DNA of 64,000 bases, from positions 19,282,001 to 19,346,000 of the forward strand of contig NC_135251.1 in NCBI RefSeq assembly GCF_964204865.1, read 5' to 3'. Position numbers and translations under genes: made by a program. This document shows, piece by piece, positions 1 through 64,000 of the stretch; position 1 is the stretch's first letter, and every line of letters starts with the position of its first letter. The DNA is from Styela clava (lineage: Eukaryota). A model generated the notes under the pieces. It was not told where the DNA came from, did no database searches, and saw only the letters and a list, made by a program, of their open reading frames with translations.

Positions 1-200
1 ATTTTGCCATTACTTCAACGTATAACCAGATTTTTGGACATCCCTAATGTAAACACATACTATTTTGTATCTAATATTGATACAGAACAAGTCAATTGAA
101 AGTGGCAAGTGTTGATGATTAAATGACTAAAACATACGAGTAAAAAGGGATACAGTGAATCAAAAAATTTCATTGAAATCTATAGTTCCAAACTACAATA

Positions 201-3200
201 TCAACTTTGACAAGCATCTTCATAATTTGTGCTGTTAAATCTTTTTAAGAAATTATAGTTGATGAATTCATTAAAATATGAAAGGGGACATGGTCTATTC
301 TGTTTTGTCCTTTGTGTATCGGGAAATTCCCAGTTAGTTTTTGCTCCACAGTGACCTATGTTATCAGTGACATCTTTACCGTTAAGTAATATTCGAACAT
401 ATGGCTTGATTTCATGCGAATAACAGCAATTGTTATCAGACTTGTCACAACTTACCCAAAGCTCGAAAGCAACTCTTGAAGCATAAGGTGCTTTCTTCAA
501 TAATGGTATATCCAAAGCAACAAACAATGGACCAATGGTTATGTCATGGCCAGAAAGAATCCAAACAAACGGATTATTATCAGTAGCAGAGGTATCTTCT
601 GAAGCACAGTGATAGTTGTATTTCTTCACTAAATCGTGAAATTTTTTGTTGATTGAACTTAAGAACGGGTACATGGCAAGACTTGTGGCCTGAAAAAAAG
701 AAAATTAGTTATAATTACTGTATTTATTATTTTTATAGATTCTAGAGAAAGAAATTGAAGCAGAATTTAGTACTTTTTAGTACCTCCTTCCCAGGAAGAA
801 AGTGTTATGAGGTCAGTATGTTGTATTATATCAGCAGAACACAATATCTACTCTTTTTACCAATTAGAGTTGGTGCTCCATAAATGGGTGTACCAATACG
901 GAGGTAAATAATTTTGTTTGTCTATCTTACAACAAGTTGTGTAAATGGACTGAAATTCCTCACATTCACTCAACCCAAATTTGCTTCTCCAATACCATGG
1001 TGAGCAATGAGCATCTTCTAATCAATTTACAGACCACCAAATCATATCTTGAGATAGGGGCTCTAACCGAAAAGTAACCAATACACCTGACGACACACAA
1101 TACAAACTACAATTTGACTTGAAATTTTTTTCCAGTTTACCTTTATATATTGAAAATCGTTGATCATACGGAGATGATTCTTATCAACAAGGTGGATTAA
1201 TTCTTTTATAGTAGTTGAATTAAGGCAGTTGGTTTGTGATGGTATGGATTCATTAGGTAAGCAAGGAAGTGGCCGCCCATGGCAATAATATTCTGAGACT
1301 AGCCAATCCCAAATCCTGCTTGGTGAAGCAACAGACAGTGGTGTTGGACCAATTTTTTTCTCACTCTCGAAAGAACGCTTTTTCAGAGAATTTCTTTCAT
1401 CAATTTTCAATAAGTCATGTAGATGAGATATGTGGGGATTGTGTGGATCCCAGTATCTGAAAGAAGCTCGTAATTGTGCAATGGTTTTTGCTTTAGCACA
1501 ATTACAGTGTGTCATAAAAGATGGAGTTGATGACAAGTCACTGTCGCAAAAATATATAGAGCTCGATGTACTGATCTTCCCCATTACAAATTCATTGAAT
1601 CTCTCAGGTAAAAATCCATACAGAAAAGATAGCAAACTCTGAAATGTCCTCGCAAATCGAGAGGTGGAAATAACAACATCCTGATGAACATCTGAAAAAG
1701 TATAACAATAACCATGAATTGGGTTGTTTCTTGTTTGAGGAAAATTTCGTTGCATGGTAGAATTTTACAATTATCTACTATTCAAGCATGGCAGTCCATA
1801 AATAGGAGTTTTTTCGATTCAAGAATACATTAATAATGCACCGCATTTAGATAATGTAATTTTTCAAATGATACGAGCATAAAAATTTACAAAGATGCGT
1901 TTTCACACCCTCCCAACCCAACAAGGATATGTACAAACAGTCACTGGTACAAGGTTAGAATTACTATTTTTAAAAGGGTCAGAAGCTATACAGTTTTGCA
2001 TGGACTACCCCGGACTAGGGGGTGGGCTTGAAGGATTTTTTACTCGTGACACCATATAGTTAGATACAATATTCTCACTCGAAGTTTGTAAACATTTGCT
2101 AGCTGAAAATGTACGACGAAGAACTCATATAAAAGATAAATTGGAGTGAAGCAAAAGACCCTAAAAGATTAATAATAGGAGAAAAAAAATTGAATCTTAA
2201 ACTATTGGTGGACATTTGAAAGCGTTTGTTCATTCTGGTGTCGAAGTTTTGTACAAGCAACCACAACATGAACCACAATAAAAAATTTTAAAACAATCCA
2301 TAGACAAACTTTGCGTTCAATAAGGTAATTTACAAAATTAGCTCTTTTACGGCAACAAAAACAAAACCCATACTTGAAATATCCGTCACATATCTCTGCC
2401 TGAGAAAATCACCCAACTCCAGCATTTGTGTAATTCCTGATTGAGTTATAGATACATCTGAACAAGTATCGGGCAAGAGATCAAAATTTTGTAGATATGG
2501 ATTCATTGATTTTTTTAATAATGCTGTTTGTCCTTTAACCTGCATTAGAAATATCAATAAACACATTAAATTGAATTTGATATCCCCATAATCCCACATA
2601 AATTAGCGACGATTATGTTTCTTAGACTTTATAATGTAGTCAAAATCAATGTAACGGATTTCTAAATTGAAATGAATCAAAATGATGTCTAATATTTATA
2701 AAAACTTAGTTGCAATTAGCTAAGTTAAAAATAATGACAGATTTAAAGTTAAACTGTAACATGCAAACAAAAGCACTGGTATGACTGAAGTACCAAATAA
2801 TGCCAAGTAACAATAAAACAAGCTGAATAAAGCCAGTGAATCAAATACAAACATTTCATACAAACAATTATTATGACACATACTATGAAATAATTCAAAA
2901 CAAACTGCTAGCAAACAGTCATGTCATAGCTACTATGTATTCAAAACATGGTTCTGTCATTGAAGAAACATTCAAGATTCTTATCCTAATTACTCGTTTT
3001 TATACCTCTTTCTTTATATACACGACTCTTACCACTACCAGTGCCTTTCACTCTGATCGATCAAGGCCCTGTACAACAGCCACAACAAGGTAAGGAGCTA
3101 TCATCTTTGGAATAACTGGAATCGTCCCAGTTAGACACAGCCAAACCAATTTATTTTAAAACTACCTGGGTGAGGTCGTAGGCACGGCATTTAAAACGGC

Positions 3201-5135
3201 ATTGAGATGTATCACCTACGATGCCAACACTACAGTAAAGACTAAAGCCATATCTTCTAAGCTAGGGATGCACAACTCAAATGAGGATACGTGCCGAATT
3301 TCTCAAAATAATCTTGTCGCGTGCCACGCACAATTGTGGTATTGTAAATGAACTTCCGTTAAACAAATAAATTGCAATAACAATACATAATAACGGGTAT
3401 CTATTTATTGGAACAATTTAATGTCCTGAAAAAAAACTGCTGATTTTGATATGAACGTGATATTTTAATGTATATATATATCATAAATTTTTTTTACAAA
3501 ACCGTTCGCGTGCAACGTTTGAGCGTATGGCGTGCCAAGTTTGGCATGCGTGCCTCGTGCCCCCCCCCCCCTGTTCTAAGCCATCTAGCACACAACTCCT
3601 GAACTCTGTCTGCATTTCTGAATTGGTAACTTAGCATACACTTGTAATTAAACAAACAAACAACAATAATGTAACACTTACAGTATTTATAAAATGACCT
3701 AACATCCGATTAGTAGGAGAAATAGATGGATCGAGGGAACATGGTTTTCGCCCAGGCGGAGGATGACCATCGAATGCAGGGGGACGGGAGATTGGTAGCC
3801 GATCTCCATGTCGAATGAGTAGTACTGTCCCAAGCAACTTCATAGACGAGTCAGGATATTTTCCTACATGCAAACAATAGTAAATTATCCTAGTTGTTTA
3901 GTCGCATAGCTTAGTGATAACTAATTGATACTACTCTCTATTGTTATAGAGATTGTAGAAGCGGCCAGAATTAAACTTGAATATTTGTTCATATATCTGT
4001 ATATGAACGATTTGAAAGATTCCTCACTGTTTTGTTTGAAAAAAATGTGACTTATACGTGAGTATATATACCGTAAGTATATATGAAAGTAGGTCATAAT
4101 TTACTATACCCTCCATTCCTTCAATTTTCTGACCAGGTTTGTTGCAATACTCAATGCTTCGTTGTTCTGGCAATGATATCATTTCCATCCGATGTTCAAA
4201 CAATGATCGGAAATTATTTTCATCATCTGATACATGAGCAAGCGTTGTTCTACTGATCAGAAATCCTGGAATAAATAAAAGAGTAGCATTGGGGACAAAT
4301 CTGACATTACCAACTTAACAATACACTGATACAGTAGTCAATAGTCTATAATGCTAGTTATATCCTGATATCTACTTTATCTATTACTGTATTAGCCAAC
4401 TACCCATTGTCCCATTAAAAAAACTTTAAAATCCATACAAATATAAGAGATAAAAAGATGAAACTTGGCAAGGGGGTAGAGTTATGTTCCTTTTACCCAT
4501 CTTTAAATTTTCCTGTTTTTAGATTTAAAGGAGGGGGGATAGGGGGGCGATTATTTCCAATACGTCAATAATATCTTTGTCAACCAATTTGCGACCACCG
4601 TGTTTTTGGCTGTTTGACTGCTGTGATGCGGTGCTTTGTTTATAATTTGACGAGTTTTGTTTGAAATGACCGTGTTCTTAAAATATATGACGGCCAGAAA
4701 AGCAATTAGAAGCCCAATTTTTTCATGCATGGCTGCGTATCCATCCTCTAGTCTCGACGCAGCAGAAACGATGTTCAAGGCTTGAAAGCCGTGGACGCAC
4801 ACTGGTCGCTCGCTCGCAAATACATCTTCCGAGTGTCGTACTTTGGTGGTTTTGTATAGCTTTAACACCGGGTCGTAGTTAATTCTAGGTATAACGCGTA
4901 GAATAAAAGCCATTTACCTACGGTGGAAAGATTAACGCGTTGGAAATATTGGTTTTTGTTTTATAGTGGTTTGAATGAAATCGTCCGCAGACTGGCTGCA
5001 CCACCCTACATGTGTGTACTTTGTGCAGCCGTACTGGTACTTACCCAAAAACAATCTCACAGCCAGTGCCAGGGAGATGAGGGTCATTATACCTTTCATC
5101 TTTTTCATGTTTATAGTTCTGATCCCGGTATACAT
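201..5135 (-). CDS. PXYLP1: 2-phosphoxylose phosphatase 1 (histidine acid phosphatase, type II Golgi membrane protein), 6 coding exons, ~544 aa
   Basis: Exons 5045-5135, 4110-4265, 3682-3863, 2374-2539, 1141-1691 and 201-689 have GT-AG ends and matching phases (1635 nt). The protein has an N-terminal hydrophobic anchor (IMTLISLALAVRLFLGFLI) and YCN..MEG followed by RHGDR. It also has ITQSGITQMLELGDFLRQRY, RTFQSLLSFLYGFLP, catalytic SGHD, PYASRVAFELW, VRILLNGKDVT and CPL, all recognisable from PXYLP1/ACPL2. The first exon is the least certain. Confidence 0.88.
3263..3573. mobile_element. hAT-type MITE in a PXYLP1 intron
   Basis: Starts TAGGGATGCAC and ends CCCCCTG; flanked by a perfect 8-bp direct repeat TTCTAAGC (3255-3262, 3574-3581). 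Confidence 0.7.
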
Positions 5136-5745
5136 TCAAGAGATCAGAAACCGGACAACTTTCAACAATTTGCTTCCACCCTCACCTCCCCATATTCAGA
5201 TGCTGGATCTCCTTAGGACGACACGTGCTTCTGTGCTTCGGAGGCACAAAAACTCGACAATACAGCAATACGACACACCAAGATTCCGACAAAGAATCAC
5301 TGAACTAGGCTATGTAACTCAATAATGGTATCGCAGTACCGATGGGTTAGCCTGCTTTCAAACTCAGGCAAGAACGACGAAAACAGCTCACTTCAGTCAA
5401 CAACCGCAACCTTAGGCGCTTATACTGCTATAACAACAGCATATTTCTGCATTGACACTGCCAAGAGAAAATGGTAAAATTCACAGAAATTAATAAAATT
5501 CCACACAGTAGAATTCGATAATGCCAATGGAAAGATTTAGGGTTTCGTCTATTCTGTATTAAATAGTTGAGATTTTCAAATATTTAAAAAAAAAATTAGT
5601 CATATTAAATGCTTATACTAAAGGATTATTATTTCTGAAAGATGTCAGTTTAGTTAGCAGGTAATCTGATAATTACCGTGTGGGACACTGTCTGAATCTT
5701 CCTGGGCGCGGCGAATGAAGCAAACTGATTTGCTGAGCAATATTA

Positions 5746-8392
5746 TCAATCAATCAATCAATCGTTTATTTTGTCATCACAAAAAAACACGTTCAAACAT
5801 GAAGTGACATAATGAATAAATTACAGTACGAATCATGTTTTTGTGTGACCGGAGTCGCGAGGGACCTAAGAAGGTCTTCAAGCAGCGACACCTACAGCGC
5901 TACAGGTTAGAATAAATATAATTGAATGAGGGATAAAATGAATAAATCCTAGGAATAAGTCACAGCTGATACAATTACAGCGACATTCGAAGTGTATGCG
6001 ATTATGACACAGTAAAACAGAAAATGTAACTTTCACGGAATAATTACTAACAACTAATAAAAACGCGAGGAAAGCAAGATAAAAGCACAGAAAAATTATA
6101 GGAAGGGCAAGTTTGGCGGAATATGCAACTAAAAGCAATATAAGGCAAACAGCAAATCGAAAATATTTACAGCAAATGCAATTTAGGAGACACTTACGAA
6201 AAATTGATAAGGTCTAATGAGGAATACAAACAAACTATTACATCTATATAATGTACATAATAAAGAGGAAAAGATAAAACGGCCTGGTCATTGAAAATAA
6301 TAGCGAACGTAGGTTAAGGGCAATAAGCTATCGCTCTCCACTCTGAACGATTTTTGAATCAACTATTAATGTAGCAGATACTCTCGGATTCCGACTCCTT
6401 GCACCTATTTTCGTTCGGGTTGATTGACGTTAGCCAGTGTAGGCCAGATCGTTACGGTAATAAAAAGTAAGCGATCTTAGTAGAAATTTCAATGGTTACC
6501 CGTACTGGTATAAGAGGAGAGATAATCACCGATATATTTATTTTTTAGGTCTCTTTTAAAAGTGCAATATGCTAGGGATCTAATGGTATTAGGTAAAGCG
6601 TTCCACAGTTTCACACCTATATATTTAATGGATTTCTGTGTTCTGCTCGAGGAGTACCTTGGGACATGGAATGAACCTGATGAAGCCGATCTGGTAGAGT
6701 AGGAATGGATATTACTCTGCTTCGTAAAAAATTCGGTGAATGCCATGGGAAGTTTGTCATCAAAGTACTGGTGCATGAGTTTCAATACCTCAAATTCATG
6801 AATATGACCAAGTTTAATTATTCCACATCTGTGGTATAAAGGATCTAGTCTAGACCGAAATGGTGCGTTACATATGGATCGAACTGCTTTGTTTTGTAAA
6901 ACCTCCAATCTTCGAAGGAGAGTAGTCGATGCGTTACCCCATGATATGATACCATACTGTAGATATGACTGGAAAAGAGAAAAATAGACCATTCGAAGGA
7001 CTGGCATGGTAAGAAATTTTCTAAGTTTGTATAACATACCAGTTGCACTTGCCAGCTTTCCAGCAACATAGTTAATATGGGTGGCCCATTTCATTTGATC
7101 ATCAATGTGGATGCCAAGGTATTTAAATGAGTTCACATTTTCGAGTAGAGATCCATTAATGCTAATCTCAAGTCGAATTTTATTTTTACGATTATTTTTG
7201 TGGCTAATCAATAGGCATTTAGATTTTTCGACATTAATCGTGAGTTTATTGTTAGTCATCCAAGTTGAAATTTTATCCATTTCAGAGTTCATACCCAATT
7301 CCAAATCACTTGGAGAAGCTGAACTTCCAAACAATCCGGTATCATCAGCAAAGAGTTTGACAAGCAAGTTAGTGGCGTGCGGAAGATCATTGACGAAAAG
7401 GAGGAACATTAATGGGCCGATTATCGAACCCTGTGGAATTCCACATTGTACAGTTGCAAGCTCGGAGCAACTTGATCCGATTTTTACACACTGCTGGCGA
7501 TAACTCAGATAGCTCTGGAAAAATTTTGACGCGTGGCCGCGAAAACCATAATGGTTCATTTTTCTAATTAGTATGCTATGGTCAACGGTATCGAATGCCT
7601 TTTTGAGGTCAAGAAAAATAGCACTGATAAATTCCCTACTCTCTAACTTATCATAGAAATAAGAAATCATATCGAGAATTGCATGATTAGTGGAGTGTTG
7701 TTTTTGGAACCCAAACTGGGATTTGTTTATAATGCCATGTCTTTCTATGAATTCCGTTAGTCTAGCATGTAAAAGCCTTTCAAATACTAAAGTCAATGGG
7801 GATAGAACTGATATTGGACGATAATTTGATGTACATTCTTTATCCCCAGATTTATATACCGGTGAAACTTTGGCAGTTTTCAAACTATGAGGGAAAATTC
7901 CAAAGTCTATAGAGGCATTAAATAATTTACATAGCAATGGGGAAACTATGTCAACAGCATATTTTAGAAATTTCGCTGGAATATTATCATAACCAACCGA
8001 TTTACCATCAGGTAAACTTGCTATTGTGTAATATACTTCATTGACGGTTATTGGTCTCAAGAAAAAAGACTCTTTTATTGGATTCTTAAGGTTGCTCAAA
8101 AAAGATCCAGTGTGAGGGATTTTTTCAGAAAGCTTAGGGCCTATAGAGATAAAATAATCATTAAAATAGTTGGCAATAAGATCTGGATTGCTTACTTTCT
8201 GCCCAGTTTCTGTTTTTATTGCTTTAATTGTAGTTGTTGATGTTGTGTCTTTTTTTATATTGACCAGTCGCCCAATTAGGTTCCACGTTGATTTAACGTC
8301 GCCACTGACTTGTTTAAATTTATTAAAGTAATACAATTTCTTTGCTTTAGCTATCAAGACTCTAAGTAAATTGCTGTAAGTTTTGTATAATC
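5746..8392 (-). mobile_element. 5'-truncated non-LTR retrotransposon (CR1/L2/Daphne group)
   Basis: RT ORF, ~740-bp 3' UTR and (ATTG)n microsatellite tail at 5746-5763. Possible 5-bp TSD TATTA at 5741-5745 and 8393-8397. No endonuclease domain is present. Confidence 0.9.
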
Positions 8393-8489
8393 TATTACAG
8401 TGAGTTAGCCTATGTGCGCGCCCTGTGCTTGTCTTCACTACGATCAGCGTCTGTCTATAATTGCGACAATAGTTCCTGGGACTATTCAT
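6489..8489 (-). CDS. LINE ORF2 remnant: reverse transcriptase plus C-terminal domain, uninterrupted frame
   Basis: Motifs NYRPISVL, QFGF, FLDLKKAFDTVDH, GIPQGSIIGPLMFLLFVND, FADD and FKYLG are present. LINE-like sequence starts near RLYKTYSNLL (~8392); residues upstream come from flanking DNA (ATG at 8489). Confidence 0.85.
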   Translation of the reverse strand: MNSPRNYCRNYRQTLIVVKTSTGRAHRLTHCNRLYKTYSNLLRVLIAKAKKLYYFNKFKQVSGDVKSTWNLIGRLVNIKKDTTSTTTIKAIKTETGQKVSNPDLIANYFNDYFISIGPKLSEKIPHTGSFLSNLKNPIKESFFLRPITVNEVYYTIASLPDGKSVGYDNIPAKFLKYAVDIVSPLLCKLFNASIDFGIFPHSLKTAKVSPVYKSGDKECTSNYRPISVLSPLTLVFERLLHARLTEFIERHGIINKSQFGFQKQHSTNHAILDMISYFYDKLESREFISAIFLDLKKAFDTVDHSILIRKMNHYGFRGHASKFFQSYLSYRQQCVKIGSSCSELATVQCGIPQGSIIGPLMFLLFVNDLPHATNLLVKLFADDTGLFGSSASPSDLELGMNSEMDKISTWMTNNKLTINVEKSKCLLISHKNNRKNKIRLEISINGSLLENVNSFKYLGIHIDDQMKWATHINYVAGKLASATGMLYKLRKFLTMPVLRMVYFSLFQSYLQYGIISWGNASTTLLRRLEVLQNKAVRSICNAPFRSRLDPLYHRCGIIKLGHIHEFEVLKLMHQYFDDKLPMAFTEFFTKQSNIHSYSTRSASSGSFHVPRYSSSRTQKSIKYIGVKLWNALPNTIRSLAYCTFKRDLKNKYIGDYLSSYTSTGNH

Positions 8490-9095
8490 ATGTTTAAGAT
8501 ATCTACTGGAACTGTAAACTATCAGTACGTTGATGATGCTGAAAGGAGTTTGGAAGTTGATCGAGCTTGAAAATGTATGAACTTCCATCCTCACCCCAAG
8601 GCTATTCGTAAGTATTATCGCAAGAAAATATACCAGCGTGATTATTAAGATAAATTTATTCAGGGTAAATGATGCCGGTAAGCTAAATTACGCTAAAGAT
8701 AATCAGAGGAGAAGGGAAGTCGCAATCCTGAGAAATACTGGGAGTACGTGACGTAAGGGGACTGACCCTAACAATGAAAGGTAACACACCATAAGTTTCG
8801 ATTTGGAATCCCCTCGGCGGTAGCCTATCCCTATCTGATCACAGAACTTGTTTTTTCTAATGGTGATATATATATCGTAAATAATTAAGGTGCGCTGCAA
8901 TAAAGTAATGAGAATTGAATAGGGCGAAGTCAATGTTCAGAAATAGCTTAAAGATTTGACATATTCGCCTTCGCGACGCAACTGCGAGTAACCGTAAATT
9001 CAGTTACAATAAGCATAACATCATCCAAAAATTGAATATTTCACGCAACAGAAAATTATTATCATCGGAAAAGTCGGCTATTGTGAGGGGCTAAT

Positions 9096-9948
9096 CAGTG
9101 GTTCTCAAACTTCTTGGCGCGGCGGTGTGGCTCATCGTGCTAAGCGTTAGGAATACGCTCGCCACCGCACCTCTAATTACTCTGCGTGGGTTCGAATCCC
9201 ATGCGGGGTGGTTATGTGCGAGAGGATTGCTGAACTCCTCGCCGCCGTTGGGTGGTTCACGTAACCGCTGGTCGGTTACGGCTTCCTCCACCATCAATTC
9301 CATGCTGCGGAAAAACAAATACCTAACTAATCCCATACCCGACATGGAATGGTAACCGGACGAGAGGCCGTGGTTCGCCATATGGTTAAGCCATCAAATC
9401 GGCTTTCCTCTCCCCCGGGATAAATATGTAAATCTTATCCTTATCCTTCTTGGAGTGCGACGTCCTCCAAAAAATAGGGCCAAGCTGCGACTCCCCGTGA
9501 AAAATGTCTGAATACCTTTCCATAAGAGACCCCTTTTACAATGAGTTTTATTTGAATTATGCCTGAAGAGAACTGCTGTTTTTTTTTTTTTAATATTGAA
9601 TATCTGTTTAGGTTAACGTGCAGACGAAGTGCTGAACAACGCTTGATGTTCCCATGTTCATAAAAGAATTAGAAATGAACACCATGCATGACTCGTTCTG
9701 ATCCAGCCTGTGTGATGTCATAATTGGAACAGTATTGAATGATCCGTGATGTTTGTCAAGTCATTTATAGATAAGATCGATCCTTACAATAATTAATATA
9801 TTGTCATTTCCAGTTCTCAAGTATGATTTAAACGAGAATAACGAAAATTTTGACTTCTTCTACGCATGGCAGGTACAAATCCGCAAAATAAGAAAAATTT
9901 TGCGACGCCCTATCAATATTGAAACGACGCCCAGTTTGAGAACCACGG
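9096..9948. mobile_element. hAT (Charlie/Buster-like) MITE interrupted by a SINE
   Basis: Termini CAGTGGTTCTCAAACT ... AGTTTGAGAACCACGG; no clear TSD. Confidence 0.65.
9118..9445 (+). mobile_element. tRNA-derived SINE
   Basis: Pol III A-box TGGCTCATCGTG (9128) and B-box GGTTCGAATCC (9189), ~330 bp, (CTTATC)n tail, and 8-bp TSD CTTCTTGG at 9110-9117 and 9446-9453. Confidence 0.85.
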
Positions 9949-9991
9949 GACGAGGTAATCGCGGCGACCGTTTTAAAGGCTGTTGCATGAG

Positions 9992-10187
9992 AATTTCCGA
10001 GGCTCTGGAAGTTTAATTTTGAACTCTCCACTCTTCAAAAATTCGTGTTTCAATCGTAACACTGTGTTACTGATCGAGTTACTACGCATGGGAATTTCCT
10101 AGACTCTGGAAGTTTAATTTTCAGCTCTCCACTCTTTCAAAAATTCGCGTTTCAATCGAAACACTGTGTTACTACTCGAGTTACTAC
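9992..10187. repeat. Imperfect ~100-bp direct duplication (2 copies)
   Basis: AATTTCC...CTCTGGAAGTTTAATTTT...AACACTGTGTTACT...CGAGTTACTAC occurs twice. Confidence 0.7.
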
Positions 10188-11670
10188 CACAAATATAGAC
10201 GGTGTGCCGCATAAATTGACTTCGATAGCGCGGAACTTTACAAACAAAACTTGATTGAATTTAATTTCAATATTTTTGCGGACATCACTCATAGATTTGG
10301 AACCACTGGTATGAAATTTTTTTGCTCTATGAAGCGTCTGTAAATAAATATCCGATTGTAGCTTAACCTTTCCCAAACTCATCCCATTTACAAGTTATAG
10401 CATTTATTTTTATTGCATGCAAAAACTACTGTATAGTCTACAACAAAACAATTTTTTTAACTGCGTTCCTAAAAATGTTACAAAGTTAAGCTATATTTAG
10501 TGAATTGTAATAACGTATACCAATGTAAAACAACATATCATTCTCAATGCGTCAATAAAAATTTTTGTACGATTTTTTTTGTACAAAACTGAAGAATCCG
10601 ATCTCAAATATGTGGAAGTTCTGTTGTGCTTATTTAAGATGTCCTGAAGTACAGAAGTAGAGTCTGTACAATTTGATTTTAAGTTTTTTTTAAATGAATC
10701 CTGGATATTCTTTCTTCTAAAACCAATCAATTCTTGCCATGTCTTTCTTCTGTATTAAAGCAAACAAAACATTGTTAGTATGTATATATATATTATGGTA
10801 GAATAATCGAGGCTCAGCGGAGCGGAGGTATACCGGTATGGTTACCGCATCACTGTTTTAAAAGCTATATCATTGAATGTAGACATTGGGATAAGCAGGC
10901 TTGGCACTGGGGATGGGAAACGTTCCATGGAATGGGACAGAAACCATTTGTATTTCCTGTTGGACAGTAACCAATAACCATGTCATATGAACTCGACTAA
11001 GTCGTAACTAACTTTGGTATTTATAGTTTTTTTTTTACCTATTAAATGTTTTTACTAGTATATTGAAAATAGGTTGCTTATTTTGGTGTGGGATACTGGC
11101 AGGGTTGTCCACGGAACTGGGATTTTTCATAAAAGTCTCCAGGCTTGTTCACGTGAATGGGATTCTTGGAAAACGTCCCATTAGATGGGATGGGGCTGAC
11201 ATAAATTAGTATGGGATGGGCGAAACAGAAACCTATGTCTCAAATATGCTTGCAAATAAGTAACATTGAATTCATGCATTTGTCCCTTTGGGTGAAAACA
11301 AGTTGGTCGACAGCAAAAACAACAATATGTAATATTTTTATGGACGTTGTTATAGAAATCTACTTGAAAAGTCAGACGGTGACCTCATGAGGTTTTAATG
11401 GAAATTTGGAAACCAAAAGTAAACAAAATATCGAGTTATTCTTTGACACTCGAATGCCTATCTGCCGAAACTATAAAACGCTGGCCGTGGCCAGACCTAA
11501 CCTAAGTCTACAGACCGCAAGCCTGTATAGCCGGTTCGTTGAACGTAAAGACAAGTAACCCCGTCGCTACAATGGTGCAGAGCCACATTCGTTTAAATCG
11601 CGTAACGCAAACCAAAATGTTTCAATCAATATCTATGATATATACCTAAATAATCTTTCATTATCTGTGT

Positions 11671-14600
11671 TTACGAGCACGTAGACTCCAACTGTTTGTT
11701 TTCACAGCGACAAAATGATAATCCTTTTCGAATTTTTGGTGCGGCAGTGAACAGTATAGGGTTCATCAAGCTGTTTATGGGTATCACTAGCAGACCCACA
11801 GGTAGGTATGCATCACTCGGCATATCGATACCTGCAATAAACGAAAAAATGACCGTGGTAATGATAATTAGTTGTATAAAATTTGTATGAATACATTTTC
11901 AAAATCATTTCAAAATTATTATGATTTAGGTAGCGCCCGGGCTTGAAAATTTTACAAACTAGTTCAAAATATAAATAGTTTCAATACCCGATAGTTGAAG
12001 AATTCCCATGATAGATAATGGTACCCAACACAAGAAATCCGTTGTAATAATAAGGGTAATTTCTCTCTGCATTTTCTCTGATCTCTTTTGTATCATCTGT
12101 TTGCTAACTGCTGCCGACATTTTAGTGGAGTTCCTACAGCAAAATTTGAAAATCATGCTATAGTTTGAAAATATCTTGTAATTTATTGGAAAAAAAAAAA
12201 CTTACAAATAGATCAATATATATCCCAAGAGAATCAGGAAAAAGGAAGCAAAGTTAATGACTATGAAGATAGTTGAATATACCCAAGATATATCAACTGA
12301 GCGTTTTGGAAACAACGTTGGAAGGCATACGGTATGGGTCGAATAGTAACCAAACTTGCGTCCAATGCCGTAGTCGGGATTTAGTCTTTTGAGCATGATC
12401 TCCAATGTTGACCATGAGTTGAAAGGTCTGATAAAACAAAAAAATATTATGGTAACTTCTTTCAAATAGTATGTCGTACTATATTTTGTTTTTCATGAAA
12501 TATTTCTCTAAAATGATCGAAATCTTCAGGTTTCTGTGTACCGTGAGCAATTTACAGCAAGATTTGCTGTTATCGTGCTTTCTCTTTTATACATGCCAAA
12601 TTTAAAATTTTTCACGTTGTGGAAAAATCACAAAGGCGATTTGCATAGCTTCGCAAATTTAAAAAATAGCTGGTCAGGATAGCCGACTGACCACTGTAGA
12701 CAATATAATTTTCACTGAATGATGATAATTATGCTGTCTCGTATAAGTTATTGTCAGACCACCTACGTTATCAGCAGTGGCGGGATTCAATTTTTTTGTC
12801 AGCCGATTCCATCATGAAAATCATATTTTTCGCCCGGTTCTGTTACAAAAAGTCATTGACAATAACCAGTAATGCTAACCGGTTCGCCGATCTCATAAAA
12901 TTCTGTGAGACGGTTCTATAGAACCGTTCTCTAGTGTTCGGAAGTTTATATATATATGGTAAAAAACGCATTATCATACAACTCATCATTATCTGTTGTA
13001 ATTTGTGTCATTGAAAGCCATTTGTTTATTTCTTCCACCTCATTCTTGTTGATAGTTGCAAAGAGAGGATGGTCTTCTATCCTAAAATGATAAAGCGAAA
13101 AATTTTACGTATGCGATGTACATGATGCTAGCGATTAGTAGATTTCAACGTTGCACCGTTATTTATATTCTGCTAGTTGCTATTGAAAAAAATCCTCTTG
13201 GATGAGGTAAATAGTTAGTAGGGCCTATGCAACATAAAACTAAAGTATATATAATATTCTCAATTCTTGTATTAAAAGTCGATTGTCCGTATTTTGCGTT
13301 TAGTTATATCCTTTTTAAATTGCTAGGAATTATTTCTATCTATTTTTAGGCATACACCAATGGAAATGAAAGTTGTTTTTCCGATGCAGTAGTGAAAATA
13401 GAACGAGATAGCGATAAATGACAGCCGACTTATCGATCTAGAGACGCGTATTCAACAGGGCTGCCATTTTAGATGTTTTATAGCTAGATCTAGATGTTAT
13501 TTTTTTCGAGATCTAGATGTAAAATTTGGAGTCTAGTCTAGATGTTAGCTATAAAATCCAAATATTTTTTTTTCAACGTTCCTAATTTTATCCGGTGGGA
13601 AATAAATAAAGCGATGTGTATAATACTGTAATATGTGAATGAATATAATTTCATTACTTAGAAGTAAGTTAAATATATTGATGTAAGATTGATAAAACTC
13701 ATTTATATTTTAATTATCTACCGGTACCATGTGTAATAAAAATTATTCGAATAACGAATTAAACATGTTTAGAACAAGTGACGTTTTAAATAAATAGAAA
13801 GAACGACGCTGGCCCGATGACAGGATGAGTCAGTGCTTAGTGCTGTATTGTTGCCAAGTGGCGAGAATAATTTGTGTAGTTCAAGTTGCTTACTCCAAGA
13901 TTTTAAAATTATAAAGTTATTAAGTACTATTAAATTTGTCGTTCTTTACTTCTTAGTGCTACGAACGATGCAAATAATAAACTGAAAAACAGCATGAATA
14001 CAGATTTACTGAATGCAATACTGGTTATTAAAGTTGACCTGATTCGAACAGAACAATGAACTTGCACTTCTTTGCAACAGTTGCTGGTTCGGTTGTCAAG
14101 AGAATATGTACAGCAAAAACTTGAACAGATGTTAGCTTTTTGAACATATAATATTATGTAATATATATAATAAACTTTGTATGCTCTTGTTTCGTTGATT
14201 TTCATTAAATTTAAAGACTTCAAATCTAGATGTGTTTTCTAGATGTTTTATTTTTCAATCTAGATGTTTGTAAATGTTTTTCGAGGTCAATCTAGCTAGA
14301 TGTTTTAAGTCAGGCAAAAGTGGGAGCCTTGGTATTCATCGCTTTGACTCAATAGCGACACCACGTGTCTCATCACTAATTAATTAACTCGCCAAGTATA
14401 CGAAAGTGTCTAACAGACAAACAAACAGACAGACAAACAAATACCTATCAACATATTTACCAATGAAGATCGATAAGTACTGAAGAATTAACTGCAGTGA
14501 AAATGAATTTATCAAGTTGTTATTGTACACCATTTTCAAACACGCTATTAAGACGCGTAAATAAATCTGATACTTACCAGACACTATCCACAAAGTAGTC

Positions 14601-17600
14601 GTTGGCAGCAGGCAGAAGAGGAGCTGCGGCGAGACTTACAGCAAGGATCCACGAACAAAAGATAATGCGTCGAATAGATCGCAGACTAACCTCTTCGAAC
14701 GGACTAAAAGATAAGGAATAGATAAATTGATTTTGCCAACTTGGCAGGACTGTGTAATTGCGTATATATAAATCTGATGATACCATTGTCAATGAATATA
14801 TATCCTTACTCCTTACTATAACAAACAAGTATGATTAGATCGGTAAGTATGTTGATAGGTATTTGTTTATTTGTCTGTTAGACACTTTCGTATGTTACGC
14901 GATATCGCACGAAAGCTAAGTTGAATCTGCTTTTGCATGTGCATTGATCATATCACGGACCAGAAGCCTATTGATTTTAGATGAATTATATCGTATAATT
15001 AGCGAGTTATTATTTGATTAGTGATGAGACACGCGATGTCGCTATTGAGCGAAGAAATGAACATCCGGAAGATCAATAAGTCAGCGGTTTCCGATTGATG
15101 TCTAGTTGCCAAGTTGTTGACAACCTCATAAGATTCTGTTTACTATGAAATCGGGTAGGTGTAATAGATTCAAAAGTTTGATAATACTAGCAATGCAGAT
15201 TGTAAGCATTGCATTTCGGAGGCAAGTAGAAATGTACATAACATGGATGAGCATATACATTTTGGTTTGTTCTTTTAACCTGCTTTAAACAGAAACTAGT
15301 TTTGTAGTATATATATATAGCCGCAGAGATCTCGTAAAAATAAAACACCAATTCGCATAAACTCATACCGCAGAATTGAGTAAGCTCTAAATCCGGAAAG
15401 AATTGTTAGTGTAAACACAGACGACTCCGATCCAGCCAATAGAAGAAATCCAATCATCGCACATGTATTTCCACTTCGCCACTGTGAATCTTCTTTGCAA
15501 TAATTACCTCGCATTGTTATGGCTTTTATGCAGATGGCGGATGTGTATATCTGAATAATATCTACTTGTAACATTATGATCCCTTGCGTTCATTAATAGA
15601 TAGGTATATATATATATATTAAAAATAAATTACCCCTACAATCAAATCGGAAACGGACAGATTGCAAATAAGAAGCTTGTTGATGAATACAGATTTTGAC
15701 GATTGTTTTTTTCTTAAATCGTATGCCGAAGTTATGATTACAATCAGATTTCCAGCTAAGGTGCCAAGGCCTGAAATAAGAGGTAAATATTTGTTATCAT
15801 TTTCAATAACACTGTGTAAAAAGGGATGGCATGGTATATTATATGGCAGTCCTTGGACAATATTTTCTCCCAGTACAAAATTACACGCACTATGGATGAT
15901 CCGGAAGTCTTGACATTTCTGTATAAACGTTGATCAACTGTAAATTCAAATGGCGATTGCTACCCTATAATTATCCCTACATCTAATTACTTTATTGTCC
16001 AAACAATTTAGAATATGTTTCGTCTTTTATCCTCAATATATATATTTTTAAACGTGCATATTTAAATAACTTGTTTCACGCTAGCTTTGCATTTCAAACA
16101 TATTCGCAGATCGGATTACTGTTGAAAAAAAATTAGTTTGTATACTCACTGGTTATGCAAATGAGCACTAAAAAAGCATTGTTTTTGATCAAGGAGTGTA
16201 TATCAGAAAATGCACTTTGGATACATTCATCAAGACATTCATCCTTCCCGCTTTGGCAGTTTTGACTACCATCACAGAGCTGTAAAATTAATTGATATTT
16301 GCTGTAATTATTCAGTGTTTAATAATTTTTTAATCCGTAAAATTTGAGGATTATCGGAATCTAACTTCTGTTAATATTTTGACTATATAAAGATGTTATC
16401 TAGCAATTGTATTATTACTCTATATCAGCGTTTCCCAAACTGTGTTCCGCGGAACACTAGTGTTCCGCGAGAATCTTCGAGGTGTTCCGTGGATAAGGAA
16501 TAAAAAATACGTCTGAAATGGTCGCCACGGCGATCTCTGAAACGTGAAGTTGTTGCCCGACTGACCATTCGATATCGCGTCACCGTCGGCCTAAAGTGGA
16601 CTAACTAGGTTGGGGTAGTTGAATTTTTATTAACCATCGGCCTATCTTGTTGACTGTTCGTTATCAAGTTTACAACAATTCTTTTGGTTTTGCTATAGGC
16701 AAACATGAAGGTCTAAATCTAAAGAGTGAGAGCAAAAGTCTAACTTCTTTTCCTTCATATCTTTTACTTTGAAATGCTGGAAAAATTAGATATTTTTGCT
16801 AAGCTCTATTCAGTAGAATATAAACTGCAGGTCTGCAGCTGGTAACATTTATAATAAAAGCAATATGTAAAATATTCAATCATATTTTAGGTATGTTTAA
16901 CACAATTCTGTTAGTTTTCGCGGCGCATTTGGCAACTCGCCAAGAGAACGCATTGGGAACCGCTACATCACACCGTTTTTCTTTATCAATTTTACCGTTT
17001 CATTTTTTGGTGTTCCGCGAAGCGAGATAAAAAGTGTAAGTGTTCCGTCGCCAAAAAAGTTTGGGAAACGCTGCTCTATATCATGTCATAGCTTAACTTC
17101 TTACTCACTTGAGAAAATGGGAATAAAAGTAATTGTAAATTTCAGACTAACTTTAAATTAAATTTCGCGAATAGACTTACCTCGGTTCTGGAAATAAATT
17201 TAGTGGTGCCTTCATCGTTGCAATAGAAATGGGTTTTGTTTTCACAGTCCATTTCGTCACTAGAATCGTCACAATCCTGAATATAAAAACATATTGAGAT
17301 GGATTATGTTTTGGTGATTTTGCCTTTGATTCGTCGATTTATTTGGCCAATAATAAACGAATTGAATTAATCTCATCTCCCGTTTAGCAATATCGTTCCC
17401 TTCCATGTTCTACTCACCTGCGGAACCGATGATATCACCACAGGAGATTTAACCCGGGGGTGGGCAAGGTTTATGGACCAGGGGCCAAAAACTTCGTATA
17501 CCTGACTGGCGGGCCATGAAAGCGTGGCGTAAAATGAACAATATTTACAGTGTATACGAAAGCAAAAGTGGGAAACAATAAATTCGAGTCAAAACTTAAT

Positions 17601-20600
17601 TTTTTCGCAATCTCAACAAATTCTTTGAGCTATTTTTTTAACTGAAACATCAAAATTTGGTTTTAGTTCGTTTTTGGTAGCATCAGGCGGGCCAGATTGA
17701 ATTACCCAGCAGACCGGATTTAGCCCGCGGGCCGTAGTTTGCCCATGTCAGATTAGCCCATGTCGACGCAAAAAGAATGTTTTTGTATCGAGTTGATTAA
17801 ATGCGAATACTTGTTATAAATACACGAGATAGTTTGGAGGTGATATAGAGAGTACACGTGTCGAGTAAAAGTTTACATTTCAGTAGGGCTATGAACAATT
17901 AACATTTTCTGCAACGTATCAAAATTCAATCAGACGACTAGTTTAGAGCAATATAGTTTACATTTGACTTCGTTTCATCGCATGATCTGGTTGGGGCGCC
18001 GGGAATAATCGTGCATCTGTCGCAAATTAGGAATGTTATATGTTCAACACTAACGCATGCAATTTCGCTCATAGCAATATAATCATTTGAATAAAAAGAA
18101 AGGAAAGTGAGCATTTTATCGAAAGTATTGTCTGAGATCTACAGAATAAGGGTTGGTCTAAATATATTACAAATTGACGTAAACATTGACTTACCTTTTG
18201 TAAATTGCAGACTTTATCCTCGTGTACATTTATAGGTGAGCCACTGTTACAATAAAACCTGCGATGCGTAGAATTTTGCGAATCATTTTTACATAAAATA
18301 TTTGTTATGGTTCTCAAAATAGAAAATAACTGTGGAAAATTTCTACTGGAGTCTAACGGATTATTGGTGATAAATTTGATCATAGGAACATGACAATTTT
18401 GAAATCTTATCCAAATGTTTGCAAAACTTTAAAATTCTGAGTGTCAGTTTTATATTTAATTATAACCCAACCTATATTGAATATTCCAGCTATTCAAGAT
18501 GAAAATTTGTAAGAAGCGCATGTATATATATATATATATTATTTATTCAGCATATTGCAAATTATAAGTAGTCAGTTGAAATTTATTTGGTTAATTAAAG
18601 ATAATACTATTTTTGATATAAATTGTCCTGATGTCGAGCAGCAACAATTGTGTAAAAACCTAGCATAAATTACGTAACCAAAGCTAAACAATTATAATTT
18701 ATTTAATTACTTTCGTGGGCAATCAATCTCTTCTTCTCCGTTTTCACAGTCTGGTTTTCCATCACATATTTTGCTACCAGATAATCGTATTTTATCTGAT
18801 GAACATGCATATAAGTTTCGTCTGTGAAGAGTACATTATAGTATTATAAATTGTCGCTTGTATTTGCGTTTCGGTTTTTCGTTTCTCATCCATGAAATAT
18901 GCTTCTCCATGATATAACGCGAAGCAGTGCTTAGCAATTAGTTTATTGTTTCGTGCTTTACTCATTTTATTATATATACTTTGGTATTATCAGATTTGTG
19001 TAAAAATATAAGTAAAAAATAAAATGTTTAAATTCAATAAAAAGATATACAATGCGTCATAATTTTTGCAAAACTTCTGTGAAGGACACGCATTGCATTC
19101 CTCTTGAACGAAATTTTCGCATTCAATGATTCCATCACAACGTGTCGCATATTTTCCTAGAAATGCAATTTTTTTTTAAATTAATACAAAATATATTCAG
19201 GCAATCGCTCAATGGAGCATTAAGGTGCATATAGAGTATTTCTCTGAACTACCTTCCTCCCCACGAAATAGAATATAATGATTTGATGGCGAGAATGGGG
19301 ATTCACTGTCTACGAATACCTTTTCATTCCAGCTATTAGGCCCGATAGAAGTCGCTCGTTTAAAATTTATACGCTCTGTATCGTAATTCTGCATCCTCTG
19401 TGACATGGTATAACAATTGAAGAAAAAGAAAAAAAAAACACAAAGACTTCACTTCGCTATCAACATAACATGAGCATTTAATGTGTAAAACGACGTATCG
19501 TATCATTGAAGACATTCCTTTGAAACCATGTAAGTATTTATATCATAAAAGCCTCTAGTTTAAAAAACTATTCTATTCTCTTTATTGATGTCAATTCTTG
19601 CTCGCTTACTGGTTTTTGATTTTGCACCCAAGTAACGACGCGAAAACATTGTGGCGTTGGCGAGACCCCATCTTAAATTTTGCCTATCCTTCCTTGATAT
19701 GAGGCAAGACATTACAAAGTCAATTCATCAAAAAAAGCAAACCGATTCCAAAATAAACACACACATGGATATCAATTAAATATTTTTTAGAAAATCATTT
19801 AATATGCAGTCTGTTTTATTGTAAACGAAACGTACTTTGCATAAAAATGTTCGATCCACAAATGTGCTTGCATTTTCCTTCACCAGAGCGTTCATTTGAA
19901 TTAGGCCATCCTGTAAGAAAAATAAAATGAGTTATTTCAAGTGATGGTGCGCGATTTGAGGGGTTGAGTATTATATATGCATTATTCTATGTCATCTCAC
20001 GTGAAACCTGCGAGAAACTTACGAACAGTATCATTTGTTATGCACATCATACGATAATGATCAAATATATGAACACGAAAGTCTCTTATTTGTGCCGATA
20101 AAGTAAGTACTGGAAACATCGAGATTGCTGATGAAATACCAAGCGGGTCGAGCAATACGGACACGGTTTGGCATACGGGATAAAAAGTGTAAAACAGCAA
20201 AATAGCCTTCAAGCTACGTCCTCCATATTTAATGGCTGCAAATTTTTTATTCAATTTATCAATTGATTGCGGAAAAAAGCGCATTATTAAACATGGATAA
20301 AAAAAAATGTTGCATGTTCCGGTGATTTTTTTGATGTATTTTGCATGTTTTAGCTTGATAAATGACAGATAATGATAAATTGTTTGCACAATAAAGTGTT
20401 TGTTACGTATTGCCTTATTGTGGCCCGCGAACAATGCAAAAATAAGTTTGTGGCCCGCGAAGGCGACAACCTTGGACCACCCTGGTCTAGATCTAGACCA
20501 GTGGTTCTCAACCTTTTTTAGTTCATTTCCTATTTCCGTTGACTATAAATTCCGTGGTCCATTAACTTTTTCATGCAATGTAAAAACTAGAAAAAAAATC

Positions 20601-23600
20601 ATTTTTTCGAAAAAAAAGGTGCTTTCACTTTAATAATTACAAGGAAAAACAACATCATCATTCATTGCTACTGCAATTAAAATTTGACTATATTGACAAA
20701 AATGAAACTAAACTTTCCAATAACCATACCAACTTTTGATAGGTTTGTGGCCCACCTCAAAATGTTTCTGGGCCCGCTAGTTGAGAACCGAAGGTCTAGT
20801 CTAAACCAAACTCTTGAGAGATTCGATCATCGGTATATGCTTTATTTATGTGTCAAAAATCTGTATGAAATTAGTGAGAACTTTGGCTTTTGCAAGTTAA
20901 CCAACGGCTTTTTTGCTTTTCGCTACTGTAATCTATTTCTATGTAAAAAATTTACCTGAACAGCGCTTTTTGCAATAATTTTCGTCAATCGATTCATGGC
21001 AGTCAGAACTAAAAAAATTATTAAATTATAATAACAACCATAAATTTGAGCACTGAACAATGAATCAGAATACACCTACATTCCGTTGCAAATTATAGTA
21101 TTGTTGTGATCTTCTGTCGAATTACAGGAAATATATTGTCTTGGGGTAGCACCCTCTCCTATAAATATTATCACACAAATATTGAGGTATCGAGAGATAG
21201 ATATTGAGTATCGAAAGAGGGGGAGCAATGCATAAATATATGGACACAAAAGCCCAAACGAGGTAGTGCCGGTATGCAGTCTATCACAGTAGACTACCGG
21301 TATCTCAATCTTCGCGACTACGCCTAACCACCAGTTCGCGAAAGCGAAACTGCCACAGGGTGCGCAATTTTAAATTCAATTAATATTTTTCAATTCAAGT
21401 ATTACACTTCTCTTTTAATAATCTCAAGATCATTGCAAAATATCTACTAGTATTGAATTGGGAAAATATGCATAATTACCAAACGTGCTTTCCAATAAAA
21501 AGTAAATTTGAATAACATATAGCGTTTCCGGGGTAAATCACGAATTAGATAGTTGTACAAATTAAAATAACCTTACCCATTTGCAAAGCATCATCTTACC
21601 CCAACGAATAATTTTACAAACATCCAAAATTCCTATTCTTTTACATAAACATTCATCAGATAAATCTTTGCAATCTATAACGTCATCGCAGAGTTTGCCA
21701 TATGGTATTACGTCCCTTGTTTTTAAACACCGAAAACATTTTTTTGTCAAAAACACTGTAAAAATATTATACAAATTGTAACAATATATATATATTGCTA
21801 ATATGAATAGAAATAAAACGAAAACAGAATTACAAAATCTTGTCAGAATATACGTATTTAAACTGTTCACATTTAAAGAGTGTTTATGTCATATTTTGCC
21901 ACCAAGAAACATAAGTCTAAATTATTGCCATACTGATTTATTGTGGCAAATAGTACCAGATCTGATTCTATTTTGGTAATATAAGAAAAACTATTTTGAA
22001 TAATTAAATTTAATAATTACTTTCTGTTGTTACTTCTTTCACATCACAAAAACATTCGTCGATTCCTTGAAATTTAGAAAAAATTATCAATAAAATGAAT
22101 GGAATTTAAAACTCGGCAGAATGCTATATGTTAATAAAGTTAAAGCATTTTATACCGCGTTTGCATGTCAATAATGTAATTTATACTGTGTTACATGATT
22201 TTAATTTATGTTCCGAGCTTAAGATATCAGCCAGTGAGACGATTTAAAAGATCTGACATGTAATTGAATAAATTGCATATGAACTTTTTGCATACCATAA
22301 TTTATCATATATATATTTTTTTATTTCAATTTATATTCTTTACTTCAATTGCAATCTAATTTTACCTTATTATTTATTGCCAAATGGCACATATAATTAT
22401 ATATATATCATTAACCTTCTAAACAATGCGAATGATTGTCGCAAACAAATTCTGCAGGCAATGGGCATTTCCTATTCATTTGTCTTACATCCAACCCGTC
22501 ACAAAGTAAATCACCATCCTGTTTCTTCCGTAGTGGATATCCTTGGTCAGCTAGCACATCCAATACTAGATCCCTTAAAATAAAATTAATCTCTTAAAGT
22601 CATATCGAGGCATAGTATTAAATAAATATTCCATTAGGCACGAGGTCAGCTGGAGTTACGCTTCACTCAAGATTTCTTTTTTATTTGTGCCTGATGTGCT
22701 TCATCAAGCAAGGATAACGTACATAACAAAATCGAAACGACTAGTTAAAATTTAGAGGTATGATAGTCTCGTATTAAACTTGCCTATGAAAAAAAATGTA
22801 TTTTTGCTCCCCATCTGTGGAAGTACCAATTTGGTCACATAAAACGTCAGATTTTAATATGTGAAATGATATATCTGACACATCATATTTTTACGTGAAA
22901 TATATCCGTCCATTTAATACTATATTCATTCAAATTGTTTATCATTCAAAAGCAAGTTTTGTATGAGTGGTATCTTAAAATACATTTGATGCAGATGTAA
23001 CCGGTTATAACACCTGAAAAGGAACAATGCCGGTTTAAAAGTCGATTTAACACGTTTAGATATGAACTACTCACGCGCACATATCCATGTGTTCGCAGAA
23101 ATCCTCTTTTTTACAATGGAAAAAGGGCTTCCAACAAGGCACTTCATCATTTCTACAAAGAGGGTCTGAAAACGTATTTCGTTCTATTTATTGCTATAAT
23201 AAGTGGAATACTTTAATTTGTAAAATTTAGTTTTGTTTTATGATTTTGCAATCTATACTTTACTCATGTAATACTATACTTTTTTGGCAACATTGTTCCA
23301 CGTTCCCTGCTATTTTTATGATTATGCTATCATTTTATTATTTGTTTGAATTCATTTACAAGTATGTAGACGCGACTGACATTTCAGCAATAGAGCTTAC
23401 CCGGGTATTAAGCCTAGGCAAAATGTTCAAGGCAGTAAATAAAGTTTGCTATATTAGTGCTATTTGAAATATTATTGAAGTCAGCTAATGGACTTCTGAG
23501 GACATCCGTAATACGTCAAAATTTGAAGGGTATTTAATTAGTGTTCAAGAATACTAAATTGCACTAGTCATTTGAAAATTATTGGAGTCGTGCTTACCTG

Positions 23601-25642
23601 CAGAAGACCAGAAACAAGTAGTAGCGCCAGAAGAAAAAAAGTTTCATTTTATATTTTGCACTGCATGTGCTATATGGAACGGAAAAACTTTTATTAAAAA
23701 ATGGCCAAGTGATCCTTACCTTTTTCGCAAAGATGTGATGCTTTGTGGGTTTGTTTTTCCGGAAGATAGCAAACAGCTTTTTGTTTGGAACGACACACTG
23801 CTGCTGTCTCAGGTCTCAGTGGAATATTTTCAAAGTTGAGGTAATGCTTTTCACTTTTATCACTAAGTTGATAGTGAAAGATTGAATGTGAATGTTATTC
23901 AATACTCAATGAAATTACACGCCGTCTTCAAATAATATGAAATAATTGAACCAAATGTTTCAGCCTAATTCACAACAGTGGGTGGTCCTCCGAAGGCCCA
24001 TGTAGAGATTTTAGAGGACCCAGAATCATTGCATGTATAGTATAATTTATTCAGCGTGGTGATTGAAATTAAGTATAAAAACAACATTTCCATCTATAAA
24101 TCAGACTATGGGGTAATACAAGATTTTACCAATTTGAATGAATATGTTTTATTCAACTTTGGCATTTGATTGAAATAAAGAAGATGACTGAGTAACTTAT
24201 CTATGAGGGAAGTTTGTCATAGAGCAACTTTATGTCATTCTCCAATTTCAAGTTACAGTGGTCAGTGATCTCAACACAGTGGATTTGATTTTGCCGATAA
24301 CGCGAACAAATCTAATATAAATATGTTCAAGTTAGTAACATGACATCAAGCTATATATTTTCAACTTACATGCAATAATTTTCACGTACTACCCGAGGAC
24401 AAAATTCTTCAGCTGGTACACATGCAGACCCGTCATTGCATGCAAATTCATCATCACTACAGCTCACGTCTTTGATGTAAAAAATGAAATAAATTATTGA
24501 AGAACAGTTATCAGATATTATCACTCTATCATAATTACGTAAAATTTTACTTTTTCGACATAAAGCATCTTGCATGTTTTTCAGACTTTCGGGTAGCATG
24601 CATACACGATTACTTTGACGACAAGGGATTCCAGTTTGATTATATTTGTTGTTACGTTGAATCTCATCACTTCCATCTCTGAAAATTAGCTTTTATCACA
24701 TTTGCTGGCATCAGATAATGCCGCCATAAAAATATTTGCACCAAAGACAAATTTTTTCATCTTTAGCAACTCTCACAAATGCTAGAACTATTGGTGAGTT
24801 ATATTTCTGAAAAGTTGATATTTGCGCAATTGAGGTTACTCATAAACTATAGCACTGAAGGAGTTTTTTTGTTTACATTCTTCTTGGACAGCATTTTTTT
24901 TTTCTAGGAGTTTAAGTTATGATAAATCCTCTACCTCAAAGCTATTTCTTTCATCATATTGATTTAATCTAAAACTCTTAATATTCACTAATAAGGTTAT
25001 GACCGGACGCAATCTCAATTATTGTGTAAAAAGGCTTGAAAGTTTAAAGCGAATCGCATAAAAAAAACACTCAAGTTTTCTCTAGCATGCTAAAGAACTA
25101 TTTCTTCATGTTATGGTGCAACAATACTATATATATATCAGTCAAAATATTATACCAACTGCATATTATAACAACAAGTTTAAACCCTATAATAGTCGAG
25201 AATCAAAGTCGCTCTGTATGGTCCTATGTGGGAAATGTATTCTGAAATTTCTTTTGCTCAATTTTACAACACTAACTAGCAAACTTTAATAAACGTATAA
25301 ATGAAATCGATTTTTTCTGAATAAAATTGAATAATCGAGAAACATTGAGGTAATTGGAAAATATTCCGTTTATACAAAGAAATTGTGTCAATCACTTTAT
25401 TTATTTAAACATTATCGTGAGTTAGTTAATTTTGATAATATTCAAGCATCACACCACTTTCGATTACCTAAAGTCGTGTTTTATCTAATCAGGATTTTTT
25501 TTTATATAGAACCGATTGCATGAATAAATAAAATAATGACTTTTATCAACTCACGCGCAATCCACTTGACCGTCACAGAATTGATGATAAAGTATGCAAC
25601 GGGAATTATCAGGACAAAGGAGAAAAAACGATGCAACACAAT
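11671..25642 (-). CDS. LDL-receptor class A repeat GPCR (GRL101/RXFP-related 7TM, no LRRs); 5' end unresolved (probably 26.1-27.6 kb)
   Basis: Phase-consistent exons: 25555-25642, 24551-24678, 24370-24469, (small unresolved exon), 23075-23165, 22416-22573, 22021-22065, 21600-21755, 21080-21158, 20956-21008, 19836-19910, 19051-19156, 18711-18821, 18195-18258, 17181-17276, 16150-16279, 15634-15770, 15369-15550, 14578-14703, 12980-13081, 12206-12427, 11988-12133, 11671-11831. About 8 full LDLa-like repeats (e.g. CDGQVDCADGSDE, CDDVIDCKDLSDE). LGR-type TM motifs: GNLIVI, NLSVSDLIVG, WRSGNTCAMIGFL..SESSVFTL, GYYS..VCLP, TDFLCWVP, PINSLMNPILF. Confidence 0.85.
13420..14480 (-). mobile_element. DINE-1/HINE-like non-autonomous element (family 1), interrupted by a hAT MITE
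   Basis: Subterminal inverted motifs ACTTATCGATC/GATCGATAAGT and a (GTCT/GTTT)n microsatellite; same family at 14826-15095, 48738-50060 and 57121-57270. Confidence 0.55.
13456..14331. mobile_element. hAT-type non-autonomous DNA transposon
   Basis: Termini CAGGGCTGCCA ... TGGGAGCCTTG, many subterminal TCTAGATG repeats, TSD GTATTCAA/GTATTCAT. Confidence 0.7.
14826..15095 (+). mobile_element. DINE-1/HINE-like element (family 1)
   Basis: GATCGGTAAGTATGTTGATAGGTATTTGT...GTCTGTTAGACACTTTCGTA is the reverse complement of 14395-14465. Confidence 0.55.
16426..17073. mobile_element. hAT (Charlie/Buster-like) MITE
   Basis: TIR CAGCGTTTCCCAAACT ... AGTTTGGGAAACGCTG, perfect TSD CTCTATAT, subterminal GTGTTCCG repeats. 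Confidence 0.9.
17454..17751. mobile_element. Degenerate hAT MITE
   Basis: GGGGTGGGCAA ... TTGCCCATGTC termini and subterminal GGGCC motifs. Confidence 0.6.
20499..20793. mobile_element. hAT MITE next to the end of another MITE (ends 20484)
   Basis: CAGTGGTTCTCAAC ... GTTGAGAACCGAAG; flanks ATCTAGAC/GTCTAGTC match the NTCTAGAN target preference. Confidence 0.65.
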
Positions 25643-28600
25643 CTAAGAAATAAAATGAAATGTAGGCTACTTTTAGAGCAGAATCCAAGATACAAGAAAA
25701 CATTAGAAATAGCTATAGCATGAAATAAAATTATGAGGATGTCTTTGGGAGAAGTGAATTTTTTAATATGTAGTCTGGATTTTCTGTATTGTATAAATGT
25801 TTTTTTTTAATGTTTTGCAGTTTGTAAACCAAGTATACGACCACCTAGGGTTTTCATCAACTAGGTGGCCGTTTAGGAAAATCACTGGGAACGATGATCG
25901 TTATCGATAGTCCGTGGATGCAAAAGTTGTTGTTGTTGTGATAGAATACATATGTATAAGTAAAAGATGTTTGAGACGTGAGAAATATAGATCAAGAGTA
26001 ACTCAATCAGAGGAGACAGAGAGTAACCACATAATAGCCCAAATTTGTATTGAATATACAGTAATAATAATCTCTAGATCCTAAAATATTTACTAACACA
26101 GTAATAGCTACATACCCGTTTTTACCAAAGCTGAAACACTCATCATTATTGCAATAAAGGGTATAGAAGTTATGGAGTTCATCTCTTTCTTCACTTGAAT
26201 TTCCGCCCCTTCGATCAAAATTTGTTATATATATAAACTCAAACCAGTTTTTGTAACTTTTGCTATATTTTCGATTACAACTCCACTCAGCATTAAATTA
26301 TGCGATTTATAATTATATTATCGACATAGTTTCTGCACGGTAAAAATTTATTAAAAAAAACATTTGAAAAATTAAAAAAACATATACATTACACTCTTAC
26401 TCACAAAGCACATTGTTAGTTTACCTAGAAGTTAGCATTACTGCTTCAGAATTTTTCTTTGTGTAAAACCTCTTCTCGATGTCCAGCACCTTATTGAAAA
26501 CATCAAAAGACTAATTTTAGATGATTATCTATGTTATTGCCCAATAACGAAAAAGAAAGTACAGTTAATAAACCTCCTGTCCGCTTTTTTATGAGTTCAT
26601 AACTCTCGACCTCCCCGCGCTCTCAAAATCCTTTCACCAACTCTAGATATTTTTAAATCTATTATCGTATTCTTTTATATATATAAAAAAAAAACTAAAT
26701 TTATGAATAAATCTGTGACAAATTGACAAATAAATGAAACCTTTCTCAGCAAGTTTTTTGTCAATAATGATCCGTTTCATCAGAAACGCCTTACAAAACT
26801 TTATTGTGATTATTGTGAATTCATGAAAAATGTGACTATTGTAAAAATTGCATATTAGAAATTATTGCGTCAAAACTGGCCTTCTCAAATTTTTGTTCGC
26901 TACATACCTAAAAATAAGCATTAATAACAAAGTAAATTGCTATCAAACTATATGTGAAAGGGAACTAAAATTGTGTGAAGATTCTCTTGCACAAGATGAA
27001 AGTAAATTTAGTTGTTAATATTTTTATTTGATTGTGCGGAGAATGATGTACAATTTCATGCATTCTTCCTATTTCAAACGAATTGTAATTGCTGTTATTT
27101 TGTAAATTTTCAAAATAATATAAATTTTGTTTCCACATCACTGGAGAATTCGGAGCAGATTTTCAAATATATGTAGTATGTGCACCAACAGCAACGGATA
27201 ACAACAGGCATTGCCATAAAGGTTGTCATTCTCATTAGAACCTTGTGAGAAACATTTCCTGGAATAGAACGGTACATATTTATATTTCCCATAAAAAAGT
27301 GTATCCATATTATAACAACCTCATCAGGTTAGAGCTTCATTACGTCTCGTAGTTGATATGCATTTTTCCCTTTAGGACAGCAGTTGCCAAACTTTCGTGA
27401 ACCGCTGTTTGAGGAGCATTTTTCTCCCCCTTTTTTTTATATAGGCTACTATTATTGTTTTTGTGTGGACAACAAAAAATAAATAAATACAGATGGTCCT
27501 TTTCATTTGATATAACGTTTCGGCGCGTCAGCAAAGTTAACATAATTCTTTACCTGTGGTTGGTAATTTTGTGAACATAAATTGCTAATTTAATTTACTG
27601 TGTGAGCTTAACACTCATCAAATTTTCATCAAAATATGAGTTTCGGAATCCTACTTTTGTAGTTAAGATGTTGAGTAAAATATAAAGTTTTTGTGATTCT
27701 ACTAATGAGAGCATAATTCAAGGAGCAAAAAGTACTGAAACCACTAAAAAAATGAGGAAATGCATGTCAAAAACAGTCGTCGAACAAAGACATCGCTCTC
27801 AACAGTATTCATTTCTGATGGGTGTCACATTATATGTTATTCTGCTCATTTTGATGTGAGATATGTACCTATTCTGCAAACAATGAATATTATTACACGA
27901 TATTATGGCAAACAATGAGCCATGCTATTTTGAAGCAAGGAAATCTATATTTTATAGGAATGTTATAATGGAAATTTTGTGGGATAGCATCGAAAACTGA
28001 ACATGCATGAATGGGCCTGTACTGGATGTAACATGAAAATATGTCCCATCAACAAGCCTTGGTGGCAAGGTCCGTTAACATATTTGTTCCATGAACACAG
28101 CAAAGCTATGCATTTCTTTGGCGAACAATACATTGCACACTGAAGTACACGACCAAATGCGACAAAACACGTGTCACAGTTTTGCGCGAGTGGAGTGTTT
28201 AGAAAAATATGGACAAGCGTGGTAAAAATTTCCAAAATTTTATTGATTATTTCAGACAATGTAAATATATTGGTGAAACAGACCAGACAAAATTTGATTG
28301 ATCAGATATTGAAACTGAGGCCATATTTGAATTAACACAAGTACCATTAAGCGCTGCACTTTGAATTTTTCGAATCCACAATCAGAATCACAAAGCAGGC
28401 CCGTTGCTAACAACGACTTCATCAATACATAATTAAAGAGGGTCGTCAGAATAAATTAGTAAATTGCAAATAGAATAAAGTTAGTTTTGCCAATTGCTTA
28501 ATAATTGCCGGTCTCTCTGATGTTTTTTTTATCTATATTTATATGAGTTTAAGATGTTTGTGCATAACAATAATACAATCATGACCATGTAAGGATGCTT

Positions 28601-30364
28601 TGTATCTTGTGTACAAAGCCCCCGCCACTAGTGCAAAAATGTGAGTATTGAGAAAAACACCTTCGATACGTTTTAAAATAACAAATTAGTAATTATCGAG
28701 TTCGGACTAAGAATGATTTGAAAATTTGAATTTTTAGCGCAATCTGCATTCCTAGCCTCCCCCTAACTGGATAATTACCAATTTTTTTTTATAGAGAGCG
28801 GTGGCAGGGGTGTTTTTTATCTGGGGCTTTGTGCAAAAGATCCGATGTTTTTATTATCGGAAACATAGAAATGACTTAGGCCTATATTTACAGCCACCTG
28901 ACCTATTTAAATTTTTGCCGATGGCAAGTTTAATTTTCCAGTTGACTGTGAAAGGACTGCAATTAGCCAATATTTGCATAGAAGATAACGCGTACACTTG
29001 CACAAAACCACAGCCCTATGTTACAATGCTATCAACAAAACAAAATCAGTACATATATTTGCCAAGGCGTAAAAAAATAACTGGTATTTCATATATAATA
29101 CAGTGTTTTGAACTTTTGTTCATACGATCCCTAGTCCAACAAAAAGGTCATACGCGTTTAAATGAAATATACGCTGAACTGTTGACTATTAGCCAACATC
29201 GAGTTTTTTGCAATTGGCAGAACTATAAACATACATAGATAGCCAAAGTTATATTTCTGAGAATATACCCAAATTTCATACAATCTGAAAAAAAAATTGT
29301 GATGTGAAAAATTTGTATTGTTTTAATTTAGTTTATTTTTGGGCCTCCATAAAGACTTACCATATCGACTATCGAGAAATAAAATATAATAATAATCTCA
29401 AATTATTTTTGTTCTGACATATTCAATTACCTGCCCATTGAGGTTATTTAACAAATTTTTCCCCGGGATTGAGATAACTTTGAAAACACGGACATGTACA
29501 CACAATTTTATCTACTGTGTTGTCCGTATTATAGCCATAACCTTATAAGTTACACAAACATGCCGTTCCCACAAATGACGTACAGGTTGGTATTCAGAAA
29601 TCTTTATTTTATATCGTACCAATGCCATGACATTTGAGACTAGATCAACCTCGTTTGCCCTGTTGTGGATTGATCAAATCTTGGCCATCGTTAAAATGTG
29701 AACCATAAAACTACTTACCAAGAATTATCATTACTTGGAACGTGCGTTATAAAAATACTTTATGGTAAATTGATATTCCAGATCACAATCAACGTGGCCA
29801 CATGTAAAATTGCTTTTTACTTCAGAGATAACCATTGTTACTCGCAGTTTTATTTCATTTCAGATTTAGTCTACTTTATTTTAGTACTACTTTTATTTAT
29901 TCTAGTTGCGTTAGAATTTGTTTCATTCAATTCAAAAGAAGCATTCGTAGAAGTATATTAGAAGAGTAGAGTAGGGACATAAACAATCAGACACTTATAT
30001 ACCTAGGAGTTGATATATTTTGTCCGTGTGGAATATTTCGGGACATACCATGTTATTGCACCATGGCGGGCATGTTACTTCAAAGAGATACCTTCATTTG
30101 ATTTTACATTATAAAGTCATTTGGAAATATTGTCTTAGCTTTTGAAGTGGCCCGCTGCAAAGGTCCTAATGTATCTAGGAAATGTTGTACAATCATTTAC
30201 TGGTCTGGATTCTGGAACACTAGTTCTCATTGTAGCTGCAACTTGGCCCCACATTGTTCTTTTCGCAAACTATCAGGTTAGAGATCATTGGTCCGCACCC
30301 CCTATACTACCGATGCACAAACTTTTGTATCTATTGGCACACTCATATAAAACGTACTTATCAC

Positions 30365-30906
30365 TAGGGATGGCGGAATCGAGTCCGGATTCGATTACAG
30401 AATCGATTCTTCGCGGAATCGACTAGAATCGATTCCGATGCACCGGAATCGATTCTCGAGTTTGAAACTTGGATTGCAAACAATGTGTAACGTTTTGTGG
30501 CAATTTCTTCACATATATATATGTATAAACTGCTTCACTGCTATGTTGAGTTGCTACGACAACGCAAACTTCACTATATATAATATATATATTATAAATA
30601 TCGCTAGTAGGCTTTAACGTTTATTTATTTTAAAAATCTTTGTGGGTTCTGAGGGATTCGTTTTTATTTTGTGCGGTTTTGTCTCATGTGGCAGATTGGA
30701 TAGCCATACTACTTAGTTTCGGCCTTCTTGTCCGTCCAGAATTTGAACATCGCTGTCTTGCTTGATTTCATATGGTATTGCTTGGGTGGGTATATTTTTT
30801 CGGTAATATGTCGAGGAATCGAGATTCGGAATCGAGAATCGGAATCGAAAATTTAGGAATCGGATAAGAATCGAATACTTGTAAGTACTCATACTTGGCA
30901 TCCTTA
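30365..30906. mobile_element. hAT-like MITE with GAATC subterminal arrays
   Basis: TAGGGATGGC ... GGCATCCTTA termini, dense GAATCG/CGATTC repeats at both ends, TTATCAC on both flanks. Confidence 0.65.
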
Positions 30907-33900
30907 CGTTATCACTAAACAAAGTTCCCTGAAATCGGTTTTGCGGTGAATGTGTCTTATTGAGAGTAGATTTGAATGAAGCAAATATCCACCGTTGCCA
31001 AGCATAGAGCACGAGTAGTTCATCTTCAATTTTAGCACGTTTTTTTCATTTCTTAGTTTTTAATTTCTGTCAGAGCAGAAAATTCATATTCGTGGAAACA
31101 TGAAAGTCAAATGACAACGCTATTTTAAGGCTTGAAACTGAGCATTGAATATAATGATATAATGTGTAAGGTGAAACATACAAGAGATAAATTCAAGCAG
31201 ATTTAGTTGAATATTGAGCGACAGAAAACAAATATTTGAAACTTTAAATGAATAATACGATATTTGATCAGACTAAACACAATTACTTTCGGTGGCGTAC
31301 TTAAAAAATCTTCACCGCACAATAACGTGGCGCGAAATACCGTTCAAAAAGGCTGCCATACGCGCGAAATTTAATTTAAAAAATACGACAACGACAGCGC
31401 GCTCGCTACATACAAAGTTTTCGATTGGGATAACAACAAGTGTACAGGTAATTATAGTTCAAGAACGATTTTTTACCAAATAACAACTCACGAACGTAGC
31501 ATCGATCTGGAAAGCACATTTAAATCGGCGTAATACCGCCAAATTTCTGGCTCCTTGTGTGTTTTCACGAACTGACCTATTAATAGATGAAATGCTACGT
31601 ACTGTCTTATTTGCAAAATGCAAAAAATAAAGATAATGTAATTGAAGTGAAATGCCATTTTTACGCCAAAATATGAGTCAATTCTAAACTTAAACAGGCG
31701 ATGAACGCCGCGACGTTGATGTCAAACGTTTAATATTGTTTGTGAGTCACAGAAATATTAGTACGCCAGATAGAAAATAACTAACAACCTAGTATTTAAA
31801 GAATTAGAACACCAGAAGAGGAAATATCATACTTTTTAGCTACGTGATTGGAGTCTATTACAGAAGTTGTCAAATGAATAGGTTATCACAATATCGGTTT
31901 GTGAGCGAGGAGGGCCTTAAATGTCGATTGGGACGATCCATATTCTCCATTCATAATCATAACGTAGTTGCTTCGGAATTTGACCCAGCGTATAATTTTG
32001 AATCAAAATGCGAGTTAGTCGTTATGAAGCAGTCTGTTCAAATTGATATTTGTAGTTCCACTTTGAATTAATTGAGAAGTCAATACCGACTGCTAAATAC
32101 ATTAGTTTCGAAATTTGTTCACCTTTTATGATTCGAATTGAGACAATAAATTAATTTAATTGTAATAAAAACGTCTGTGGGGTAGACATATAGGCCGGAA
32201 ATACAGGAGAAATTCACTACTGTAAATATCATTAAATACACGGTCACATTCTAATACGTCGATGGTACCTGTCTGTATCTCAAAATGTGCTTTGTGGCTT
32301 GTTATATTTTAAAAATTTGCCAGCAGCAAGTTTTCTAGAACTGTCTATGAGAACCGTACCCCTACAAAATCTACTTCCATATCGAATAAGTTCAATTGCA
32401 TTCTCTTCATTCGTTAGTCGGCTGGTGATGTGTATTATGATGTTTAGTGATGTAAAACATACTTCATTATATGCAATATATAAAAGTATTTTTATTAAGC
32501 TGTATTACATTATTGATGGAACCAATTCCAGTTTATTCGAACAGAAGTTGAAATAAAAGGTATATAACTGTTGTGAAGAAGTATTAACAGGAATATATCT
32601 CGGGGGCACTGAATATGTGTCAATATATCTGTGATTTACAAGTCCATTTAGTAGTCGAGTGAAAATAATATAGGACAAATGAGCTCGATCACATAGGCAT
32701 ATCCGCTACGTATTGCATTCAGTTTTCAAAACGTTCGATCACTCATTCCAGCCCGAGTCTCATGTTACATTTATAGCGTCATCAAACAATAATTTGAATA
32801 AGTTATTATGCAAATCGAAACGAACAACGCGTTGTGTGAAATATTCCATACCCACTCATCTGTATGTACAAAGTATGCATTTATAATCAAATTTAATCCT
32901 CATTGAGCAATCTTCTCAAAATGATTTCGCGTACTTTTGTTTGGCTTGAGTGAAATGTAATTTTGCTAATCTACGTATGTTCCTTTGATATGTTTGATTT
33001 CATACGAAATATTTTTATTCAACTCAGCTCGATGGCCCAATTGAGTGCACAAGCTGGCGGTAATTGCATATGTGCCCTTTAATTTCAGATGGTAACATTT
33101 CATAAACAATTCAAATTTTTAGGCTGATGCATCCTTTTAAAAACAAGCTAATAAACAATCAATTAAATCAAACATTGATTTAAACATTTATCGGACTACA
33201 AAAACAACCTACTGCCCAAAATCCAGATCAATTTTACACAAAATTGACTAAAGTTCTTTTTTGCGCCTTTACTAATAATAGATTGATTCTGTATTGATAT
33301 TGGATCGGAAATGAGTAATAAAGCTTTAATTAACAATGTAAAGTTCAAATACGTGCTTGGCCAGATTTTAGAATCCGATCGTAAGATGGACATAATTCGT
33401 ATCACGAATGACGTTGTAATGATGACTAAGAGACAAAAATATCAAAATGTTTCGTTTTGGTCTGGAATCTTGCTTTTGATATTGAGACATCAAAATTTCA
33501 TTTACGCTTGTACTCAAAACGTGAACACGTCAATACTAAGATATTGAAACGTACAAAATAATTTTTAAAGAATACATTTGGGCGCTTAGCAAAAGCATCA
33601 CGCACGTCATCAAGCGCGATGCCAGTCATGAATAAGACAGCGATTCATGACGCAATAAGATCGTTCGCTTCCAAAATAAGAAGCATATGGTGATGTTTTT
33701 ATTATAAACTTGTTATTTTAGTGTTATGGAGCATATGACAATATGCATGCGGAACAAAAGGTTAGCAGAAGAGTAACTCAGTAATAAAATATTACACTTG
33801 GAAGGTTAGGAAAGATAGTCGGAAATATTATTATGTGAGCAATCGTAATAACACAGTTATAACAGATTATTCTTATATATTTATGCCATTTGTAATTATT

Positions 33901-34785
33901 TTAAAATGGAAATTCAATATTTCATGACATAGAAATATTACTCTTATGTTTCTTAAAATATTTCGTTTGTTTGTGCAATTCATAGTAAGGGCAGGCAGCC
34001 GGACCGAAAATCTTGGCACAAATTACAACTGCGTGCCATTAAGAGTTGGAAATGGTATTCTTCGCACATCCGTTTTTGAATTACCAGATCTTATACATTA
34101 TGGGGGCAATACTTACGAGATTCTGATGACACATAAGCGACAATCCTAATTTTCTAATAACTACTTAACGCCAAAACTTAAACCAGTTCATCATGCTATT
34201 GAAAACGGCCAATGGCTGGGAATTGCTGTTATAGCTCTAAAGTGAAAGTAATTTGCTAATCCGTAAGTATTTTATATATGCAGCAGAAATAAGTCAATAA
34301 ATGCCCACTAGCCGTATTCGCCATACTGAATTCTGTATCATAGTATTATGGTTAAATATTTCTAGGTAAAGGACTGATGCTAAATCTGCTACAATTTGTA
34401 TTATTAGATATATAATATGCAGGATATTGATATCTAATGAAGAACTTCGTAATATCTTATTACTTTTTATTCCATTAAAACTAAATTTTTCGCTGGAATT
34501 TGACTAAGAAATCGCAAACACAAGCTTATGTGAGAATAGGAATATGTAAACAGAGCCCAGAGAGCGGGCTTGAAAATAAAGTGTTCGAAAGAAATCCAAA
34601 AAGCGAAGGTAATATGAATAAATAACAGATAATTGTATTTAGTTAATTCTACAGGTTAATTTCACTTTATAGAAAATTATTCGTTCAGATTTCAGTTTTG
34701 GCTTGTAGTCACATTAACGTATTCTTTTCCTTTTACAATATTTACTATTTTAGTGAAAACTGGTTTATCCTTATCACTGTAAAAT

Positions 34786-37376
34786 ATGAAAATGTTTATT
34801 AGGTTATGTTTAATTGTTGCCCTTTTGGAATCACAACAACTATGTATACAAGCACAAAACGGGGTAATTTCGAACACTGATATGTTGGAAACAAATAAAA
34901 CTCAAACTACCTCTACAACCTATGTTACCACAACATTAGCCTCAAAAAATATAAAATCAACAAAGAAGACATTAACTGGACAGAACAAGCTCGCAAACAG
35001 CACAAACAAACCGATATCCGTAACCTCGACAAGGACTAAAAATTCGACAAGACACAAATTCCAAAACTCCACAGAAGCAATATATGTTTTTGAACGCTGG
35101 CATTGTTACGACACGCATAAGCCAAATTCATCAGCTCTTGATCGATGTTGCCGGGCGGAAATGCGACGTTACGAATCAAGGTGGTCAAATGGAGGCTATT
35201 ACCTGACAACCATTTTAGACCGATTGCAGAGATGGGGATGCTACCAATTTGAATATGAATGCAAAGAACCAACGTGGAATTTTTCTGAATACACATCTCT
35301 CATATACGATAGATTTTGTAATCACACTGTTTTAGAAGAGAAATGTGTAAAGACTGTTCAACAAGTTGTTCAAAGTTATGGTTTTATTGAACCCCTACCT
35401 CGTAAAAACAAAATTACTGAAGCGAGATGGCTGGTACTTGCCGAGTCTCTGGTTTCATCGGAAATGCATCTTCGAGATTTAGTCAAACCTTGCATCCAAG
35501 TTGCACTTTTCGACAAAAAAGACGGCGGAGTTGGAAGGTTTCATGAAATCGTTGAAGCTTATTTTCCCTTCTGCGGAATACAATGGAATGGATACGATTA
35601 CGACACGGCTATGTATCGCGATGTTTCCCCGTGGACTGGAGCTTCATTGTGGTGAGTCCTAGTAAAGCATGTGATATCGAAGTGTCGTACGAGAAAGCTA
35701 ATCACAATATCAGTTTTTTAAAACTAAACTTCTAATATTTATAAACAGACAGTGTCTTATCCTGTTTTTTTCTTTTGTCTATTTTTCTCTTATAAAATAT
35801 ATATTGTAAATGCTCGCACTAATTCGATTTTAAAAATGTTTTCAGGTGCAGGGGAACCATGACTATTTTCCTTGTTATGATGGCGATTGTTGGGTTCACA
35901 ACACTAATTGCAAACATTGTGATCTTGGGTGTATTTGCAGTCACACCAAAATTAAGAAATAGTCAGGCTATATACAAAATCTCTCTTGCAATTGCAGATT
36001 TATGTGTTGGGCTTGTTATCTGGCCAAATATGATTGCTATGCAATATTTGACGTTTTTTGCACCAAGACAAATGGGAAGAATTGTACCTCATCCGTCCAC
36101 AGCAGAAAATGACACATGGGTCGCACATTTTCCCTTCGGTAACAACAGTCTTGTTCATCGTTTTCCCGGAGGAACGTTTGGACAAAGATTTCCTCGCCCT
36201 TATATTGTTTTTACTGGATTTTTCACTATATTAGTTTTGTTTGTATCTATCTACACATTGATGTGGGGAAGTTTCGACAGATTTTGGGCAGTTTTTCGTC
36301 CTCTCAGATACAACAAACATAACGCAAAACGTCAAGCCAAAATTGCATGTGCAGCACTATGGGGAGTGTCAATTTTTCTGGCTGTTTTGCCTACGTTTAT
36401 CAAACAAATCCAATATAATGTTATTTCATCCTTATTTATTGCGTCATCTGGATTAACCTCACTCGTTTTACTGTTCTTCGGTTTGTTACTTCCTTTGGTA
36501 ATAACTTGGATCGTGACAATTTTCACGTTCGAAACGTCGAAAAAACACGCAAGAAATCGTGAGAGAATTGTCTCGAGTTCTTCCAACTCTGACGCATTGG
36601 AAAGGCGACTTGCTCGAACTTTGTCACTTATGGTCTTAGTTTTCACAATCTGCATTCTACCCGCAATGGCTTGTATCATTGCCGGATTTATATTGCCTCA
36701 AACGGCAATGAACGACCCCAAAGATTTGAACGTTCCAGTTGAAAGGGCTTACACCTCAGCAGAATACATTTCAGTCATCTTATTAACATCAAACAGTCTA
36801 TGGAACTGCTTTATATACAGTTTGAGAACTCGTGGATTTCGCGAAGCATCAAAAAAGCTATACGAGGATTTCCTGGAGAAGACAAAACTAGGATATGTGC
36901 GACGTGGTGCCTTGTACGTAATTCAAGGAGCTCGACGAGTCAGCTTGTCGTCACTGTATCAAATGAGAAAAATGAGTAACGTCAGCACGTCTGACCTGCG
37001 AAAAAAGAGCGTAACATCATTATCGACGAATATAACAAAGATTTCAGAGACGGGTTCGTCTGGACCACGACCAAGCGTAGATATGACTTCAACTTCAGTA
37101 TACATTGGTTCGTCTACCAATTCAAATGCTTATTCCGCCCAATATAAGAAAAAAGACAATAAAGGAGGCAGAAAACAGTCTTCGGCTGGAATAGTTGAAC
37201 TAAGAGTCGAACGCAAGAAACAACAAATAGAAGAAGACAACGAAGCGTATGTTGGTGATGATTCTACATTTGGATCCTTCGCAATCGATACAGGAGCTGA
37301 TCGATTCTTCCATTCTGTTATGGAAAACGTAGAAGAAGGAGTTGAAGAAGAGGAAAATGCTGAAAAGAAAACTTGA
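34786..37376 (+). CDS. Class A (rhodopsin-like) orphan GPCR with signal peptide, Thr/Ser-rich stalk and Cys-rich ectodomain; 2 exons, 798 aa
   Basis: Exon 1 34786-35651 (donor GTGAGT) and exon 2 35846-37376 (acceptor TTTTCAG) join in frame as ASLW-CRGT-MTIF. TM motifs: ANIVIL, SLAIADLCVG, SFDRFWAVFRPLRY, FTICILP, NSLWNCFIY. Long Ser-rich, acidic C-tail. Confidence 0.88.
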
Positions 37377-39651
37377 GTGAAAACACGGAGAAATAAAAAT
37401 TTGAATTTCATTGTCAGCTTTAAAAAAAGAAAAAATACGATTTGAATTCACGGGATAAACACCAAGCAATGATGCTTATAAATTGCTCGATGATAAAACA
37501 GAATTTCCAGTTTGAACGGGTACATGTAGACCAGGGTGGTCCAAACTCTGGCATACTGATAGATTCCGTGCGGCTCACAGAACAATTTTAGCTTATATTT
37601 GTACGCGAACAAACATTAGGTAATAACATAAAGTGGAGTGATTGGAATCATTATTTTCGTAGGCAAGATCGCAGAAAGCGATAAGTACTTTTTTTGTAAA
37701 ACCTAATTTGTAAAACCGTTTTGAAATAACTTTTAAAAAAAGAGAAATTTTCTTTTAATATGCATGGAAGTTATTTCAAAGCAAAGTTACCGACAGTAGA
37801 CTAACAAAGAAAGGTTGGATATATAAAATATACATAATATAGATTATATATTTTTTATCAAATGTGATGCCAAATATACCGCTTGCCACAGGTTCCCAAT
37901 CTCATGGCGCCTTTACTTTCTTTTGGTCTTTGAGTCTTGTACATTGGAATTCATATTTGAGGAAGTATTTTACAATACAGATGTATATATTTATGGTATT
38001 ATCTTTATTATTTATATTGATGAAAGCGGCTACTAATCGATAAGGATTCATTTTTATAATTAAATACCCAGTATATACATTGTATTGTCCGTAAAGCATA
38101 TCGTGAATATATATTACAAAGTTGGTTCAAATTGAAACAAAACGTAAAATATGAATTATACAGGATTTGTGTGTTGGGGAATGTCAAAATTTTATGACGT
38201 GAGAAATTGTGCATTTTCATGATTTTGCTATATATGCAGTTGATTTAATGAGTTTCTGATTAAAACAAAAATATTAAAGTATTGTCTTTAACTATGTTTC
38301 TTGCACTGTTTGATTACTATACACTGTTATCGAAGTCAGTATAATTACGGTTGTTTACAGAAGCATTCAATTTCTCTCGTAACTCCTGATATATACTTAT
38401 TGTTTTTGCTTTGAGATAGCACCTAAAAGTAATTATCCATTGACATCTGGTTGAACTTTGCTAAATTGTTCTATTAGTGGGAATAATTTTGTGTCCTATA
38501 TAAATATTTTGTTTCTCGTAGGGGTGTGTCTAGAGGGAGGGGCGAAGGAGTCCCGGGCAGCACGTTATTGGGGCGAGTTTGTTGCGTAGTTTGATTATTT
38601 AAATATTAAAACACAAACATTGCATTTATACTTGACCTTTGATTTATTTATTTTCGTGTATAGAAACATATATAATTTGTTTTTTTCACAAATTTTGAAG
38701 TTAAGCATATGGGGCTGCATTATCAGAAACTCTCCCCGGACAGCAGAAAGGTTTGACGCGCCCCTGCCCGTAGCACAGTGGTCCTACTATTTAGGGTAAT
38801 CATTTCTGTTTTTTTTTTTTTATGGAAGTTTATATGTTTTCTGTTGTGGTTGACGAAAGACACGACCCTGGACGAAATGAATACATAAAAAAATCTTTTA
38901 TACTATTTAGATTATACTTGACTGTAAGCCATGTTTATATTTTTCTAATCTCGTCCTCAGATCCTGGCGTATTTTTCCATATTGTACATATTTCTCACAG
39001 ATTCATCAGGTAAATTGGATGGTCTGTATTCAGTAAAATCGGCTTGTGGCAGGTGCAATTTTCAATTCATTTATCGCAAACAGTTCTGGAAAGAACTATG
39101 CCAACAGCACAAAGTTTTTTTTTATGGAAATCATATAAACAAGAACAGGACTCAAATAAGTGTACAAAGTTCTAAACAATAAATAAAACACTGGCCGAAT
39201 ATAGGAACAAGTAGTCGCAAGCATATACTCTGACTAAAACCGAAAGGCTATTTTAATCTATATCAAAACAATAATCTAAAATACATAGATAGACTACATT
39301 GTAACTATTGGGTCACACAGTAATGTACAGTTGACTGGAAACTATTGCGTAATAATAATAATAGTAATATTATTATTTAAATGAGAGATATGCTCAAATA
39401 TGCGACCACGGAGAGCAAAACGAAATATTTTATCACCAATTCCCCGAAAATCATATGCGGTAGCTTAGCAGAACCTGTATCTGGTTGCCGTAACACTTTT
39501 ACAAGTCCTGTGACGATGATCATCTATTCTTCATAATTCCATTTCTAGCGAAAAAAAAAAATCTTGAACCATTGAAAATTTCTAAGCAATTGGTTCAGTA
39601 ATTGGAGAGAAAATCAATTTTTTCATAACGATAGGAATAATAATAATAATA

Positions 39652-40170
39652 AACAAGGGAGCTATGCTCAAATATAGTAGACGCGGAGGGCAAAACAAAA
39701 TAATTTATAACCAATTCCCCGAAAATCATATGCGGTAACTTGTCAGTACCTGAATCGAGGTACCGTGACGATACATGGACTGTCTTGCGACGATGATCCT
39801 TTCTTCATAATTCAGTTTCAACGTGAACTGAAATACCAAGTGATCCGAGTATCTATCTCCTGGTCAGGTACCGCAGTCTACCATTCCCCATACAAAACTT
39901 CCCAATATCACATGCGGTAACTTACAAGTACCTATATATATATATATATAGGGGTAACGTAACGGTATTGGACACTCATATCTTTTCCGGGCCCTGTAAC
40001 GATAATTCATTCTTCTTGATTCAGCTTTAACGTGAATTGAAATACCAACTGATCCGAGTCACTTTGTCCAAATCAGCCGGCGCCATTTTCATAACGATAA
40101 AATTCTATTTCAAAGAACAACAACAACATAATAACAAAACGATTCATAGTTACACTACGTGTTCAAAAAG
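39652..40170 (+). mobile_element. Dispersed repeat family 2 (HINE/MITE-like) with internal sub-repeats
   Basis: Begins AACAAGGGAGCTATGCTCAAATAT and ends AACAAAACGATTCATAGTTACACTACGTGTTC. Relatives at ~39380, 41437-41672 and ~21220, and inverted at ~55435 and ~62370. Confidence 0.5.
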
Positions 40171-41436
40171 AATAATTAGAACCGTAAATTACAATCCTGA
40201 CAATCCAAATCAACTCATAATAAGCCCGGCTAAGTCCTCCTTGGGCGAAATCATTGAATGAACCACAAGCGCCGCTAATGGCGAATAGCCCTTTTTCGTG
40301 TTGATATCATTGTTGTGAAAAAATCGTTTTTCCATTTGACTACTGAACAAATTGCTTTGGAACTTTCAGTGGTTGAAGATTATTGTTTTCGCTAGAAGCC
40401 TATTACTTTTATTTGATCCCAAATATTCTATCAATAATATGAGATGTGATATTCCACCCAACATTTTGCAGTGGAATTTTCATTCATGGGAACACGGTTT
40501 TTATTCCACCAAGCGTGACGACTGCCTTCCGCTCTGACCAAAGTGACAATAGTCACCTTGGCTCTGACTTTCGAACTCGTGCTACGCGACAATCGAAGTT
40601 TTTCTATACCGGAAACGCGCAGTAGACTAGGTACGTTAAGTTAAAGTACTGTAACATATCTGATACTACAGTTGTGAGGCGAATAATTTGGTATTTTAAT
40701 ACAAATTTGCACAATACGCGTAAATCATCATCGTCGCACGACGATGGTAAAGCTAGGATAGTACGGGTACTACCAGTATATGATTTATTTCGTGTTGGTC
40801 TTCGTGTGCAACGTTTGTACCTATAGTATATGCGAATTCCAGTGCCTGTTAGTAATCATTGGAATTGGAATCATTCGAATAATAGACTTATCAAAGTTTT
40901 AGTTCACGAAATTTTTAAAGATTCAAGAATAATTTCCTTATTGGACACGAAATGTTAGAAAGATAAAAGACGAACTTATAGGACATTCAAATTTCTCCAC
41001 TCCTGATTTTTTGATGGAAATGTATGGGCGGTTACGCAAAATATAAAATACTATTTTTCGGTAATTGCCGGGTTTCGGGAATGGTGACCAAGGTTTTCTA
41101 ATAAGGGAAGTGACTCCCTTAAAAACTTTTGCTTCAAATTTCGGGTACAAGTTTTGCACACTAGATCGGCCACAGCAGATGCATTACAATGTTTATAGCC
41201 ATGTTTGATTGTTTGTCTGAGCCACAGAAGCAGCTACACAAATTATAGTTGTTCGGTCACTTTTGCGTTGATAATGATTGGTAAAAAAACAAGGAAGCTA
41301 TACTCGAAAATATGAACACGAAAAAGTGATAGCCTTCCAGCGAAAATACAATCTCTAACCACTGAAAAGTTAACGAGAAAAGCGATTTTTTTCATAACGA
41401 TAAGAAGAAAAATACCAAAACAACATCACAATATTA

Positions 41437-41672
41437 ACAAGAGAGCTATGCTCAAATATATGGACACGTAGCGCCACCTAGTGGGAATAATTTTGATGAC
41501 GTCATAGCGAAAAAAAGTAATAACCTTCTGGAGAAAAATTTTATTTTCAACCGCTGAAAATTGGTCAAGCAATTGGTTCTGTAATCGAAGGGAAAAGCGA
41601 TTTTGTAAAAACGTGTCAAATAACAAGAACAACATAACAACAAAACGATCACTATGTCCACTACGTGTCCAA
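41437..41672 (+). mobile_element. Dispersed repeat family 2, short copy
   Basis: AACAAGAGAGCTATGCTCAAATATATGGACACGTAG ... CTACGTGTCCAATA, with subterminal inverted repeat GGACACGTAG/CTACGTGTCC. Confidence 0.55.
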
Positions 41673-41840
41673 TATAGTCCGGCAGGTAAGGGGACCTTTT
41701 TGGCCCAAGTTTGATTTCAGACATAAAGTTTTTTTTATTTGTGATTATTCATCTTGGGGTCATTGCCAATCATTTCTACATGGGTGTGGAGTTTGCAGCC
41801 TTGAGCAATTTTTTTTACGGCTCGATATTTGTATTTGTTT

Positions 41841-42509
41841 GTATTAGTGTTTTTCGTCAAACCTGTGCATCATAATGACGCACAACCTGAACCATAACCT
41901 GTTACAATACTATGTTCAGGTTGTGCGAAATCTTGGTGCACAAACTACGCGAGCACCAAATTTACTAGGAAATAAAATCCATAACTTTTAGGTATTTGTT
42001 GAGATATTGGTATTAGTGTTTTTCTTCAAACTTGTGCATCATAATGACGTACAACCTGAACCATAACCTGTTACAATACTTTGTTCAAGTTGTGCGCAAT
42101 CTTGGTGCACAAACTACGCGAGCACCAAATTTACTAGGAAATAAAATCCATAACTTTTAGGTATTTGTTGAGATATTGGTATTAGTGTTTTTCTTCAAAC
42201 TTGTGCATCATAATGACGTACAACCTGAACCATAACCTGTTACAATACTTTGTTCAAGTTGTGCGCAATCTTTGTGCACAAACTACGCGAGCACCAAATT
42301 TACTAGGAAATAAAATCCATAACTTTTAGGTATTTGTTGAGATATTGGTATTAGTGTTTTTCTTCAAACTTGTGCATCATAATGACGTACAACCTGAACC
42401 CTAACCTGTTACAATACTTTGTTCAAGTTGTGCGCAATCTTGGTGCACAAACTACGAAAGCACCAAATTTACTAGGCAATAAAATCAGTAACTTTTATGT
42501 ATTTGTTGA
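41841..42509. repeat. Tandem satellite, 169-bp unit, ~4 near-identical copies
   Basis: GTATTAGTGTTTTTC recurs at 41841, 42010, 42179 and 42348. Confidence 0.95.
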
Positions 42510-45207
42510 ACCCAGCTTTGGGTCGCGACCCATATAGAGAAAAATACTGTTGAAACGTACGCGTAAAATAAAGAGTACTATTTCAAAATACCCTCTATTG
42601 TTGCAATTAACAATACGAGCCTGCTAATGCAGTCGCTAGTGGTTCAAGTGGATATACATCCGGTGGAGAACAGTCAATTATTTGTTAGCGAGAATTGTTA
42701 TGCAGCGGGATGATCACGACGACGCATTGAAAGATGATAATATCACGAGAACAAGAATGAGAAAATTGCTACATTTTATAGTATTTCCCTGGGAAAGAAT
42801 GTAGTTCATTCTTATGTTCCATGCCAACTCTCGACACTTTTGCTTCTTCTCTTCTATAAAAATACATTGTTATTATATATTCGCATTTCCATCAGTTTGT
42901 TTGTGCTCCCAGATAACCGATCAGCGGCCTCCAAGGAGGACGGGGTCCCCTTTTAAGAAACCCTGTCATAAACTAAAAGAGGCGACCGTGCTTCTCTTGC
43001 CTGTTGTCATACTGTCCCTGGAATTCAGTTACAACAAAAAATTCACGAAAACGGTTTTTTAAATTTTATGATTTCATTAATATTCTCAACAATGAATGAT
43101 ATACGGGTGGTAAAATGCCAAGTTATTCCAACAACATGATCATGTTTTGCAATTTACAACCAATATTATGTATGTAACCTTGTTTGACAGAGCCCCAAGA
43201 GCTCTAACTACAAATATCAAAAATGTGAGGCCAAAAAGTCACACTACAACATTGTCAAATGTGCTGTATTCACGATAGATAACAGGTTTACCAAAAAGAA
43301 TTACATGAAAAAAGGTAAAATAAAGATCAATTCAGCAATATCTACTTGGTGATATGCATCTGTTGATGCTTTTATGTGTTTGTTTCGGAAGTTTAATAAC
43401 AGAATTAATTGTGGTTGTTGGGAATGTTTTAAAAAAAGGTTGCATTGAAAAAAGTTTCACAAAATGTCAAGGTTTGATAGTAGTAGAGAAGTGGAAAAAA
43501 TACTCCCATGTTTTTTTCGTTTGATAACCACGCCACAGAACTTCTCCGATAAGTATTGCGAGCAATTGCTAGAGGCAGAAATGCCAAGATGGGATTTCAA
43601 CGCATTGCAAACCAATATTAGCAATTCTTATATATATTCACGCATTCCCATCTGAACAGCGTGAAAAAGATTATACCTATCTACACACTTTAAGAACTAT
43701 GTCAGATGAGCGTCATATTATCGAATATCAGTATAGGAGTACTGCAATGGGAAAAGACATATAAGACGGAACTTTCAGTAGTATGCAATCAAATAATTAT
43801 ATTGTCGAATATATATTTAAAAACATTTCGTCACGCCAACTGCAGTCCAAAACTTTTTGTCTCTGGCTGAGCTTAGATACCGATTGGCACTCATGTAAAC
43901 TGGTAAGACTGTAAGAGGCACGCGATGGAGCAGATAGTAGAAGTATCCATCCCCCAGCCGTCATTTGAGTGGGTACTGCTGTTTTTATTGCAGATGTTAC
44001 TGATCTTTTCGTATTAAAGATTTACTGGCATCACCGATTTAAGGATGTTGAAAACCAACACGCAATATTACAAAACTTACTTTCAACACGCGGTTTGAAT
44101 AAATGAAAAAGCTGAAACTAGTATTCTTTAGAACGGCATACAATTCTATGGAATGAAATCATACAGAAAAGCCTGTCAGAGACCTATAGCTCAATAATCA
44201 AGTGGAATTTGATGCATGTGCGCAAGCGCGTTGCTACGTACAACCGAAGCACGCAGGAAAATGTGTGTGATGTATTAGTATTCACAATGTTTGACTAAAC
44301 TATGTTGGCATAACAGGTGCACATCTCGGTTTCGCCTACGCATACCTTCTATATCCACAAGGATATATTGCTCCCAAGCGCTCCTGAAGTATTCGAACCA
44401 AGATGACGCACAACCTGAACATTGTATGTTTACCAGATCAGGGTTCAGGATGTACGTCATTTTGATACGAATACTTTAAATCCACCTAAAAAAATTGCTC
44501 AACAATATATACTGCACACCCACCTGGGTATCATTATATATGTCATCTACATTATATCTAAACAATAAAAAAACTTTATGTCCCAAAACAATGTTAAGAC
44601 CCGATTCTGCCGGACTAATAATGATATCAAAACGATTAATTTCTAAATTTCGTGTCCAACGGCATAGTAACAAAACGTTAGATGATAGATGGACCGTTTC
44701 GTGTCCAATAACAAAAGTCTTTATGCCAGCTTTTTCGAAACTTTTTGTTCATGCGCCGCCAAATTATCAGTGAAATACACGAAAAAACGCTGCTCCTAAA
44801 TAAATCTCAATTTTGGGATCGTTAATGTGTACTTCATTCCTTTAAAAGTTTGTAAAGATGTAGGCCTAAGAATTAAAGGCAAAAGGTCAACTCTTCTCCC
44901 TTATCTCTGCCTAATTTTCCTTCGAAATGCCTAAACAATCACTCATGTTCGCCATACTCGGTTCAGCAAGTAAAAAAAGGGCAGCTCACAAAATTGTAGC
45001 AAGTATTGTCTACTATGTTACGTAACAATAGATACGGACACTGCTTAACAGAACGTAAACGCCATAGAAAGACAAAACGAATTTATTGATTCATATTCAC
45101 AACATTTAAGATAAGAAACAATAAAACATTTACAATAAATACCATATGTAAAATATTCATTCATATTTTAGCTAAGTTTAACACAAATTGGTCTTTGGTC
45201 CGCTGCT

Positions 45208-46362
45208 TTATGCGGTTTCCTCACACCGCGAACCAACGTGTTTGTTTGTTTCCGTCACAAAGCCCCCTGTCTGCGGCAGAGGAGTTAACTTGTTAGGGGT
45301 GTCAGTAACCTTGTTTTGTTTCCTCAGGGAGAAAGCTGTCAATATTTGCCATCTATCTTTGAATGTCATGAATATGCAAATGACATCGACAAAAAGCATA
45401 ATATCTAATGTTGCCGCGCGGATTGAAAAAGGAAAGTGTTTTGGAATTAAGAAGGAATTAATCACAATAAATATGATGTCCGTGAAAACAGCAACACATG
45501 TCCAAGTCAGTAAACGCCGAATAGCCTTTTGTATTTTACCAGGCTTCGAAGTTCCTGTATTGCATAAAAGCGTGATCCATTTAGAGCCTTGGTTTCTTGA
45601 TTTGTAATCCATGGCATCCTTCACGACTGGGTAAACGAACAAGCCAAGAAGGCCGAATTGAGCTAAGACCCCCGGAAGGTACATGATAGGAAACAAGTGT
45701 ATCATTTTGCTTTCAATTACCACACATCCTTGTGATATCGGCTCTTGACGATCAAATATAATAAATATATTTATAAGTAGAATCAAATGCGTAGAAAGCG
45801 TCGCAAATATTCCCCAACTCAAAAAATTGATGAATTTTCCTGTAGTCAGGCTTTGATTATAAACTATTTTTTGTCTCACCCATAAGAAGCAATAAACAAG
45901 ATATATTATAATCAAGTAATAAAACTTTGCCACAGTACCTACTACATTACATAGAAATAAAGAGTTTGCACCTCGAGGTGCCCAGATGTATACTTGCGTT
46001 ATCATGAATTTTTGAATGAGTAATACTGGAACTATCGTATAAATAGTGTGCAAAAGTCTTCCATTGAAAAAGCTTGTCGTTTGCCTGCTTTTCCATTTCC
46101 CATTCTGGATACAGTAGAAAACAAAACTCGCTAACAGCCAGCAGCATAGTAAACAGAGAATTGCTTCAACTGCTTGTGATAACGCCAGTAATACATTGAT
46201 CAAGTAATCGTTCGAATCTCCATCGCTAATGTTGAATGTTTGATTTGATGCCGCTGTCGAATTATCTTCCATAAACGTTTTGTTTGTTGCGGATTCGCTG
46301 GAATTCCAACTGCCATTGTTCAGCATCTGATTTGTAGCGACCGTTTTGTTTCCAAAATTCAT
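45208..46362 (-). CDS. Orphan intronless 7TM receptor-like protein, copy A (384 aa)
   Basis: Seven N-glycosylation sequons in the N-terminus, seven hydrophobic segments, Cys at the top of TM3 (FLCN) and in ECL2 (QGCV), YCFLWVRQ at the end of TM3, LGLFVYP in TM5. Confidence 0.85.
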   Translation of the reverse strand: MNFGNKTVATNQMLNNGSWNSSESATNKTFMEDNSTAASNQTFNISDGDSNDYLINVLLALSQAVEAILCLLCCWLLASFVFYCIQNGKWKSRQTTSFFNGRLLHTIYTIVPVLLIQKFMITQVYIWAPRGANSLFLCNVVGTVAKFYYLIIIYLVYCFLWVRQKIVYNQSLTTGKFINFLSWGIFATLSTHLILLINIFIIFDRQEPISQGCVVIESKMIHLFPIMYLPGVLAQFGLLGLFVYPVVKDAMDYKSRNQGSKWITLLCNTGTSKPGKIQKAIRRLLTWTCVAVFTDIIFIVINSFLIPKHFPFSIRAATLDIMLFVDVICIFMTFKDRWQILTAFSLRKQNKVTDTPNKLTPLPQTGGFVTETNKHVGSRCEETA

Positions 46363-46801
46363 TCTATTTTACTTTCGTATCAAACGAGGAAAGAAACCGG
46401 ATTCAAACACATAGTATCATATAAAATTTGCTACTAGCAATTCAGTCTTGTACAAGTACTGACAGTGACAGAAAATACCAGGCAAGGCAATATATATTAT
46501 GAAACACATGCGTTAATTAATAATACATTCGTAAAATCTTATTTCAATAAGTAATTTGTTAGCGTCATAGCGCGGAATAGATACCTTAAGTATGTTGATT
46601 TTGTTCTTAAAATCCCAAAGATCTTTTCAATCTTTTATTGATGATTGTTTCTCACATGTGTTATGGATTACTTTTTAACATTTTTTGTAATGCAATTTTG
46701 CGGCATTTGCAGTAAGACATAAATTCATACGCCTTTTTCAACACCGTGTTGCTCTATTCTTCAATTATTTACTGAAAACCGGATTTTTCCTGGCTTCCTA
46801 T

Positions 46802-47480
46802 CAGTGGCGTAGCATCCACCCCCGCAACCCCCGCGGTCGCGGGGGTCCCACAGCGAAAAGGGGCCCCAAGCGGTTAAAATTTAGAAATTTAACCGCAAAA
46901 CCAAAAGCTGCATTGCAAAACCAGTAATGCACATCTTATAAAGTTGATGTTAGTTCTGCTCAAATCGTTTTGTTACGTAACAATGCCGGAGTCGTCGATT
47001 TTCGGCGTCGTGTGGTTTGATCGCACCGGCCACCGGCACAATTACGAAGGCTGTCATGATGTCGAAAGCAAAACCTCTTAGTGGCGCACAAAAACGAAGA
47101 ATAAAGGGCAGAAGAGGAAGGACGTATGAAAAAAAATTAAAGCAACCAAGATAAACGAAATATTTAAACCAAAATTGAAACAATTAGACTTGGGAATACC
47201 GAACGTAACTGAGGAGGAATTAAGTCTAGCGTATCGGTAGAAAACCAGATGCGTGTTCAATCTCCAAAAGTGATGGAGCCGGCGCAAATGAATTTCCTTC
47301 CAAAACTTACACGACAATGATCACAGGTAAGCTACTGATTTTTAAAGCAAATTGAAAAAATTGATATGACGAAGATGGTGGCTGAGTTTGCTAACACGAA
47401 AGCGCAAATTTTAGGTTCCCATAGCCTTTTTATAGCGAAATGTTATGTTTTTTGACGAAATAAAAAAAAACTTTGTTTTA
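46802..47480 (+). mobile_element. Internally deleted hAT-like element (ZMYM1-like transposase remnants)
   Basis: Terminus CAGTGGCGTAGC with a GC-rich hairpin. MSKAKPLSGAQKRR (~47060) and IEKIDMTKMVAEFANTKA (~47350) resemble the extreme N- and C-termini of such transposases, from memory only. Confidence 0.45.
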
Positions 47481-47484
47481 GCCT

Positions 47485-48064
<580 letters not shown>

Positions 48065-48809
48065 TTTTTTTCAACAAGAAATTTATCACATTCACTAATG
48101 GATCCTGAAAAGCAAAAATAATTGCGATATTGTGTCAAAACAGCTGTTAAACAAAGAACACATATTACGCCGCACTGCAAAAGTGTTGATTACCGATGGT
48201 TATTCGTGTTGCGCAATCTGTGACGTCCGTCCCGCTTCATTTTAGCCGCACCTCGTACTATTGAATGAAGGTTCCCGATCGGGTGCCGGGAACCGCAGAA
48301 CAGTTGAAGAGGAACCACAATGCTAGGCGCAAAACTGATTTGACTTTTCCCTTCATAAGAAAACTCTCCGTTCTTCCCAGTTGATAAGGTTATTTCACAG
48401 GGTATTTTCGTCTTGTCGAGCATGAAATGTTTGAACATAATGAGAATAAGAATTTATCAATCAGAATACCGCTGAAATGATAAACAGGGAGCCATGAGTG
48501 CTAAACGCTGTCGGAAGGGGACCACTTGATATAAAAGGTTGGGAACCACTGGTCTAAAGGTACAGTACATTCCCATATCACAAAATTTTCTGCGACACCT
48601 GTGGGCTCGTTAATGCCATAATTATTTAACCGTTTCCATCACGTAATCTGTTTGAGCTGAAATATATTGGGTTTTAAGTAGGAATTCTTAAACGAAACCT
48701 CGGCGGCTAAATGTCAATGCTATCAAGCAATATTGCTAGTTACTTATCGATCTTAAGATCGGTAAGTATGTTAATAGGTATTTGTCTGTTTGTTTGTTTG
48801 TCTGTTAGT

Positions 48810-49978
48810 CAGGGGTGTCAAACATGCGGCCCGCGGGCCGCATGCGGCCCCAGAGAACTCCCAATGCGGCCCTCAAACGCTTAACAATATTTGTAATATT
48901 TTTTAAGCTTTATTTTCATCTAATTGATTATTCACACAAAAAAAGGACAATTTACAGAAAGTAGTTTTGAAAAATTAATTTTTTTATTTGTTTTTAATTT
49001 GATCCAATTATTGATACACTTCAAGCTAGCAAAAAAATAATAATTGAAATAAAAAGCACTTAAGGAACTAAATGTAACGCAAAGTACACGAAGAAAGTGG
49101 CATTTTCGAAAAAAAGATGGTTGCAATATTTCTGTATTTTTAAAAATTCTAAATCACATTGTTTAATTTGACACATTTCTATCAGCACCATGAAAGAATA
49201 TAAGTAAACAATATCAGAATAAGCTCAGCAGTAAATATGACAAATTTGAAGATTAACTTCGAATAGAATATTTTTATGCGTTTGTATATTATTATAATTA
49301 TACAACTACCTAGTTACTAAAAATCAATATATATAAATCATAACCAAAGCGGTCATATGCCAATGGTAGACAATGTGTCTGGCTAGGTATGGTCCGAAAA
49401 GTCAGTCATTACTTTTGTTAACTGATCTATACATGAAATGATGAATGTAATATTTTGCATTACTGAAACTAATCAAACATTCTCAACGATCCAGTATGAC
49501 CGATGATCATGTGACCTCGTTAATAAGAGTTGGTACTGTAAAATCATTTCAGCCCGATATTTGTAAGCTGGTGGCACAAAAGAGATGCCAAACGTCAGGA
49601 CATATGCAATAAAAAAAACATTTGTTAGTATTTTAGGAGTATATATTTAGTTTAGATTTGGTCATTTTTATTATGTATTATTCTTTTATCAAATCTTTGT
49701 TCAAAAATGTTTTGGATAATTGTAAAAAAATAAATTTGCAATAGTAGTGAAATACCAAGAAATTAATATGTGAATGCCATTTGAAATTTCAGAAAATAAC
49801 GAAACTTTATTCGGCTCTTTAATTGCATCACAATATATGTCTTGTTACAAACTACACACGTCTAAAAATATGCTATTAAGTATACATTATCAAAATATAT
49901 CAAAATCTGTTTGCGGCCCTTTGCATAATTCCCAAAATGCAATGCGGCCTTTGAAAACCCACGAGTTTGACACCCCTG
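48810..49978. mobile_element. hAT (Buster-like) non-autonomous element, present only in duplication copy 1
   Basis: TIR CAGGGGTGTCAAAC ... GTTTGACACCCCTG, GCGGCC subterminal repeats, near-TSD TGTTAGT/TGTTAGAT; empty site at ~57187. Confidence 0.9.
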
Positions 49979-50721
49979 TGTTAGATGAACGCAATATCTC
50001 ACGAAAGAGAAGAATCGAAATCGCAGTTTCGATTGATAAGTCTTCGGTCTCCGACTGAGATTCTCGTTAGCATATTAGGAGGTTTTTAGTCTAAATAAAT
50101 AATTAGTAATCCATAACACATATGAGAAACAATCATCAATAATAGATTGAAATCATCTTCGCAATATTTAGGAACAAAATCACTATCCTTAAGGTTTCTA
50201 TTCTGCGACATTACACTAACAAATTATTGGAATAAGATTTCATGCATAATTAATTAGCGCAGTGGTTCCCAATCTTTTTTGGTCGCGGCCCACTATTGAG
50301 CTCTTTAAATATTCGCGGCACACCTATCACAAAACATGAACATCATTATTAATACATTCGTAAAATCTTATTTTAATACGTAATTTGTTAGCGTCATAAC
50401 GCGGAATAGACACCTTGAAAATGTTGATTTTGTGTTTAAATATTCGAAGATTATTTCAATGTAATATTGATGATTGTTTCTCACATGTTCTACGATTACT
50501 TATTATTTATTTAGAATGAAATCTCGTAATGTGCTAACGAGCAGTATTGCTCAATAGCATTGCCATTTAGCCGCCGAGATTTCGTTTACGAATTCTTTCT
50601 TAAAACCCAATATATTTCAGCTTAAACAGATTACGTGATCGAAACGGTTAAATAATTATGGCACGAGCTCACAGGTGTCGTAGTAAATTTTGTGATATGG
50701 GAATGTAATGTAACTCTAGAC

Positions 50722-51035
50722 CAGTGGCTTCCAATCTATTAGGGCTCGTGGCCCCCTTCCGGGGTGTTTTAGCCCTCATGGCCTTCCTGTTTATCATTCC
50801 AGTGGTATTTATAGTGTTATTTTGATTGCTTGATTCTTAACCTCATTATGTTCAAACAATTCATTCACAAATACATGGAAACATCATGTCAAATATCGTT
50901 ATCAAAAAATGGAACTAGGAAGAACTTTTCTTGTAACGGGAAAAGTAAAATCGGTTTTGCGCTTAGCATTGTGACCCCCGTCCAACTGCTCAGTTGCCCT
51001 CATGGAATTCTGCGATCCCCGGTTGGAAACCGCTG
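50722..51035. mobile_element. Old hAT MITE carried in the duplicated upstream module
   Basis: CAGTGGCTTCCAA ... TTGGAAACCGCTG, flanks CTCTAGAC/ACCTAGAC. Paralogous copies at ~52382-52690, ~57938-58255 and ~59614-59927, and inverted at ~48270-48551. Confidence 0.7.
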
Positions 51036-51788
51036 ACCTAGACCTTCATTCATCACCAATGGTGTTCGTGTCTGTGATATATATTTATATGAATTGAACG
51101 CAGTCAGGGGAGTTGAGGGCCGAAGCTCCCATCCTTCTGAAATGCAAATCTATATCGTACATGCAAATCTAAATCGTACATAGATGCTAGATCTTTTTAG
51201 ATCCCCGAGACCCTTGAAAATCCGGACCCGCTAGCTGACACGGTCTAACTTGGCAATTACAATTTTCAGAATCCCTCCTACCCGCTGAAATTTTCTGGCT
51301 ACGCCCTTTGTATGAATACCACCTGCACAGTATCTTCTTCAACAGCCATTTCACCGATGTTGTCATTTGTTCTGAGAAAAAATGGTATTCGCGAAGGTAC
51401 TATTTTCGGTTTGTCTTGACTATAATTAATTCCAATTATCAATATAAAAACCGGTTTGTTTTAGCTAAAAAATTCACTTAATATTTGTTAAGCTAACTCC
51501 TAATATATATAATAATATAGTAGTTGATTAAGAAAAGTACTGGAGCGGTCATAATGGCTAATTTTATTCTTCATTTCGAGGGCGTGATGACACAAATTTT
51601 TTTGTATAATGACGCAATTCTCCGCTGACTCGTGCTTTTTGCCCCGAACAAATCCAGATATAAGTAGCCACTGATATTCAACAATATCTTAAAGAATCGC
51701 ACTGTAGGCGTACTTCACTGTCGCAGTTATCCAAGGAATATAAAGATCTCATTCTCATCCATCTCGTTTGGTTCATTTGGTGAAAGGA

Positions 51789-51875
51789 TTATTGATAGCA
51801 AGTCGGGAAACTGGGATTCCGACTGCCATTGTTCAGCACCTGATTTATAGCAACTGTTTTGTTTCCGAAATTCAT
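51789..51875 (-). pseudogene. 5' stub of the orphan 7TM family
   Basis: Encodes MNFGNKTVAINQVLNNGSRNPSFPTCYQ*. The first ~21 codons and the upstream region are homologous to copies A-C. Confidence 0.8.
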
Positions 51876-53787
51876 TTACTTTGAAAAACATTAAAAATGC
51901 TAAATTCAAACATAGGGTACCATGCAAAACTAGAATTTTAATATTCTGGAAGGATTGATATTGCTAGAGAATGAACGGCAATGCAATACAGATATTATGA
52001 AACACATGCACTAATACTAACTATTAATGCATTCGTAAAATCTTATTTCAATACGTAATTTGTTAGCGTCACAGCGCAGAATAGATACCTTAAGGATAGT
52101 GATTTTGTTCTCAAATATTCGAAGATTTTTTCAATCTATCATCGATGATTGTTTCTCTTGTGTCCTACGATAACTAATTATTTATTTAGAATAAAACCTC
52201 GTAATGTGCTAACTAAAGCTATTGCTTAATAGCATTACCATTTGCGAATTCCTTCTTGAAACCCAATATATTTCAGCTCAAACAAATTAGGCGATGGCAA
52301 TGGTTAAATGATTATGGCATTAACGAGCACACAGGTGTCGTAAAAACTTTTGTGATATGGGAATGTAATGTAATTCTATACCAGTGGTCCCCAACCTATT
52401 AGGGCCCGTGGCCACTTTCGGGGGGTTTTCGCACTCATGGCCTCCCTTACCATTCCAGTGGTATTTATAGAGTTACTTTGATTGCTTGATTCCTAACCTT
52501 ATTATGTTCAAACAATTCATTCACAAATACATGAAAACATCCTGTGAAATAATCTCATCAAGCAATGAAACTATGAAGAACTAGGAGTTTTCTTGTGAAG
52601 GGAAAAGTAATATCGGGTTTGCTTTGTGACCCCCGTCCAACTGCTCAGTTACCTTCTTGGAATTATGCGGTCCCTGGTTGTAAACCACTGACCTAGACCT
52701 TCATTGTGTATCATACATAACGATGATTAGTAGCTTGAAACGCTTTTTAGAACCTCAAGACTCTTGAGAACCCACGTTTTCCGGCCATCGGCTGGACCCA
52801 CTAGAATAGCTGATATGGTCTAACTTGACAATCAGAGAAGTTTTGGCCACCCCCCTATTTTTAAAATTCCCGGCCGAGTCGGAGGTGATGAATACAACCT
52901 GCACATTATCTTTGCCAACAGCTAAGGGAATTTTAACGATGTCATCTCTTGTTCTGAGAAGAAAAGATATTCGTGAAGGTACTATTTTCGGTTTGTTTAA
53001 CTATAATTATTTACAATATAAATATAAAAACTGGTTTGTTTAAGCTGAAAAATTTGACTAATATTTGTTAAGCTAATTCCTAATATAATAATATAGTAGT
53101 TGATTAAAAAAATTCCCTGGGCGATCATAATGGATAATTTTATTCTGAATTTCGAGGGCGTGATGACACAAATTTTTTGTATGATAACGCAATACTCCGC
53201 TCACTCGTGCTCTTTGCCCCGAACAAATCCAGATATAAGTAGCCACTGATATTTAACTTAAAGAAATCGCTCTATAGGCGTACTTCGCTGTCGAAGATAT
53301 CCAAGACAAGCGCGCATTTTAATCTATTTCGTTTGATTCATGTGGTGAAGGGACTATAGATAGGAAGCCAGGAAAAGTCCGGTTTTCAGTGAATCGTTGA
53401 ACAATATAGCAACATGGTGTTGGAAAAGGCGTCTGAATTTACGTCTTACTTCAAATGCCGCAAAATTGCATTACAAAAAATGTTAAAAAGTAATCCATAA
53501 CACATGTGAGAAACAATCATCAATAATAGATAGAAAAGATCTTTGGGACTTTATTAACAAGTCAACATATTTAAGGTTTCTATGGCGCTAACAAATTACC
53601 TATTGAAATAAGCTTTTACGAATGTATTATTAATTAGCGCATGTGTTTCATGATATATATCGCCTTGCCTGGTATTTTCTGGCACTGTCAGTACTTGTAC
53701 AAGACCGAATTGCTAGTAGCAAATTTTATATGATACTTTGTATTTGAATCCGGTTTCTTTCCTCGTTTGATAAGAAAGTAAAATAGA

Positions 53788-54921
53788 ATGAATTTTGGGA
53801 ACAAAACGGTCGCTACAAATCAGATGCTGAACAATGGCAGTTGGAATTCCAGCGAATCCGCAACAAACAAAACGTTTATGGAAGATAATTCGACAGCGGC
53901 ATCAAATCAAACATTCAACATTAGCGATGGAGATTCGAACGATTACTTGATCAATGTATTACTGGCGTTATCACAAGCAGTTGAAGCAATTCTCTGTTTA
54001 CTATGCTGCTGGCTGTTAGCGAGTTTTGTTTTTTACTGTATCCAGAATGGGAAATGGAAAAGCAGGCAAACGACAAGCTTTTTCAATGGAAGCCTTTTGC
54101 ACATTATTTATACGATGATTCCAGTATTCCTCATTCAAAAATTTATGATAACGCAAGTATACATCTGGGCACCTCGAGGTGCAAACTCTCCATTTCTATG
54201 TAATGTAGTAGATAATGTGGCAAAGAGTTATGACTTGATTATAATATATCTTGTTTATTGCTTCTTATGGGTGAGACAAAGGGTAATTTATGATCAAAGC
54301 CCGACCACAGGAAAATGTATCAATTTTTTGAGTTGGGGAATATTTGCGACGCTTTCTTCTCATTTGCTTCTACTTATGAATATTTTAATTATATTTGATA
54401 ATCAAGAGCCGATATCACAAGGATGTGTGATAGGTGAAAGCAAAATAATACACTTGTATCCTATCATGTTCTTTCCGTTTTTCTTAGCTCAGCTCAGCCT
54501 TCTTGGCTTGTTCGTCTATCCCGTTGTAAAGAATGCCATGGAATACAAATCAAAAAACCAAGGCTCAAAATGGATCATGATTTTATGCAATACAGGAACT
54601 TCGAAGCCTGGTGAAATACAAAAAACAATTCGGCGTATACTCACCTGGGCATGTGTTGCTGTTTTCACGGACATCATATTTCTTGTGGTAAATTCCCTCT
54701 TAATTCCAGAACACTTTCCTTCTTCAATTCGCGCGGCAACAGCAGATATGATGCTTTTTATCGATGTCGTTTGTATACTCATGACTTTCAAAGATAGATG
54801 GCAAATATTGAAGGGTTTCTTCCTGCGGAAACAAAACAAGTTAACTTCTCTACCACAGACAAGGCGCTTTGTGGCGGAAACAGACAAACACGTTGGTTCG
54901 TGGTGTGAGGAAGCGGCATAA
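53788..54921 (+). CDS. Orphan intronless 7TM receptor-like protein, copy B (377 aa)
   Basis: Paralog of copy A, with an in-frame 21-nt deletion in the C-tail. Confidence 0.85.
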   Translation: MNFGNKTVATNQMLNNGSWNSSESATNKTFMEDNSTAASNQTFNISDGDSNDYLINVLLALSQAVEAILCLLCCWLLASFVFYCIQNGKWKSRQTTSFFNGSLLHIIYTMIPVFLIQKFMITQVYIWAPRGANSPFLCNVVDNVAKSYDLIIIYLVYCFLWVRQRVIYDQSPTTGKCINFLSWGIFATLSSHLLLLMNILIIFDNQEPISQGCVIGESKIIHLYPIMFFPFFLAQLSLLGLFVYPVVKNAMEYKSKNQGSKWIMILCNTGTSKPGEIQKTIRRILTWACVAVFTDIIFLVVNSLLIPEHFPSSIRAATADMMLFIDVVCILMTFKDRWQILKGFFLRKQNKLTSLPQTRRFVAETDKHVGSWCEEAA

Positions 54922-55723
54922 TGCAGCGGATTGGTTTCGAACATTATCAGAATTATGTTAATCCTAGCTAAAATATGAATGAATATTTTACATATTGTAT
55001 TTATTATAAATTTTCATTGTTCTTATTTTAAATGTTGTGTATATGAATCAATAAATTCTTTTTGTCTTTCCATGTAGTTTACCTTCTGTTAAGTAGTTCC
55101 GCCTCTATTCTTACGTAACATAGAAAAGACTTTCTGCATTTTCGTCAGCAGCAGTTTATTTACCTGCTGAACCGAGTATGGCGAACATGAGTGTTTTTTA
55201 GGCATTTCAAAGGGAAATCAGGCAGAGATAAGGAAGAAGAGTTGACCTTCTGCATTTTATTTTCAGGCCTACATGTTCACAAACTTTTAAAGGCATGAAG
55301 TATAAATTAACGATCACAAAATTGAGTTTTATTCAAAAGCAGCGTTTTTTTCGTGTCAGGGCGCCGTGAGTTTTTTCCTTGATAATTTGGCGCCGCGTGA
55401 ACAAAAAGTTGCAAGGCTATTACATTTTTGTGTTCATATATTTGAGTATAGCTCTCTTGTTTCTGTAACCATAACCAATCAATATTAACTCAAAAAAGAC
55501 GTAACAATTATAATTTGTGTAGCCGCTTCTGTTGCTCAGACAAACATTCAAACATGACTATTAACATTGCCTCGTTTTCAAAGTTTTGCGTGTTATTTGT
55601 CAGTTTCAGTTGTGTTTCCGAAAAATATTTGTATATCAAATTACTTAATCGATATCATGTCTTCAGATTAGCTTTAGTTTATTTGAAATATTCAAAAATT
55701 AGTCTTGCTGCAATAGACTAGGC

Positions 55724-56155
55724 CAGGGGCGAAAATTTTCTATGTCTTAAAAACTTTGCAACTGCATTACTCTCCATGTTTTCATCCACATATGCTTGTG
55801 AATCTATGTTCTTTAATATGCACTATATCAAGTCTGTAGCCTGATAAATGAAACCGATAGTTCGTGTACTTCTCTGAAAATTACAAACCATCAACCCAAT
55901 GTAAAATCTCTATCAGCGGCAATGCAGCAGCAGTCTCACTAATATAGAATGAAAAAAGTAATCAAATCTATTTTTTGGACTGATATTTTCCCAAATAGTG
56001 AATCTGTCTGTACATGTTTAAAAGGTCAATTGTTGTGTATCATTGCTTTGAAATTAGCAAAGAATTATATTTAATTGTGGTCGGCACGCGGAAGAATTTT
56101 GTCGTTAAATTTAACCGATTTTAGCACGCGAGCCGGAAAAGGTTGCCCACCCCTG
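55724..56155. mobile_element. hAT MITE (duplicate at 62664-63083)
   Basis: CAGGGG ... CCCCTG termini with perfect TSD GACTAGGC in both duplication copies. Confidence 0.75.
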
Positions 56156-59013
56156 GACTAGGCTAAAATGAGCTATCAGTAAATTTGAGCAACACGTGGT
56201 TGTAACATCCGGATCTATTTTAGAAAGCCCCTGGCACTAATGCAAAAATGCAAGATTGAGGAAAACCCACCCTCGCCACTTTTCAAAATAAAAATATATA
56301 TTATTAAATATCCAGTTAGGGTTAGGGCGAAGAACGATTTGAATTTCTAACGAAATCTGCATTACTAACCCTAACTGTATCATTACTAATTATTTTGAGA
56401 GTTGGCGGTAATTATTTTTATGGCGGGGACTTTGTACAAAGGATACAAACATTTTAAATGAATGCTTCAAACATGTACACGACATTACAAAGGTCAACTC
56501 TCAAAACCAGCTAAAAAACTTGTTGCGATACTAAGGCACAAAGAGAAGTTTTATGGAACCAAGGGTCGGGAATCGTTTAAAGAACTTTAGTGTCTCCAAG
56601 TAAAGATATAAAGGCGAAGTGTTAATATTTTCTGACCTTTTAACAGGTGTTTATTTACATTAGAGTTTCATGTAAACTGGTAAGACTGTAAGAGGCACGC
56701 GATGGAGCAGATACTAGGAGTATCCATCCCCTAGCTGTCATTTGAGTGGGTACTGCTGTTTTTATTGCAGATGGTACTGATCTTTTCGTATTAAAGATTT
56801 ACTGGAAGCCGATTTAAGGATGTTGAAAACCAACACGCAATATTACAAAACTTACTTTCAACACGCGGTTTGAATGAATGAAAAAGCTGAAACTAGTATT
56901 CTTTAGAACAGAATACTGGTCTAATAATTCCACTGGTCTAAAGTTACAGTACATTCCCATATCACAAAATTTTCTGCGACACCTGTGGGCTCGTTAATGC
57001 CATAATTATTTAACCGTTTCGATCACGTAATGTGTTTGAGCTGAAATATACTGGGTTTTAAGTAGGAATTCTTAAACGAAATCTCGGCGGCTAAATGGTA
57101 ATGCTATTGAGCAATATTGCTAGTTACTTATCGATCTTAAGATCGGTAAGTATGTTAATAGGTATTTGTCTGTTTGTTTGTTTGTCTGTTCGATGAACGC
57201 GATATCTCACGGAGGAGAGGAATTGAAATCGCAGTTTCGATCGATAAGTCTTCGGTCTCCGACTGATATTCTCGTTAGCATATTAGGAGGTTTTTAGTCT
57301 AAATGAATAATTAGTAATCCATAACACATGTGAGAAACAATCATCAATAATAAATTAAAATGATCTTCGTAATATTTAGGAACAAAATCACTATCCTTAA
57401 GGTTTCTATTCTGCGACATTACGCTAACAAATTATTGAAATAAGATTTTACGAATGCATTATTAATTAGCGCAGTGGTTCCCAATCTTTTTTGGTCGCGG
57501 CCCGCTATTGAGCTCTTTAAATATTCGCGGCACACCTATCACAAAACATGAACATCATTATTAATACATTCGTAAAATCTTATTTTAATACGTAATTTGT
57601 TAGCGTCATAACGCGGAATAGACATCTTGAAATTGTTGATTTTGTGTTTAAATATTCGAAGATTATTTCAATGTAATATTGATGATTGTTTCTCACATGT
57701 CTTACGATTACTAATTATTTATTTAGAATAAAACCTCGTAATGTGCCAACGAGCAGTATTGCTTAATAGCATTGCCATTTAGCCGCCGAGATTTCGTTTA
57801 CGAATTCCTTCTTAAAACCCAATATATTTCAGCTCAAACAGATTACGTGATCGAAACGGTTAAATAATTATGGCATTAACGAGTTCACAGGTGTCGTAGT
57901 AAATTTTGTGATATGGGAATGTAATGTAACTCTAGACCAGGCTTCCAATCTATTAGGGCTCGTGGCCCACTTCCGGGGTATTTTAGCACTCATGGCCTTC
58001 CTGTTTATCATTCCAGTGGTATTTATAGTGTTATTTTGATTGCTTGATTCTTAACCTCATTATGTTCAAACAATTCATTCACAAATACATGAAAACATCA
58101 TGTGAAATATCGTTATCAAAATATGAAACTAGGAAGAACTTGGAGTTTTCTTGTAACGGGAAAAGTAAAATCGGTTTTGCGCTTAGCATTGTGACCCCCG
58201 TCCAACTGCTCAGTTGCCCTCATGGAATTCTGCGATCCCCGGTTGGAAACCGCTGACCTAGACCTTCATTCATCACCAATGGTGTTCGTGTCTGTGATAT
58301 ATATTTATATGAATTGAACGCAGTCAGGGGAGTTGAGGGCCGAAGCCCCCATCCTTCTGAAATGCAAATCTATATCGTACATGCAAATCTAAATCGTACA
58401 TAGATGCTAGATCTTTTTAGATCCCCGAGACCCTTGAAAATCCACGTTTTCCGGACCCGCTAGCTGACACGGTCTAACTTGGCAATTACAATTTTCAGAA
58501 TTCCTCCTACCAGCTGAAATTTTCTGGCTACGCCCTTTGTATGAATACCACCTGTTCAGTATCTTCTTCAACAGCCATTTTACCGATGTCGTCATTTGTT
58601 CTGAGAAAAAAGGGTATTCGCGAGGGTACTATTTTCGGTTTGTCTTGACTATAATTAATTCGCATTATCAATATAAAAACCGGTTTGTTTTAGCTAAAAA
58701 ATTCACTTAATATTTGTTAAGCTAATTCCTAATATAATAATATAGTAGTTGATTAAGAAAAGTACTGGGGCGGTCATAATGGCTAATTTTATTCTTCAAT
58801 TCGAGGGCGTGATGACACAAATTTTTTTGTATAATGACGCAATTCTCCGCTGACTCGTGCTTTTTGCCCCGAACAAATCCAGATATAAGTAGCCACTGAT
58901 ATTCAACAATATCTTAAAGAATCACTCTGTAGGCGTACTTCACTGTCGCAGTTATCCAAAGAATATAAAGATCTCATTTTCATCCATCTCGTTTGGTTCA
59001 TTTGGTGAAAGGA

Positions 59014-59100
59014 TTATTGATAGCAAGTCGGGAAACTGGGATTCCGACTGCCATTGTTCAGCACCTGATTTATAGCAACTGTTTTGTTTCCGAAATTCAT
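59014..59100 (-). pseudogene. 5' stub of the orphan 7TM family (duplicate)
   Basis: Same 28-codon stub as 51789-51875. Confidence 0.8.
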
Positions 59101-60706
59101 TTACTTTGAAAAACATTAAAAATCCTAATTTCAAACATAGGGTACCATGCAAAATTTGCTACTAGAATTTTAATATTCTGGAAGGATTGATATTGCTAGG
59201 GAATAAACGGCAATGCAATACAGATATTATGAAACACATGCACTAATACTAACTAATAATGCATTCGTAAAATCTTATTTCAATACGTAATTTGTTAGCG
59301 TCATAGCGCAGAATAGATACCTTAAGGATAGTGATTTTGTTCTCAAATATTCGAAGATGTTTTCAATCTATCATTGATGATTGTTTTTCCTGTGTTCTAC
59401 GATAACTAATTATTTAGTTAGAATAAAACCTCGTAATGTGCTAACGTGCAGTATTGCTTAATAGCATTACCATTTGCGAATTCCTTCTTGAAACCCAATA
59501 TATTTCAGCTCAAACAAATTAGGCGATGGCAATGGTTAAATGATTATGGCATTAACAAGCACACAGATGTCGTAGAAACTTTTGTGATATGGGAATGTAA
59601 TGTAATTCTATACCAGTGGTCCCCAACCTATTAGGGCCCGTGGCCACTTCCGGGGGGTTTTCGCTCATGGCCTCCCTTACCATTCCAGTGGTATTTATAG
59701 TGTTACTTTGATTGCTTGATTTCTAACCTTATTATGTTCAAACAATTCATTCACAAATACATGAAAACATCCTGTGAAATAATCTCATCAAGCAATGAAA
59801 CTAGAAAGAACTAGGAGTTTTCTTGTGAAGGGAAATGTAATATCGGGTTTGCGCCTAGCTTTGTGACCCCCGTCCAACTGCTCAGTTGCCTTCTTGGAAT
59901 TATGCGGTCCCTGGTTGTAAACCACTGACCTAGACCTCATTGTGTATCATACATAACGAAGATTAGTAGCTTGAAGCGCTTTTTAGAACCTCAAGACTCT
60001 TGAGAACCCACGTTTTCCGGCCATCGGCTGGACCCACTAGAATAGCTGATATGGTCTAACTTGACAATCAGAGAAGTTTTGAACGCAATATTTTTTGTAT
60101 GATGACGCAATACTCCGCTCACTCGTGCTTTTTGCCTCGAACAAATCCAGATATAAGTAGCCACTGATATTTAACTTAAAGAAATCGCTTTATAGGCGTA
60201 CTTCGCTGTCGAAGATATCCAAGACAAGCGCGCATTTTAATCTATTTCGTTTGATTCATGTGGTGAAGGGACTATAGATAGGAAGCCAGGAAAAGTCCGG
60301 TTTTCAGTGAATCGTTGAACAATATAGCAACATGGTGTTGGAAAAGGCGTATGAATTTACGTCTTACTGCAAATGCCGCAAAATTGCATTACAAAAAATG
60401 TTAAAAAGTAATCCATAACACATGTGAGAAACAATCATCAATAATAGATTGAAAAGATCTTTGGGACTTTATTAACAAAGTCAACTTATTTAAGGTTTCA
60501 ATGACGCGAACAAATTACCTATTGAAATAAGCTTTTACGAATGTATTATTAATTAGCGCATGTGTTTCATGATATATATCGCCTTGCCTGGTATTTTCTG
60601 GCACTGTCAGTACTTGTACAAGACCGAATTGCTAGTAGCCAATTTTATATGATACTTCGTATTTGAATCCGGTTTCTTTCCTCGTTTGATAGGAAAGTAA
60701 AATAGA

Positions 60707-61861
60707 ATGAATTTTGGGAACAAAACGGTCGCTACAAATCAGATGCTGAACAATGGCAGTTGGAATTCCAGCGAATCCGCAACAAACAAAACGTTTATGG
60801 AAGATAATTCGACAGCGGCATCAAATCAAACATTCAACATTAGCGATGGAGATTCGAACGATTACTTGATCAATGTATTACTGGCGTTATCACAAGCAGT
60901 TGAAGCAATTCTCTGTTTACTATGCTGCTGGCTGTTAGCGAGTTTTATTTTCTACTGTATCCAGAATGGGAAATGGAAAAGCAGGCAAACGACAAGCTTT
61001 TTCAATGGAAGTCTTTTGCACATTATTTATACGATGATTCCAGTATTCCTCATTCAAAAATTTATGATAACGCAAGTATACATCTGGGCACCTCGAGGTG
61101 CAAACTCTCCATTTCTATGTAATGTAGTAGATAATGTGGCAAAGAGTTATGACTTGATTATAATATATCTTGTTTATTGCTTCTTATGGGTGAGACAAAG
61201 GGTAATTTATGATCAAAGCCCGACCACAGGAAAATGTATCAATTTTTTGAGTTGGGGAATATTTGCGACGCTTTCTTCTCATTTGCTTCTACTTATGAAT
61301 ATTTTAATTATATTTGATAATCAAGAGCCGATATCACAAGGATGTGTGATAGGTGAAAGCAAAATGATACACTTGTATCCTATCATGTTCTTTCCGTTTT
61401 TCTTAGCTCAGCTCAGCCTTCTTGGCTTGTTCGTCTATCCCGTTGTAAAGAATGCCATGGAATACAAATCAAAAAACCAAGGTTCAAAATGGATCATGAT
61501 TTTATGCAATACAGGAACTTCGAAGCCTGGTGAAATACAAAAAACAATTCGGCGTATACTCACCTGGGCATGTGTTGCTGTTTTCACGGACATCATATTT
61601 CTTGTGGTAAATTCCCTCCTAATTCCAGAACACTTTCCTTCTTCAATTCGCGCATCAACAGCAGATACGATGCTTTTTGTCGATGTCATTTGTATACTCA
61701 TGACTTTCAAAGATAGATGGCAAATATTGAGAGGTTTCTTCCAGCGGAAACAAAACAATGTTACTGACGTCCCTACCAAGTTAACTTCTCTACCACAGAC
61801 AAGGCGCTTTGTGGCGGAAACAGACAAACACGTTGGTTCATGGTGTGAGGAAGCGGCATAA
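60707..61861 (+). CDS. Orphan intronless 7TM receptor-like protein, copy C (384 aa)
   Basis: Differs from copy B by ~8 substitutions plus the 7-aa indel. Confidence 0.85.
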   Translation: MNFGNKTVATNQMLNNGSWNSSESATNKTFMEDNSTAASNQTFNISDGDSNDYLINVLLALSQAVEAILCLLCCWLLASFIFYCIQNGKWKSRQTTSFFNGSLLHIIYTMIPVFLIQKFMITQVYIWAPRGANSPFLCNVVDNVAKSYDLIIIYLVYCFLWVRQRVIYDQSPTTGKCINFLSWGIFATLSSHLLLLMNILIIFDNQEPISQGCVIGESKMIHLYPIMFFPFFLAQLSLLGLFVYPVVKNAMEYKSKNQGSKWIMILCNTGTSKPGEIQKTIRRILTWACVAVFTDIIFLVVNSLLIPEHFPSSIRASTADTMLFVDVICILMTFKDRWQILRGFFQRKQNNVTDVPTKLTSLPQTRRFVAETDKHVGSWCEEAA

Positions 61862-62663
61862 AGCAGCGGATTGGTTTCGAAAATTATCAGAATTATGTTA
61901 ATCCTAGCTAAAACATGAATGAATATGTCACATATTGTATATATTATAAATTTTTATTGTTGTTATTTTAAATGTTGTGTATATGAATCAATAAATTCAT
62001 TTTGTCTTTCCATGTCGTTTACCTTCTGTTAAGTAGTACCGCCTCTATTCTTACGTTACATAGACAAGACTTGCTGCATTTTCGTGAGCTGCAGTTTATT
62101 AACCTGATGAACCGAATATGGCGAACATGAGTGTTTTTTAGGCATTCCAAAAGGAAATCAGGCAGAGATAAGAAAGAAAAGTTGACCTTCTGCATTTTAT
62201 TTTCAGGCCTACATGTTTACAAACTTTTAAAGGCATGATAATATACATTAATGATCACAAAAGTGAGTTTTATTCAAAAGCAGCGTTTTTTTCGTGTCAG
62301 GGCGCCGTGAGTTTTTTCCTTGATAATTTGGCGACGCATGAACAAAAAGTTGCAAGGGTATTACATTTTTGTGTTCATATAATTGAGTATAGCTCTCCTG
62401 TTCCTGTAACCATAACCAATCAATATCAACTCAAAAATGACGTACCAATTATAATTTGTGTAGCCGCTTCTGCTGCTCAGACAAACATGACTATTAACAT
62501 TGCCTCGTTTTCATAGTTTTGCGTGGTATTTGTCAGTTTCAGTTGTGTTTCCGAAAAATATTTGTATAGTAAATTACTTTCCTAAAAATCGTTATCATGT
62601 CTTCAGAATAGCTTTAGTTTATTTGAAATATTCAAAAATTAGTCTTGCTGCAAAAGACTAGGC

Positions 62664-63083
62664 CAGGGGCGAAAATTTTCTATGTCCTAAAAAATTTGCA
62701 ACTGCATTACACTCCATGTTTTCATCTACATATGCTTGTGAATCTATGTTCTCAGTTATGAACTATATCAAGTCTGTAGCCTGATAAATGAAACCGATAG
62801 TTCGTGTACTTCTCTGAAAATTACAAACCATCAACCCAATGTAAAATCTCTATCAGCGGCAATGCAGCAGCAGTCTCACTGATATAGAATGAAAAAAGTA
62901 ATCAAATCTATTCGTTGGACTGATATTTACCCAAATAGTGAATTTGTCTGTACATGTTTAAAAGGTCAATTGTTGTGTATCATTGCTTTGAATTATATTT
63001 AATTGTGGTCGGCACGCGGAAGAATTTTGTCGTTAAACTTAACCGATTTTAGCACGCGAGCCGGAAAAGGTTGCCCACCCCTG
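62664..63083. mobile_element. hAT MITE (duplicate of 55724-56155)
   Basis: Same termini and TSD GACTAGGC. Confidence 0.75.
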
Positions 63084-64000
63084 GACTAGGCTAAAATAAG
63101 CTATCAGTAAATTTGAGCAACACGTGGATGTAACATCCGGATCTATTTTACAAAACCCCTGGCACTAATGCAAAAATGCAAGATTTAGGAAAACCCACCC
63201 TCGCTACTTTTCAAAATAAAAATATTTTTAAATATCCAGTTAGGGTTAGGGCGAGGAACGATATGAATTTCTAACGAAATCTGCATTACTAACCCTAACT
63301 GGATAATTACTAATTATTTTGAGAGTTGGCGGGAATTATTTATATGGCGGGAACTTCGTACAAAAGGTACAAACATTTTAAATGAATACTAAAACATGTA
63401 CACGGCATTACAAACGTCAACTCTCAAAACCAGCTGAAAAACTTGTTGCGATACTAAGGCACAAAGAGAAGTTTTATGGGATCAAGGGTCGGGAATCGTT
63501 TAAAGAACTTTAGTGTCTCCATGTAAAGATATAAAGGCGAAGTGTTAATATTTTCTGACCTTGTAACAGGTGTTTATTTACATCAGAGCTTTATTTTCTT
63601 CAGTGTTTTTTTGTGTGTGAACCTGATGTTATACTATATTTTAAGCTTACATAATTAGTAAGATATTTCATTTAGCTTTTCTGATTTTTTTTTATTGGTC
63701 GAAAAGCAATCTTGACTGAGTAAATACATGTATAAGGTACTCTGTATTGGTAACGGATCCGTACCGGTACCTGTACAAGAGTAACCGGTAAGGTCATCGT
63801 TGCCGTTTACTGATAATGTTGAAAGCCAGCGTAAAAGACAGTAGATTCCGAACTCTAAAATTTCAAATTACATATTTGAACCTTGAGTGTCGCTGCTCGA
63901 TAACCAGCTTTGGTTGCCCGCGACTTCCCTTCCCCAGCCCAGTAAATTTGTTTAATTTTTCATTGTCTCGTAGTTTGTGTTCAATTTTTTTTTGGTTGGA

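Follow-up and report, generated by a model that had tools for sequence, protein, structure and literature searches.

Animal chemoreceptor repertoires, represented here by vertebrate OR, V1R and T2R genes, nematode serpentine receptors, and echinoderm and lophotrochozoan class A expansions, hold at least 100 genes, most of them intron-free, that are arranged in tandem clusters together with pseudogenes and stubs and undergo gene conversion. Their dN/dS is relaxed, and a variable outer receptor half is set against a conserved inner half. Large, clustered and fast-evolving receptor families also serve immunity and endogenous peptide signaling, so that the evolutionary pattern alone is insufficient to fix function. 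In class A receptors, C3.25 and R3.50 are spaced by 25 residues. Tunicates are missing OR, TAAR, V1R and V2R genes, and 'alternatives' are expected (PMC7776563), while homologues of insect or nematode chemoreceptors were not found in Ciona (PMC2396169). The family described here is a candidate for the smell or taste receptors that tunicates seem to lack. It shares all of the above genomic features with the chemoreceptor repertoires but has no sequence relationship to any of them, the likeness being one of genomic behavior.

Here 'the window' refers to the whole stretch of 64,000 nucleotides analyzed, from Styela clava contig NC_135251.1. The original prediction of three intact intronless paralogs (genes A, B and C) and two stubs was borne out by open reading frames and tblastn, the further family fragments at the locus being exactly two, both stubs of 22 codons (Table 1). 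Protein identity is 96–98% between B and C and 84% between A and either of them, and the C-terminal tail of B has a 7-codon deletion relative to A and C. Whole-gene dN/dS is 0.3–0.8, with 0.6 for A against B and C, and 0.3 for B against C at a dS of 0.03. Paralogs differ at a dS of ~0.6, yet their reading frames remain open, which together with the dN/dS range argues that the open reading frames are not due to chance.

Table 1 Features of the receptor locus, in positions of the window.
Feature	Position	Strand	Description
Gene A	45208-46362	-	Intact single-exon CDS, 384 aa; 7TM receptor, YCFLWVRQ subfamily
Gene B	53788-54921	+	Intact single-exon CDS, 377 aa
Gene C	60707-61861	+	Intact single-exon CDS, 384 aa; copy used for modeling
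Stub 1	51810-51875	-	Codons 1-22 only; head-to-head with gene B; tblastn, 82% identity over 22 aa
Stub 2	59035-59100	-	Codons 1-22 only; stub 1 copy in tandem unit 2; head-to-head with gene C
Tandem duplication unit 1	49979-56668	+	Orphan modules, stub 1, gene B; self-blastn
Tandem duplication unit 2	57187-63592	+	Orphan modules, stub 2, gene C; self-blastn
Inverted 2.0 kb duplicate	44777-46802	-	Gene A with ~440 bp upstream and ~430 bp downstream
Gene-conversion tract, A with B/C	46058-46408	-	-46 to +304 relative to ATG
Inverted orphan-module pair, unit 1	50105-50505	.	Modules 50105-50268 and 50345-50505; no coding sequence attached
Inverted orphan-module pair, unit 2	57313-57712	.	Modules 57313-57480 and 57557-57712; same pair as unit 1
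Gene A upstream module, predicted core promoter	46463-46672	-	Motif positions and conserved blocks
Gene B upstream module, predicted promoter	53489-53692	+	Conserved blocks
Gene C upstream module, predicted promoter	60407-60611	+	Conserved blocks
AATAAA, gene A, predicted poly(A) signal	45082-45087	-	Begins 121 nt past stop codon
AATAAA, gene B	55050-55055	+	Begins 129 nt past stop codon
AATAAA, gene C	61990-61995	+	Begins 129 nt past stop codon

The locus was built by one inverted duplication and one tandem duplication of ~7 kb. In self-blastn, 49979-52845 matches 57187-60081 and 53166-56668 matches 60083-63592 at ~95% identity, and the inverted duplicate with gene A is 89% identical to 53359-55356 and 60277-62297. 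The gene-conversion tract has 3 mismatches in 350 bp, as against a divergence of 7–31% per 100-bp bin elsewhere in the unit; A differs from B/C at 2 nucleotides in codons 1–101 and at 100 in codons 102–384. The orphan pairs of upstream modules look like footprints of lost genes. As stubs, pseudogenes and recent duplicates were all found, birth-and-death clustering holds. The term 'expanding array' needs correcting, since the array does not simply expand but is turning over. Local duplication, conversion between genes and the loss of genes drive this turnover in the family, much as in environmental chemoreceptor repertoires.

Known families gave no clear match to these receptors. In Pfam, neither A, B, C nor 10 paralogs had any match, and only 2 of 132 family members weakly touched 7tm_1. 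A PDB profile search with the family found no GPCR, a crude class A profile made from S. clava's own receptors did not match the family, and hhalign against a class A alignment gave a probability of 2–19%. In the protein atlas, no named cluster scored 0.85 or above, and all 11 named clusters among 30 sampled were Styela, Ciona or Clavelina. The orphan status proposed originally was upheld by these searches of Pfam, PDB, class A profiles and the protein atlas, and the lack of a significant sequence or profile match sets the family apart from class A.

When the S. clava genome was searched with the family profile, 408 first-look candidates were narrowed to 119 matches, 108 of them without stops. 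Copy number is therefore high, and the matches are spread across most chromosomes, many of them in tandem clusters. The YCFLWVRQ group is real, but it is a subfamily of ~13–15 members, so far confined to Styela, rather than the family itself, which is far larger and common to Ciona and Clavelina. We conclude that this is a real and apparently undescribed GPCR-fold family of at least 100 members, so far ascidian-only.

The AlphaFold2 model of gene C is confident (pLDDT 81.9, pTM 0.80) and consists of seven long helices, with ECL2 forming a beta hairpin and with a short helix 8, and that of the Ciona relative P0150 (pLDDT 84.1, pTM 0.83) has the same architecture. Foldseek returned at least 500 matches; among the matches listed, 50 of 50 were GPCRs, all weak (probability 1.00, E ~1e-3), including class A, GABA-B, GPR156 and Frizzled/Smoothened, with class A receptors such as MCHR2, SSTR2 and rhodopsin as the best. 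With seven helices and only GPCRs listed, the proposed 7TM GPCR-type fold was upheld. VIA Z-scores were as high as 17.1 for the Styela model and 18.0 for the Ciona model, but microbial rhodopsins, the adiponectin receptor and TMEM87A were only 1–3 Z units lower; judged from these predicted models, the structural matches are not class-specific.

The predicted topology is that of class A, with a seven-helix bundle, an extracellular N-terminus and a helix 8. Predicted inside loops contain 14 K+R, as against 3 in those outside (positive-inside pattern), and the N-terminus would face outward. Its first 48 residues contain seven N-x-S/T sequons, so that the 'heavily N-glycosylated' N-terminus stands as sequon richness, in potential sites only. 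Cys138, invariant in the 132 family members, is at the top of helix 3, and Cys213, 98% conserved, is within the ECL2 hairpin. Model positions and conservation agree with the predicted TM3-ECL2 placement of the pair, as in class A, and the disulfide would tie helix 3 to the hairpin.

DRY, CWxP and NPxxY were looked for in A, B and C and none was found, as predicted, the sole D-R-W triplet lying in helix 8 (residues 336–338). All three proteins contain FLWVRQ, and Arg163 is exactly 25 residues after Cys138. Across the family 117 members carry W-x-R/K-Q, and 115 of them keep this spacing. FLWVRQ therefore does occupy the place of DRY, its Arg corresponding to R3.50 of class A, although the family has x-R-Q for D/E-R-Y. 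Unlike class A, the family has a conserved basic residue in mid-helix 2 (K118; R in 71%), an Asp in mid-helix 6 (D295, 87%) and Asn or Asp in helix 7. The paralogs at C2 21.5 Mb terminate in -E-T-V, a PDZ-ligand-like tail.

Conservation is uneven along the helices. Across the family, the helices are better conserved in their cytoplasmic halves than in their outer ones (1.86 versus 1.40 bits, p = 4e-6), and within the YCFLWVRQ subfamily the entropy of outer halves is 0.93 versus 0.64 (p = 5e-4), with ECL2 as the region of greatest variability. Regional dN/dS exceeds 1 in TM2, TM3 and ECL2, from only 5–12 substitutions per region. The variable outer halves and ECL2 would form a ligand-recognition side. 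The conserved cytoplasmic face would contact a transducer shared by the family, most probably a heterotrimeric G protein. This face includes F-L-W-x-R-Q-R with its Arg at 3.50, a Y-P pair where helix 5 ends on the inner side, R-R where helix 6 begins, and S/T-F ahead of helix 8.

The best explanation as a whole, at a probability of about 0.6, is that A, B and C are functional and belong to a large family of seven-helix surface receptors, so far ascidian-only, with a GPCR fold and putative G-protein coupling, most likely serving chemosensation or another kind of ligand-diversified sensing. The role is suggested by a turnover like that of environmental chemoreceptor repertoires; ligands and sensory use are inferred. 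The absence of the canonical class A microswitches (D/E of DRY, CWxP, NPxxY) speaks against the coupling.

It is possible, though rather unlikely, that these GPCR-fold receptors respond to endogenous ligands such as tunicate-specific peptides, hormones or lipids, or serve haemocytes in sensing immune or microbial cues. Any GPCR signaling role, endogenous ligands included, is compatible with the fold and the conserved cytoplasmic face, and an -E-T-V tail is typical of scaffolded signaling receptors. In Ciona, the receptors of lineage-specific neuropeptides fall into clades with no relationship to known peptide receptors, but those receptors were drawn from ~160 GPCRs already predicted and classified (PMC6475428), which presumably exclude the orphan family because Pfam 7tm_1 fails to recognize it. 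More than 100 rapidly turning-over genes with stubs and pseudogenes are far beyond the needs of known endogenous ligand sets, and the variability centered on the outer half and ECL2 also speaks against such ligands.

Improbable is a family of 7TM proteins that are not transducer-coupled receptors, such as channels, rhodopsin-like proteins, or proteins of lipid handling or trafficking (TMEM87 and the adiponectin receptors being examples). Microbial rhodopsins, TMEM87A and adiponectin receptor 2 score close to GPCRs (VIA Z 13–16), and class A activation motifs are absent. However, the Foldseek matches listed were GPCRs throughout, and the sequons, helix 3-ECL2 disulfide, ECL2 hairpin, helix 8 and Arg at 3.50 are receptor-type landmarks. 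The 40 most conserved positions show no conspicuous retinal-binding Lys or PAQR metal motif, and more than 100 intron-free, fast-turnover genes would be unexpected for housekeeping 7TM proteins.

Very improbable is that the vertebrate bitter taste receptors (TAS2R, class T) or the Ste2-type receptors of fungi (class D) have their tunicate sister group in this family. TAS2R genes are likewise intron-free, clustered in tandem and without DRY, CWxP and NPxxY. TAS2R14 and TAS2R46 fill the top 7 VIA rows of the Styela model (Z 16.2–17.0, 250–264 residues aligned), nominally the best match at Z ~17; Ste2 comes second there (Z 16.7) and tops the list for the Ciona model (Z 18.0), ahead of the next row by 2.3, with ~258 residues at 4.1–4.7 Å. 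However, margins of ~1 Z unit are treated as ties by the tool. The top ranking of TAS2R, and with it the kinship, was not replicated with the Ciona member, for which TAS2R14 drops to rank 46 (Z 13.8). No family member matches TAS2R or STE2 in Pfam, and the Pfam TAS2R model has no match at family loci in the S. clava genome. Ste2 has 8% sequence identity and another taxonomic range, whereas TAS2R differs from the long sequon-rich N-terminus of the orphan family. The helix 3-ECL2 disulfide, invariant in the family, is not known from TAS2R or Ste2.

Least probable are receptors for allorecognition or self/non-self recognition, of the kind that governs gamete self-sterility or the fusion of colonies. 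The genes are clustered and duplicated and encode fast-evolving surface proteins, but S. clava is solitary, the family is scattered over most chromosomes rather than in one haplotype block, and two paralogs compared between RefSeq and the assembly were identical at 383 of 389 and 372 of 387 residues (protein difference of 1.5% and 4%), not the extreme polymorphism that recognition loci should show.

The upstream module of gene A contains TAATCC, a CACATGTG E-box, TTAATTA, TATATAT at -134 and GTCAGT at -101, and such TATA-containing modules would act as promoters. Each gene would be a compact intronless unit of ~1.4 kb from this predicted promoter to AATAAA. A module remnant is found beside stub 1 (51999-52157) and a module beside stub 2 (59231-59396), and the upstream blocks are kept in all 11 of 11 subfamily members, including paralogs at a dS of ~0.6.

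The original prediction counted three intact intron-free receptor genes (A, B, and C) and two stubs, and this count is right, because beyond the three genes tblastn of the window adds only two pieces of codons 1–22 and no other family coding sequence. Protein identity is 84% between A and either of the other two genes and 96–98% between B and C. Residues 1–101 are the same in all three except for one conservative change in C. In a self-comparison of the window, 49979–56668 matches 57187–63592 at ~95% identity. This ~7 kb tandem duplication gave rise to B with stub 1 and to C with stub 2. The 2.0-kb unit bearing A (44777–46802) is inverted, at 89% identity.

Synonymous divergence (dS) is 0.03 for B versus C and 0.13–0.14 for A versus B or C. 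However, the tract around the start codon of A has only 3 mismatches against B and C over 350 bp, versus 7–31% divergence per 100-bp bin in the remaining unit. This stretch is a gene-conversion tract, and it spans the 5′ UTR and, in the protein, the sequon-rich N-terminus, helix 1, and ICL1. Past the window end, the array carries on as a pseudogene, the degenerate family fragment L016. The array undergoes duplication, homogenisation, and copy loss simultaneously. A transposon-borne or retroposed origin of the copies was rejected, because the predicted promoter module and flanking sequence were duplicated along with each gene, and terminal repeats were not observed.

Features of the receptor array and of the rest of the window, in order of position
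Feature	Position	Strand	Details
His_Phos_2-like ORF	201-674	-	C-terminal part; E 6e-5; sub-threshold, 23.0 bits versus a 23.6-bit cut-off
Reverse transcriptase ORF	6489-8594	-	701 aa; RVT_1, E 2e-32
ORF upstream of class A GPCR	34786-35655		289 aa; no Pfam match
Conventional class A GPCR	35859-37376	+	Pfam 7tm_1, E 1.2e-28; ~8 kb from gene A
Tandem repeat	41838-42509		unit ~169 bp, about four copies, 92-97% identity
Gene A ORF	45208-46362	-	intact, 384 aa
Gene-conversion tract, A versus B/C	46058-46408		-46 to +304, counted from the gene A ATG; sharp edges
Upstream module copies	46501-46672, 50105-50505, 51999-52157, 53489-53649, 57313-57712, 59231-59396, 60407-60568		nine in total
Mos1/mariner-type transposase remnant	47537-47854 (to 48098 overall)		HTH_48, E 1.3e-7; between A and the tandem units
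Stub 1	51810-51875	-	codons 1-22 only (tblastn)
Gene B ORF	53788-54921	+	intact, 377 aa
Stub 2	59035-59100	-	codons 1-22 only (tblastn)
Gene C ORF	60707-61861	+	intact, 384 aa
L016, degenerate family fragment	G000:C2:19348816-19349364		2.8 kb past the window end; 57% identity over residues 87-273; three TAA stops

A, B, and C are real genes. About a dozen close paralogs (58–77% identity) occur in the genome, clustered at 3.20–3.22 Mb of chromosome C17 and 21.53–21.58 Mb of C2 or standing singly on C3, C6, and C8; most of their frames are open and a few are broken. Paralogs at dS of ~0.6 keep open frames with dN/dS of 0.4–0.5, and younger pairs have dN/dS of 0.3–0.8, with dS of 0.03–0.14 among recent family duplicates. 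By sequence prediction, A, B, and C alike have TATATAT at −134, GTCAGT at −101, and AATAAA 121–129 nt past the stop codon, and the simplest reading is an intron-free transcription unit of ~1.4 kb per gene, with a predicted TSS near −101 and a poly(A) site expected ~150 nt past the stop codon.

A block of ~160 bp, the predicted promoter module, lies 5′ of each gene and contains TAATCC, an CACATGTG E-box, and TTAATTA, with TATATAT next. Its sub-blocks are 78–93% identical even in paralogs that lie on other chromosomes and have a coding dS of ~0.6, so the module is under selective constraint. The nine copies in the window include those at both stubs and two inverted pairs without coding sequence.

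AlphaFold2 was run on gene C with a 143-sequence alignment. The model (pLDDT 81.9, pTM 0.80) has helices at residues 49–87, 101–132, 135–170, 176–203, 221–256, 276–304, and 312–332, followed by a short helix 8, and a beta hairpin at 206–215 between helices 4 and 5. The Ciona member P0150, 22% identical, was modelled with identical architecture (pLDDT 84.1, pTM 0.83). Foldseek against PDB returned at least 500 matches for gene C, and all 50 listed were GPCRs with a probability of 1.00, though weak among the matches listed (E ~1e-3, TM-scores 0.22–0.59). The seven-helix receptor architecture of the original prediction is recovered in the model. VIA-align against class A, C, D, and T GPCRs gave Z of 14–18 over 230–264 residues.

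Seven N-x-S/T sequons lie within residues 1–48, and lysines plus arginines in the predicted loops number 14 inside versus 3 outside, which orients the N-terminus out and the C-terminus in. Among 132 family members, Cys138 is invariant, Cys213 is 98% conserved, and W161, R163, and Q164 are 93–98% conserved. W-x-R-Q stands in place of DRY with its Arg retained. The spacing from C3.25 to R3.50 in class A receptors is 25 residues. In 115 of the 117 members with W-x-R/K-Q, Cys lies exactly 25 residues ahead of Arg, and because the spacings are equal, the original prediction was right in putting FLWVRQ at the DRY position. Its other claim, that DRY, CWxP, and NPxxY are missing, held in a motif check of A, B, and C. 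In the family as a whole, CWxP occurs in 1 and NPxxY in 4 of the 132 members.

Other sites conserved across the family are Q235, L241, R283, F334 before helix 8, Y244-P245 at the inner end of helix 5, a basic residue in the middle of helix 2 (K118 here, R in 71% of the family), D295 in the middle of helix 6, and N326 in helix 7. Position 326 is N in 78% of the family, including every other member of the YCFLWVRQ subfamily, but D in A, B, and C. Together with K118 and D295, D326 alters how charges are balanced within the helix core of these three. Incidentally, four paralogs at 21.54–21.58 Mb of C2 (L007, L008, L011, and L012) end in -C-E-E-T-V, which resembles a class I PDZ-ligand C-terminus. 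In the window, A ends in -E-E-T-A and B and C end in -E-E-A-A; as these tails lack the -E-T-V end, the PDZ-ligand-like tail may have been lost.

No sequence-level relation to known families is apparent. Pfam hmmscan gave nothing for A, B, and C, ten Styela paralogs, and ten remote homologues, and for A, B, and C 7tm_1 did not match at E up to 10. When the 132 members were scanned singly, two matched 7tm_1 (best E 2.5e-4) and none matched other receptor families, and PF00001 matches in the genome never overlap family loci. The family profile found no GPCR among 177,635 PDB sequences at E up to 10. Comparison by hhalign with two class A alignments made from the genome's own 7tm_1 genes gave a probability of 2–19%, a weak negative because those alignments are shallow (Neff ~3–4). 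In the protein atlas, no named cluster reaches 0.85, and 26 of the 30 nearest are unnamed chordate clusters (best 0.96, 257 members). A description of the family was not found in the literature searched.

The family shares with class A GPCRs the cysteine pair of C3.25 and ECL2 and the 25-residue spacing between C3.25 and R3.50. On the other hand, it differs from them in giving no significant match to the 7tm_1 profile and in the absence of E/DRY, CWxP, and NPxxY. One Clavelina member is tagged with the PROSITE ‘family 1 profile’ in UniProt. Given this label, the disulfide, and an Arg at position 3.50, origin as a very divergent class A offshoot would be most economical.

In a profile search of the genome, 119 of 408 first-look candidates match the family profile, which is a lower bound. 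Stops are absent from 108 of the 119, and almost all consist of one open frame of 320–460 aa. The loci are spread over most chromosomes, often in tandem groups of 2–4, so the high copy number and clustering that had been anticipated are found genome-wide. When 1.84 billion representative proteins were searched exhaustively, 227 clusters matched with an E-value of 1e-3 or lower. Among 30 clusters sampled for taxonomic range, 11 are named, all as ‘uncharacterized protein’ of Styela clava, Ciona intestinalis, or Clavelina lepadiformis; the other homologues are unnamed, come from metagenome and SRA sources, and may include some from outside the tunicates. In a tree made by a quick method with a midpoint root, the YCFLWVRQ subfamily is a Styela-only clade whose long stem has full support. 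Within it, the trio of the window and that of C17 are sister groups, and no Ciona or Clavelina sequence belongs to the clade.

One class A gene of the genome matches a RefSeq Styela clava protein at 100% identity, and a family paralog, L023, is identical to the RefSeq protein P0005. For A, B, and C, no protein above 61% identity exists in a collection of 5.8 billion clusters that includes RefSeq Styela clava. The trio is therefore either unannotated in RefSeq or missing from the individual sequenced for it. Only LOC120336388 and LOC120342418 are annotated members of the subfamily, and either most of it, including the cluster at 3.20–3.22 Mb of C17, is unannotated or copy number varies between individuals.

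Conservation differs between the two faces of the predicted bundle, with helix halves taken approximately from the AlphaFold2 helices. Across the family, the cytoplasmic halves carry 1.86 bits versus 1.40 for the outer halves (Mann–Whitney p = 4e-6), and within the subfamily entropy is 0.93 in the outer halves versus 0.64 in the inner (p = 5e-4). ECL2 is the most variable region in the close subfamily. In young pairs, regional dN/dS exceeds 1 in TM2, TM3, and ECL2, which is suggestive only, because each region has 5–12 substitutions. Strong positive selection is not claimed, as whole-gene dN/dS is below 1 and the regional excess amounts to a handful of substitutions. The family also bears marks of birth and death, namely stubs, pseudogenes, recent duplicates, and tandem clusters.

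No living group is closer to the vertebrates than the tunicates, whose larvae and adults respond to chemicals. No homologues of the vertebrate, insect, and nematode chemoreceptor families have been found in tunicates, and according to reviews unknown alternatives must exist (PMC7776563, PMC2396169). OR, TAAR, V1R, and V2R genes are absent and alternatives are probably used (PMC7776563), and Kamesh et al. found Ciona to be without insect or nematode chemoreceptor homologues (PMC2396169). To date, just two candidates have been proposed in tunicates, both of them ordinary class A receptors of the aATEN neurons (PMC7776563).

The predicted fold, the sequon-rich outer N-terminus, the disulfide-stapled ECL2, the diversified outer and conserved inner faces, and at least 100 clustered intron-free genes are together hallmarks of a ligand-diversified receptor repertoire. 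The turnover marks (stubs, pseudogenes, and gene conversion), relaxed purifying selection, and shared upstream module belong to the same signature. Because of this signature and the gap in the literature on tunicate chemoreceptors, a chemosensory-type GPCR repertoire is ranked first, with a probability of roughly 0.6.

A more specific and less likely version is that the family is the missing ascidian chemoreceptor repertoire and a new tunicate-restricted GPCR class. The family would then have replaced OR, TAAR, V1R, V2R, and T2R after tunicates lost them or never had them. It would be used by sensory neurons of the larval papilla and epidermis and by adult siphon cells for settlement and feeding cues, and the shared module with TAATCC, the E-box, and TTAATTA would be the handle for receptor choice.

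Receptors for endogenous or immune ligands come second, as a distinctly less probable reading of the repertoire. A non-receptor 7TM protein, ranked third, is improbable; microbial rhodopsins, TMEM87A, and the adiponectin receptor have VIA scores just slightly below those of GPCRs. Kinship with TAS2R or Ste2, ranked fourth, is very improbable. TAS2R14 and TAS2R46 lead VIA for the Styela model (Z 16.2–17.1, ~1 above class A), and Ste2 is second for it (Z 16.7, 8% sequence identity) and first for the Ciona model (Z 18.0, 2.3 above the next row). However, the TAS2R hint was not replicated with the Ciona member, for which TAS2R14 is only at rank 46 (Z 13.8). PF05296 (TAS2R) finds nothing at family loci, with one sub-threshold match at an unrelated site in the whole genome and none by hmmscan, and PF02116 (Ste2) has no Pfam match. 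Because the TAS2R and Ste2 ranking differs between the models and non-GPCRs come close, the structure searches indicate a GPCR-type seven-helix bundle and assign no class. Allorecognition comes last and is hardly likely at all.

With at least 100 genes of GPCR fold, a family common to Styela, Ciona, and Clavelina provides concrete candidates for the missing tunicate chemoreceptors, and it went unmatched in all the Pfam, PDB-sequence, and protein-atlas searches run. For the Ciona members, such as LOC100180121, LOC113474232, and LOC144747570, single-cell atlases, reporter constructs, and CRISPR are already available for direct tests. The family would also exemplify a GPCR lineage that keeps the disulfide between helix 3 and ECL2 and the Arg at 3.50 with all other class A microswitches replaced, and would therefore be informative on which parts of the activation machinery are dispensable. 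Receptors for settlement cues would be of practical interest, too, because Styela clava is an invasive fouling organism.

Elsewhere in the window, the reverse transcriptase ORF is presumably a non-LTR retrotransposon, and the His_Phos_2-like ORF is probably a single exon of a multi-exon gene. The conventional class A GPCR has no sequence relationship with the orphan family. On the strand opposite the Mos1/mariner remnant, at 47790–48095, part of the same transposase N-terminal peptide recurs as an inverted copy.
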